A stretch of 60,881 nucleotides of DNA, filler included, from Hausera hauseri (Eukaryota), in assembly GCA_046269625.1 (NCBI GenBank). It is 10 parts of 10 records of this genome, joined end to end, with 100 filler letters (N's around TTAATTAATTAA, not from the genome) between each part and the next. Parts side by side here need not be neighbours in the genome. Positions count along the whole stretch, not along the records: positions 39,433 to 47,923 come from JBJURY010625441.1; 9 more parts are not named here. One strand, given 5' to 3'. The notes under the pieces are model-generated. The model searched no databases. It saw nothing but the letters and a program-made list of their open reading frames with translations, and was not told where the DNA came from. Position 1 is the first letter of the stretch; the number at the start of each line of letters is the position of its first letter. Below, piece by piece: positions 1-60,881 of the stretch. The position numbers were made by a program, and so were the translations under genes.

Positions 1-549
1 GACGAGAATCGGATAGATACAATAGGAATTCTAGTCCATATCCTCCAAGAGACCGAAATCAAACCCCTTCTCCCAGACCAAATAATAATAATAAGAGATA
101 TACCCGACCATCGGATTATAATTACAGACGAAATGACTCACCGATTAACAGGAATATTTTTTCATTTAGATATGACAGAAATACGACACTTGAATATCCT
201 AAATATTCCAATGAAAGAAAGTCGGACTCAACAATATCACTTTATAATAGTTCCACAATAGAAAAAGGAAACTCTCCAGACAATAGGAAAAACAATAACG
301 ACGAACGGAACGTTTCACTCCGTCGTTCAGTAACCTTCAGTGAATAAACTAAATTGGATTTCACGGGTTTATTAATAGCAAAACCAATAGTAAAGCACAA
401 CCAAGTTGTATCCAGACTATCATCTAACATTTCTATTTTAAAAAGACCCTTTACAACTAGAAATTACTTGGACCAAGCGAAAAGAAAAGTACCAGATATC
501 CAGAAAAATACACTCACATACATGTTATGGCCAGAAACTGAAGAAATCA

Positions 550-900
550 AAAATTTGCTTTTAACCTTTGTACCTGTGAATAAAAAACTATCAATGACGA
601 ACAGGAATCAGAAATTAATCAAATAAGGATAGAGAACATCGAAGGTGATTTAATAGTCGAATTAAAAAACGTATACCTGGAAAAGGAAAAATGTTACAAA
701 AACCTTAGACAGCTATTCTGTGGAAAACTTATTGTTGGAATAGATCTTCCATGGTTACTTAAACAAATACAATTAAAGGAAACAGATGTCTTTGGTACGT
801 TTAGTGTAGATCAGAATTTCAACCTACCATACGATCAATGGAAAAGAGAAGGTACATTATCATAGCAACTAATCAACTTCCGAAAAGAATATAAAATTAA
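550..900 (+). pseudogene. Degenerate ISG20/REX4-like (DEDDh-fold) exonuclease domain, copy A
   Basis: Frame from 602 reads EINQIRIENIEGDLIVEL...LRQLFCGKLIVGIDLPWLLKQIQL, resembling ISG20 [17 protein letters not shown]...[22 protein letters not shown]. By-eye alignment. Confidence 0.5.
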
Positions 901-1386
901 ACTAAACCGTCAGGGGTCTCCATATTATATTTCTCCAAGCAGACCCTTATGTAAATATGAGACATTCTCAATAAGAAATAACATATAATACCACTCTGAT
1001 TTCAGAAGCAACATTACAGCGTATGGATATATATAGTTTAGAATTGGGATAAAATATTGGCTGACAGGAAATCTAACCGGATAGAGTTTACAGATATTGC
1101 CGAACAAGAGTTAATTTGTATGGAAGGTATTGAGAAAAGTTATATAAAGAATACCGATACCCAGATTAAAAGAAATGGCCCACCATGTGGTACAATTACG
1201 AATCAAGGAGAAGCACGGTTACAAATTAATAATAATACGGTAATCGTGTCTAAAGAGACTATGATACTTCTTAATTATCCCTATGAATGAGATTGTCAAA
1301 TTCAACCTTTAGATAACTGCCAGATATACTTAATATAATTGCTTAAGGAAACACCCTTGTTAACTATGGATGAGCCCGTAATGCAA

Positions 1387-1818
1387 GACAGAGAAGTAAT
1401 TCTTACAGGTAGATGTATAACTAAAGGAGACTAGAAAGGACTTACTCAAGTCACCGACAAAAATTTAAAACGAAAAACAATTCTTAACATTCATGTGTAT
1501 CCAAATATACCAGACACCACAAAGTATACTGAATACAGTAGACGGTTTAATCCTCAACGATAAGAGTCGGTAAGTGAATTTATGAATAAGTATTTAACAG
1601 GAAAAATAATCATCGGACGCCAGTTGCCAGAGATATTAAATATATTGAGAATAAACCCAAGAAATCTAACAGCTATCTACGATCTGGGACAGACCAACAG
1701 AACCTACAAATGTTTAGACCTATATCATAATCATAACTCAGAAATTATGGCACAAAGATGTCTAGACGAATATTTAAAGACAGTACGAGTAGAATATAAT
1801 ATACTCTGGATAATATAG
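1387..1818 (+). pseudogene. Degenerate ISG20/REX4-like (DEDDh-fold) exonuclease domain, copy B, catalytic acids absent
   Basis: One frame with two internal stops: DREVILTGRCITKG..KGLTQVTDKNLKRKTILNIHVYP..TTKYTEYS..FMNKYLTGKIIIGRQLPEILNIL..AIYDL..HNSEIMAQRCLDEY. It is collinear with ISG20 [76 protein letters not shown]. Confidence 0.6.
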
Positions 1819-2504
1819 AAAATTAGAAAACATTACGAATAGCTTTTCCAGCAATAAAAAACTAGAGAAAACTAAGGAATCAAGAACAATTCCGGCAACT
1901 GAACCAATAGCTCAAAGACATCCGGACATGGATTCTGATGAATATTCACACGAACCTGTCAAAATAAGATCAAGTGGAGAATGGATAGAGCCCTATAATG
2001 ATAGATTAGTCGCACCACTTTCACAACCAAAAGTTCCACCTCAGCAACCGACTTTATTCGAGAATATTTGGGATACAATACAGCCGAGTACATCCAAAAA
2101 GGAACATCAAGTAGTCGATGATGATGAAATATTTGAAATTTTAGAAGATGACGAACTCATATCTATACCCGATCTAATTCAATACCCCGATGCTATGTTG
2201 TTACCAATCGAAAACCCAAAAATTATTCCGGAAGTGAATAATCCAGCAGGTTCTATACTATAAGCGAATCTCCAGAATCAGTAATAGAAATAGTTAAAGC
2301 TAAATTACAAATGGCTGATTCAGCACCTAATGAAGTATGGAATGCTTTACGACAATATGAGTTACTACCATTAGCTAGTAAAACAGAATGTGCATCATTA
2401 CTCTTACCACTAACAAAAGATGACGTATTTTGTTTTACTGCGGCACGAAAGTTGTTAAAACTCTGGGAAGAGATCTAAGACGAAAACACAGAAGAAAACA
2501 ACCA

Positions 2505-2735
2505 CATATTCTAAATATAAAAATTAAAACCAATAAGCGGGAACAAGTAATCGAAGTAACAGCAGGAATGTTCACTAAATTCACAGACCTCCGAAGGAAA
2601 GTGTTAGACGAATTAGATCTTGAAACTAATATAATAGCAAAAAACGATGTCTACGGCAGATTAGCCGTCGAAAATGATTATGTTGTAGACTACGGACTAC
2701 TTACCGGAAAAATTTACCAGATTACTATGGAAATT
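2505..2735 (+). CDS. Ubiquitin-like (beta-grasp) domain within retroelement polyprotein ORF 2430-3248
   Basis: ILNIKIKTNKREQVIEV..FTKFTDLRRKVLDELDL..VYGRLAVENDYVVDYGLLTGKIYQI follows the ubiquitin pattern (two strands, helix, [15 protein letters not shown]-like segment). Same position relative to env as the UBL in contigs 6 and 8. Confidence 0.5.
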
Positions 2736-3420
2736 GGTACAAAGAAAAAGGGAGGAAGACCACGAAAATTCGATTTTAACCCACTAAGTGATGATGAAGA
2801 AAATCCTAAGGAAGAAAAAACGGAATGGCAAAGTAAGAAAAGATCTTTATCGCGAAAGCGTAGCGAACAACGACAAACATTAGAAGACATATTATATGAT
2901 AATTTCCAACGATTCACTATTAGTGATGATGAAGATGAGCAAACACAAGATCCTGTCCCGAGAACATCGGCTCAATGCGAAGTAAACGTACCAAATGTAA
3001 CACTGACAACTCAGGAACTTCTGGAACAGTTAATCAAGAAAGCCAACCCAAAGCAACTTAAAAAGATACCAACAATTACAACAATTCCACTACAGTCCAT
3101 AACAGAAACTGCTAGAAACTTTTCATCACAAATTATGAGATTGTTGCAAAAATATGAACTAAAAGGTGGATTAAATAAAGCATTGACACGATTACTAAAG
3201 GAATGTGATCAAGATAGACTACTAATGGCATTAAGATGCAGTGGTTAGTTTTAAAAATCAGACAGAGGTCGATGCCAAGTTATATCATATAGTAAGGAAT
3301 CTAGCCTATCATATGGACAAGTTAACGAAAGAATAAGTAATAAAGCAAGGAGGTTGGGATGAAATCCTCAAGAAATTTAATCCTACCACATTAATATACA
3401 CCAAGGATACCAATATTTCA

Positions 3421-4240
3421 GATTGGGTAGTACAAATCGTTTGTTTATTACATTTAATAGCCGTTATTAGCCTAAAAACTACGAAAGCATTAGAAGCTTA
3501 TGATTGTTCCAGACGGGAAATAACAACCAGACTTTCACTAGATATAGATAAATGTCAAAACGCAAATCCAATATCAGTAAAGAAAGGTCTTTATAATTAT
3601 AATTTGTATCAGAGAATCAGTTATCAACAAGTGCAAGTAAAGGAATGCCAGGTTAATAAAGTAATATTCGCTTACAACTGTAATCATAATTCATGGAATT
3701 CGGTAATTATTCCACCAGGATTACCAAAACCTGCAACAATAACTGCCGAAAATTGTAGAAAAGCCAGATTCAATTCATGTAGGATTGAAGCAGCCAATAC
3801 AAGCAGGCATAGCAAACGAATTCACGCACGAATAGTTACAGCCGGAAAAATATGGCTCAGATATGAAGGAGGTTGTGATGGAGAAAAAATAATGATAAAT
3901 GGGCAAAAGGAATCCTCAGTAGTACAAATAGAAGATTTCACTGTCACCATAAAAGAATATAAGGTAAACTTTGATGCAATCACAGGGAAAATGTTAACAG
4001 CACCATCTTGTACATATTCTGATGAAGTATGTACTTTGGCAGAATCTATATTGGTTTGGGAAAAACGGTTGTGATATGTCCATTAGCTCTCCTTAAACAA
4101 GTATCCATGTATGAAATACAAGGAGATTTGTACTACGATGATGATTATTCAGAACACGAACGCAATCATAATATAAGTTTACCTACCCCACGATCTTTAA
4201 GACAAACATCTCTAAAACTTTTAATGTCCTCACAATTATA
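3421..4240 (+). pseudogene. Chuvirus-like envelope glycoprotein, N-terminal part
   Basis: Internal hydrophobic signal-like stretch, then LEAYDCSRREITTRLSLDIDKC..LYQ..VQVKECQV..YNCNHNSWNS..C..GGCDG..CTYSDEVC..LVW. This cysteine pattern is typical of chuvirus-type glycoproteins and their endogenous relatives. Confidence 0.8.
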
Positions 4241-4359
4241 GTCTGTATCAAAGAATCAGTTATCAACAAGTGCAAGTAAAGGAATTTCAAGTTAATAAGG
4301 TAGTATTCGCTTATAATTGTGGTCATAATTCGTGGAATTCAGTAATTATCCCACCAGGA
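4231..4359 (+). repeat. Diverged second copy of glycoprotein segment ~3592-3720
   Basis: 38 codons align without gaps; 8 codons differ synonymously and 3 change the amino acid. Confidence 0.9.
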
Positions 4360-4459
4360 NNNNNNNNNNNNNNNNNNNNNNNNNNNNNNNNNNNNNNNNN
4401 NNNTTAATTAATTAANNNNNNNNNNNNNNNNNNNNNNNNNNNNNNNNNNNNNNNNNNNN
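4360..4459. other. Artificial contig linker (44 N + TTAATTAATTAA + 44 N); identical linkers at 16314-16413, 21183-21282, 25791-25890, 30450-30549, 34587-34686, 39333-39432, 47924-48023, 55074-55173
   Basis: Same 100-bp structure at every junction, with a six-frame-stop palindrome between N runs. Adjacent contigs are not necessarily linked. Confidence 0.98.
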
Positions 4460-5030
4460 TTTGACTTTAACATTGCGTTTTTTTCGTTCGTTTGTTCGTT
4501 CGTTCGATTGCATTTTTCACCCCGATCCATTGGTCTGATCGTGAGGCGGCTATAATATGAAATCTTCCCAAACTTATAGGCAATGTATTAGACCAATTTC
4601 CGTCACTGGCAGACTTGAACATGGGGAAATTTTACCCGACGGAAATTTTCCCATCGATTTTTCTCCATGTTCCCATGGTCTGACCGAGTTGCAATCGTGT
4701 CCATTGCAATGGCCAGTATCGATTTATCCCTTGTACACATTTTCTGAGTACTAGCAACATGTTTCGCGTTACACGAGAAGCATTTCCTGTTTTGCTTCTT
4801 TCTATTCTGGCGCCTCTCCCTTACACTTCTGTAAGCCGCCCCTCTGTAAATTTTTGCTTACCTCCTCACGCACTATCGATGTCACCTGGTCCGAACCTCT
4901 TTGCTCGATCTCATTTCCTGGGGGGTTGTGAGAAAATTTTAGTGATATGTTCAGAATAGCCAATCAGGTGGGGAAAACTGGTCCGCGGACCAATCAGAGA
5001 AGTGCGGTGGAGAGCTCACTTCTATCTACT
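4460..5030 (-). mobile_element. Terminal region of a Polinton/Maverick-like element, homologous to 55174-55776
   Basis: Clear similarity to 55228-55520. Ends TCTATCTACT at 5021-5030 (AGTAGATAGA on the minus strand) with CCAATCAG boxes just inside, followed by unrelated AT-rich DNA. Confidence 0.6.
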
Positions 5031-5977
5031 CATATTATTAATCGGAATTATATTTTGCACTTCTCTGACCATTTGTTATAAAAACTAAGATATAAAGTAA
5101 AATTCCATTCCTTGATTGGATTGAAAATTTGTATGCTAAGGTAATTTGTTACTCTGATTTCATAAGTCTAGTTTATTTTTGTTCTTTTCCAGAAATTTAT
5201 TAGATATTGATTAAGGTTGTAGTAGTAAAACAATATATCCCTGAATAATTGTTACATTCAATGAGTGAGTTGTGTTATGTAACAAAGTTTTAGGACACAT
5301 TGTATTACTATTACTTTATTGTCAGTAAGAAATTTCTGGAAAAGAGCAAAAATAATTTACATATTGGAATTCGGCATAACATATCACTTTATTATAAAAA
5401 TTTCAATTAAATCTATTCATAAAAGTAAATTAGTGTCCCTTGTTAGATGAAAATAAAGTTTTATTGTCTGGACACTAGGGTAGACTTAAATTATACAGTA
5501 GTTGTCGCGGATTATTTCATATTTTCATTTAGATATTTGGTTAATTCGAATAAAACTGATGCTTATAGTCGGCGTGCGATTGGTGACGTGATAAATTAGA
5601 TTATTAGTTCATAAAGCCGTGATTCATGTCTTCATCCGAGAAAACATTTAAACGCCACCGATGAATTATTTGCAGTTAGGGTTGCTACATTTCATTTGAA
5701 AATGCGGGACAAAATCCGGATATAAGAATGTCTCATCTATAAAATTAATAGCCGAATTTTACTAATAAGAATTAATTCTAATTTCTACAAAAATTCAATA
5801 TCTTACAAAATGCATGTATAAGTGTGTATGCTACGTAAGTATATAGTCTATAAAATGTAAGAAATTTTATAAGTCCTACCGCTTTCATTTATTAAGTTTT
5901 TGAAATAATTATCCTTTTAATACAATCGAATTATTGCCGACAAAAAACTAGTACTATATTCCATGCTGAATTAATTT

Positions 5978-8900
5978 AGTCGTCACATATAGACGCCACA
6001 TAGTCGTCATATGTACTCGTCACATGCAGTCTTCACATGTAGTCGTCACATGTAGTCGTCACAGGTAATCTTTACATGTAGTCGTCACATGTAGTCTTCA
6101 CATGCCGTCACATGTAGTCGTCACATGTCGTCATATGTAGTCGTCACATGTAGTCGTCACATATACTTCTCACAAGTAGTCGTCACATGTCGTCGCATGT
6201 AGTCATACATGAAGTCTTCACATGTAGTCGTCACATGTAGTCGGCACATGTAGTATTCACATGTCGTCACATTTTGCCGTCACATGTACTCGTTACATGT
6301 AGTCTTGACATGTTGTCTTCACATGTAATCGTCACATATAGTCGTCACATGTAATCATCATATATAGTCGTCACATATTCGTCATATATTATCGTCACAT
6401 ATAGTCGTCACATATTTGTCACATAGTCATCACATATAGTCTTCATATGTAGACGTCACATGTAGTCGCCACATTTACTCGTCACATGTAGTCGTCACAT
6501 ATAGTCGTCACATGTAGTGGTCACAGTCTTCACATGTAGTCGTCACGTGTAGTCGTCACATGTAGTCGTCACATGTAGTCATCATATATAGTCGTCACAT
6601 ATTCGTCATATTATCGTCACATATAGTCGTCCTAACATGTAGTGGTCACATGTAGTCGACACGTAGTGGTCACATGTAGTCGACACGTAGTGGTCACATG
6701 TAGTGGTCACATACAGTCGTCAGATGTTGTCCTCACATGTAATCTTTACATGTAGTCTTCACGTGTAGTCGTCACATGTAGTCGTCACATGTAGTCGTCA
6801 CATGTAATCGTCGAATTTAGTCGTCACATGTAGTCGTCACATATGGTCGTCATATGTAGTCGTCACATGCAGTCTTCACATGTAGTGGTCACACGTAGTC
6901 GTCACATGTAATCGCCACGCGTAGTCGTCATATGTAGTGGTCACAGTCTTCACATGTAGTCGTCAAATAGTCTTCACATAATCGTCACATGGTCGTCACA
7001 TATATTCGTCATACTTAGTTCGCACGCAGTCGTCACATGTCGTTACATGTAGTCGTCACATGTAGTTCTCACATGTAGTCTTTACATGTCGTCACATGTA
7101 CTCGTCACATGTCGTCACATGTAGTCGTCACATGTACTTGTCACATGTAGTTCTCACATGTAGTCGTCACATGTCGTCACATGTAGTCATCACATGTAGT
7201 CTTCACATGTAGTCGTCACATGTCGTCACATGTAGTCGTCACATATCGTCACATGTGGTCGTCGCATGTAGTCTTCAAATGTAGTCGTCACATGTACTCG
7301 TCACACGTGGTCACATGTAATCGTCACATGTTGTCGTCACATGTAGTTGTTACATATAGTCGTCACATGTAATCGTCACATGTAGTCGTCTCATGTAGTG
7401 GACACATGTAGTCGTCACATGTAGTCTTCGCATGTACTGATCACATGCAGTTGTGATATGTAGTCATCACGTAACCGTTACATATAGTCTTTACATGTAG
7501 TCGTCACATGTAATCGTCACATGTTGTCGTCACATAACCGTCACAATCGGCACATAGTCGTCAGCTATAGTCGTCACGTATAGTCGTCACGTGCAGTTGT
7601 CAAATATATTCGATACATTATCGTCACATAGTCGTCAGTCGTGACATTCGTCACATGTAATCGTCTCATGTAGTCGTCACATAATCGTCACATTATCGTC
7701 ACATACTTATCACATATAGTCGTCACATATTCTTCACATGTAGTCGTCACATGTAGACATCACATGTAGTCGTCACATGTATTCGTCACATGTAGTCGTC
7801 ACATGTAGTCTTCAAATGTAGTCGTCACATGTAGTCGTCACATGTAGCCATTACATGCAGTCATTACACGCAGTCATTACATGTAGTAGTCTCACGTAGT
7901 CGTCACATGTAGTCGTCACATGTAGTCTTCACATGTAATGNNNNNNNNNNNNNNNNNNNNNNNNNNNNNNNNNNNNNNNNNNNNNNNNNNNNNNNNNNNN
8001 NNNNNNNNNNNNNNNNNNNNNNNNNNNNNNNNNNNNNNNNATCACATGCAGTTGTGATATGTAGTCATCACATGTAACCGTTACATGTAGTCTTCACATG
8101 TAGTCGTCACATATTCTCGCCACATATAGTCGTCACATAGCGGTCACATATAGTCGTCGCATATAGTCCTCACATATAGTCGTCACATAATCGGCACACA
8201 TAGTCGTCACCTATAGTCGTCACGTGCAGTTGTCAAACATTCGTTACATTATCGTCACATAGTCGTCAATCGTCACATATTCGTCAAATGTAATCGTCTC
8301 ATGTAGTCGTCAAATAATCGTCACATTATCGTCACATACTTATCACATATAGTCGTCACATATATTCTTCACATGTAGTCGTCACATGTAGACATCACAT
8401 GTAGTCGTCACATGTATTCGTCACATGTAGTCGTGACATGTAGTCGTCACATGTCGTGACATGTAGTCGTCACATGTAGTCGTCACATGTAGTCTTCACA
8501 TGTAATGATCACATGCAGTTGTGATATGTAGTCATCACATGTAACCGTTACATGTAGTCTTCACATGTAGTCGTCACATATTCTAGCCACATATAGTCGT
8601 CACATAATCGTCACATATTCGTTACATATAGCGGTCACATATAGTCGTCGCATATAGTCCTCACATATCGTCGTCACATAATCGGCACATATAGTAGTCA
8701 CATACTCGTCAAGTGCAGTTGTCAAATATATTCGTTACATTATCGTTACATAGTCGTCAGTCTTCAAATATTCGTCGCATGTAATCGTCTCATGTAGTCG
8801 TCACATGTACTCGTTACATGTAGTGTTGACATCTTGTCTTCACATGTAGTCGTCTCATATAGTCATCACATGCATTCATCATATATAGTCGTCTGCTCTT

Positions 8901-11900
8901 CGCCATATATAAACGGCACATATAATTGTTACATATATTCGTCAAATAGTAAGCACATGTAGTCTTCATATGTTGTCGTCGCGTTAGTTGTCACATTTAG
9001 TCGTCACATGTAGTCTTCACATGTCGTCACATGTAGTCGTCACATATCGTCACATGTAGTTGTCACATATAGTCTTCAAATGTAGTCGTCACATGTAGTC
9101 GTCACATGTCGTCACATGTAGTCTTCACATGTAGTCGTCACATATAGTCGTCACATGTAGTCGTTACATGAAGTCGTTACATGTAATCGTCACATGTAGT
9201 AGTCTCATGTCGTCGTCACATGTAGTCGTAGCATGTAGTCTTGATGTGTAATGATCACATGCAGTTGCGATATTTAGTCATCACATGTAACCGTTACATG
9301 TAGTCTTCACATGTAGTCGTCACATGTAGTTGTCACATGTAGTCTTCACATATGGTCACACAGTCGTCACATGTACTCGTTACATGTAGTCTCGACATGT
9401 TGTATTCACGTGTAGTCGTCACAGTCGTCGCATGTAGTCATCCTATATAGTCGTCACATATTTGTCATATATAATCGTTTCATAGTTGTTACATATATTC
9501 GTCAAATAGCCAGCACATGTAGTTGTCACATGTAGTCTTCATATGTAGTCGTCACATGTAGTCTTCACATGTAGTCGTCACATGTTGTCATTACATGTAG
9601 TCGTCGCATGTAGTCATTACATGTTGTCATTATATGTAGTCGTCACGTGTATTCGTCACATATGGTCGTTACATATAGTCGTCACATAGTCACATGTAAT
9701 CGTCACATGTAGTCATTACATGTAGTCGTCCCATGTAATCGTCATAAGTAGTCGTCAGATGTCGTCGTCACATGTAGTATTCACACGTAGTGGTCACATA
9801 ATCTTCGCATGTAGTGGTCACATCGTCACATGTAGTCGTCACATGTAGTCTTCACATGTAGTGATCACATGTAGTTGTGATACTCAGTCATCACATGTAG
9901 TCGTTCCATATAGTCTTCATATGTAGTCCTCGCATGTAATCGTCACATATAGTCGTCACATAATCGTAACATATAAGCGTCACATTTGTTACATAGTCGG
10001 CACATATAGGCGTCCCGTATAATCCTCACAGTCGTCACATAATCGGCACATATATGCGTCACATGTTGTCGTCACGTATAGTCGTCACATGTTGTTGTCA
10101 CATATATTCGTTGCATTATCTTCACATAGTCGTCAGTCGTCACGTTCGTCACATGTAATCGTCTCATGTATTCGTCACATAGTCGTCTCATTATCGTCAC
10201 ATACTCGTCACGTATAGTCGTCACATATATTCTTCACATGTAGTCGTCACATGTTATGGTCTCTCGTATTCGTCACATCTAGTCGTCACATGTAGTCGTC
10301 ACATGTTATCGTCACTCATAGTCGTAATATCTAGTCGTTATATGTAATCGTCACATGTTATCGTCACTCGTATTCGTCACATCTAGTCGTCACATGTAGT
10401 CGTCACATGTAGTTGTCACATGTAGTCTTCACACATGGTCACACAAAAAGTCACATGTACTCGTTACATGTAGTCTTCACGTGTAGTCGTCACATAGTCG
10501 TCGCATGTAGTCATCATATATAGTCGGTACATATTCGTCATATATAATTGTCGCATATTCGTTACATATATTTGTCAAATAGCCAGCAAATGTAGTTGTC
10601 ACATGTGGTCTTCATATGTAGTCGTCACATGTTGTCTTCACATGTAGTCTTCATATGTATTCGTCACATGTCACATATAGTCGTCACATATAGTCACATG
10701 TAGTCGTCACATGTAGTCATTACATGTCGTCGTCACATGTAGGATTCTCGTGCAGTAGTCACATATATTCTTCGCATGTAGTGGTCACATCGGCACATGT
10801 AGTCGTCACATGTAATCGTTACATATAATCTTCATATGTAGTCCTCGCATGTAATCGTCACATGTAGTCGTCACATCATCGTCACATAATCGTCACATTC
10901 GTTACATAGTCGGCACATAAGCGTCCCATATAATTCTCACATATAGACGTCACATAATCGGTACATATAGGCGTCACATGTCGTCACGTATAGTCGTCAC
11001 ATGTTGTCACATATATTCGTTGCATTATCTTCACATAGTCGTCAGTCGTCACATTTGTCACATGTAATCGTCTCATGTATTCGTCACAGTCGTCTCATTA
11101 TCGTCACATAGTCGTCACATATGATCGTCACATATATTCTTCACATGTATTCGTCACATGTAATCGTCACATGTTATGGTCACTCGTAGTCGTCATATAT
11201 AGTCGTCACATGTTATGGTCACTCGTATTCGTCACATCTAGTCGTCACATGTAGTCGTCACATGTAGTTGTCACATGGAGTCTTCACATGTAGTGGTCAC
11301 ATGTAGTGGTCACATATAGTCGTCACATGCATTCATCTTATATAGTCGTCACCTATTCGTTATATATAATCGTCACATAGTTGTTACACATTCTTCAAAC
11401 TGTCAGCACGTGTAGTTGTCACATGTAGTCTACACATGTAGTCGACACATATGGTCGTCAGAAGTTGTTGCCACATGTAGACTTTACATGTAGTGGTCAC
11501 GTTGTCGTCACATGAAGTTGTCACATGTCGTCACATGTAGCCGTCACATAGTCTTCACAAAATCGTCACATGGTCGTCTCATATATTTGTCACACTTAGT
11601 TGTCACATGTGGTTCTCATTTGTATTCGCCACATGTAGTCTTCACATGTAGTCGTCACATGTAGTCTTCACATGCATTCATCACATGTAGTCGTCACATT
11701 TCTTCGCCATATGTAGTCTTCCCATGTAGTCTTCACATGTAGTCTTAACGTGTAGTCGTCACATAGTCTTCACATAATCGTCACATAGTAGTCACATATA
11801 TTCGTCACATATAGTCACAAGTAATCGTCACATGTATTCCTCGCATGTCGTCGTTTCCTTGTTATCGTCACGTGTTTTTTACATATAGTCGTCACATGTA

Positions 11901-14900
11901 GTAGTCTCACGTAGTCGTGACATTTCACATGTAGTAGTCATATATTCATCACGAGTAGTCGTCACATGTATTCGCCACATGTAATTGTCAAATGTAGTGG
12001 TCACATGTTTTCGTCACGTGTAGTCGTCACATGTAATTGTCACATATTCATCACATGTATTCGTCACATGTAGTCGTCACATATAATCGTGACATGTCGT
12101 AGGCACATGTAGTCATCTCGTGCGCGTCATATGTCGTCGTCACATCGTGAAATGTAGTCGCCACATGTAGTCGTCACATGTAGTCATCACATGTAGTCTT
12201 CACATGTAGTCTTCACATGTAGTCGTCACATGTAGTCTTCACATGCAGTCGTCACACGTAGTCGTCAGATGTAATCATCACATGTGGTCATCACATGTAG
12301 TCGTCACATGTAGTCGTCACATGTAGTCGTCACATGTAGTCGTCAGATGTAGTCGTCAGATGTATTCATGACATGTAGTCGTCACATGTAGTCTTCTCAT
12401 GTAGTCGTCAGATGTAGGGTCACATGTAGTTATTACATGTAGTCGTCACATATAGTCATCACATGTAGTCATCACATGTAGTTGTGGCGTGTACTCGTCA
12501 CACGTAGTTGTCACATGTAGTAGTCATATGTCGTCGTCAAATGTAGTCTTCACATGTAGTTGTCACATGTAGTCGACACAGTCGTCACATAAAGTCACAA
12601 TCGTTACAAAGTCGTCACATATATTCGTCATCTATAGTGTTTACATGTATTCGTCACATGTAGTGGACATATCTAATCGTCACATTTAGTCGTTACATAT
12701 AGCCGTTACATATAGTCTTCATATATTGTCGTCATATAATCGTCATATATAGTCATCATATACATTCGTAAAATGTCGTCACATGTACTCCTCACATTTT
12801 GATTTTACATGCAGTCTTCTCCTGTCGTCACATATTGTCGTCACATGCAATCGTCACATGTTCTCTTCACATCTATAGAGCACATGTAGTCGTCACATAG
12901 TCATCACATGTAATCATCACAGGGAATCACATGTAGTCTTCGCATGTAGTCTTCACATATAGTCGTCACATATAGTCGTCACATGTAGTCGTAACATGTA
13001 GTCCTCACAAGTAGTCATTACATGTAGTCGTCACATGTCTCGTCACATGTGGTCGTCGCATGTACTCGTCAGAAGTAGTCGTCACATGTAGGCGCCACAT
13101 GTAGTCGTCACATGTATTCGTCACATGTAGTCGTCACGTGTGGTCGTCACATGTAGTCATCACATCTAGTAGTCACATGTAGTCGACACATGTAGTCTTC
13201 ACGTGTAGTCGTCACATGTATTCGTCACATGTGGTCGTCACATAGTAGTCACCTGTAATCGTCACATGTAGTCTTCACATGTGGTCGTCATATGCAATCG
13301 TCACGTGTAGTCGACACATGTCATGGTTACATATAGACTTCAAATGTCGTCACACAGTCGGTACATGTAGTCGTCACATGAACTCACATGTAATCGTCAC
13401 AGGTAGTCTTCACATGCCGTCACATATAGTCTTCCCATCTAGTCGTTACATATAGTCAGCTCATGTAGTCGTCACATGTAATCATCACATGTAGTTTTCA
13501 TATGAGTCGTCACATGTATTCGTCACATGGAGTCGCCACATGTAGTCCTCACATATATTGACATGTAAACGTCGCACGTAGTGGTCGCATGTAGTCGTCA
13601 GATGTAGCCTTCTCATGTAATCTTAATATGTAATCGTCACCTGTAATCATAACATGTAATCGTCACATGTAGTCGTCACATGTACTCGTCAGGTGTAGCC
13701 GTCACGTTCAGGCGCCCCATGCATTCGTCTCATGTAGTCGTCACATGTAGTCTTCATATGTAGTGGTCATATGTAGTCGTCACATTTAGTCCTTACATAT
13801 CCGTTACTTATAGTCGTCATATATGGTCGTCACATAATCGTCATATATAGTCATCATATACATTCGTAACATGTCGTCAGATGTAGTCCTTACATTTTAA
13901 TTTCACATGCAGTCTTCACATGTAGTCGCCACATATTGTCTCCACATGCAATCGTCACATGTATTCCTCACGTCGTCACGTAGTCGTCACATGTAGTCTT
14001 CACATGTAGTCGTCACATGTAGTCGTCACATATCGTAACATGTAGTCTTCACATAGTCGTCACATATAGTCGTCACATGTAGTCTTTACATCTGGTTGTC
14101 ACATGTAGTCATCACATGTAGTCGTCACACGTAGTTGTCATATGTCGTCTAATGTAGTCGTCACGTGTAGTCGTCACACGTAGTTGTCACATGTCGTCAC
14201 ATGTAGTCCTCACATGTAGCCGTCACACTTAATTGTCACATGTAGTCTTCACTTGTAGTCATCACATGTAGTCGTCACACGTAGTTGTCACATGTCGTCG
14301 AATGTAGTCGTCACGTGTAGTCGTCACCTGTAGTCGTCACATGTAATCCTTACATGTAGTCGTCACATGTAGTCATCACATGTAGTTGTCACATGTAGTC
14401 TTCTCATGTAGTCATCACATGTAGTTCTCACGCGTAGTTGTCACATGGCGAATGTACTCGTCACTTATAGTCGTCACATGTAGTCGTCACTTGTAATCCT
14501 TACATGTAGTCGTCACATGTAGTCATCACATGTAGCCGTCACATGTACTCGTCACATGTAGTCGTCACATGTAGTAGTCATATGTAGTCTTGACATGTAG
14601 TCATCACATGTGATCGTCACATAGTTGTTACATGCTTCCTCAGATGTAATCGTCACAGGTAGTCGTCACATGTAGTAGTCATATGTAGTCTTGACATGTA
14701 GGCGTCACATGTAGTCGTTATGTGTAGTCGTCAGATGTAATCGTCACGTGTAGTCGTCACATGTAATTCTCACATGTAGTCCTCACATGTCGTCACATTT
14801 ATTCGTCACATGTAGTCGCACATGTAGGAGTCACATGTAGTCTTCACATGTAGTCGTCACATGTCGTCACATGTAGTCGTTGCATGTAGCTTTGACATGT

Positions 14901-16313
14901 AGTCTTCACACGGTGTCGTCACATATTCGTCTCATATACTGGACACATGTAGTCATCATATATTATCGTCATATTCGTCATATTATCGTCACATATAGTC
15001 GTCACATATTCGTCACATAGACATTACGTAGTCGTCACATATATTCTTCACATGTAGTCCTCACATGTAGTCGTCACATTTAGTCGTCACATGTGGACTT
15101 CACATGTAGTCATCACATGTAGTCCTCACATGCAGTTGTCACATGTCGTCGAATGTAGTCGTCACGTGTAGTAGTCACATGTAGTCGTCACATGTAATCG
15201 TTACATGTAGTCGTCACATGTCATCACATGTAGTTGTCACATGTCGTCGTCACATGTAGTCGTCACATGTTGTCGTCACATGTAGTCTTCACATGTAGTC
15301 GTCACATGTAATCGTCACATGTAGTTGTAACATGTAGTCGTCAGATGTAATCGTCACAGATAGTCGTCACATGGAGACGTCACATGAAGTCGTCACATGT
15401 CGTGACATGTAGTCGTCACATATAGTCGTCACATGTAGTCGTCAGATGAGATCGTCACATATAGTCGTTACATGCGTCCTCAGATATCATCGTCTCAGGT
15501 AGTCGTTACATGTAGTAGTCACATGTAGTCTTTACATGTAGTCGTCACATTTAATCGTCACATGTAGTCGTTATATGTAGTCGTCAGATGTAATCGTCAC
15601 GTGTAGTCGTCACATGTACTCGTCACATGTAGTCTTCACATGTAGCCGTCACATGTCGTCGCAAATATTCGTCACATATAGTCTTCACATGTAGTCGTCA
15701 TATGTAGTCTTCACGTGTCGTAACATGTAGTCTTCACATATAGTCGTCAGATGCAATCGTCACATGTAGTCGTCGTATGTAGTTGTCACATGTCGTGGTA
15801 ACATGTAGTAGTCTCATGTTGTCGTCAGAAGTAGTCATCACATGTAGTCGCCTCATGTAGTCGTGACATATAGTCGTATCATGTAATCGTCACGTGTAGT
15901 CTTCACACGTACTCGTCACATGTACTGGTCACATTTACTCGTCACATGTAGTTGTCACATGTAGTCTTCTCATGTAGTCATCACATGTAGTTCTCACACG
16001 TAGTTGTCATATGTCGTCGAATGTAGTCGTCACGTGTAGTCGTCACATGTAGTCGTCACTTGTAATCCTTACATGTAGTCGTCACATGTAATCATCACAT
16101 TTACTTGTCACATGTAGCCGTCGCATGTACTCGTCACATGTAGTCGTCTTATGTAGTAGTCATATGTAGTCTTGACATGTAGTCGTCACATGTAGTCGTC
16201 ACATTTGATCGTCACATAGTTGTTACATGCGTCCTCAGATGTAATCGTCACAGGTAGTCGTCACATGTAGTAGTCATATGTAGTCTTGACATGTAGTCGT
16301 CACATGTAGTCGT
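5978..16313. repeat. Satellite, 13-bp consensus CACATGTAGTCGT with 10- and 11-bp variants and higher-order blocks
   Basis: More than 10 kb of continuous tandem units, running to the contig end. Confidence 0.98.
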
Positions 16314-16413
16314 NNNNNNNNNNNNNNNNNNNNNNNNNNNNNNNNNNNNNNNNNNNNTTAATTAATTAANNNNNNNNNNNNNNNNNNNNNNNNNNNNNNN
16401 NNNNNNNNNNNNN

Positions 16414-16570
16414 TCATTGGTGAGTAACGTTCATTGGTGAGTAATGCTCATTGGCGAGTAACGTTCATTGGTGAGTAATGCTCATTGGTGAGTAACGTTC
16501 ATTGGTGAGTAACGTTCATTGGTTAGTAATGCTCATTGGTGAGTAATGCTCATTGGTGAGTAACGTTCAT
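16414..16570. repeat. 17-bp minisatellite TCATTGGTGAGTAA(CGT/TGC), about 9 copies, in an MBTPS1 intron
   Basis: Direct inspection; truncated by the contig start. Confidence 0.95.
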
Positions 16571-16620
16571 TTTATCATAAATTATATTTAACATATCAAA
16601 AGAGGAAAGCAGCAATTTAC

Positions 16621-18664
16621 CTTAGTCGACTCAATGACCATCAACAGGTATCCCTCAGCAATACCCGTCCAATGACGATATTGCAGAGGCACACTAATCT
16701 CCAATGCAACATATCCAGTCCATGGCCACAATACTGTTGAATGTGTTACAGTGACTTTCATTTTATCTCCATTTCTCTGACTCACTGAATAGTATGTTGG
16801 TGGCATAATGAATATGCCAGTAACGGCCATACTATTGACAATTGTTATCTGCAATGTGATATTTTCATAATGGCAGTTGTAATGACTAACATTGACAATG
16901 ACCGGCATTGCAGTACTGTACAATGGCTGGACACTGTATGGCCACATGTACGGATGTTCTGTCAAATCGACATAACTCGGATATGCACTGGCTTGTGGTT
17001 CTGATTCCAGTAATGTCCGATATGCCCCAATGAGATTGAGCATGCCCATCCCCTGTTCGAATATGTTGTTGTCCATATCGGGCAATCGAATTGCACTGGA
17101 CATGAGTGACTGTTTTATACTGGCAGGAGATGTCGGTGGGTTGTTGAGCAATTTCACGGCACTCATCAGCAACGCTACAACGGCAGCCACTGACGGACTG
17201 GCCAGACTCGTGCCGGATAGAGTTTTGCACGACCCGCTGAGACTCGTGCTGACAATCTGACTGCTGTACGTAATGACGTCCGGCTTCACTCGTCCGTATC
17301 CGTCAGGAATCTCCTATGGCTGGATTGAACAGAACAGAATCCATTGTCGTTATCAAACCCATGTCGTCATGCCACGAGACGAGAAACGGGCGACACGTAA
17401 ATTGAAATCCATCCCACCCACGCCGATAACGTCCATCTGATCAGCGGGATTGTTCAACGTACCGTACAACGGCCCATCGTTACCAATTGCCGACACAAGC
17501 AGAATGCCATTGGCCGACAATTCCCAGACTTTCTCGACGAATGGCCGATCCTGGAAATCCGGTCCGCCGATACTCAAATTGATTAGATCGACTCGACGAG
17601 CCATGGCGTAATTAAATGCATCGAGAAACCAGCTCGTGTACGAAGTTTGTTTTCGAGTAAACAAACGGAATATGTACAATTCGACATTTGGGGCAATTCC
17701 TCTCGGACATCGTTCATCGCCGGGATCGCTAACAAACATTCCGGCAACGAATGTCCCGTGGCCAATTGTGTCTTTGACATCTGGCTCATTCGTCCAGTTC
17801 GTACATTCGACAATGTTAGCTGTACGGAAGTGCGGATGATTCTCGTCGATGCCCGTGTCAAATATGCCGACACGAACGCCCTGTCCGCGAATTCCCATAG
17901 ACCACATCATGTCCGCTTGTAGGAAATAGGGAATCTTTGTGGGAAAAAAATAATTCCTTATTACTTTAGAGTTAATTAAAATGAACTCCAACCAATGTTA
18001 AAAACAACAGCTAATTGTTTATTCCATAAATAGTAACGATGTGAGAAATTTAGTTTATTAACTTATGAAAAATAAGTTCATATTTCTACGCATTCTCAAT
18101 ATTTACCCAAAATTAAAAAAACGCCAATTACTAAAAGTTCCACAAAAAATTATCCACAAACCTTATGTCCGTTTGATTTCACATTCCGAAACAACAATGG
18201 CTTCCGATGGGCAATAACGGCATTAACTGTGATACTCTTCACAACCTTATATGACAGCAGTTGTTCACAAATGGCCGATGCATTCTGTCGGACAAACGAC
18301 ACCACTTCAAAGTCACTGAAATCACTGCGTTTGTACGGTCGACTGTCAATGGACCAGCCGTTTCTGTATTGGTCCAGGGAAATTTTCAGGAAAACTAATC
18401 GTTCTCGGTCACTGTAAAATCGTGTGAATTTGACAATATAACCTGTGCAAGTAAAAAATTTTCGGAATTTTATATGAAAGGAATTACTTTCATCAGCACA
18501 TGACCATGCATTGCAGTACAGAATGAACAAAAATCCGATAACTTTTAGTGCATTGTCGATTGGCAATAAATTCTACAATTACGAAACAAAAATATTCAAT
18601 AACAAACATTCACAATAATTAATAAAATAGCTAAAGAAGGTCGGTAGAATACAATTTTGCACAT
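16621..18664 (-). CDS. MBTPS1: Site-1 protease (SKI-1/S1P, subtilase S8), 5' part. Inferred exons 18664-18608 (tentative), 18572-18488, 18442-18162, 17934-17359, 17313-16891, 16848-16621; continues past the contig end
   Basis: Catalytic motifs FDTG, GHGT, GNDG, GTSLASP. Family-specific [64 protein letters not shown]. Prodomain YIVKF..SDFEVV. GT-AG introns restore the frame. Confidence 0.95.
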
Positions 18665-18939
18665 GTTCTATAAACTTTAGTTTGAAATAGAAAATTAGAG
18701 AATAAAATTGTTTAATTTACCAATTCTAGGTTATCTATATAGATAATTTCGGAATTTTAAAACAATTTCATATCCATACATTTATATAGGCTAAATTGAG
18801 CTTTTTGAGATTTTCAGTAATCTTGTGTACTGCTAACAACTTATTTACGAAATTTTACTATTCGAAAATAAAATTTTTTGATAACATTGTTAAATAATTG
18901 TAAACAAGTTATAAAATTTATACAAGGTCAGCACATACC

Positions 18940-19865
18940 GTAAGTCCAACTATGTTGTTCATTATCGGCTCTTACAGTTGTACATCGAGTTAGGCGCTAT
19001 AGTTGAAAAGGTACATCGGGCTGTTGAGTTTGACCAGGGATATGTTTTTAAGGACTATATCGAACTAAATACTGCTAAGAGGGTTGCAGCAAATAATCCT
19101 TTTGAAAAAGATTTTAAGCTAAAGAAAAACAGCTTATATGGCAAACTGTCGAAAATTTGCTGAACATGTCAAACCTAAGACTGTATTAATCCTAAAAGGC
19201 TAGTTACATATGCTTGTAAGGCCCAGTTTAAAGAGAGCATTATCATCGCCGATGATCTGGTTGCTGTTCTCCTTGATAAAGACATGGTTACATTAGATAG
19301 GCCCTCATACATTAGTCATGCCGTACTTGATCTGTCCAAGTTACGGATGTTTGAGCTAAATTATGTCGACTTAGAGACATATAGGGAACAGTTTAAATGT
19401 GAACTTAATATTATTAAAGGTGAAACAGATAGTTTTATCATCCAATTCCGTGGTGTTGATTTGAGATCACAGCTCCTGCCAGCAATGATAGCAAACAAGC
19501 AGTTAGATACGTCAAACTATGACAAGACTGATCCACTGTACTCGACCCGTTTCGCAGCTGTAATTGGCAAATTTAAAGACGAGAGCAAGGGCTGCGTTCA
19601 GTATCAAGAGGGGATTTTCCTACGGCCGAAATCCTATGCCCTCAAAACCCAAACCAAACCAGTCCTCAAATGCAAGGGCATAAATCTCAAACAGACAAAT
19701 TTGCAGTTTGACAGCTACCTACAGGCTAATGAAACCGGTTGCAGCACCATGGTGAAACAGGAGCGAATTGACAGTAAAAACCACCAACTTATGACAATTA
19801 GCTCAAAAAAGAAAGCACTGGACCCGTTTGACGACAAACGCTAGTGGATTGAGAAAAACCGGAGT
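18940..19865 (+). pseudogene. Protein-primed family B DNA polymerase, C-terminal fragment (Polinton/adintovirus-like)
   Basis: KLKKNSLYGK, LDLSKLRM, GETDS (from xDTDS), IGKFKDE, LRPKSY, DPFDDKR. Frameshifted; same family as 37042-39134. Confidence 0.9.
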
Positions 19866-19977
19866 GTATAAATGTACTGTATAAATATGTAAACATTTTC
19901 TTTTAAATATTTTTGTATATGTTTTATCAATAAAAGTCTTAAATCTCTCTTATATTTTATTACTTTGCCTATGTTCC

Positions 19978-20270
19978 AGGGGTGGGAATAGTGAAACCAC
20001 GATCACGCCAGAATGCTTGGTTTTTGGGAGTGGAAAGAGTGAAACCTAATCCGAGCCAAAAATTCCTTTTTTCTAGGGGTTGGGAATATTGAAACCACGA
20101 TCAAGCCAGAATGCTTGGTTTTTGGGAGTGGAAACAGTGAAACCTAATCCGAGCCAGAAATCCCTTTGTTCTAGGGGTTGGGAATATTGAAACCACGATC
20201 AAGCCACAATGCTTTTTTCTAGGGGGTGGGAATAGTGAAACCCAATCCAAGCCACAAATCCCTTTGTTCA
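19978..20270. repeat. 98-bp tandem repeat (two related ~49-bp halves), about 3 copies
   Basis: GAAACCACGATC recurs at 19993, 20091 and 20189, alternating with GAAACC(T/C)AATCC subunits. Confidence 0.9.
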
Positions 20271-20504
20271 CAACCAAAATTTAAACAAAAAATTTTTACG
20301 CACCAAATTAAAATTTTTTAAAGTACTTCGAATCCATACAGTACGCCTGCTTGTGTGTATCATTCTCATGACTGTGTATCACTTTCATGACTGTGTGCCG
20401 CCCATCTCCGCCCTATTCACCGTGTATGTGTGTATCATTTTTTTTCTACCACATGACTCATCACGAACCACTTCTTTCCATGCTTCCCTGGGGCGGGGGT
20501 TGGC

Positions 20505-20792
20505 TTTATGTGTTCCCTTCTACCTACTTCCGCCAGGGCGTACAGCATCTAACAAGAAATCTAAACGTACACTATTTGGTGTTGTTCAAAAATCCCAGTG
20601 ATAAGACAAGCATTTCCTCACAATCCTGCCTACTTAATATATGCATATCATGATGCTATGACAGAGTCGCACGGATACTTGTTCATGGACTTTACACAAC
20701 AGTGTCCCGATGACATGCACGTACGAATAGACATTTTCAATCAGAAAGGTGGTGTATGTGTCTATAAACAAATTCGAAAATTGACGACATGA
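20505..20792 (+). pseudogene. Polinton/adintovirus packaging ATPase (A32/FtsK-like), C-terminal fragment
   Basis: LNVHYLVLFKNPSDK then, after a frameshift, RQAFPHNPAYLIYAYHDAMTESHGYLFMDFTQQCPDDMHVRIDIF, matching the conserved LNxHYxVLFKNPRD...HGYLxxD..R.RTxIF tail. Confidence 0.85.
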
Positions 20793-21015
20793 TTATGATA
20801 AAAATGAAGAATTTCCCACAAACGATTGTTAAACGTAAACCTACTAAGCAGATGTCCGGTAAGAAACGTGTATCAGAACGAACCACCGCTACAGTCAAGC
20901 GATTAATCAGTTCTATGCTTCGTCGAACAACAACAGCAGCAGCTAGACGCAAATTGCCGTCACAGTGGCAACGGTTATAAACAACTATGTCTTATCAGCA
21001 TCAATACATCCAAAA

Positions 21016-21182
21016 ATGCTATTCAAACGTAGTCAACCGTACTTAATTGCTTTGCTGAAAGCACCTACGAGACATAAGCGAAACATGCTGCGATCATTCC
21101 CACAGTTTGTAGTAGAAGATTTGATGGAATTTTTCTACAATATCGTTGTTGGTCACGTTGACATTGGTAGTGGAAAGCGGAA
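21016..21182 (+). CDS. Small helical Polinton/adintovirus-type protein following the ATPase (truncated by contig end)
   Basis: MLFKRSQPYLIALLKAPTRHKRNMLRS..VVEDLMEFFYNIVVGHVDI resembles the small conserved ORF (LxxLxxAxxxxRxxLL...ExxxNxxxGxV) found beside the ATPase in these elements. Confidence 0.6.
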
Positions 21183-21282
21183 NNNNNNNNNNNNNNNNNN
21201 NNNNNNNNNNNNNNNNNNNNNNNNNNTTAATTAATTAANNNNNNNNNNNNNNNNNNNNNNNNNNNNNNNNNNNNNNNNNNNN

Positions 21283-21577
21283 TTTTTGCACACTTGCACA
21301 TGTGCTGCACACTTGCACTGTGCACCAATCCATGCATCTCGATGTGCTGTATCGATTAGAACAAAGTGTTAATCGATTCGATCAATAGTGCACTGTGCAC
21401 CGTCGATAAGTGAAAAATGTGAAAATGTGCATAGCAACAGTGCCTAGCGGCACCGTTGCCAGGCACTTTTCCGATCGATAGTGCACAGTGAGCACTATCG
21501 ATCGGCACATGTTCAAAATCGATTTATCGGCTCCACCCCCACCCCGGGTTGGGTAGAACCGCCATTTTCCTCTTACT
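21283..21577. repeat. End of an unclassified interspersed repeat, homologous to 30550-30892
   Basis: Shared GCACACTTGCACTGTGCACCA...GCATAGCAAC...AAAATCGATTTATCG...GAACCGCCATTTT. It abuts and truncates a gypsy RT. Confidence 0.85.
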
Positions 21578-23600
21578 CTGTGCAGACCCTTCAACGCCAT
21601 ATCGATGCTATTCTTTCTAATTTTCCTTATGCTCATCCTTATACTGATGATATTTTAGTCGTTTCTTCTTCAATCCAACAACACGAGGAACACATCAGAT
21701 CAATATTTAAACGTTTACACCAGCACAACCTACAGATTAATTTCACCAAATATTACTTCTTCCAGAAGCGCATAAATTTCCTTGGTCACATTATTATTTC
21801 CTAACGTCCCTTGCCTCGGCCCCATCGAGTTGAAGCCTTAAAAATGTGCAGCTATCTCGAACATCAAGAATGAGGAGCTTTTGGGGCACTTTACATTTCG
21901 CTCATAAGTATGTTCCGTATTGTTATGAACTATCCGCACCATTTACTCACCTAAGTGGCGATAAAAAGCACCAACCAATAGTATGGACACCTGAACTAGT
22001 AAATAAATTCGACAATCTAAGAGAATTTTTAAAAACAGTTGAAATATTACCTTTTCCCAAGCCTGATGCCCAGGTGATCCTCACTAAAAATGCCTCAACT
22101 ACCGCGGTAGGTGCCGTATTTCATCAAATCCATAAAGGAAAAAACCAGCATTTGGAGTTTTTTTCACGTAAGTTAACACCTCTTAAGACTAGGTACTCAA
22201 CGTTCGACCGAGAGCTATTAGCCATAGTTCTCGCATTAAAACATTGCTCCCATCTACTTACTGCTGGCCACTTTACCATACAGACCGGTCACAAGCCTTT
22301 GATCAGTATAATGGCAATGAAACACACATCACCTCAACAGGAACGACAAATTTCGTACTTTTCAACATTCACTTTTGAAATGAAAATCATTAACGGTGTA
22401 AGTAACTTAGTTGCTGACTTTTTATAAAGGTCAGTTAACTCAATTAACATTAAGCCTATTTTCACACAAAATCAGTTGCAAGAAAACCAGCCACCTTCAG
22501 ACATGCTTAAATCTTTTCAATCTTGCAAAATCAGCGACGGAGTGGCCTTAGACACGTCCAAACCAGGACAGACTAAAATAATTCTAGCTCCTGTCTAGCA
22601 AAAACGCATTTAATAGCCTGCATTCACAACACAATCCTGGTGCTAGGACCACTTCCCGCTTACTTCACCGACAGGTAGTTTAGCCGTCAGTGCGTTCTGA
22701 TGTACAAACGTGGGTTAAGGAGCGTGTGGCTTGCCAGAAACTTAAAACCACCAAGCATTTAAAGCCACCACTATATAATTTCCCTTGCACATTGCATTTC
22801 GAATCCATGCATATAGATCTTGATGGCCCTCTTCCTCCAGACAACAGCCATCAATTCATCTTGACCATGACGGACCTCTCCTCGCAAAGGCCAGAAGCCA
22901 TCCCTTTACGGAACACTAATACGGACACAATTGCCGAAGTTTTCATCTGCACATGGATTATAAGGTTTGGATTCCCTATATTTATCATTACCGATCAAGG
23001 TCCCCAATTAGAATCCAACCTGTTTACATCTCTCGTTAACCGATTGGGATCAGCCATATACACACAACGCCCTATCATCCGCAATCAAATGGACTTCTTG
23101 AAATATTCCATAGAACACTGAAAACGTCGCCAGGAATCCTTGCTGAATCCAACAGTAGTTGGACAATCTTTCTTCCGTTAGTTGTGCTTGGCTGGCGGAA
23201 CACTCAATTCACTTCCACAAAATGCTCACCTACCGAAGCCTTGTTTGGGGCTCCTGTCAGATCATTATTTGAGCTAGCTGCCCTGGGAAATGCACCTACT
23301 GACAAAATGATCCGGGCAGCACAGAATCACTTCGTTGATGTCAACGAAGACTCCTTCTGCAGAATATTACATAATTATAAATTTTATTTACCAGACGATC
23401 TGTACTCTGCTAAGTTCGCTTGGCTAAAGAAGCAGACGCCGTGCGGTTTTCAACCGCGGTATTTGGGGCCCTACAAACTCGTTCACTTGCACTCACACAA
23501 TGCTATTATATGTAAAGACGGCAAGGAACTATCGGGGCATAACGTCAAATCCGCATTCGTCGTAGATGACACCTCCAAATTGAATATCCAACTCCCTTTC
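21578..23600 (+). mobile_element. Ty3/gypsy pol fragment (RT end, RNase H, integrase, GPY module), decayed
   Basis: QRHID..YTDDILV; NASTTAVGAV..FFSRKL..YSTFDRELLAI..TGHKPL; MHIDLDGPLP..PEAIPL..ITDQGPQ; RYLGPYKLV. Same family as 25950-30449. Confidence 0.95.
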
Positions 23601-23869
23601 AAACTCCTTCAACCATTCCTGTTTCTATTTCTGTTTCTGCACCTATTTCACCTTCTGTTTTTTTTCTTTCCCCCTTACAACCTCTATTTCTGCTCTTTCG
23701 CCTATTTCTATTCCTTCCTCTGCCTCTACGCCTATTTCATATTCTATTTCTTTTCCAAATCCTGCTGCAACCTCCACTTCTACTAATCTAACAGTCTTTT
23801 CTTCCTTTTCTTCTGCATCTCCTTCTCCCTTTCCAGATTCGTCTTTTCACGACACAACACCTTACAGGA

Positions 23870-25600
23870 TAATTTTTTTGAAATATCTTAATGATAATGA
23901 TATATTGAAGACTCTTTATAACCTGTTTGACTTAACAAATACAAAAGGTTTATTGATGAGTACAGAGGACAAAACATTTTGTCAAACGCAAAAAGATATT
24001 AAAGGAGAAGTTGGATATATCACTGAAGAAATGTACAAATTCATCCATCCAAAACTCAGATTGCATCACAACTACAACATACTAAAGGCTTACATCAGTT
24101 AACAGAAAGTGTACTACAACATGATTCAGTATCTATAACTGATGAAGATCAGGAGTCATACTGTGAAGAGTATCGGAACCCAAAAGGATAAAGTAATTAA
24201 CAAAATCTTCAACAAGAAAAGTAGTATCTTTTAACGAGAAATGTAAATGTTAGCACCAGGAAGGCAGCCAAGATTTGTAAACAACTAAAAGAATCAGGTA
24301 TTAATATTTCTTCATCTTCACAACCTGGAGTATACAGGGTGCAATTAATAAAACGCTCTACGAGCCTAACATAATCTGAAACTTGATTCAGAACCATAAG
24401 GAGCAACAAGACAAAAGAGATGATATAATAAAATTTATTTTGACATGAATATAGAATACAATTGTTCAAAGTGCCCTCCTTCAGCAGTAATTACGGCCTC
24501 AAGACGAGGTCGAAACTTGAAGCAGGTTGTCCTAATGTACTTCTCTGACATGTTGGTCCACTCCTTAATAATGGACTTCTTCAAGCTGTCTGTGCTGGCA
24601 TGGGGATGAGCAGAGGCCTTGGTCTCAACATACTCCCAAGTTGAATAATCCAGGGGATTTAGAGAGCTCGCTGGCCACATTTTTGTACCAGAAATTTTTG
24701 ATGTTTTTCTCAAGCTAATTCTGGACTAAGTTCGAAGTGTGGGCCGGAGCCCCGTCCTGCTGGAACACAGTGTTGGCCTCCTTTGTATAGTTGGAATCAA
24801 TCCAGGGCTTGACATGAACCATCAGAACTTCTTCAGAACCTCCAGATACACTTCCTTGGTCACTTTTATGTTCTTTTTGAAGAAGACCGGATGCATTTTC
24901 TTACCATCACAGGAGACCAGTCCAAACATTATGACTGAGGCCAAATGCTTTGTCTGGAATGTATGTTTAACATTGTCAGGGACATCCTTTGGGTCATCCA
25001 TACTGATGTACCTGTCATTCCGTCTGCTGGCGACACAGTTGACGGTGAACTCCTTCTCATCTGTGAAGAGGATGACAGGCATGCCTCTCTTCAGAATCTG
25101 GAGTAACTTCTTACTTCTTTCCAATCTTGCTTCCTTCTGGTTTGTTGTGATCAGCTGTCTCTTTTTCTTGACCCTTGACTTGGCTTTGAGGTCTTCCTCA
25201 TGGACCTGACTGGCTTCCTCCGGATCTTCTCACGAACGGACTTAATCAGAGCCTTGGTCCGATCTGATCTGGGTCGTCCACTTCCGAGCATTTTTCTGGC
25301 ACTGCCCGTCCCCCTGGTCATAGTGCTCCGGGCACACTTCAAGGCATAGGTAATGTCCTTGTTGGTCATTTCGGCGTGAAACATGAAAAATTGATTGATT
25401 TGAAAGCATTTTTCATATTATTTTTATTCATTGTTTACAAATTAAAGTATAAAGTTCAAAAGTACTATCTTTGAGCCAAAGATGTCTCATTTCGCAGGAA
25501 ATTTAAAACATTTTAAACTTTTATACTAAGCACTTAAAGTAACGGAGCGTTTTTTTAATAGCACCATGTACAAAGCTTTAATAAAAACAGCAGAATTTAC
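23870..25600 (+). mobile_element. Fragment of an unclassified transposase-like ORF, interrupted by the Tc1/mariner element
   Basis: LMSTEDKTFCQTQ..GEVGY and VSTRKAAKICKQLKESGINISSSQPGVY|KALIKTAE; the frame rejoins across the insertion. Confidence 0.5.
24335..25568 (-). mobile_element. Full-length decayed Tc1/mariner transposon, probably DD37D (maT-like)
   Basis: TIRs CAGGGTGCAATTAATAAAACGCTC (24335-24358) and its near reverse complement (25545-25568), TA on both sides. Motifs GSGRPRS, ILFTDEKEF, VFQQDGAPAH, WPASS--LNPLDY. Spacing is 37 after restoring the deleted PD and one frameshift. Confidence 0.93.
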
Positions 25601-25949
25601 GATGTATACACTCCCACAGTATCCTCCTTGTACTTTGAAAAATCCCTCTATTAGTGGATGAACAACTGATTTTTAAATCAAACAAAAACCACGGCAAATT
25701 TAAACACTTACACTGTTCCAAGCCCCAGCTTTTTCTACAAGAAATTCAAAATTGACACATATTTGATCCTTAGGTCGTGGAAACTGTTCANNNNNNNNNN
25801 NNNNNNNNNNNNNNNNNNNNNNNNNNNNNNNNNNTTAATTAATTAANNNNNNNNNNNNNNNNNNNNNNNNNNNNNNNNNNNNNNNNNNNNTTATTTATTT
25901 TTTATTTACAGTTAGAGTTAGAATTTGAAACAGGACAGTTATCCTGTTC

Positions 25950-28900
25950 ATCGTTAACGAAGACTGCTGGCTTAAGATTAAAAATGTGTACATTTTAAGG
26001 TCTATTCTTGCGTAAGATAGTGGCCGTATGCAAAGAAAAGTTGAGTAGTTTATAAGGTCCAGCGCATTGAGGCCGAAAAACCGAAGGCGATGGATCCTTC
26101 AGCCATACAATCTTCGCTGAGTATAAGTCCTCAGGAATATAAGATTTGTTTTTATTTATAACATGGCAAAAGGCATTTGAGTTGATATCAGCAAAGTGGG
26201 ACTGTGCCGCACGATTAACGTCATCTGATGGAGTTTCATTGAGACTGTAGAGCTAAAATAGTGCACGAATTGGTGTCCCAAAGAGAGCTTCAGCTGGAGT
26301 ACAGCCTGTGGTGGTGGATGGTGTGTTGCCAAGTAGAAATGAGGCCCAGCCTCGATTGTTATTTGCCAGAATATTCAGGGAAATTTTCATGGTACTTCGA
26401 AATCTCTCAAGAAGACCATTTACTTGGGGATAATACGGTGTGGTATGAAAGTGGGCTATCCCAAGGGCTTCACCAGAGATATAAAAAGATCAGCTTCAAA
26501 TTGCGAACCCTGGTTCGTTATTATGTGACGTGGTGAACCAAAACGACTGACCCATATTTTGATAAAGGCATCTGCTATTGAGTCGGTATTGATTAATCGT
26601 AGAGGAAGGGCTTCCGGCCAGAGAGAAGCGCGATCCATCATGGAAACGATGTATTGATAGCCGTTGTCGGATGGCAAAGGACCGACAAGATCCAAATGCA
26701 CAGTGTCAAAACGGGACGTACAAGGGAAGTGGTAAATTGGTGGCTTGAGGTGTTTATGGACCTTGTATTGCTGGCATGCTGCACATCTTTTAACCCAGAT
26801 CTGTACATCTGTACGCATAGTTGGCCATACAACGTAGAGTTGCAGTAGACGAAATGTGGCTTTTGAACCCAGATGATGAAGAGAGTGAAAGTAATTAAAA
26901 GCTGTCTTTTGTAGCGATGGAGCAAGAATGATTTTCTTGTTGGTCGAGTTGGAAGTGTCATAAGCGATGCCATTGGTGATTTCAACAGATTTAAAATCCT
27001 GGAGAATAACAGATGATGGGTGCTTGCTTTTCAAGACCTCAGAGGAGAAAATTGGCCGAACTGTAATTGAGTTAACCGACCGTGAAAGAAAATCCGCTAC
27101 TAAATTTTCGGTACCTGAAATATATTTTATGGAAAAACTAAACGTCGACATGTATGATATCTGTCGTTCTTGTCTGGATGAGGGCTGTTTCACAGTCATT
27201 ATGTGAAGTAGAGGCTTATGGTCGGTGTAGATGGTAAATTGACGTGAAAGAAGCAAGTGCTTGAAATGATTTACCGCTAGAACTACAGCTAAGAGTTTAC
27301 GATCGAATGTTGAGTATCGGCTTTCCGGTTGCGTTTGGCTTTGGAAAGGCCAAGATTTCCACAGTTTTCAGACCTTCACGAAGGCGATCAAATTAATTTA
27401 GTAGATCGGGAGTTTAATGGATTAATTGTCTTTTCTTCCATTATGAGATGTATGCGAAATGTGCCGTTAGTTCGCAGCAGTGTGGCACGTATTTTTGAAC
27501 GAAATGCAATATGCCTAGAAAACTCTTCATATCAATAGTAGTAGTTGGCAACGTCACACTTTTTAACTATTGTAAACGATCAGGCTGGGGCGAATGCTCT
27601 TCGGGATTAGTTATGTTGCCTAAGACGTTGACGCGTTTTTGAAGAAATTGCATTTGGCGAAATTAATTTGCAGGTTGCTTTGGAGAAATCTGCAGAAAAT
27701 AATTCTAAGGTGCTCGTGATATTGTTTGATAGAGCTGGAAGCGACTAATATGTCATCTATGTATGGATCAGAAAAATCAAGTCCAGAAAGAACGGTGTCA
27801 ATGTGGCGCTGAAAGGTCCGAAATGCACTACGTAGGCCGAAAGGCATGAAGATGTATTTGTAAGGGTCAAATGGTATGATGGCAGCAGTTTTTGGAATGT
27901 CATCAGGGGCAACAGGAATTTGATGGAAGGCCTTGTGCAGATCAATGGTACAATAGGTATTGGTGTTGTTGAGGCTATGAAGGATATCTTTAATGAGTGG
28001 AGTCTAGAGACAAGAATGAATGAGGCATATCATGAAAGAAAACAGCTCCAGTGATTGACAAAAAACAACTGACATCGCTACTGTCGACGCCTAATTTGGA
28101 TTTTTGTTTTAGAATAGATTTATGATTTTTGTTCATAATTGAAACATTACCGACTTTATCGGGAGTTTTTTTATAGAACACAAGGCGTTCAACATGTTCA
28201 CAGAAGAGTGCAATGAATTGCTCGCTAAGTTGTCTATGAGACACATGCTTCAAGTTGCAATCGAGTTCCTGCTTAATAGACAGCTGTATTTGCAATCTAC
28301 CAATAAATCACATGCGGCAAGAAAATCTGAGCCTATTATGGGAGATTTAATGTTGTCCACGTGGAACTTCCAGACAAGCTTATCTGGCAAGTTTGCTAAT
28401 GTGAAAGTCAGTTCCGTGATTCCTGCAACGTGCAACGGTTGACCACTGGCAATGAAAAGCGGTGGATAGGAAATCATAGTCTATGTAGGAACAAAGGATA
28501 AGGGGAGGAGCGAAAAGACAGCTCCTGAGTTTATAAGGAAGTCGATATATGAAGTATCTCTGCATAACAGTACAGCTTCCAACAAAAAGACAGCAGAGGA
28601 GGTGTTAAAATGGTCAGAAGTTTGAGCAATATTGTTTGCGCCACAATGTTCCATAAAATCTGGCGGCATTTTTAGTTTTTTGAAGTTTTTGGAGAAAAGG
28701 AATAAGAGGAAGAAAAGCGAGGAGATTTATTGTTGTAATGTCTACAACCGGGAACGCATGATCTAGCCTGTGACTGGAACTTATTTTGGTAGACACAAAT
28801 AGGGTTGTTCATAGCGTACCGTTCGCTGTACAACCGACAACCCAAAAAGCATTTCCTAGCATCCCTTCGAAATCGCGTGTGATAGAATCAAGTCATGCGT

Positions 28901-30449
28901 CCGCCGGATAAAATGGATCGAACAGAGTTTCTGGAAATGCTTCTCTCCTTTGAAGGTCTGGTTTCACTTTGTCGAGGCCCACTAAGATTATTTAATTGGG
29001 TAGTAATGGCCGAAATCGACTGTTGTAACTTGTCAAATTGTTGCTGCATCTTTTGCAATTGTTGAATAAAAAATGTTGTTGGAGCACATGTGGTTGCATC
29101 CGCAATAGGGAGAGAACTGTTGGTATGAAAAATCTGAAAGGATTTATCAGCCATTATTGAAGTTTTTTGATAGTAGTGGATTCATCGACAACGGTTAGTA
29201 AGGCTCTGATTGAGGTGGGCAACGATGACAAAAAATAACGGTGAATTATATCCGCGTTATTCGTAGGTGTCACTCCTAGACCAGTATGCTGCAGAATGGC
29301 GTTTTGGAGAAAGTCGGATGGCTTTTGGCTTCCTATCGCGTGGTCGTTAAAATGCTTTTGTATTATACTGTCAATCGAAGGATCCGTGATATGCAGTACA
29401 GCTTCATAGAGTGTCTCGCAAGGTGTCGAGGATTGTAGCAGCTTGGAGATATTACTAATCTGCTACTTGACGTTGGCAGGCAGAAGAATTAAAAGGCTAT
29501 TGGCTCAAGAAAAAGAATCACTAATGTTGTTCGATTTTAGCCACTGTTGATGGAATTGGAGCCATGGTTTGCTGGAATTGTTTTTGTCGAGGAAAAATTC
29601 CATACAAGGTAAATTTAATGAACCTTGTAACTGTTGGAAGTGTGGCAAACGATAGACGTTGCCTGTATTTGTGGGTTCGTCATCCGAGAAGGATGGGTTT
29701 GAATCCGATCCACCTCGAAGGCGAAAATGGAGCACCAAGTGGATAACTGGACGTTTGTGGCATGTGAAAAGCAAAAGGGAGTTGGGAGGATGTGTTATAA
29801 ACCTTTGATATGTGAAATAGAAATCGGAAATATAATATGATGAGGACAAAGCGTTATATAGGCACTGTGCTGTCTCGTTGAGTGGAGCTTTTAAGGTTGT
29901 AATGTGTTGATTGTAGCTAAAGACCAGGAAAGATAACTGTAATGAGGTAATTCCAGGGAAACGATGAAATGCACGTGGGGCTTTGATGGTTACCTTTTGG
30001 GTTAAGAAGCGGTTAGAGCGTACAGCCGGGAAAGTAGTGGTAAGCATTGATTGTAATAAAAGAATATCCTAGATTTTTGAGCTTAAAAGGTTTTCAAAAT
30101 TGAGTTTGGTGTTGGCCATAAAAGATTTGTGAGAGCGCAAAAAATGGTCGTACTGGTGGGCGCAAACAATTGAAAAAAACGTCACACACCTGTGTCCGAA
30201 TGTAGTTTTGCTGAACGCAGTGACAGCATTTTCATTGTAACCAAATATCGACAGTGTGCTTGCAACATGGAATGATTGCGCTAAACCGAAATGTTCACCG
30301 TGTGAACTGATCTGTCTTCGCGGTAAGAGGATATCAGTGTCGGCAATATCGGAGGATATTGGTGGACCCAGATTTTTCTGAGATCGTCCAGCGTTAGTCA
30401 TTCTGCCTTGAACGTCAAAAACTGGCGTAGGTCTTTTATTCATAGCTTT
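25950..30449 (-). mobile_element. Ty3/gypsy retrotransposon, decayed: extended ORF1 (unknown domain, UBL, Gag), PR, RT, RNase H, integrase
   Basis: Gag GSQKPSDFL..YFLSSLP..MADK and knuckle remnant FYHTRFRRDARKC..GC; protease FLINSGAVFSLLP; RT LHKAFHQIPV, MPFGLRSAFRTFQR, YIDDILVASS; RNase H YSTFDRKLLAV..YTDHKPL; integrase HSLHHLG..CAACQ..VHLDLVGPLP..WPEA; AGPYKL. Confidence 0.95.
29709..29936 (-). CDS. Ubiquitin-like domain ending RLRGG, fused in frame upstream of Gag
   Basis: Residues 38-113 of ORF 29505-30047 (76 aa): LSFLVFSYNQHITTLKAPLNETAQCLYNALSSSYYISDFYFTYQ...VIHLVLHFRLRGG, against ubiquitin ...TLHLVLRLRGG. Confidence 0.75.
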
Positions 30450-30549
30450 NNNNNNNNNNNNNNNNNNNNNNNNNNNNNNNNNNNNNNNNNNNNTTAATTA
30501 ATTAANNNNNNNNNNNNNNNNNNNNNNNNNNNNNNNNNNNNNNNNNNNN

Positions 30550-30892
30550 CAGTCAGTAGATTTAAATTCTAACTGCACATTCACACACAACATCAAGTGC
30601 ACTACCGATTGCACCCAATCCCAAACCCTAATGATCGGTTTTTGATTTTTCGAAAATCCAATATTATTGATTTTTGCACACTTGCACTGTGCACCAGTCG
30701 AAGCACCTCGATGTGCTCTATCGATGAACACTTTGTTCCTATCGATTTGATCAGTAGTACACGGTGCAGCGATCGATAAGTAAAAAGTGCAAAGATGTGC
30801 ATAGCAACGGTGCCTAGCGGTCGGCACATGTGCAAAATCGATTTATCGATTATTCCCCGGGGGTGAGACTGAACCGCCATTTTCACACCACT
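30550..30892. repeat. End of an unclassified interspersed repeat, homologous to 21283-21577
   Basis: Shared sequence as above; ends CCACT followed by ATATATAT. Confidence 0.85.
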
Positions 30893-30959
30893 ATATATAT
30901 TTTTTAAGTGTTCTTCTCGGTCTAATAATGTCAGTCTTAACGAGTGCGGATGAGGATAT

Positions 30960-33900
30960 CATTTTGGCATCTTTTGATCTTCTAGATCAATTTCATCATT
31001 TCAGCCAGGATTTTTCTGAAGCGGAATAGTTAATCTCAAGGCTTTAGCTTTACCAATATCTTCTTCGTCTTTAGCGACGACTGAACTACAGCGGCAAAGT
31101 AGTTCGTAAAAACGACATTGTGATTCCGGTGAGAATTTAGTATCGACGTGAGGTAGAAATTCGGCACATGTGTAAGGTTTTTCTTCAATTGTTATCGATG
31201 ATACTCTATACGTGTGACTCAAGTTGGTATTGGTGTACAATTTCATTGGGGTCTGTGCATTATTAGCTATTCTGATTGGTACGCGACCAGTTGATATTCT
31301 CGTTAATATATTACTGAGCACAATGCTTGGGTTTAGCGATTGTTTTGGCTCAAAATATACTGGTTTGTCGTCATCTTGACGGATCTGAGCAGATATTAAC
31401 ATTTCGTTTCTGGGTGGAAAATTTTCATCCACTGGGATCCATACTTCTCCATATTTTTTATCTTAAATAGTTTTAACTCCTTTTATCGGACCTAGCTGTA
31501 TTAATTTTACAGCATGAAAGTCTATGGCTACAGTTGGTAGTTGTCATAACAGATCATATCCTAATACTACATCATCCTTTTACTATTCCATTACTAAGAA
31601 TTAGTCATGATTTATCAGCGATATTTCGGATGCTGTGTATATCAGTGCGCATACTTCCCAATCTTCTAACTGAATTTTTGCAAAGGGTCCACCTTCGATT
31701 ACCGTACCATAGTAATTCGGTGATATTTTGGATGTTGAATCGTTGATACATTATACGTATTAATTCTAACTTCTGTTGCTGCAACTGGTTGGTTGATTAA
31801 CTGTCTTAGTTCTCCATTTGGATACGGTTCATTATTCACACAATTGACGATTTCTGTTTCCTGACTTCTAACTTCTGAGTAATTTTCTTGGTTTCTAAAA
31901 GTCTGCATTTCGTGGTCTCTTGAAAATGATGATCGTATTTTGTTCATCCTGAGTATTTTAGGTGAATAAATTATTCCATGGTCGTCAACTGCTGGACGAC
32001 GATACGAAGCAGATGTTCTTTTTGTTCCGTATATTTTCCGTAATACACCGTAGTGTTTTCTTCCTTCATGAGGATTCTCATAGCTAAACGGATTCCTATA
32101 GATATTCGTTTAATATGAACTCAAATGCTTTCTCACAATCCTCATATATAGGCGCAGTTGACGGTAATATTGGTAACGGTGGTTTTATAACGGAATAGTT
32201 TTTATGTCTATTTATCTTGGAAACAGCGTTTCCTCGCTTAAGCTCGTCATTGTCAGACTTATCTCTTCGTGTTTTTATGTGCATGGATTTGCATTTGTAA
32301 TTAAATGTATTTTGCGTTTTACGTTTTCGATTGCAATAACCAACATGTCATTCAACATCCGCTTTCCATATACTTCCCTTGTAAGCTTTTAGAAAGCTTC
32401 TAGTAATAGGCGTCACTAATCTTGGAATATCCTGATATATTACCGGGAATTCTTGGAAGTATTTGTTTTCTTCAACATTAATAGGTACATCTCTTTTTTG
32501 CATTCATAGGTCAATAAAACTTCTCCGGTCACTCGGCCAAAACATCTTCCTTCATTGGAATTATCGGCTATGCTAGCTCGGAATTGGCATATATCAAAGC
32601 CAGTTGAGTTTTTATGATTTTTAAGTCTAATTTACAATCGTTCGTTATCATTTTGTGGTATAGTTAGGTTATTCTGGCTTGTCCTTCATAATAGAAATAA
32701 TCACGTCTATCTTTAGATAATCCTCAATTCGTATATCTTCAGTCTCAGTCTTGAATGTTTTGACATTTATGTCTGTTTCAACTACAAGAAATGCTTCATA
32801 GTTAGTGGCATACATCACAACATCACATCGTGTAAGTACGTCGTTTTTCACAAATTGTAGTGCATGAGTATCGGAAATTAATATAGTAGGTGTACGTTGT
32901 TCAGCTACGTCTTCTCGCGTTTTCGAGTTTGTTTGCATACTATTTACGTAACGTTTTCCTGACGTTTCGTTAAACTTTACTTCTTTAATTTTGCTAAAAT
33001 TGCAATCCGTCTTGGCTGGAGGTTCGCAAATTACTACTGAACTACTAAAAGCACAAGTGCTGTCTTGAATACGGTACTTGTGGTTTTCAGTGTAAAGTTT
33101 AGTAACGCTATGAAACATCACTTTTTGTGTTCGCATCTCGGTTTCATAGAAGTCCACAACCACTATGGTTGATTCTATTCCTTCAACAGTATCATATTCT
33201 GCACCGTCACAGTCTCCGTCATGCAAATCTAATTTCCCTGCTGCTACTTTAAATGCTCAGATTATTTTTCCTTGCTGCATTTCAAGTTCCATGTCATCCA
33301 ATTACAATCTACCTTTTTCTCTAGCTTGCTTACAATGCTGGCGTCTGGAACTCCTACATACTAATCAGTTTTAGACTTTCGCGTGGCTTTTTCTTTTGCT
33401 TCCTCAGTGGTGACTATTGCCACTATACAATTTGTTTCGTCTGGGATAATCCCAATGTCTATTAAGTGTTCCACTTTGTCTAATATTCTACCTGTCTACA
33501 GTCTATAATTCAATTCGTTTCCGCCACCATTGCTTATTAGGCACTGTTTTGCATCTCTTACGGAGGAGTGCGTAGTAAACTTACATTCTTTTTCATCCAT
33601 CCATTCAAAAGATATCCTTACTTTAATCGTCTCTTCGGGTTTAGTCCTTAAGAATTTAGCATACTCCATTATTAAAAGTTTCGGTACTGCACTATAAATT
33701 GCATTTTTACTAGATAATTTAGTCATAGTGGGAACTAACTGTTTTATCTTATTTTCGATGATGCTTACATTAATTAAGTTAATTAAATCTTTTTCAGTTT
33801 GCGCTGAATCCAGAAGCATCTCCATACTGAATCTCCATGTTAAGGGCACGTCTCTGCTTGGTTCAAATATACTGGAGTTTTCGGATTCTCAGCAACCATT

Positions 33901-34586
33901 GCGTCTAAATTCGCATCCCATTCTGGATTGTTTTAATTCTTTCGTGGTAGGTAATTAATTACTGGCATATCCACTGGTCTGACTGCGTTCGTATCACGTA
34001 TCGATTCACTTAGCTCGCGCAACATTTGTTTCATTTTAACCATTTGTGTCATTCGGAAGCAGCATCCATTGCCGGAAGTTTGATGCAATAATGTTAGAAA
34101 CTAGCATAATTCGTAGGCCTGGATCATTTCTTTTTCTTGATAATTAGTTAATTCAGAGCCTACATCTCTTTGCCATTTTCGCACAAATTGTGATTTTTCA
34201 GCAATTTCTGACTCCATAATGGCATAATTATTTCTATAAACTTCCAATTCTTGGGTTGAATCATCTATTTCTGCTTTTCTTTGGTCGGTGAGAATTTGCA
34301 TTTTCCGAATTTTGCATATTCGGGTCTGTAGCTATCTCATTTTTTCATCACTCATTTCGGCCATTTCGACTAACAATAGGACTAACTTCCTTATCTGTTC
34401 TAAGATTTTATAGTCTGGATCGATTTCCGCGATTAGATTCTTTACGATACTCGTTTCTTCAGTGATCTTCCATTATTTCCGTTAATTTGGTTTGCCATTT
34501 CTGATCAATTCCAAGTATCCAATTAGTTGGATTTTGCAAGAAATTTAACTCATCTACAATAGAGTTCTCATGATCTGAACAAATAT
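30960..34586 (-). mobile_element. Env-before-pol Ty3/gypsy-type element, internally deleted copy (coiled-coil region, UBL ~33630-33410, glycoprotein ~33345-32400, linker, protease ~31690-31480, pre-RT spacer)
   Basis: Collinear with 39433-45920. Glycoprotein GDCDG..CAFSSSVVICE..C..C..YATNY..YECKKRDVP..FQEFPV..VTPITR; protease ALIYTASEISLI; ends at the RT start DIGKAK. Confidence 0.88.
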
Positions 34587-34686
34587 NNNNNNNNNNNNNN
34601 NNNNNNNNNNNNNNNNNNNNNNNNNNNNNNTTAATTAATTAANNNNNNNNNNNNNNNNNNNNNNNNNNNNNNNNNNNNNNNNNNNN

Positions 34687-35345
34687 CGTTCAACATGGTC
34701 TAATGTCCATCCACTTTTCTTAGACTCACTTTCATCTGCTTCGTGGACTATTTTGTTGATTTCATTTTGAATAAATGCATTGATGCCCGTGTCCATCAAA
34801 ACGGTTTTTCCAGTGGTCTTGAATGCCAGTTTTGTTATTTTACCATCAATATTAGTGTGTATAGTCTCGAGGAAAAAATTTACCTTGATCGCATTTAAAT
34901 CTTGTATTGCATCCTCCAAAATACCAGCGATTTCCAACTTGCGACTTTCCAAAAATTGAACAATACTCCGGTTTTCTTCATTTGTTTGCGGTTCAATTGA
35001 ATATTCACGTACTTTGCACTTCATGGCGTGTTTGACTACCGTTCTTTTGCGTGATGCCTTTTGGTATATTTATTTGTGCTGGCTTTGCCTTTCTTTTTCG
35101 ATTTGAAGGGCCTGGTTCATCTATGTCAATAGCATCTGCTGTTGTTGTTGTTGTTGTTTCGGGAACTTCCATTGCTTCCTTTAACAAATCTCGTTTTTTT
35201 TTTATTGAAATCGTCCCAAGTGTGATCCATATTTATGAATAAAATCCTCATAATTCCATGTTTCGCATGTTTTACATTGAGGACAAACATAATATTGTAC
35301 TTCGTAATGCCTGACTCCGTAGTACTGCATACCACTTGGCATTAT
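34687..35345 (-). pseudogene. N-terminal region of a Polinton-type PolB ORF
   Basis: CPQC motif, then FLESRK..LEDAIQDLNAIKVNFFLE..LAFKT..INKIVHEADESESKKSGWTLDHVE, the xSGW-containing pre-exonuclease segment typical of Polinton PolB. Confidence 0.7.
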
Positions 35346-35971
35346 CTGGGACGTAATTTTTGAACGCGATTGATCGGATGTTGAAGGCGAAAATTGCGAT
35401 GCCAGTTCTACATATATTTTTCTTCTTGACTATGTTTGAAATTGATTTAAGTGGCCATTATTTTGCTTGTAAAATCCCATATAAGGCATATCATTTTGCG
35501 ATCGGCATACACACATGGGCGTCTGTGAGGTCATCGGTGCATAATGCTTCGGTTACTATTCGGTTACTCATCGCCCTATTATTACGGGACCGGTATTGAC
35601 TGTCTGATAACGTTTTCCAGTTCCTCATAAACCATATTCCGGTCCTGGCTCACTTTTTTGCCCTCGTCTCGTGCTTCGGTGCTGCAACCCATCGATTTCG
35701 TTCCTTCGGCTTTCGATGCTCCATTGCTGTCCCATCATTTCTATGTTCCACACATGTCCATGCACCCTTTTTTTTCTAACATCCGATTTTTTCCGTGCAC
35801 TTCCCCTGCTTCCGGTGTGCACCGTATTCTTTTGATGGTGTGTTTTTTGAAATCTCCGTCGACTATTCTACATAGCCAGTGCGTGTGTGCGCATTAGGCA
35901 CGCTTCGGATTAGCTGCATGGCGGGTGAGCCAGAGTAGATAGATGTTAACACACTGGATCAGGCCTCTCAT

Positions 35972-36280
35972 GGAAGGAAAGTAAACAATCAGAGGATGAC
36001 ACGTCATTGGGGGTAGGGAAACTGGCTAATTAGAAGAGGACTCATTATCGGGGGTTACGGAAAACTGGCCAATCAGAAAGCAGTGTTCGGTAGAACCCTC
36101 CCCCCCGAGAACAAAGACTTTTGTGATCTATGGTGGGTTTCACTACACAATCCCCTAGAACAAAGACCCCCCAGAAAAGGAAGGTAACCAATCAGAGGAT
36201 AACACGTCATCAGGGATAGGAAAACTGGCCAATCAGAAAGCAGTATTCAGTAGATCCCCCGAGAACAGAGACTTTTTTGA
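35972..36280. promoter_or_regulatory. Duplicated subterminal block with CCAATCAG boxes and ACACGTCA (CRE-like) sites
   Basis: CAATCAGAGGAT(G/A)ACACGTCA and GAAAACTGGCCAATCAGAAAGCAGT each occur twice. Function is inferred. Confidence 0.45.
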
Positions 36281-36334
36281 TATATGTTAGGTTTCACTTT
36301 CCTCACCTCCTAGAACAAAGACCACACCCCCATC

Positions 36335-36480
36335 AAAAAATCGACCCTCTCGTGATAAAAATCGACCCCCCCTAGACATAAAAATCGACCCTCTCGAGAT
36401 AAAAATCGAACCCATACAGATAAAAGTCGACACCGTACAGATAAAAATCGACCGTCTAGAGATAAAATCGACCCCCCTCA
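36335..36480. repeat. ~21-bp tandem repeat TAAAAATCGACCCTCTCGAGA-like, about 7 copies
   Basis: Direct inspection. Confidence 0.9.
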
Positions 36481-36544
36481 AGGGTACCCCTATTTCCAAA
36501 TTTCTGGTACATATATACCCATGTTAAAATGTTATTTATAAAAA

Positions 36545-37005
36545 ATGGATGTACAAGGCCAATTAATACAATTGCAACATTTTGACGAATTATCATTTGT
36601 TCAGTTGGTAACATGGTGGAAAGCAATTAACAACGACTTTGTTAAAGAAGCAAGAGATTTTGGATTTTCAAAGATTTCGCAATAATAGCTTTGATGACAA
36701 ACCAGTGTGCACTATTACAAAATCTTATTAATCTAATAGATCAAATGTGTCTTCATCGACTGTATGATACAAATTACTATAATACTATTAAAAAGGTACG
36801 TGGTAAATTAAAGACTTTAAAAAAGAAAATAAAGGACAAAGTAATAAAGTATCACTTAATGTGTTTAGTATGTAAAGAAAATAAAGCGGATACAGTATTC
36901 CTAATGCGCGGTCATCTGGTAGTATGTTTTAAATGTTCAAACGTAAAGGTATGTCCACAATATAAAACTACAATTACTGAAACTGTACAAATTTACTACA
37001 AATAA
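36545..37005 (+). pseudogene. IAP-type C3HC4 RING-finger protein (putative E3 ligase), frameshifted and degenerate
   Basis: CLVCKENKADTVFLMRGHLVVCFKCSNVKVCPQYKTTITETVQIY matches the IAP/MDM2-like C-terminal RING with two Cys lost; ATG at 36545. Confidence 0.8.
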
Positions 37006-37041
37006 AGAAACAAATAAGACTAAAATATTTATTGTACAAAA

Positions 37042-39134
37042 TTATATTGAGTAATAGTTGTAAGTCACACTCTGATTTTTCTGAAGCCACTTTCTCTTAT
37101 CGTCGAACGGGTCCAATGCCTTCTTTTTGCTGTTTATTGTCATGAGATGATGATGTTTTGTTCCGATACGCTCCTGGTCGACTGCTTTTCCATGACAATT
37201 ATAATAGTCTTGGGGAAAGTTTTCAAAATGTAAACCTGTTTGCTTCAGATTTACGCCTTTACATTTTAATACGGACTTGGTTTGCATTTTCAACGCATAA
37301 CATTTCGGTCTTAGGAAAATTCCTTTTTTGTACTTGACACTGCCTTTGCTTTCATCTTTAAACTTACCTATAACAGCCGAGAAACGAGTGAAATAAAGAG
37401 GGACACTAGTATCATAATTCGACATATCCAATTCTTCATTTAAAATCATAGCAGGTAAGCGTTGTGATCTTAAATCAACTCCACGGCAGTTGAAAAAAAG
37501 CTATCCGTGTCACCAGCAATGATATTTAATTCACAATTAAACTGGTGTCTATACTTACCCAGTTCTGTGTAATTAAGCTCATACATACGTATCTAGGAAA
37601 GATCAAATACGACCTATCTAGTAGCGCTTATCTAGTGTAACTGTGTCCTTATCAAGGAGAACAGCAACAAGATCATCAGCAATAATGATACTTTCTTTGA
37701 ACTGGGCTTTGCTGGCATATGTTACAAGCCTCTTTGCATTGTTACAAAGCCTCAAATTGGACCGTTTCATCAGATTTTCCACTGTTTTTACATATAAACT
37801 GTTATTTTTGAGCTTTAAAAAGTCCTTTTCAAAAGCACTTTTAGCAGCAGCCCTCTTTGCTGTATTAATGCTGATGTAGTCCTTAAATACATTGCCTTGA
37901 TCAAATTCAACGGCACGATGTACCTTGTCAACTACAGCGCCTAACTTGATGTATAGCTGCAAAGGCCTATAGTGTATAACATAGTTGGACTTTCGCTCAT
38001 ATGCAAGCAGCAATTTCTTTTCCCGTGAACCAGGAAAGCATTGATTAATTGGAGCTAAAGGTAGTTGATCTAAATCATAGTGCTTATCAGCCGGAATGCT
38101 CAAATCAATTTCGAAGACGAGACCACGTTTTTGTGTAACAGTGTCTACAAAAGGCAATTGTGAAATCAGACTGTTTAATTTATCTTCATCATAAATCCAA
38201 ACCAAATTTGCAAATGATAAAGGTTGAGATAAAGTCCAACCGTACAAATTATTCACATCTATATACAAGATAGTGATTCTTTAATCGGTGGTAACCCTAA
38301 GCTTTTTTACAAAAGTCATACAGCCACGAATACCAGATTGCAAAAAAACTATATATTTCAGGATCCTGAATATGCTCAATACGACATGGACTCGTTTTTA
38401 GTGCAGTTACCCAAGACAATCCTGGAATATACACGAAATTAACCGTTTCTAATTCATCATCCAACTTAACCTGCTTCTAAATCGTTCAAAAATATTACCT
38501 AAGAAGTATACATCTAGTTTCATATATACTAACATGTAATCTAAAAGCAAGCTACATCTATATCTTGACCAGGTAAGTTGAGCCTCCTGATAATCACTGT
38601 CACTAATACCATCCCATTTCGGTGGTAATTCAGAAATCGATTGCAAGTCAGTAAACGATTTGGCTGCACTGTATGGAAAAACGCCTTTACTTTAATGATA
38701 TCAGATGGAAAAGCTGTTTCAGTGAATGGATAACATTCTAAATTAAAGGCAAATGTCTTCAGTTAAGCAGGTAAAAACTGAGGCATGTCCAAAAAGAGAA
38801 TTGAAACTGCATTTTTACCTGAACATCGTATCATAGTATGCATAGTGATGAATTTTTCCGTAGTTTGTGGAATACCACTTAATTCCCAACTTCCAAATTT
38901 ACTTAATGCGTGTTTTAAAATATGATTGAGATCATATCCACGCAAATTATGGAACATAACACGTAAATTGTACATAATCTGTTGAGCCAAGTTATATTTA
39001 CTACATTCTGGGCCTAGGAATTTACCCGTAACATGAAAGTGATCTCGAACAAATTGAGAACCGTTTTCATGACAGAGGTAACAATATGTGGCGCTTTTAA
39101 ATCGAAACCATTTAGCTGTTGTTAGTGGTATCAT
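37042..39134 (-). pseudogene. Protein-primed family B DNA polymerase (Polinton/adintovirus-like)
   Basis: CYLC..VRDHFHVTGKFLG (EndoVII-like finger), FHNLRGYD, YMKLDV, YIDVNNLYG, KLKNNSLY, AGDTDS, GKFKDE, LRPKCY, DDKR; many disruptions. Confidence 0.93.
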
Positions 39135-39432
39135 TGGCTTCTTTGCATTTTTATATCAAGGGAAAACCATGCTTTTCACAATTTCCTCTAAACAAGTCAG
39201 AAACTCAACGATGGAATTTTCACCAACAAACTATATATATTAAATACCCGGTGATGAAATTAACAAAAGACCGGCTGCAGCAGGCAAATGAATATGCTTG
39301 GCCTTATCATCAGGAAACAAAACAAATTCAAANNNNNNNNNNNNNNNNNNNNNNNNNNNNNNNNNNNNNNNNNNNNTTAATTAATTAANNNNNNNNNNNN
39401 NNNNNNNNNNNNNNNNNNNNNNNNNNNNNNNN

Positions 39433-42400
39433 CCATTTCGTTTCAACTGTCATCAGAGAGGGGCCCGTGTGCTTTTGTCCTCCTTCTATCTACTGTACAC
39501 GTTAAAGTGTTGTAGAACTTCTTTTACAGCTAAAGTTTCTAATTCTGTAACAAAGTAATTCTTCTCGGTTTTCTTTAGTGATCATCCTCCATACGCGATT
39601 GGATGTTCTAGCTCTTCATCTTCTAGTTTCTGAGCTATCTCATATCCGATGCATTCTTTACTGGCATCCGTTTTAATAATAAACGGTAAGTTAAAATCGG
39701 GATATATTAAGACATGTTCGCTGGTTAGAGTCTTCTTCATTTCATTGAAAAGCTTTTTGTTTGACGTCGGTCCATTTCCACTTAATTCCCTTTCTAAGTA
39801 ATCGGTACAATGGCGCATTTATTTTCGAATTATTTGGCACATAAACCTAGCCAATGTCTAAACTCCTTTTGATTCTGAGGTTCCATGCAATCTGATATTT
39901 TGTTTTGTTTGATATATCCTCCATCTCGATCTATATGTCCAAGATAAGATACTGCATTTTGAGCCCATTTACATTTCTTAGTACTCAGTTTCAATCCGGC
40001 TTGTTTCACTCTCATGAGTGTGTCCTCAATATCCTTTAAATGTTCTTCTTCCGTTTTGACTCAATCATTACTTCGTCCAGGTACGCAAACGCGTGCAGTT
40101 GTAAAGCAATCTTCCTCCTCGATTTCCACTTGCAAGTATCTAGATTGCAAATTTAATGTGGTAAACCAATTTGATCTCGCTAGCCTATCCAGAACTCATT
40201 TTACTGATGATAATTGGAAGAAGTCTTTCATCATAAGGATATTTAGCGCTTGATAATCGATACAAAATCGATGTTTTGCAGTACCTTTCTTTATAACCAT
40301 AAGTATGTGCGAATACCAAGATCTATAGCTTGGTCTAATTATGTCGGCCTTCACCATACGTTCAACTTCCTTTGTTATCTCGGGTCTTAGTGATTGTGGA
40401 GGAGGATACCATTTCGGCGTCATTTGATCTTCTAAATTTATTTTATTATTTGTGCCAAGCTTTTTCTTAAGAGGAATTGTTTGTCTCAAGGTTTTGGCTC
40501 TGCCAATGTCTTCATCGTCTTTAGCGATGACTCAGCTATAACAACAAAGTTATTCGTAAAATCGACAATATGATTCCGGTGAGAATTTAGTTTCGACGTG
40601 AGGTGGGAATTTGGCACATTTATAGGGTTTTTCTTCAATACGTATCAGTGATGATCTGTATGTATGACCCAAAGTGGTATTGGCGTAGAGTTTGATCGGA
40701 GTTGGTGCGTTATTAGCTATTCTGTTTGGACACGACCTGTTGACACTCTTGTTAATACATTACCGATAGCAATGTTTGGGTTTAATGACTCATTTGGCTC
40801 AAAATATACTGGTTGGTCGTCATCTTGACGGATCTGAGCATATATTTACACTTCAGTTCTAGGCGAAATGTTCTTGTCCACTGGTATCCATACGTCTTCA
40901 AATTGCCTATCGTTGGTAGTTTTAACCCTTTTATGGGACCGAGTTCTATTCTTTTTCCTGCATGAAAGTCTATTGCTACATTTGGTAGTTGTCTCAACAG
41001 GTGGCATCCGAAAACTACATTATCCGTTAACTGTTCCATTACTGTGAATTCATGGTGAAAAAATTGTACCATTATGCGAATTTCTAAGTTCCATCGATAT
41101 TTACTTTTCAATGATTGTCCGAAAGCTCCAATACTTCCTGGATCCGTTGTCGAGGCGGATATAATTATTTTCGTAAGAACTGTGTCATAGAGTCATGCGT
41201 TATCAGTGATATCTCGAACTCTGTGTCTATCGGTGCATAAACTTCCAAATCTTCTAACCGAATTTTCGCGAAGGGTCTACCTTCTATTACCGTACCATAG
41301 TTATTTAGTGCTATTTTTGGATGTTGAATCGTTGACACCTTATAGTCGTTAATTGTAACTTCCGTGGTTGCAACTGGCTGGTCTATTAACTATCTTAGTT
41401 CTCCATTTGGATACAGTTCATTGTTCGCTCAGTTGACGTTTTCCGTTTTCTGACTTGTAACTGGTAACTGAATTTTTTGGTTTCTTGAAAATGTTAATCG
41501 TATTTCGTTCGTTATGAGTATTCTAGGTGAACAAAGTATTCCGTGGTCATCGACTGCTGAACGACGATACGGAGCAGATGTTATTTTCGTTTTGTGCATT
41601 TTGCGTAATACATCGTAGTGTTTTGTTCCTTGATAAAGATCATCCATGCTGAATGGTTTTCTTTAGATATCTGTTTGGTATGAGCTCATAGATTCTCTTC
41701 TTTTGTTTTCGAGATAATATCCTTACTATTTATATAACGTTTTCCCGTCGTTTCGTTAAACTGCAATCGTTAAATTGCAATCGGTCTTGGCTGGAGGTTC
41801 CCAAATTACTACTGAACTTCTGAAAGTGCAAGTGCCATCTTGATTATAGAACTTTTGATATTCAGTGTAAAGTTTGGTAACGCTATGAAACATCACTTTT
41901 TCTGCGCGAATCTCGGTTTCGTAGAAGTCTACTGCCACTATGTTCGGTTCTAATTCTTTTCAAGTATCATATTCCGCACCGTTACAGCGTGCGGTATGCA
42001 TATCTAGTCTTCCTCCTGCTACTTTATATGCTCTGATTATTTTTCTTCCTGCATTTCTAGTTCCATGCCGTCCCATTTCAGCCTGCGTACCTGTCTCTTT
42101 AGCTTGCTTACAATACTGGCGTTCATTGGAATTGGCGGGGTCGCTGACTTGACTGTAGATGAATGTCCGTGTATTAGTCCACAATGGAAGATACTACGAG
42201 ATTGTCGCAACATACTATCAATTCCATCTAACGGAACTAGTTCTCGTTGTTGGTACAATATGTAGTTTTTCTCCCTTGTTTCTAATTTATGCGGTCTTGC
42301 ATTGTCGCATATTTTCAAATCCATTAAATGAGTATTTGTGGCCAAGTTTAAACGTGTCGCAGTCGTATGTTGTAACAGCGCCCATTTGCCTTATTAACAT

Positions 42401-45400
42401 CATGACAATTAGAAAGTTAACTAGCCAGTTCGATTCGTTTCCTTGAGTATTTCCGGTTAGGTTCCCTAACTTGTCCTCAAGTCTACTATTGCTATTGCTA
42501 GATGAAGGTCTATTTCGACGTTCTTTTTCTATTTCAATTAGTTTGGACCAGTTTACGTCTCTAGGTATTTTTCTGGCGGTTTTTCGCGCTAAGCTACTGG
42601 CTCTTTCAAAGTCATTTTTTCGAGTTGGGTTGGTTTTAATGGCCATGTACAATAATACTTTTCTTAATTCTTCTGTATTATTCTCTATTATGATTTTTTT
42701 ATCACTGTTTCATCGGTTAAGATGCTTTTCGATAATCTACAGTGGAAATTCCTTGTTGTTCTGGTTTCATTATATATAGATTTCTCTTTTTCATCTAATA
42801 TATCGCAAGAAAGACTAGAATGGTTTACTATGCGTATCAAATTATTCATAAGTTCATTTAGCTCTTCATTTTCAGCACTGAAAGTAGGTATGGACATTTG
42901 TCTTAATCCCCTAATCAAGTCGCCATTGTAGTTGATTTCTTCTCGAATTTTTCATGGCCTATAGACAGGGCGTTTCTGTTCCGTCATAACTGTTACGGCC
43001 CCACTGGGTGGTACTAAGTTCTTATCATACTGTTCTTTGTCTTCGTTTGTTGCTAGGTATTCTTAGTACATTACTACATATCGAACTCCCATAACTCGTT
43101 CCACACACTGATCAGTTTTAGCCTTTCGTGTGGCTTCTTCTTTTGTTTTCTACGTAGTGACCGCTGCTACTATTCGATTTGATTCGTCTGGGATAATTCC
43201 GACGTCAAGTTCGTCTAATATCTTACCTCTAAACTAGAGTCCATAATTTAGTTTATTTCCACCACTATTTCCTATTAGCCACTGTATTGCATCTCTTACA
43301 TAGCAGTGTGTAGTAAACTCACATTCCTTTTCGTCCATCTATTCAGATGGCATCCTTACTTTAATCGCTTCCTCGGATTTCGCCCTTAAGATTTTAGCGT
43401 ATTCCTTTACGGCATTATAAATTGTACCTCGCTAGATAATTTAGTTAAGGTAGGAACTAATTCTCTTAGCTTATTTTCGGTAAGGTTTACGTTACTTAAC
43501 CTAATTAAATCTTTTTCAGCTTGCGCTGAGTCTAGAGAAATTTCCACACTGAATCTCCGATCTGGCAGGCACGTCTCCGTTTTGTGTAAATATACAGGAG
43601 TTTTCGGATTCTCCGCAATTACTGCATTCAGATGCGCATTCCATTCATTTTCATTTTTGGGCAGTCCAAAATCAATTATCGGCGTTTCTATTGGTCGTAC
43701 TTTGTGCGCATCCTTTATAGATTCTCTTAATTCGCGTAGCTTTTGTTGCATTATACACATTTGTGTCGTTCGTCAATTTCCGGATGTTTGATGTAATAGT
43801 GTTAGCAACTGGCATAATTCCCCGGCTTGGATCAATCCCTTTTCTTGATATTTAGTTAGTTCAGAGGCTATGTCCCTTCTCCATCTTTGCAAAAACCGTG
43901 ACTTTTCAGCTTTTTCCGTCTCTGTAAGAGCATATTTATTTCTACAGATTTCGAGCTCTTTGGTTAGTTCCTCTAATCTTATCGCTCTCTGTTTGGTTTT
44001 AATGCACGTTTCTTTTACTTGTCGCATTTGAAGCATTAATTGTCTTATTTTCTCATCACTAATTTGCCATTTCTACAATTAGTAGTGCTAACTCATATAT
44101 CTAGGTAATAATTTTCGAGTCTGAGTCTATTGCATCAAGCAGTTTCTTAACAAGCTTACCTTCCTCAAGACTGAGACGGTGGCGTTTTTTATTTTTGTCA
44201 TTACGGTATGACACATTTGATCTGTCCCAATCATCCATTCTTGAATTTTGTGTAGGAATTTCATTGCTTCCCCTATAGCTGATCAATGTTCTGGACAAAT
44301 ATCTGAAGTTTCTGGATCCCGAATTGAGATTTCATCGATAAGTTTAGCTGTCAAATGTTGGATTACTTCTAGGCGAATGTTTCTTAATTTCGGATAAAAT
44401 TTACAAGTCATCTTCTGCTTTTCTATGAAGTTTCTTTCTTTGATCATTTTATATATATCCTCCAATATTGTCATTTCTTGTTTTTCTTTCATAAAGTTTA
44501 ATTGACGTTATGCATCAAATTGGGACCTGATATCTATTTCCGCTGTCATTGTATCTAGATTTCGTGAGTTTTTTTACTAGTTGTTTCTTTACTTGAGGCT
44601 CGCTTTCTGGAAATTCTTTTATACGGCTTTCTACTAGTTTACTCACATCATTATTACTCTGGACCATTTATTTAATTGACTAGCGATTACTTGTTTTCCA
44701 GTATTGCTTTGTCTAGCATTTTGTAAGCATCTTCCATTTCATCACATGGACCTTTGTTGAAACCAGTGATCTGGTTGAAGTAGTTGAATTGATCTTTATA
44801 CTCGTCAAATTTAAGGATACAGGCCTTAATTACATTTCGGGTTTCGTCATTGTTCATGTGCATAATTCTATTCCTCAAATTGTTTATTTGCAATCTTTTT
44901 TCGGTTTTAATCTTAATACCATTTTCCAGACATATATTGTTTCGATGCGGTGGAAGCGATTTTTATCATCGCCATTAAGGAAGGAATATCTATTGAGTCT
45001 ATTCCTAACATTTCTAGATCAATTTCGTTTCGTTTTTTGATCGGTTTTTCATCGAGTTGCTCAACCATTTCGAATCTAATTTCATTAATGACGCGATCTT
45101 TTTAGTTTCGGTTTGGCTTCTAATGTAGTCAATAATGTTTGGGCTTTTTTATTCTTACTTTGACGTCCTCTGTGTATTTGTTCCATGCCTCTGGAAATTT
45201 GACTCCACTTTTTATCCACGTTTCTAATTCGTGTTTTTATTTTGTAAACGTTTCTGGTGACACTTCCTCAGATTGCTCTAGGTCTATAGCTTCGCTTAAT
45301 TTTCCTTCACTACATTACTTCACTTTTTGTATAATCTGTATACAAACTGCTGCTGTTTACCAGAAATGTCTACGTGGTAGCCCATTTCTTTAAGTTTCTC

Positions 45401-45920
45401 TAGATTCTGGTGAAATACTTCCGTGTCGAGGCAAGTAATTCTCATTCTGTTTAATTCATCGGCATTTTTCCACGAACGCCTAATTTTCCACTGTTTATGA
45501 TCAAACCTCTCACTTGGTTCTGTTTCTTCTTCATTAGTAGGTAATGGGCATATATAATTTATTTCATTTATGGAATTGTTAATTCTTCTATTCCAACAGG
45601 CGTGAAAAAATTAATTTCCGAGGTATTCAGACTGAACTCTACATCACTTCCTAAAGAGATTTCAGTTTCTTTCATTTAATTTTACTTTAGTCATCGAAGA
45701 TCGTGAACGATCTTTACGTTTTCGCTTTAATAACGGGCTACGGACTCTATTCTTTGTAATTTTAAGTTTTAGTGGTTCCAAAAATTCTTTTTCTTCGCCA
45801 ACTTCTACAGTTTTCTTTACCTTTTCTACCATATATTCCGGTTCTGAGTCTAAGTTTACTTCATTCGAAGTTTCGGGTTTTTCTGATTTCTCTGTTTCTT
45901 TTCGTTCTTTTCCTTTCTAG
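39433..45920 (-). mobile_element. Env-before-pol Ty3/gypsy-type element: long coiled-coil ORF, UBL (~43370-43150), chuvirus-like glycoprotein (~42445-41720), protease (~41300-40950), RT (~40500-39830), RNase H (~39730-39500)
   Basis: NYGL*FRGKILDE (UBL); NWLVNFLIVMML..TTYDC..FHCGLIHGHSS..CNGAEY..CTFRSSVVIWE (glycoprotein); APIDTEFEISLI (PR); RFCIDYQALN, AYLDEV, LKLSTKKC (RT); PDFNLPFIIKTDASKECIG, ELETLAV (RNase H). Confidence 0.9.
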
Positions 45921-46010
45921 ACAGATCCTCACTACAGCATACTGTCACTGCTGCTCTTCCTCTCAGATTCTCCCTTAAACACAAAGTGATGCAGAAACGG
46001 CAGCAACTCA

Positions 46011-46341
<331 letters not shown>

Positions 46342-47589
46342 CTAAAGTGAGTAATGCAGAGAAAAGTTAGAGAGACTGGTTTATGGGAATACAGTGACAG
46401 TATTGACAGACAATCCTGGTCAAACATATCCTCTTGACAGGGCCGTGCAGAGACCTCTAAAGGGGCAGGGGCTCAAAGTAAAAAAAGGGCATAAATTGTT
46501 CCGACGGTACCGCATTGTAGGGTGGAACATAAGCATGAATCTCACACACCACTTAAAGTTCCAATAGTAAGCATGGAGAGATGAACCAAATCTAGGGGAA
46601 AATAAAATATTTAACACACATGTTAAATATTAACATGTACATACATGTTAAATATTTCATTTATTTATTTTCACTCTGCAGGACTCCTTTCATTATAGTG
46701 AAGTATTGAGATATTTCAAACCTGCACATGAGCAACATATGTCAAATAGAGAGTTAGACCAGCTGACAGATTTTGATCTTACACACAATCCTCCAAGCAA
46801 AAAGTCTGTATTAGTCACACGATCCAACTAGAGGGGCTGAGAAGAGGACTGTCGACCGCGAGGAAAGCCAGAACTCAGGGCAGAGATAACAGCACCTGCA
46901 GCAGGGAGGAGGATGGGGAGAGGTGGCTAACTTATTTTTAGCAACAGAGCGGGTTGGGAGATGGTTATTTAAATGTATTTATTGTTTTTTTTTTTTTTTT
47001 TTTTTTTTACGTCCCACAGGCTCTGCAACATTAAATAAATTTGATTAGAAAACCTGAATTTGAATACATTTTAAATAAAGCAAGGCATCTATTTTAAACT
47101 AATGTTTCATCATATAGGTAATAACTCTTAGGGTGTTTTATTTGACATCACCATCATAGTGCTGGATTGTGTTGCCATTGTTAAGACAACAGTTTACTTT
47201 AATTACTGAAGTGGTTGAGTAACCATTCATAACATTGCACTGATAACTGACGTACGTTTAAACTTTCACTTTAAGTTATTTTTCCAGCAAAATAGGCATA
47301 AAAGAATTGTCTGATGCTCTTATCTAGAAACGTATTAGCCTTGAGTATAAAGTTGTAGTGGCAAAACAGTTATAAGATTATTTAGGATCTCAAGATATTT
47401 TCAAGCACAATTTTTTAACGGTACTTTCCCTGAAAATAAACAACTGTGACTTAACAAACATTACTCCATTTTCCCGCACAACATTTTAGAATCCATAGAA
47501 GAATTATATTATCGCATTGACAACATGTGGTGTTCACAGGTAGTCAAAGGGTCCTTTTTTCATACATCGATTGATTTATACATCATTTA

Positions 47590-47923
47590 CAGGTTGGTCC
47601 AAAATTATAGCAACTTTGGTTTGGCCAAATTTTTAAGAAAATGCAACAACCGTTTATAAATTAATAATCTTTATTGGTTTTCAAACAAAAATAGGTTGCA
47701 TCGAGTTCCTCTCAAGATACTAAAACTATTTCTTCAAATATTCGTTTTTATGGAGTTTTCAGTTAGCCATTGCTTCTCAGACTGTCCAAACAGAATAATC
47801 GAGTGGGTTAAGATCTGGTAAACATGGTGGCCACTCAGAAAAGCTCACAAAGATCGGACAGATTTTGGCGACACCAGTCCTGAACTCGTTGGGCTTTGTG
47901 GTCTGGAGTCCCATCTTGTGGAG
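47590..47923 (-). mobile_element. Tc1/mariner 3' end fragment
   Basis: TA|CAGGTTGGTCCAAAA terminus; minus strand encodes QDGTPDHKA..EWPPCLPDLNPLDYSVW. Confidence 0.85.
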
Positions 47924-49187
47924 NNNNNNNNNNNNNNNNNNNNNNNNNNNNNNNNNNNNNNNNNNNNTTAATTAATTAANNNNNNNNNNNNNNNNNNNNN
48001 NNNNNNNNNNNNNNNNNNNNNNNTTCAAGAGTACCATGATACTGGCAAACTACATTTTCTAGAATATATTATTACATTTAAAAGTATTAAAATATTTTTA
48101 TCTGCAATTTTTTTTTATGAGTTAGGCCTAATTAGGCCTTAAACATCATTAAAGATGTTAATTTTTCTTTGTAAAATAATTCAAATTATGCAAAAGTAAT
48201 TACTGTTTAATTCTTTAAATTATTTTTAAAATAACCATGCAATTTTTTTTATGGAACAAACACACACATTGTTAAATTATGATTATTTTCACAGTTATCT
48301 GCATCCAAATACAAAGGTATCAAAGATACTTTTGGTCAAAATAGGCATACATAAAACCACATTAGAAAGTGTTAAAACAACAAAACAGAATTTTATTAAC
48401 ACTGTTCTTCAGCAAAAAAACATATGATTTATATACTTATTTAAAAGACAAACTACTACTAAAATGTTCAGAAAATTTTCAGAACCTTATTTCAGCAGTA
48501 TAGCACAATAGTATTATGTGTAGTAGAAAAGGAACTTCACAATGGAATTTTTTTTAGATTCTAAGATGTATGTGCATGCAGGGTTATTTGCACATCTACT
48601 ACATTTTATGATTGGTCTCTTTCAACAGATTGGTATAACTGCCCTTAACCACTTAATAAATTGAAAGCTCTGAAAACAGTTTGGCAGTATGTAATATCCA
48701 TTTCAGAAATGACATAAGAAAATTCAAATCACAGATTCTGATTCTTTTGAAGAACAACAAAGTCAATCCATGGATTCATGCTTTAAAAAAAAAAAAAAAT
48801 GTTTATTATAAAATACTATGTTTTAATGTGAGGTCAGAGTTTGAAGAAATAACACTGAAAAAAAAAGGGGGGGGGGAATAAAGCTGATTTTTTTTCGTTC
48901 ACCTAATTATTAATTATATTTCATTACTCCCTAAATTCAAACTTTATTACAGTTAATATCATCAAGTCACCACCCTGCTTAAGTTGTTAACAACTCTTTG
49001 CTGTTTCAGTGACAACTTATCTAGGTTTTACTGTATACAGAATTATTCTACCGGAATGCAATAAAATGATATAAACATTATACATAAACAATGCAAGATA
49101 AATTAATACTTACCTTATTTAAGATTAATCATCAAATTTCAAATCATATAACTTTGAGTTTTTTTAAGCATGAACATTTAACATTAC

Positions 49188-50121
49188 GGGTGATCCGGAG
49201 AATCTACCCCTTATTTGCCAACGCGTGATATCGCGCCAAATCTGACTGACCTTGTTTCTAATTGAAATTGTGGCAGAGGAGAGCTATTCTTTCTTCTGCG
49301 TTGTGATTGGTTGTAATTTCTCTAGGGCTAAATTTGAAGTATTAAATTAAATTTTAATTTTAATTAACGTACTTTTTGGATTAGCGTCTGTTGAATGTGG
49401 TATTGCCGGCTGCCCGAGGTATTTTATTTTATTATTCTTCGATTTTTTCGAAATTTATATTTGATAGATAACGACTATGGCTTCTAATGTGTTTGTTGAT
49501 TATAAGAAAAGTTTGTCTCTGTAAGTCAATTTTTTAAAATCTGTTTTTACAATTTTTCTATGTATTTTACTTTTCTCCTGTTCAGAATTGCGCGTAGCTG
49601 TACGAGATCACTTCTGTGTTTCTTTAGTTAGCTTAAATTTAAAATTTGTAATGTTTTTTTTTTAAATCTATTTTTACAGTTTTTCTATGTATTTTACTTT
49701 TCTCCTGTTCAGAATTGCGCGTAGCTGTACGAAATCACTTGTGTGTTTCTTTAGTTAGCTTAAATTTAAAATTTTTAACGTTTTTTTTTTTCTTTTTAAT
49801 CTATTTTTATAGTTTTTTTTTATGTATTTTACTTTTCTCCTGTTCAGAATTCCACAAAGCTCTACGAGATCACTTGTGTGTTTCTTTAGTTAGCTTAAAT
49901 TTAAAATTTTTAACGTTTTTTTAAATCAATTTTTATAGTTTTTCTATAAATTTAAAATTTTTAACGTTTTTTCTTGTATTTCTGTCGCCATCTTGATTTC
50001 CGCGCTCTTCCGTTTTCTCTCTTGGAAGGTTTCATTCCTCCCAGGGAGTAAACGCAAGAGCGCGGCGATTTGGCGATTTTTGAAAATTGCGCCAAGCAGG
50101 GGGAGATTCTCCGGTCGCACC
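49188..50121. mobile_element. Non-autonomous DNA transposon with GG...CC TIRs and 8-bp TSD (Merlin- or Mutator-like), containing three ~130-bp internal tandem repeats
   Basis: TIRs GGGTGATCCGGAGAATCTACCCC and GGTGCGACCGGAGAATCTCCCCC (reverse complement). TSD AACATTAC at 49180-49187 and 50122-50129. TTCAGAATT recurs at 49581, 49708 and 49843. Confidence 0.85.
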
Positions 50122-50579
50122 AACATTACTTTTCAAAACAATGTCAACAATTATTAAATCATAGTTTATCTAAAATATCAATTATTTTGTCAATATCTGC
50201 ATTATCTACTTAAAGGTTTGGTTTGGTTTATCGCACTATGGTCTTATGTCATCACACATGTCTACTTAAAGGAAATTTTAAAATTGAAATTTTTAGATTA
50301 AATTTTCCATAAGCAGTTTTAGAACAACTAAAGTTCATCATGTACTAGATTTTGTGAGGATGTCTGGTTTGTGACTCCTTAACTCTATAGCCCAGCATTT
50401 AAAACTCCTAATCCAGTTAGGACCTGCCATTGTTTATTATTTTTTTTAATTTGGGTTAATTTCAAGGCCATTAAACATACAGTAATAATAAACATAAATT
50501 TTTACAGTGTACAGAAATAAAATTATTGAAATTTATTAACATTAAACATATATTTTGTTGTTGAATAAAAAGAAAAAAA

Positions 50580-50703
50580 AAATTGCAAAGAAACCCTAAA
50601 TATTCCTCATACCACTACAAACATCCATTCCTAACCGGGACTCGAACTTGGGATCTCTGGCACTAGAAGGCAGTGCACTACCAACTAAGCCATTGGTCGG
50701 CCC
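50580..50703 (-). mobile_element. tRNA-derived SINE head
   Basis: A box TGGCTTAGTTGG and B box GTTCGAGTCC on the minus strand; imperfect acceptor and anticodon stems; non-tRNA tail. Confidence 0.7.
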
Positions 50704-50747
50704 TCATTACATTGAAAAAATTCTTTATCAGATAGAAATAGTCTTAC

Positions 50748-50818
50748 CTGAAAAACACCAACCATTTTACACGAAGGCAGGTTCCATAGCTTCCTTAACT
50801 GTGGATGTCTCTGAAGAA
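50748..50818 (-). other. Probable short exon of an unidentified host gene (5' UTR or first coding exon)
   Basis: TTTGCAG acceptor and CAG|GTAAGA donor; contains the short ORF MEPAFV* and ATGGTTGGTGTTTTTCAG. Confidence 0.45.
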
Positions 50819-52795
50819 CTGCAAACAGAAAATCATACACAAACCATAAATTTCTTATATGTGCAGCAATATATAACACTGACTCACAAATGTACTTTCA
50901 AAAGTGAGTGACAATGAATGAATTTTGGATTCTGGATTTTAAATCAAGCGGAAGTTTGAAATATAAAAATAGCAAAAAAGATCCTACTTCCTATATATTT
51001 TTAACGATCAGAAAAATATTCAAACATTTTCTCAAAGAACTATATGGGAAAAAAAAGAAAAGAAGAGAGAGGGGGGGGGGTTCTTTCAGTAATACATTAG
51101 GAATTTATATATTGCATAATAAATCAATAAAATCAAAACTTTTTGATAAATGAAACATATAAAACTAAAATTATTTCAAAACATATATTTGCATCATTTT
51201 CATGAACTATAGTCAACCCTCATTAAACAATCCCTCGAAAAACCATCAGTTTAATTTGGGGATGGATCTATTATAGGTCAAAAATAAATTTTCCTCGAGA
51301 AACTGCCACCTCATTATTTGTCCACAGCCATTCAATTCTGGGGGAAAAGGTCATTTCATCAGGGGGAAAATCTCTTGTTAAATTGTCAAGAATAACTTGG
51401 TATAAATGTCAAATGCCATACAGTCACTTTCAATCATCTTCTAAATTTGATTGGATTCATGAAATGCAGCAAACATTAGAATACAAATATAAAAATGATT
51501 AGAAGCCCTTTAGGGAGAAAGGAGAGAGGAAAATTTTTTAAGGTAACCGGCGAGGTACATTTTACAAGATCTTTTTAAAATAGCTCTAGAAAAAGAAAAA
51601 AAAAATCAAACATGGGCAGCTATTATTTTTACTCTTCCAATGCAGAGAGACACCAAAATTATGTAACTTAAAATATTCACTGGCTGCAGACATTGCATGA
51701 TTGACAAAAAGTTTTCTTGCTTTCTCTTTGTACACATTTCCCCCTTGAAGGATTTTCATTGAGGGGAAAAGGATTCCCTTTTGAGAATTGAAAATGTGAA
51801 GTTTTTTTTTTTCTTTTAGATTTTTATTACTTCGACCATGTCATAGTTGTTACCATTCTTTAGAAATCTAGTGAATATTTATCCCTTAGGCAACAGCTTT
51901 AAAGATGAAAAACTTCAATTTTGCATAAATAGAACAAATATTTCTAAAGCATGACTCCAGGATTTTCTAGGGGCAACCAACATAACATTTAAGAAAAAAC
52001 CACAAAGTAACTTCAATTGCTATTCATGACGTATTCAAATTTAAATGCATAAATAATACTCTTATGTAGCAACTTCCAAAACTAATAAAATTTTTCAGAT
52101 TAACAATATACTTTATGCCACACCAAAAATATTTGCATATTATATACATAAATTTTAGACTAACATAAACAGTTGTAAGTAAATACATGCAAATTTTGAT
52201 TTAACTTCATTGAAAATATTTGCCCCCCCCCCCCCCAAAAAAAAAAAAAAATCGAAAATATCTGAAATTGAGTAGTGCATTTAAATTAACATTCAAGATG
52301 CTTAGCATGTTGAAATTACGTTAAGAAAAACAACACAGATAGCGTAAATAAATATAAAATTACATCATTAATATTTTCTTACTATTTACCAATAGCAACA
52401 ACCACAGCAAATTAAGCAATTGACATAAAAAATAAATATACACACACAATAGACTCATGTAATCACTTTCGCTTTATACTTATTACAAATATCAACGATT
52501 AATTTTTAATTTGAAAAACTATCATATACTAGGGCACCACGCCAAAAATTATGCCAAGGTATTTCAGCATTGAATGCTTATCATGATGGTAACTGCTATC
52601 TGAAATAATGCGAAACTATACAGTTTTGGCGGCACATCACTACAATTTGGCGACTGTAGCATCTCTTGTCTCAAACATAGCACACACGTTTACTTTTAAC
52701 AAAATCAACTGTTAATTAAGTCGATCACATCAACATATTTATCACAGATTGTGTAATATTTAGGTTCAATAAATAATAAAAGAGAAAATACTTAC

Positions 52796-52960
52796 GTAGC
52801 ACGTAGTTATGAAAATGAAAAACGCCGTCTTGCAGCATCAGTCGTTGCTACTCTGGGCTTGCTTGGCAAAATGGCTAGTACGTAATGTTCGGATCGATGC
52901 GCATGCGTCGGAACTCTCGCTGAAATTTCATCTTGCGAAGCGAAGCTTCGAAATTTGACA
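52796..52960 (-). promoter_or_regulatory. Probable housekeeping promoter and first non-coding exon
   Basis: CpG-richer patch with TGCGCATGCG (NRF1-like) and CAAAATGGC (YY1-like), ending in a GTAAGT donor at 52795 (minus strand). Confidence 0.5.
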
Positions 52961-53638
52961 GTCAACGGTTTCTTATTGTAAAGGTGTGGTAAATATATTT
53001 GTAGGATACTAAATATAAAAGATTAATATAAAACATAGCCTTGGCACGATTGATAGATCAAACACGAAGAGATTGTTTGGAGTGGAGGCAGGCACTATGA
53101 GAAGGATGGATAGAAGTTTTAAACTTCTCCGGACTCACGTATGTTATGGGCAGTACCATCGAAAGGGACGGACAGCGGACACAAATCTCCGGGGTCCGGG
53201 CCCAGGAGGGAGGGGGGTCGGATTGTAAAAATGTAATATTGGAAAAGTGTTGGGTGAGTGGGGCCCGCATACCAGTACTTTGCCCCTGGGCCTGGCCAGG
53301 ACCACTGAAAACCGAGCCGGGCCTTGGGGCAAACTGGTATGCGGTCCCTACACACTCAACACTTCCCCAATATTACACTTATTTATATAACCCAGTGCCT
53401 ACTTATGGCGGGCCCTAGGTCACAATATTTTCTAGGTCCCTTCCCAATAGATGATAATTACTGACAACTAAAATAAAGGCTACTTAATCTGATCTGATCT
53501 TCCGAGATGTAACAACCAAAAGAAAAAGCATTAATATTAACTCGATTCCAAGGCTTTCAGCATACGGGCCTAGTGAAAAAAAAGGTCCTATATATGACAC
53601 TTCTTCCCCGGACTCCGGGGATTTTGTCGTCCCCCCTC

Positions 53639-54406
53639 CATGCGCGTAACCAGAAGGGGTAAGGGGGTAAATCCCCCCCATAAATTTTGGATATGCACTG
53701 GTAAATATAGAAAAGTACCCTTTATTTTAAATTTCGTGCCCAATTTCCCGATGAAGACCCATCATTACCCCCCATGCAGGGCCGCGCCAACCCCGGGGTG
53801 TAAGGGCCGCACCGCACGCTCCCGGGCGGTGAGGGATGGATAGGGCTGCAGCAGGGAAAAGGCCTCAAAAGTCTCGGAAATAATGAAAAAAGCTTCGCGA
53901 AGGGGAGGGGAGCATTCAAAAGTACTCGTGAAGAGGAAGGAAAAATCAAAAAGTTTGTGAAGGTGTTCAAAAGTCTCGATGGAAAGTAACCCCCCCTCCG
54001 TCGTTGTCGGATTTAAAAATATAGGTAAAAAGCGTCGGAAGAGGAAGTATAAATTAAAAAGTCTGGAAAGATGTTCAAAAGTCTCGTCGGGAAATGTTAC
54101 CCCCCCCCCGTTGTCAAAAGAAAAAGATGCTGGAAAAGTCTCCGAAGGGAAGGGATGAAAGGAAATTCAAAAGCTTCCGAAAAAATGTCACTCGCAGCCG
54201 AAAGTCTTGCGGCGATGGTAAGAGAATTTAAAAGTCTTCGGGGGAAAAGTTATTCCTAAAAAGTTGGGAGTGGGGCGCGGACCTTATTTTCACCATTGTT
54301 TACGGGCGGTCGATAAAAGTTTGCACCCGGGCGGCAAATAGCCCTGGCATGCCCCTGCCCCCATGAAAAAATTACCCCCCGTAAGAAAATCCTGGTTACG
54401 CCCCTG
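53639..54406. mobile_element. hAT-type MITE (outer element)
   Basis: Ends CATGCGCGTAACCAG and CTGGTTACGCCCCTG; flanks CCCCCCTC and CCCCTCTC (7/8 match). Confidence 0.7.
53777..54357. mobile_element. hAT-type MITE nested in the outer element
   Basis: CAGGG...CCCTG termini; perfect 8-bp TSD CCCCCATG at 53769-53776 and 54358-54365. Confidence 0.85.
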
Positions 54407-55173
54407 CCCCTCTCTCGGCCGTATTGGGTCCGGTTCGGTTGGAGGCCCCGGCAGATCCGCACTTGTTGATTATATTTATATGCAAAATAAGAATATCTTC
54501 CTCCGAACGCTGTATTGAATCTCGAAGCCTCTATCCAGGAGAAATATCTCAAAAATTATGTCTCACAAATAAAAAAAAAAAATTGGAACGCGATAAATTC
54601 ACCACAATTTTTATATCTCATTGTAAAAATGCTTTCCTATCTAAAATTTCATTCCTCCCTAAAGAAAAAAAATATATTTACGAAATTTTGGGGGGGAGGG
54701 GGCAAGTAACTCGAGATGAACAATGATAGCGAATAAAAGGCAGAGAAACGATACTGGCCCATTACATACCAAACAGTACTGGCTTAGTACATTTTATCCT
54801 TTACTGGGCCAGTACTTTTAATAGGCAACTCACCGTTATAGGCAGGTCGCCAACACCCGCCCGGTGATGTCGAAAATGCATGTATAATCCATCGCCGTAC
54901 ATTGTACCGTGCCAGTACCGGCGGAGTACTAAGTGCCCGGCATACGGCACTTCGCCGTCACTACCAGTACTGGTCCGACAGGTAACCGACAATAATGTGT
55001 TTGCTGGGTAGCTTATTCATAGATGATGCACACAGAGATTATATTTCGCTGATTGCTCATATTCCTTCATTACNNNNNNNNNNNNNNNNNNNNNNNNNNN
55101 NNNNNNNNNNNNNNNNNTTAATTAATTAANNNNNNNNNNNNNNNNNNNNNNNNNNNNNNNNNNNNNNNNNNNN

Positions 55174-55776
55174 CGTACAAAATAAAATTTACGATTTTTC
55201 TACAAAAAAGGAACGCATTTACAACGATGACTTTTAACAATGCGTTTTTCGATTGCACTTTTTATCCGTATTTGTTGGTCTGATTGTGAGGCGGTTATAA
55301 TATGAAATTTTCCCTACTTATGGGCAATGTATGAGACCCATTTCCATCACCGGCTGACTTGAACATGGGGAAATTTTACCCAACGGAAACTTTCACAACA
55401 GGTTTTCCCCATGTTCCCTTGATCGAACGACGACGAAATCGTGTCCATTCTACTTGCCAACATCAATTTTACCTCTGCACAAAATTTCGGTATAACAGCA
55501 ACATGTGTTGCTTTGCCGGTTGCACATTGACCGTTTTTCTTCTTCTGCCTACTGTGCTGCCGGGTTACATTTTTCTGCTTCTCGGCGCTGTTAAGTTTTG
55601 TTTGCCTTGTCCTGCTCGACCAATTGGTCTCGGTTCAAAGTCCTTGTTCTTTCCCTGGGGGTCTTTTACCTCGAGACATGTAATGCTCAGAATTGCGAGA
55701 TAGGTGGGGAAATCTAGGTCCGAGGTCGATCTGAGCACTTTAGGGAAAGTGGGGTAGATCCCATGTTCTACCTACT
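55174..55776 (-). mobile_element. Terminal region of a Polinton/Maverick-like element, homologous to 4460-5030
   Basis: Shared TTGGTCTGAT.GTGAGGCGG.TATAATATGAAAT...GACTTGAACATGGGGAAATTTTACCC; ends TCTACCTACT (AGTAGGTAGA on the minus strand). Confidence 0.6.
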
Positions 55777-57385
55777 AAGGTATCTTTTAACGTGTTGCAT
55801 TCAATGAAATTTGATATCGTTTTGAATGTAACACTTGTTACGAGACATTGAAAATGTATAAAATGCGTACTTTTGTCGAATATTCGCAGAATTTGATAAA
55901 TTAAATTGATAACCTAAAACAACTATTATTTTTCGAAATTTTTGCACATTTTAAAATTTGAAGTTTTCTAAAACTTTTTGTCTAAGCCTCAATAATTTTT
56001 CAAAGAACGTTTTATAAAATTTATTGATTCGTAATAAGTTGGGCTAAAGTTGATTCATATAAACCACAGTATATATTGCCGTTTGTAAAACAACACAATC
56101 TGAAGTGTGATTTCTGTCAAACTTATTGATACTACTAAATGCGATAATGACTGAAACAACAATTGACAACATATCAATTTGCTAATTCCAGAGTTCAATT
56201 TCATAGACATTTATAGTTTTTGTATGAAATGTTGTCTTTTTACTGTTACAGAGGATCTTAATAAAACATAGTGTTAACATATAAAAACACGTATTGATCT
56301 GTATAATTCAAACAAGTCAAACAGAAAAATTGCTTAAAACAGTATACTCTGTTAGGCAGTTAAGACAACTATAATTCAAATAACTCTGATAAATTTAAAA
56401 AATCCATATCATTGATTTTAGCTTCTTGGCTATTATGACATGCATTGTATTAAACTATAGTACAATTCTTAGTTTTTAACACGGGGCACCAACGTGTTAT
56501 AAAAAGTTTATATCAAAAGTGATTGTCAGTTATCCTTATGGAAATTCGGTCAAACAAAATTCAATTTCATATTGTGTAATGGATTGTTAATTTTATATCA
56601 ATTTCGTACCAGTTTTTCGTGCCCTATTTTCCGCTTCCTCCCACCACATTGGAAGGGACAAAATAGTTTCTATAAGAGAAAGTTTACTACAATCACCGAA
56701 TTTACAAGATGGTGATTATAAAGGTTTCAGGGTTTTAACTTTTATTGAACACTGGAATTACAATATTGAAAAGATCTTAATCTTAGTTAAACATGGAATG
56801 TAAATAATTAAATCTGAATGTGTAATACAGAAACCGAATTTCGTTCAATTTGAATCGATAAATAACATTTGAAAATTCAAATTTGAAGTTTTTACATTAT
56901 CAGGACAAATCAGTAATTCCGCCACACAGCTGTTATCGATTAGAAATTTGTGTGCTTTGTTTTATTCATAATTTGACTTATGGTTTAAACGTTTGTTTTC
57001 CATATGTCACTGTGTTGTTTATGATTTAAATCCTATTCGAAAATATATTTTTGCATTTTTATCATTTATATTTTGGTATCTCATTGTATTTATATATTCA
57101 CTGAAGTTATGTTCTCGAAAAAGCAAAGACGTTTAAAAATATGTTGTTAAGAAATCTGATTAATGTTATAAAAACGTATGTATTTCTGAAGAGTAATCCA
57201 CAATTTGTGGTATTGTTTATTTTGACGACTAAGAGATCTACTGTTACAGATTAATGTAATGTTGAATTTATAAGATTATTGATTATAAATTTGTTAATAA
57301 ATAAATGTTAAATTACGTAAAACCTAAATATCATACTCATTTGAATTTGTGACAGCAAAGTATCATTTTTTGTATTGTTACTGAT

Positions 57386-57515
57386 TATATATAAATGTTT
57401 TTTTGAGGACAACATTTAAATGTCAACTTCCTAACGAGGATTTTAATAAGATCGAAATATTAGAACGTTGAACAAATTCTGCAACATTATTGTCCTAAAA
57501 AAACATTTATATATA
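57386..57515. repeat. Short inverted repeat or tiny MITE
   Basis: TATATATAAATGTTTTTTTGAGGACAA ... TTGTCCTAAAAAAACATTTATATATA. Confidence 0.7.
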
Positions 57516-60246
57516 GTTTACAACATGTTGCTCCAAAATAGTCCTATTGGTATTTTATGCGAATAGAAAGTTGAATACAAAATGTTACGCGCTCAGTTGT
57601 TATTGAAATATGAATGAATTCGTATTATTAAAATACTATATACCACGTGAAGTGAAAAATACTCATAGACAACGTTGGCTTTTTTATTAGTTGGACGTCA
57701 TTTTTCCAATCAACATCGGTATTAAAATGCAATTAAAATAGATGATCAAAATTAAGAAAATCATTTGATTTAAAATGATAAATTCTGTGAAACCTTTTAT
57801 ACAATTTCGCCTCAAAATCTGGTAAATAAATATACCGATCAAAAGCTCACCGGATAAAATGCTGCTGATGATTATCAAAGCGACCAACATTTTCTGACTT
57901 CTTTCAACTGAAATAAACGGTAACTAATTATGTCGTTCGATGAGTATTTATAGTTTACTTTTATCTATTTTAAGATTAGTAATTAAGTCAAGCATTAACT
58001 TAGTTTGAACCTAACTATTGGTTGGTGCTTTGTTCGGTTTGTTATGCCAAGGTAGATCATCATCTGAATCATCATCAGCACCAGCAGCAGACGATGCCAA
58101 TGCAAAAAATCATAAAAAGCTTCCTCTAAACCAGAAAATTCTGCACACAACAATTTGTTAAAATTGAGTTTATTTTGAGTTGGTGTTGTTAAAAAAATGT
58201 AAAGATTCCAATTTCATAATTTATATATTTAACTCATGTTCAATTTACCCCCGGATTGCATCGTATCTACACATGAATTCACCGCGTTATAAATGAAATA
58301 TTAATATGCAATATATTACTTTGAAATTTGATAAATTATTATTGATTAAAATCAATTAAATAGATAAATGAATATTGCTAACTGAACTTAACGGTATAAA
58401 TTAGGCTCATCAGCAAAACATAACAATGTGAAAGTATCGATAATATCGTCAGATGCTCAAACTTTTCAGTCATCTGTAAATAAACGATTGTTTGGAATCT
58501 TATATCTCAATTTGGTGGGATCATTTTGTAGGATATTTTTAGACGTAAACGTCAAAGTTCAGTGATTAACCATCAACTTTAACAATATACTTATAAAAAA
58601 TGAATGTCATTTATCGATCCTTAAATTGACCTTAGTGGCTTTTTTCCGTGATCGGTCAATAAAATTGGGAAAATCTTGCAACGAAATAGAAGATTTTCAA
58701 AGAAGGAAAATATGAAACTGACGTGATGAGAGTTTACAAGTCATAATGGAAAACAGATTATTGTTGTCTGCAGCACCGATGTATACCTCGCATTTTAGTC
58801 ATTATTCATTCAAAATCAAGCAAAAATGATTTTGAATAACAAATTAACGACCTTTCGAGTGGCGTTTAGACCTACCCCGGAAGTTTCCAGGTCCAAACAC
58901 CCCAGTTTTTAAATGCTGAAATCGGGCTGGGGATTGGCCAACAAACACAACAAATGAAAACATCAAAAACATGGATCGAAATTATCCGGAAATGATGCTG
59001 AAACAAAATCACAATAAATTGTATTGAAATGACAATTTAAAATTGAACAATTTACAAAACGGCTATTGGTTGCAATATGGCAAATCAAATTCAAGTTCAA
59101 AACTGAATCTTTCTTTAAACAAAACCATGTTTTTTTAATTTTTTGGCAGTATTGGGTAAATCGGATATTCTATGATACATGTACAAATTAATCAAAAGCG
59201 GGCAAATCGACAATGCAGACTTTTCATTGCACATGAACATTAAACGTATTTTTAATTTGTTGTGGCAAATTTAAATCAGTATTCTGATGGGGTTGGTTAA
59301 AATTGATCAGTACAAACGACCATTAAATTAATAATTTACTGTTTCACTTTGGTTGCATTTAACAGCAATGTTAATCCACATCGTTTATCTTGACTTCCTG
59401 CTAATGTTTTACTCATACTGGCGAATATCACAGATAATTGCTTTGTTCAGATTTGAATGATTTGAAGCGCGAAGAAATATTGATAAAATGTTTGTCGAAA
59501 GTTTTGACACAGACAGAACCATTTTAAAAACGGTACGAAATACGTGTCGAAATTATCATTAGAACTGATTTTGTTTTTCTTTCGTGGCGCAAGTTTCATT
59601 TTGGAAAGAAAAAAATGGCCAAATCGACATTGGGTTGGAATTTGATAGAAACGGTGATGTTGGTGGATTTTGTGAATTATGCACGATGCGGATTATTGTT
59701 CCGCAATTGTGGTTTTCGTGTCGATTTTTGAAGACAATCAGAAGAATGTAAATATGGTGCCGCAGGTCCGGATGCATCTCTAACTTCCTACAGAATGGCT
59801 ACGGTCAACTGCCGCCAGGCCGATGTAGATTTCTAGTGTGACCACCACCCTTCAGCCTTTGCTCACTGGAAACCAAGTGATCATTAATCTAATACCATTT
59901 AAACCTCTAAATCTCAATTTCCAAATCCATCCTGAAAATTCCAAAAACAACACCACCTATTGACAGCCTTCCAATAATTCGTAAACATTTTAAAAAATAA
60001 ATTTTTCACTACCGAGTAACGAACAACAATAAATATGGATACCATTTATAACATTATTTCAAACAAGGGCCACAAATTGCATGCATTCAGATTACGTTAC
60101 AAAAACCCAGGCCTTTAGTTAGAAACGACTCAATCGTCATTTTGGCAGTGCAATCTCAATATTTTCTACGACTACGCTACATGCTACGCATTATTCAATT
60201 TCGTTATCAGTATCGCCTTGAATATTTTTTTACAAAAAACAGGCAA

Positions 60247-60543
60247 TCACAAACCTTTGATCCTCTGAAATTTATACTGTGCACAATTACCGAAATTCCT
60301 ACGTTTGAGAAAATTTTCCAGGAATTTTTCACATCTTTTAATGAACTTATCAACGTCGTTGCCTTTCATGAATTTGTTGGGCAACAAATGGTTCGTGAAA
60401 ATGTTTATTGTAGCGTAAGTCGCCATGTTGGCCGCGGGCGCATCCACGCCGTCCACATGATCGCCCACCTTGAGTAGGGTTGGAAAATCCCCGCCCCCTG
60501 GTATGTCGGCTAAAGCAGAATTTGATCGCTTGTAATTACTCAT
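60247..60543 (-). pseudogene. Gag N-terminal fragment of a Ty3/gypsy element
   Basis: ATG lies 16 nt after the start of the PBS; LLPNKFMKGNDVDKFIKRCEKF resembles the PxxFxG..(W/F)I..E motif at the start of gypsy capsid. Confidence 0.6.
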
Positions 60544-60561
60544 TGCAAAGTTAACACCAGT

Positions 60562-60729
60562 TGTTGAAAATTTTATTAAAATCCAAAATACTTATTTGAA
60601 AACAAATTTTCCGAAAATTCCAAAATTAAATTATACTTTTGATCAAATTACACTTTTAAATTAAATTTTTAAAATTATAAATGTTTCTAATTTAAATTTA
60701 GAATTTCCGTTCTCGGTTATATCCTCACA
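60562..60729 (-). mobile_element. 168-bp LTR with PPT on one side and PBS on the other
   Basis: Minus strand: AAAAAAGGGGGAA|TGTGAG...AATAAA...TTCAACA|AC TGGTGTTAAC. Confidence 0.8.
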
Positions 60730-60739
60730 TTCCCCCTTT

Positions 60740-60881
60740 TTTAAGAATCTTCGTAGCTTCTCTACGTTTCTCTCCAAGGTTTGCCATCTTCATGTCGTAG
60801 TACATATCGCCTGCCGTGAACTTTCTCAATGATCGTGTACGGGCCTTCGTATTTGTCTTTCTCCTTTGTTCCGGATTCTTT
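60740..60881 (-). pseudogene. Ty3/gypsy integrase C-terminus (GPY module)
   Basis: KEKDKYEGPYTIIEKVHGRRYVLRHEDGK immediately before the polypurine tract. Confidence 0.8.

Follow-up and report, generated by a model that had tools for sequence, protein, structure and literature searches.

Ubiquitin inserts of pestiviruses are cut by cellular hydrolases, and the authentic N-terminus of NS3 is generated in this way (PMC8310069). The ubiquitin-like protein Fubi shares 36% identity with ubiquitin, and few enzymes of the USP type cut it (PMC10611586). According to the same source, USP-type enzymes recognise the Ile44 surface besides the tail, and Fubi is limited to USP16 and USP36 by its own Ile44 surface and tail. 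Here, we analyse a decayed LTR retrotransposon in which a domain of ubiquitin-like fold (UBL) lies in frame directly before Gag. The reading that we favour, with a probability of roughly 0.7, is that the UBL is a host-deubiquitinase cleavage tag, the predicted function of which is to free Gag from a junk leader.

The element and its surroundings in the window

The window, i.e., the whole stretch of DNA analysed here (60,881 nucleotides), consists of short contigs strung together with 100-base N-linkers. The UBL-Gag site lies on the minus strand at one end of contig 25891-30449, in a decayed Ty3/gypsy element with the following features:

29949-30449, minus strand: leader of 167 codons in the Gag frame, open up to the contig end apart from one TAG (30069-30071); frame analysis, no conserved domain
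29709-29939, minus strand: ubiquitin-like domain (beta-grasp) of about 77 residues, starting without Met; AlphaFold, Foldseek and profile tests
29709-29723, minus strand: RLRGG tail, with a cut predicted after the last Gly that would give a Gag N-terminus of Ser-Asp; sequence and relatives
28700-29708, minus strand: Gag with a DUF7041-type capsid, a coiled coil and two Cys-His motifs; phmmer E 3e-63 to relative P0002
28250-28726, minus strand: aspartic protease region, decayed; its second half matches relatives just 3' of Gag (tblastn)
27620-28003, minus strand: reverse transcriptase fragment; Pfam RVT_1 E 1.5e-17
25995-27367, minus strand: RNase H and integrase, decayed, with the contig end at 25891 preceding the 3' LTR; Pfam RT_RNaseH, Integrase_H2C2 and rve

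The order of protease, reverse transcriptase, RNase H and integrase after gag is that of Ty3/gypsy elements. Stops and frameshifts are scattered through gag-pol, and Gag (28700-29708, minus strand) is interrupted by three stop codons (29505-29507, 29460-29462 and 28888-28890) as well as by a shift of frame near 29160. The window protein has no Pfam match of its own, and its assignment as a gypsy-type Gag comes through relatives that match DUF7041. Owing to the contig limits (25891-30449), the window element has neither of its LTRs nor its primer-binding site (PBS); these parts and the polypurine tract lie beyond the contig ends and were found in relatives, and no LTR-like repeat or tRNA gene was detected anywhere in the window. 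As many as 7720 contigs of run X1 map onto the element, which indicates a high-copy family in that run; the contig depth drops 5' of Gag in run comparisons, and such depth cannot rank the parts of the element.

Several further features were observed in the window. A second decayed gypsy element is located at 21585-23786 (plus strand), with RNase H-integrase DNA about 65% identical to that of the first one and with its gag end beyond its contig, and a further decayed retroelement-like stretch lies at 31000-34580 (minus strand); the frame at 32669-33256 contains cysteines and is viral-glycoprotein-like by eye, with no Pfam match. The pieces at 24822-25417 (minus strand), which gave no Pfam match at E<=0.01, are presumably those of a Tc1/mariner-like transposase, as judged by motifs. 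At 37042-39155 and 18915-20792 there are Polinton-like relics, namely mutually similar fragments of a protein-primed DNA polymerase B (Pfam DNA_pol_B_2) with a piece that is, by motif, a possible packaging ATPase and has no Pfam support. Related palindrome-rich repeats at 21283-21530 and 30660-30850, each at the start of a contig, are possibly a MITE, and a satellite of about 10 kb with a 13-base unit occupies 5950-16300. On a neighbouring contig, the host gene of site-1 protease (MBTPS1; 16588-17997, minus strand) is represented by two long frames close together; it is 57-67% identical to the homologues listed, of which the named ones are from animals, and no close relative is among the matches listed, which makes a divergent animal the probable host.

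A ubiquitin-like fold directly before Gag

The ORF at 29505-30068 (minus strand) reads ...VIHLVLHFRLRGG, then SDSNP..., and then Gag, which confirms the claim of an earlier note on this DNA that a 76-aa domain ending in RLRGG directly precedes Gag in the same frame. The domain is 76-77 residues long, and its RLRGG (29709-29723) is the sole LRGG across the six frames of the whole window. The same note had proposed a ubiquitin-like fold for 29709-29936, and this was recovered with the use of an alignment. The AlphaFold model obtained with a 36-row alignment, one row of which was near-ubiquitin, is a beta-grasp with block pLDDT of 61-87 over residues 11-80 (strands 9-15, 21-27, 48-52, 55-57 and 77-80, helix 32-43). 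The top Foldseek matches of this model are ISG15 and ubiquitin, with TM of 0.69-0.79 to single-domain chains of ISG15, ubiquitin, SUMO and FAT10, and fragments of the BVDV polyprotein were returned as well.

Results of the profile analysis are consistent with the same assignment. The family profile aligns to ubiquitin over the full length, also with the near-ubiquitin member removed (E about 4e-8 versus a single ubiquitin), and profiles from which the window sequence, the two relatives nearest to it and the tail had been left out still score the window above 999-1000 of 1000 shuffles. Pfam ubiquitin is matched by 10 of the 41 protein relatives described below at E<=0.05, two of them above the cut-off. 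Ubiquitin leads the profile matches, Fubi is not among the matches listed for the family profile, and the window tail is RLRGG and not the RXLGG of Fubi.

The bodies of these domains differ considerably, the median identity between them being 15%. Among 33 eroded UBLs the core persists, with Leu or Ile at position 73 in 32, G75 in 32 and G76 in all 33, and the position of Arg72 is occupied by Arg or Lys in 28; Arg42 is left in 2 and Arg74 in 9, and position 44 is Thr, Ser or Cys in 26. The window UBL has Tyr at 42, Thr at 44 and His at 70 and is 15% identical to near-ubiquitin P0027. It is a beta-grasp of about 76 residues with a C-terminal di-glycine and Leu at P4 that lacks the near-invariant sequence of ubiquitin with its Arg42 and Ile44 patch: a domain of the ubiquitin type by fold, and not ubiquitin by sequence.

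Searches that started from the single sequence were blank: the UBL alone matched nothing in Pfam or PDB, its single-sequence AlphaFold model had a pLDDT of 44, and a word-index homolog search with the 187-aa ORF gave no match. These results speak for the view that RLRGG is a chance word in the non-coding leader of a dead copy. This view is refuted by the tail, which recurs in 31 of the 41 related proteins and in 23 of the 25 loci described below, by the ubiquitin profile and by the fold, and is virtually certain to be wrong.

Conservation of the tail and of the Gag start

A phmmer search with the window frame read through the stop as X resulted in the identification of 41 protein relatives, of which 31 contain DUF7041 at E<=0.05 and 13 score higher than the curated cut-off. 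The xxGG tail lies 15-49 residues before the FFLD-type motif of Gag in 31 of the 41, against a background GG rate of one in 156 Gag windows; two of the remaining ten begin within Gag, and in the other eight the 14-65 residues before it contain no GG. Metagenome contigs scanned for the motif yielded 45 loci, including some chance matches and some loci that were too short. In 23 of the 25 distinct DNA loci with a visible Gag start, the tail is in the Gag frame (22 GG, 1 AG), but these counts are not independent: few datasets and, for the most part, a single sub-clade contributed the loci, several of which nearly duplicate one another, and three loci are identical to proteins of the 41-relative set. 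The other two loci are a frameshifted one and L028, which is a canonical element without a UBL; in the decayed copy L041 the tail ends in GC. No relative was found in scans of viral contigs or in the first metagenome scan, and an Atlas search with P0008 returned only DUF7041 clusters below 0.9.

The earlier expectation that RLRGG is conserved while the rest of the domain diverges held for the di-glycine and for the bodies, and not for the complete word. Among the 31 GG-bearing relatives, P4 is Leu or Ile in 30, and P3 is Arg in eight and Leu in ten, so the conserved tail is xLxGG. Within the family of the window, the only change in the RLRGG codons in runs X1 and X2 is a silent third position (among the 40 rows listed). 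The residue that follows the tail also shows a bias: P1' is Ser, Met, Gly, Ala, Thr or Val in 26 of the 31, compared with 84 of 279 at positions P2'-P10', and is never Pro. Asp comes next in 14 relatives, and the predicted Gag start is mostly Ser-Asp. Residues of the P1' type make stable N-termini, and Pro after a di-glycine blocks cleavage. The arrangement in the window is that of a UBL in frame before its partner, with Gly-Gly and then a residue other than proline.

These observations bear on the alternative that the UBL stays on Gag, as a folding aid or a ubiquitin mimic, or that another protease, either the element's own or a UBL-specific one of the host, makes the cut. Fused ubiquitin and Fubi have been proposed as in-cis chaperones (PMC8354635), and the eroded surface may escape ordinary deubiquitinases. 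An uncut domain, however, would need neither the invariant Gly-Gly nor a biased, Pro-free P1', and the capsid would keep an unconserved leader of 100-250 residues, which makes this alternative very unlikely. A tag predicted to be cut by a host deubiquitinase is consistent with both the tail and the P1' bias.

Proposed translation through the LTR, primer-binding site and leader

Upstream of the UBL, the window frame is open for 167 codons up to the contig end at 30449, with the exception of the TAG at 30069-30071, and an ATG is present at 30443. At most one stop was found in 13 of 10000 shuffles of these codons, and there are 7 and 8 stops in the other two frames. Another letter stands at the TAG codon in 11 contigs of run X1, which make up 259 of the 271 depth units there, and the proposal of the earlier note that ORF1 was once continuous across it is supported. 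Only three rows, among those listed, have indels over 29640-30449 (810 bases). The upstream accessory domain that the same note had envisaged did not find support: the window leader has no Pfam match and no similarity to that of the closest relative, P0002, and the relatives have LTR, PBS and leader, probably translated through, in its place. A Met near the UBL start was found in two of 25 proteins.

In 11 loci, the motif TGGTGTCAGAAG, which we take to be a tRNA-Leu PBS, is located 144-497 nt 5' of the UBL. It follows the LTR, the order being polypurine tract, then 306-688 nt, then the motif. The Gag frame in 10 of these loci is stop-free from 36-129 codons inside the 5' LTR through the PBS and leader into the UBL, and between 0 and 54 of 2000 leader shuffles were stop-free in the ten. 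The leaders of the loci with this motif are 70-82% AT and unalignable, and across related loci the PBS falls into each of the three reading frames. Once the last in-frame stop is passed, the first ATG to follow lies within the 5' LTR and is in frame in 10 of 10 cases, and out-of-frame ATGs are common farther 3'. L017 has 682 nt without a stop in the frame that its terminal overlap predicts. A single stop in L012 and one frame switch between two open halves in each of L002 and L022 would be as expected of decayed copies. In seven loci (L004, L006, L015, L029, L030, L037 and L038) the open frame starts at most about 12 bases after an AATAAA or a TATA-like word of the LTR, which suggests that it begins just behind the R region. 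PBS words 5' of the UBL are also present in 10 of 31 proteins of several sub-clades, including the closest relative of the window, some of which may be spliced gene models, versus none in 115,087 control residues.

As judged from these sequences, what precedes the UBL in the relatives is not a conserved accessory domain but LTR, PBS and leader, probably translated through. The leader could nevertheless be a real accessory protein, with the UBL separating two functional products: its frame is kept open for 105-270 codons, the window leader has few indels among the copies listed, and in L011/L037, the only clean pair for dN/dS as most pairs are saturated, the leader value is 0.60 and hence below 1 (UBL 0.44, Gag 0.10). 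Against this stand the identity values of L004 and L038, which are 87% for Gag, 57% for the UBL and 23% for the leader, together with the reading of the PBS in three different frames and the lack of any match of the window leader to a Pfam family or to a relative. We regard an accessory function of the leader as highly improbable, and a disposable leader, removed at the UBL, as the probable state.

Two other observations concern this region. The 825-codon open leader before the UBL in L032 (135-2700; P0030) is contiguous in DNA and contains a cohesin SA-like HEAT piece (Pfam E 9e-6); pieces of host genes are also present in P0002, P0023 and P0029, and all four are either captured cargo or chimeric records. 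The possibility that the UBL region of the window is itself LTR sequence, with a PBS-like word near 29735, was considered and rejected, since the region is homologous to coding UBLs, and these sit 3' of the true PBS in relatives.

Gag phylogeny and probable re-capture of ubiquitin

In a quick Gag tree, a branch with support of 99 sets apart a group of 49 rows that holds the UBL bearers, the window among them, and those of L028 and P0042 lie outside of it. The predicted proteins P0007 and P0025 have no UBL, yet they fall inside this branch. P0025 starts with MVSE, a PBS word, and has its Gag motif after 24 residues; it may represent either UBL loss or the ancestral state. All Gag trees were quick ones, with P0004 and P0035 left out.

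Near-ubiquitin domains are carried by P0027, L023, L029 and L043; that of L043, about 60% identical to P0027, matches ubiquitin over 76 residues with E 2e-32. In the tree, these four have a nested position within the eroded forms. In a test on 30 rows, which was framed after the first Gag tree had been seen, a tree uniting all eroded forms was rejected (p-AU 0.0016), and monophyly of the four near-ubiquitin rows was not (p-AU 0.069). The Gags of L043 and L030 are 82% identical and their UBLs 21%. The simplest reading of this pattern is the replacement, on one or more occasions, of an eroded domain by fresh ubiquitin of the host, which would imply that ordinary ubiquitin is able to do the job of the UBL.

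The same pair bears on the suggestion of the earlier note that the freed UBL is a conjugatable modifier or a decoy. In this alternative the cut occurs, but the released leader-UBL is the purpose, and it would counter host defence as a decoy, by inhibiting deubiquitinases or as a modifier that is conjugated. UBL surfaces evolve fast with the fold kept, as in an arms race, the position of Arg72 is mostly basic, the window family keeps RLRGG among the rows listed, and other transposons carry OTU and Ulp1 domains (PMC2836005). On the other hand, most members are without Arg42, Ile44 and Arg74, there is no other conserved surface, unsaturated pairs have dN/dS values below 1, and the occurrence of near-ubiquitin and eroded forms on sister Gags (L043/L030) makes the surface look exchangeable. 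A function of the freed UBL is, therefore, unlikely, and a role as a cleavage tag is the more probable one.

Proposed mechanism and its significance

The part of the earlier proposal that is retained as the leading mechanism is the release of Gag by a host deubiquitinase; its release from an accessory protein is not. Translation would start at the ATG inside the 5' LTR, and ribosomes would cross the PBS and the leader to produce leader-UBL-Gag (and Gag-Pol). A host deubiquitinase is then predicted to cut after the di-glycine, which would provide Gag with a defined N-terminus regardless of the leader sequence, so that the leader peptide would be disposable and the UBL would substitute for the initiator Met in setting the Gag start. 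Selection would then retain the open frame, the fold and the tail, which matches the observed pattern. As to its origin, the domain was probably host ubiquitin that was captured, eroded to fold and tail, and swapped for fresh ubiquitin at least once.

The main doubt about this mechanism is whether host enzymes cut so divergent a domain: given the dependence of USP-type enzymes on both the Ile44 surface and the tail, a UBL that is 15% identical to ubiquitin and has neither Arg42 nor Ile44 may be a poor substrate. Two further points count against it, namely the interrupted frames of the three PBS-bearing loci L012, L002 and L022 and the placement of P0007 and P0025, without a UBL, inside the clade. 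The broader proposal, to which we give even odds, is that a clade of LTR retrotransposons gave up its own Gag start codon, begins translation within the LTR and continues directly over the PBS, and uses a captured and periodically refreshed ubiquitin as a cleavage tag, with a host protease that recognises nothing but fold and tail acting on the eroded forms. Under this proposal, the sequence-free leader would also be an in-frame slot for captured host sequence, as in L032.

If the proposed mechanism is true, a retroelement lineage relies on a host deubiquitinase for the first maturation step of its capsid, and the host gains a control point over the element. Such dependency is so far on record for recombinant pestiviruses and for the ribosomal fusions of the host, and the literature searched gave no case among LTR elements. 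The clade would offer dozens of natural variants showing how little of ubiquitin its cleavage requires, and the 5' RNA of the element, with its primer site, packaging region and many out-of-frame ATGs, would be freed from the needs of translation initiation.

Comparison with known systems

No prior description of UBL-Gag was found in the literature searched, a scope that most subscription papers, Repbase and supplements fall outside, and the clade of UBL-capped Gags is apparently undescribed so far. Among the known systems close to it are gypsy elements with a DUF7041 Gag (e.g., L028 and P0042), presumably CsRN1-like, which share the Gag fold family and the order protease, reverse transcriptase, RNase H, integrase. 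L028 differs in having another PBS, stops in the leader, an ATG right at Gag and no UBL. Ty1 of yeast is a copia-type element, and its Gag is not known to have a UBL. As in the UBL clade, the PBS of Ty1 lies within the Gag reading frame (PMC4974528), but in the UBL clade any of the three frames may run through it, and the stretch translated there would, as predicted, be discarded.

The 2A-like peptides of non-LTR retrotransposons are likewise borrowed processing modules at a fixed N-terminal position that split an upstream part from the functional protein. They act, however, by ribosome skipping, not by proteolysis, and in ORF2 of LINEs, not in the Gag of an LTR element (PMC3708506).

In Fubi-eS30 and in the ubiquitin-ribosomal protein fusions, an N-terminal di-glycine UBL is removed to mature its partner (PMC10611586 and PMC8354635), as we predict for Gag. 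Fubi is similarly divergent, and its RXLGG tail (PMC10611586) has the Leu at P3 that is also present in 10 of the 31 relatives here. The UBL of these host fusions begins at its own Met, whereas that of the retrotransposons is internal.

The logic of processing also resembles that of cytopathic pestiviruses (BVDV Osloss, CP1 and CP Rit), in which host ubiquitin sits in frame in the polyprotein and hydrolases make the N-terminus of the next protein (PMC8310069), the step predicted here for Gag. According to that source, the pestivirus inserts are strain-specific recombinants with near-intact ubiquitin before NS3. The UBL-Gag arrangement, in contrast, is clade-wide, with the domain placed before Gag and eroded to about 15% identity across Gags as far apart as 25-35%.

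Follow-up and report, generated by a model that had tools for sequence, protein, structure and literature searches.

The order env before pol is already in print for planarians and for nematodes, bryozoans and flatworms. In planarians, the giant gypsy element Burro/GYPSM1 (Arkhipova and Yushenova 2019, PMC6431247) is described as having env inserted between gag and pol without a change of frame, within a polyprotein of 4,873–5,140 aa that joins Gag, a SUMO-like domain (PF11976), a BCL2 domain, env and protease (PR) in one chain, with the SUMO-like and BCL2 domains placed before env; ankyrin is also described. GAG-ENV-POL gypsy errantiviruses with an ENV of the HSV/gB type are known from Nematoda, Bryozoa and Platyhelminthes (Chary and Hayashi 2026, PMC13524379), supplement 1 of that paper holding 36, 10 and 9 such rows, respectively; according to the paper, these elements are not monophyletic. 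As related in the same paper, non-canonical nematode ERVs (Sacco et al. 2022, J Gen Virol) are metaviruses that have captured the glycoprotein of an RNA virus and have env ahead of pol, and mosquito BEL/Pao elements carry a chuvirus glycoprotein (Dezordi et al. 2020).

The locus studied here resembles all of these in part. With Burro, as described in PMC6431247, intact relatives of our family have in common the in-frame env between gag and pol, ubiquitin-like (UBL) and, in some of them, BCL2-like domains before env and, in the relative P0118, ankyrin repeats; our family has in common with it the UBL domain before env and a large upstream block without family match. The relatives are shorter (3,036–4,057 aa), the MATH, BIR and AIR1 domains of Burro, an element of more than 25 kb, have no Pfam match in the frames of the window, where the copies are truncated, and no Bcl-2 domain was detected in our family. 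The dUTPase-like domain reported between PR and RT of Burro is unconfirmed here: the homologous PR-RT spacer of the relatives, searched against PDB with that of L002, gave no dUTPase match. All these comparisons are with the description of Burro and not its sequence, and PMC6431247 does not call the Burro env gB-type. As Bcl-2 was looked for and not detected in the focal family, we regard this family as an env-first gypsy family and not as Burro proper. The GAG-ENV-POL errantiviruses share the Ty3/gypsy pol, the gB/chuvirus-type env and its position upstream of pol, but they are intact and multicopy, and the main text of PMC13524379 does not contain the word "ubiquitin". The mosquito elements, known to us through that paper, have the glycoprotein family PF24664 in common with ours, whereas RT and RNase H are gypsy-type here and env precedes pol. 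Since the env-first order is already in print, it is no discovery, and the first-pass annotation was mistaken in calling the clade poorly described; as regards novelty, the refuting condition that this annotation had set for itself applies. What is new is the divergent family and, from metagenome data, a set of compact Burro-like elements with a cassette of UBL, in some cases joined by Bcl-2, that the literature searched describes for Burro only.

A decayed env-first element and its diverged copy

The window, the whole stretch of 60,881 nucleotides analysed, consists of ten contig pieces joined by linkers of the form N44-TTAATTAATTAA-N44, and adjacency in the window does not reflect adjacency in the genome. 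The piece at 39433–47923 contains, on its minus strand, a decayed Ty3/gypsy (Metaviridae) element with env ahead of pol (Table 1). RVT_1, PF17917, PF17919 and the env profile agree with its first classification as a Metaviridae-type element with env in front, and Pfam and profile matches bear out the order first annotated on this strand, namely UBL, hydrophobic helix with YDC, glycoprotein, linker, PR, RT and RNase H. Pfam on single focal frames recognizes RT and RNase H only, both in the 3′-terminal part of the element; the sequence of PR, RT and RNase H with gypsy-type RT and RNase H is that of Ty3/gypsy elements.

Table 1. Positions of the elements, their parts and other features in the window.
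Feature	Position	Strand	Remarks
Upstream block, about 800 decayed codons, element-encoded, no family match	43540..45920	−	Stop depletion; contig cover; 3′ part common to second copy
Helical + ubiquitin-like (UBL) domain, split over two frames	43130..43538	−	Helical half E 0.046; second-copy identity
Stretch of about 230 codons, at the position of the Bcl-2-like domain in some relatives	42431..43129	−	Missing from second copy
Internal signal-like hydrophobic helix, then YDC	42359..42430	−	Hydropathy 1.75 over 15 residues
N-terminal third of chuvirus/gB-type fusion glycoprotein, frameshifted, remainder deleted	41765..42424	−	Env profile
Coding-like linker, env to protease	41330..41690	−	77.8% identical in second copy
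Aspartic protease remnant and PR-RT spacer	40466..41310	−	PR+spacer profile (9 relatives)
Reverse transcriptase, its motifs degenerate, interrupted by stops and a deletion	39836..40564	−	Pfam RVT_1 E 5.4e-7; tblastn with intact relatives
Gypsy-type RNase H, cut near contig end	39492..39761	−	PF17919 E 4.3e-23; PF17917 E 1e-15
Second copy, same family	30934..34358	−	Helix+UBL 33813–33418; env middle 33343–32387; linker, PR, spacer; stops at RT start
Copy of a different family	3..4359	+	Gag-tail-like region; block without family match; helix+UBL 2284–2735; Bcl-2-like 3024–3381; signal helix and env start 3442–4232
Choline/ethanolamine kinase, two exons	45987–46341	−	Directly upstream of focal element
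Host site-1 protease (MBTPS1) gene	16414–18000	−	Pfam S8 E 1e-36
Artificial spacers	4360–4459, 16314–16413 and seven more		

The upstream block proved shorter than the more than 1000 codons originally proposed, at about 800 codons from 45920 to approximately 43540. Its best frame holds 1.46 stops per 60 codons against 2.88 in shuffled sequences, and none of 200 shuffles was as low. Neither Pfam nor a Gag capsid profile of nine sequences matched it, the same capsid profile had no match in the 54 frames of the window, and no relative matches these codons; the viral contig search gave one weak match (L001, E = 2e-4). Further downstream, the env profile matches two frames, at E = 7.1e-15 and E = 5.9e-11, over its positions 2–221 of 643. 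The membrane-anchor third is missing, and about 790 bases of env are deleted. The PR+spacer profile reaches E = 4.7e-6, 1e-3 and 2.5e-9 in three frames. Gag, a Bcl-2-like domain, integrase and an LTR are undetected in the focal copy as truncated, the piece ending at 39433 on the RNase H side.

The pieces at 30550–34586 and 39433–47923 align in four collinear blastn blocks with 73.5–79.4% identity. The same order in a diverged second copy had been claimed from the outset; what stands is the collinearity, with complementary deletions, and what falls is the pol part, as RT core and RNase H are absent and the copy ends where its position 30934 corresponds to focal 40384, the start of RT. Compared with the focal copy, about 980 bases are gone from it after UBL and ahead of env (focal 43103 jumps to 42122), as are about 140 in the protease. 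Its env scores E = 4.6e-27 over three frames and covers positions 105–435 of 643, again without the anchor third, and its PR+spacer match has E = 7.5e-24. Env, protease and RT of the copies in the window are disrupted by stops, frameshifts and deletions, and these copies are dead. A short interspersed repeat, present in two pieces (30675–30860 and 21306–21530), lies directly at the point where the second copy is cut off.

Along the focal stretch we found, at 80% likeness, 6,705 contigs of run X1, of which 4,261 were less than 90% alike. They include the env part, and almost none extends past 45957, at the choline kinase exons. X1 may be the source of the window itself and its depth is not a copy number; the cover nevertheless indicates that the focal family is old and much repeated and that the upstream block is part of it. 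Another 540 contigs came from run X2, made in a different study from a different organism; neither run has a contig that reaches across the entire focal stretch. The large env deletions, with the anchor-bearing third missing in both copies, could mean that the family spread mostly within cells and carried env as a decaying passenger, a history that would keep the ancestral order and is compatible with the ancestry favoured below. We consider this rather unlikely, as the two env deletions differ, PR and RT are deleted in places as well, the X1 contigs cover env and the relatives retain full env ORFs.

The glycoprotein and the intact relatives

With the ORF 3337–4071 of the copy at 1–4359 as query, 49 relatives were found among 1.84 billion representatives, and all 21 of those scanned contained PF24664. 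The env profile of 643 positions was built from 11 of these 21. In the viral contig search env found no match, and the focal env is 22–26% identical to its nearest relatives. As a sequence profile, env gave 15 weak PDB matches, all to gB (E = 0.17–0.99). The AlphaFold model of the env of the relative P0002 (mean pLDDT 73.8, pTM 0.47) retrieved herpesvirus gB from PDB in all rows listed, with a best E of 1.1e-13 and TM-scores of about 0.3, and chuvirus-type glycoproteins from BFVD, with a best E of 1.4e-39. By PF24664, the env profile and this model, env is of the gB/chuvirus (class III) type, the fold being predicted for P0002 and not for the fragments in the window. The viral fusogen expected of the YDC protein is thus matched in a relative, and the description of a chuvirus-like glycoprotein is upheld by profile and predicted fold, although the window holds only parts of it, and neither the focal nor the second copy has the anchor third. 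A hydrophobic signal-like helix stands just before YDC/FDC in 17 of 17 intact relatives examined and in both ORFs of the window. In these, its placement in frame with upstream coding sequence, as first noted, is confirmed: the focal helix lies within the stop-free ORF 42709–42287 and that of the copy at 1–4359 within 3337–4071.

Env and RT occur in one ORF in 10 intact relatives: P0012, P0015, P0019 and P0021 (4 of the 21 scanned), the loci L002 and L004 (2 of 3), and P0118, P0119, P0158 and P0165 (4 of 4). Four of the ten are 3,036–4,057 aa long, and all have integrase; CCHC knuckles precede env in relatives. P0118 (4,057 aa) reads continuously through CCHC knuckles, ubiquitin/PF11976, env, ankyrin, PR, RT, RNase H and integrase, so the one-ORF arrangement from UBL to integrase, named at first reading as a point to check, exists in an intact form in this relative, and the proposal that env and pol are expressed from one polyprotein is most likely right. 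A single polyprotein from Gag to integrase is found in P0118, P0119, P0158 and L004, while the copies in the window are broken. The ORF of L002 (3,426 aa) is open at its 5′ end. L003 departs from the pattern in that a single in-frame stop falls between the Bcl-2-like domain and env, before the helix. No terminal repeats were found in L002–L004.

Several of the relatives have additional features. P0003, P0158, P0165 and L002 (2–10282) carry several tandem aspartic-protease domains after env and membrane-protein-like sequence after integrase, and an ORF downstream in L002 (10617–12107) matches RNase T-type exonucleases (E = 1.4e-5). P0021, a retroelement polyprotein of 2,627 aa, is labelled at NCBI as a Flavobacteriaceae hypothetical protein; most likely the DNA is that of an animal and was placed in a metagenome bin.

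The joining of env and pol in the window could in principle be accidental, env coming from an upstream tandem or nested element or from an inserted chuvirus-like fragment beside an unrelated pol, and in either copy the junction is obscured by the broken reading frames, with no X1 or X2 contig covering the stretch in full. Against this, env, linker and PR are collinear in two copies that are 21–26% diverged, neither piece contains direct or inverted repeats of at least 25 bases, no LTR separates env from protease in either copy, as the proposed check for an element boundary had sought, and in the ten relatives a single ORF holds both env and RT. A chance juxtaposition is largely refuted and in our estimate very improbable.

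Ubiquitin-like and Bcl-2-like domains before env

A helix+UBL profile built from five intact relatives recovered five further ones among 19 proteins. With this profile the second copy scores E = 2.6e-11, and with one of 12 rows E = 6.9e-13. A frameshift splits the focal module, whose own score is only E = 0.046 for its helical half; we call it UBL because its DNA is 73.5% identical to 33356–34257 in the second copy, and it is the single-frame reading of that region that gives the 12-row match. A UBL/SUMO-like domain before env is found in the second copy and in that at 1–4359, and in the focal copy by this identity. That the module is ubiquitin-like is suggested by several individually weak but agreeing lines, with Pfam below its cut-off: Pfam ubiquitin at E = 4.4e-5 and PF11976 at E = 0.0015 in P0118, E = 0.0047 in L003, Atlas leads for a ubiquitin fold at 0.80–0.83, and a UBL-Bcl-2 model of low confidence (pLDDT 42.9) for which nearly all Foldseek rows listed are ubiquitin, SUMO and ISG15 (E = 0.012). 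In hhalign with profiles of three to four sequences, UBL scored 16.0 against up to 17.6 in shuffles and became significant only after relatives were added. P0119 has two tandem helix+UBL modules (526–652 and 763–913), and P0118, judged by eye, apparently also two.

A Bcl-2-like domain follows UBL in P0001, P0002, P0004, P0007, L002 and L003, which seeded the profile, and independently in P0118 (E = 1.3e-13) and P0119. Matched against PDB, the Bcl-2 profile A3 gave the Bcl-2 family in all of the best 60 of 119 matches (best E = 0.0097), and Pfam Bcl-2 in P0002 reached E = 0.00096, below the cut-off. Among the Foldseek rows listed for the UBL-Bcl-2 model there was no Bcl-2, hhalign with three- to four-sequence profiles gave no significant Bcl-2 result, and the Atlas value for the P0001 stretch (0.77) was uninformative. 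The profile found no match at focal 43129–42431 or in the UBL-bearing P0003, P0021, P0158 and P0165, and as the domain is undetected in the focal copy and in these four relatives, we regard it as optional in the group. A Bcl-2 profile match upstream of UBL, at 44163–44017, was not accepted (E = 0.2).

The copy at 1–4359 belongs to another family. From the Gag-tail-like region through env it aligns in collinear blocks of 44–71% identity with P0001, a single intact ORF of 1,963 aa, and its stop-free ORF matches PF24664, the Monjiviricetes fusion glycoprotein, at E = 4.9e-17. UBL followed by glycoprotein had been recognized here at the start, and the profiles (helix+UBL at E = 5e-18) and PF24664 support it; the UBL and Bcl-2 profiles were built with P0001 and are not independent. 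The Bcl-2-like domain between UBL and env in this family had been overlooked. The end of this first piece (4223–4359) is an 86% identical duplicate of env bases 3584–3720.

Placement, proposed origin and neighbouring loci

The trees of RT and glycoprotein proposed at the outset give an env-first grouping without firmly placing the focal copy. In the RT-RNase H alignment, whose aligning profile was built from env-first elements, the focal copy spans 240 of 400 columns; the outgroups are 20 representatives of 110 usable matches, most of which come from plants, frogs and a single arachnid genome. Both this tree and the env tree were made without sequences of Burro or of the published GAG-ENV-POL elements. 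The focal RT-RNase H is at most 40% identical to anything compared and sits on a long branch. It groups with the env-first elements with support 90 under LG+G4 and 78/85 under the better, mixture model, computed with 21 of the 33 rows (12 left out). A starred UBL clade of seven relatives (97/100) excludes the focal copy, and constraining the copy to join it gave an AU p of 0.405, so that a joint clade is not rejected, nor is it demonstrated. The env tree is similarly weak and contains no supported sister group. A homologue search with the focal RT retained 0 of 942 candidates at E = 1e-20, a threshold that was probably too strict.

We consider it likely that the focal element, a decayed Ty3/gypsy element with a gB/chuvirus env and a UBL module before PR, RT and RNase H, descends from a Burro-like ancestor with one polyprotein. 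The long RT and env branches and the lack of a supported sister group are also what an independent env-first gypsy lineage would show, one that had gained env and the UBL module apart from Burro and the relatives studied here; the focal copy has no Bcl-2 match, its upstream 800 codons match no relative, and the published GAG-ENV-POL elements are not monophyletic (PMC13524379). Such a lineage is improbable, given that the specific helix+UBL module is common to the family and the relatives, that the PR-RT spacer of the second copy matches relatives of the UBL clade (E = 2e-12 to 8e-7) and not P0012, P0019 or L004, and that both trees place the focal copy, if weakly, beside that clade.

For the Burro-like ancestor we propose a topology because of the anatomy of the elements and general knowledge of viral polyproteins. 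One long ORF would give Gag, accessory domains, Env and Pol. Within this chain, the hydrophobic helix may act as a signal sequence, with signal peptidase cutting just before YDC, and the Env ectodomain would adopt its class III fusogen fold inside the ER lumen. By way of a C-terminal Env anchor the chain would pass back into the cytosol, and there the protease of the element could free RT, RNase H and integrase, while the Gag, UBL and, where present, Bcl-2-like domains, being upstream, would remain cytosolic. The ancestor presumably budded enveloped particles, and the Bcl-2-like domain, in elements that have it, might protect the producing cell from apoptosis. Large DNA viruses carry apoptosis regulators of their own. 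P0118, P0119 and L002 are compact intact elements with the Burro UBL+Bcl-2 cassette in public metagenome assemblies, and they make testable both the production of Gag, a membrane glycoprotein and Pol from one ORF and an apoptosis regulator borne by a retroelement. More tentatively, and at a little below an even chance, Burro may be no planarian peculiarity but a single branch within a widely distributed clade of enveloped gypsy viruses of invertebrates, with a conserved helix+UBL module, often Bcl-2 and a class III fusogen in a single polyprotein, this host having at least two deep families, one with the 800-codon accessory block.

Matched with human enzymes, the first exon of the choline/ethanolamine kinase reaches 62 bits, compared with 41.5 for 1nw1, the C. 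elegans enzyme, and the focal element is probably inside an intron of this gene. The kinase and site-1 protease genes in the window point to an animal host. Another gypsy family has two copies, at 25891–30449 (−) and 21283–24000 (+), with RT, RNase H and integrase and no env match; by eye, the former shows a ubiquitin-like C-terminal motif of the LRGG type just before its apparent Gag. The window contains no Rfam matches. A tandem repeat array of about 10 kb occupies 5974–16313, and two related stretches with 72% identity, at 18939–19867 and 37045–39155, resemble by eye the DNA polymerase B of Polintons/adintoviruses.
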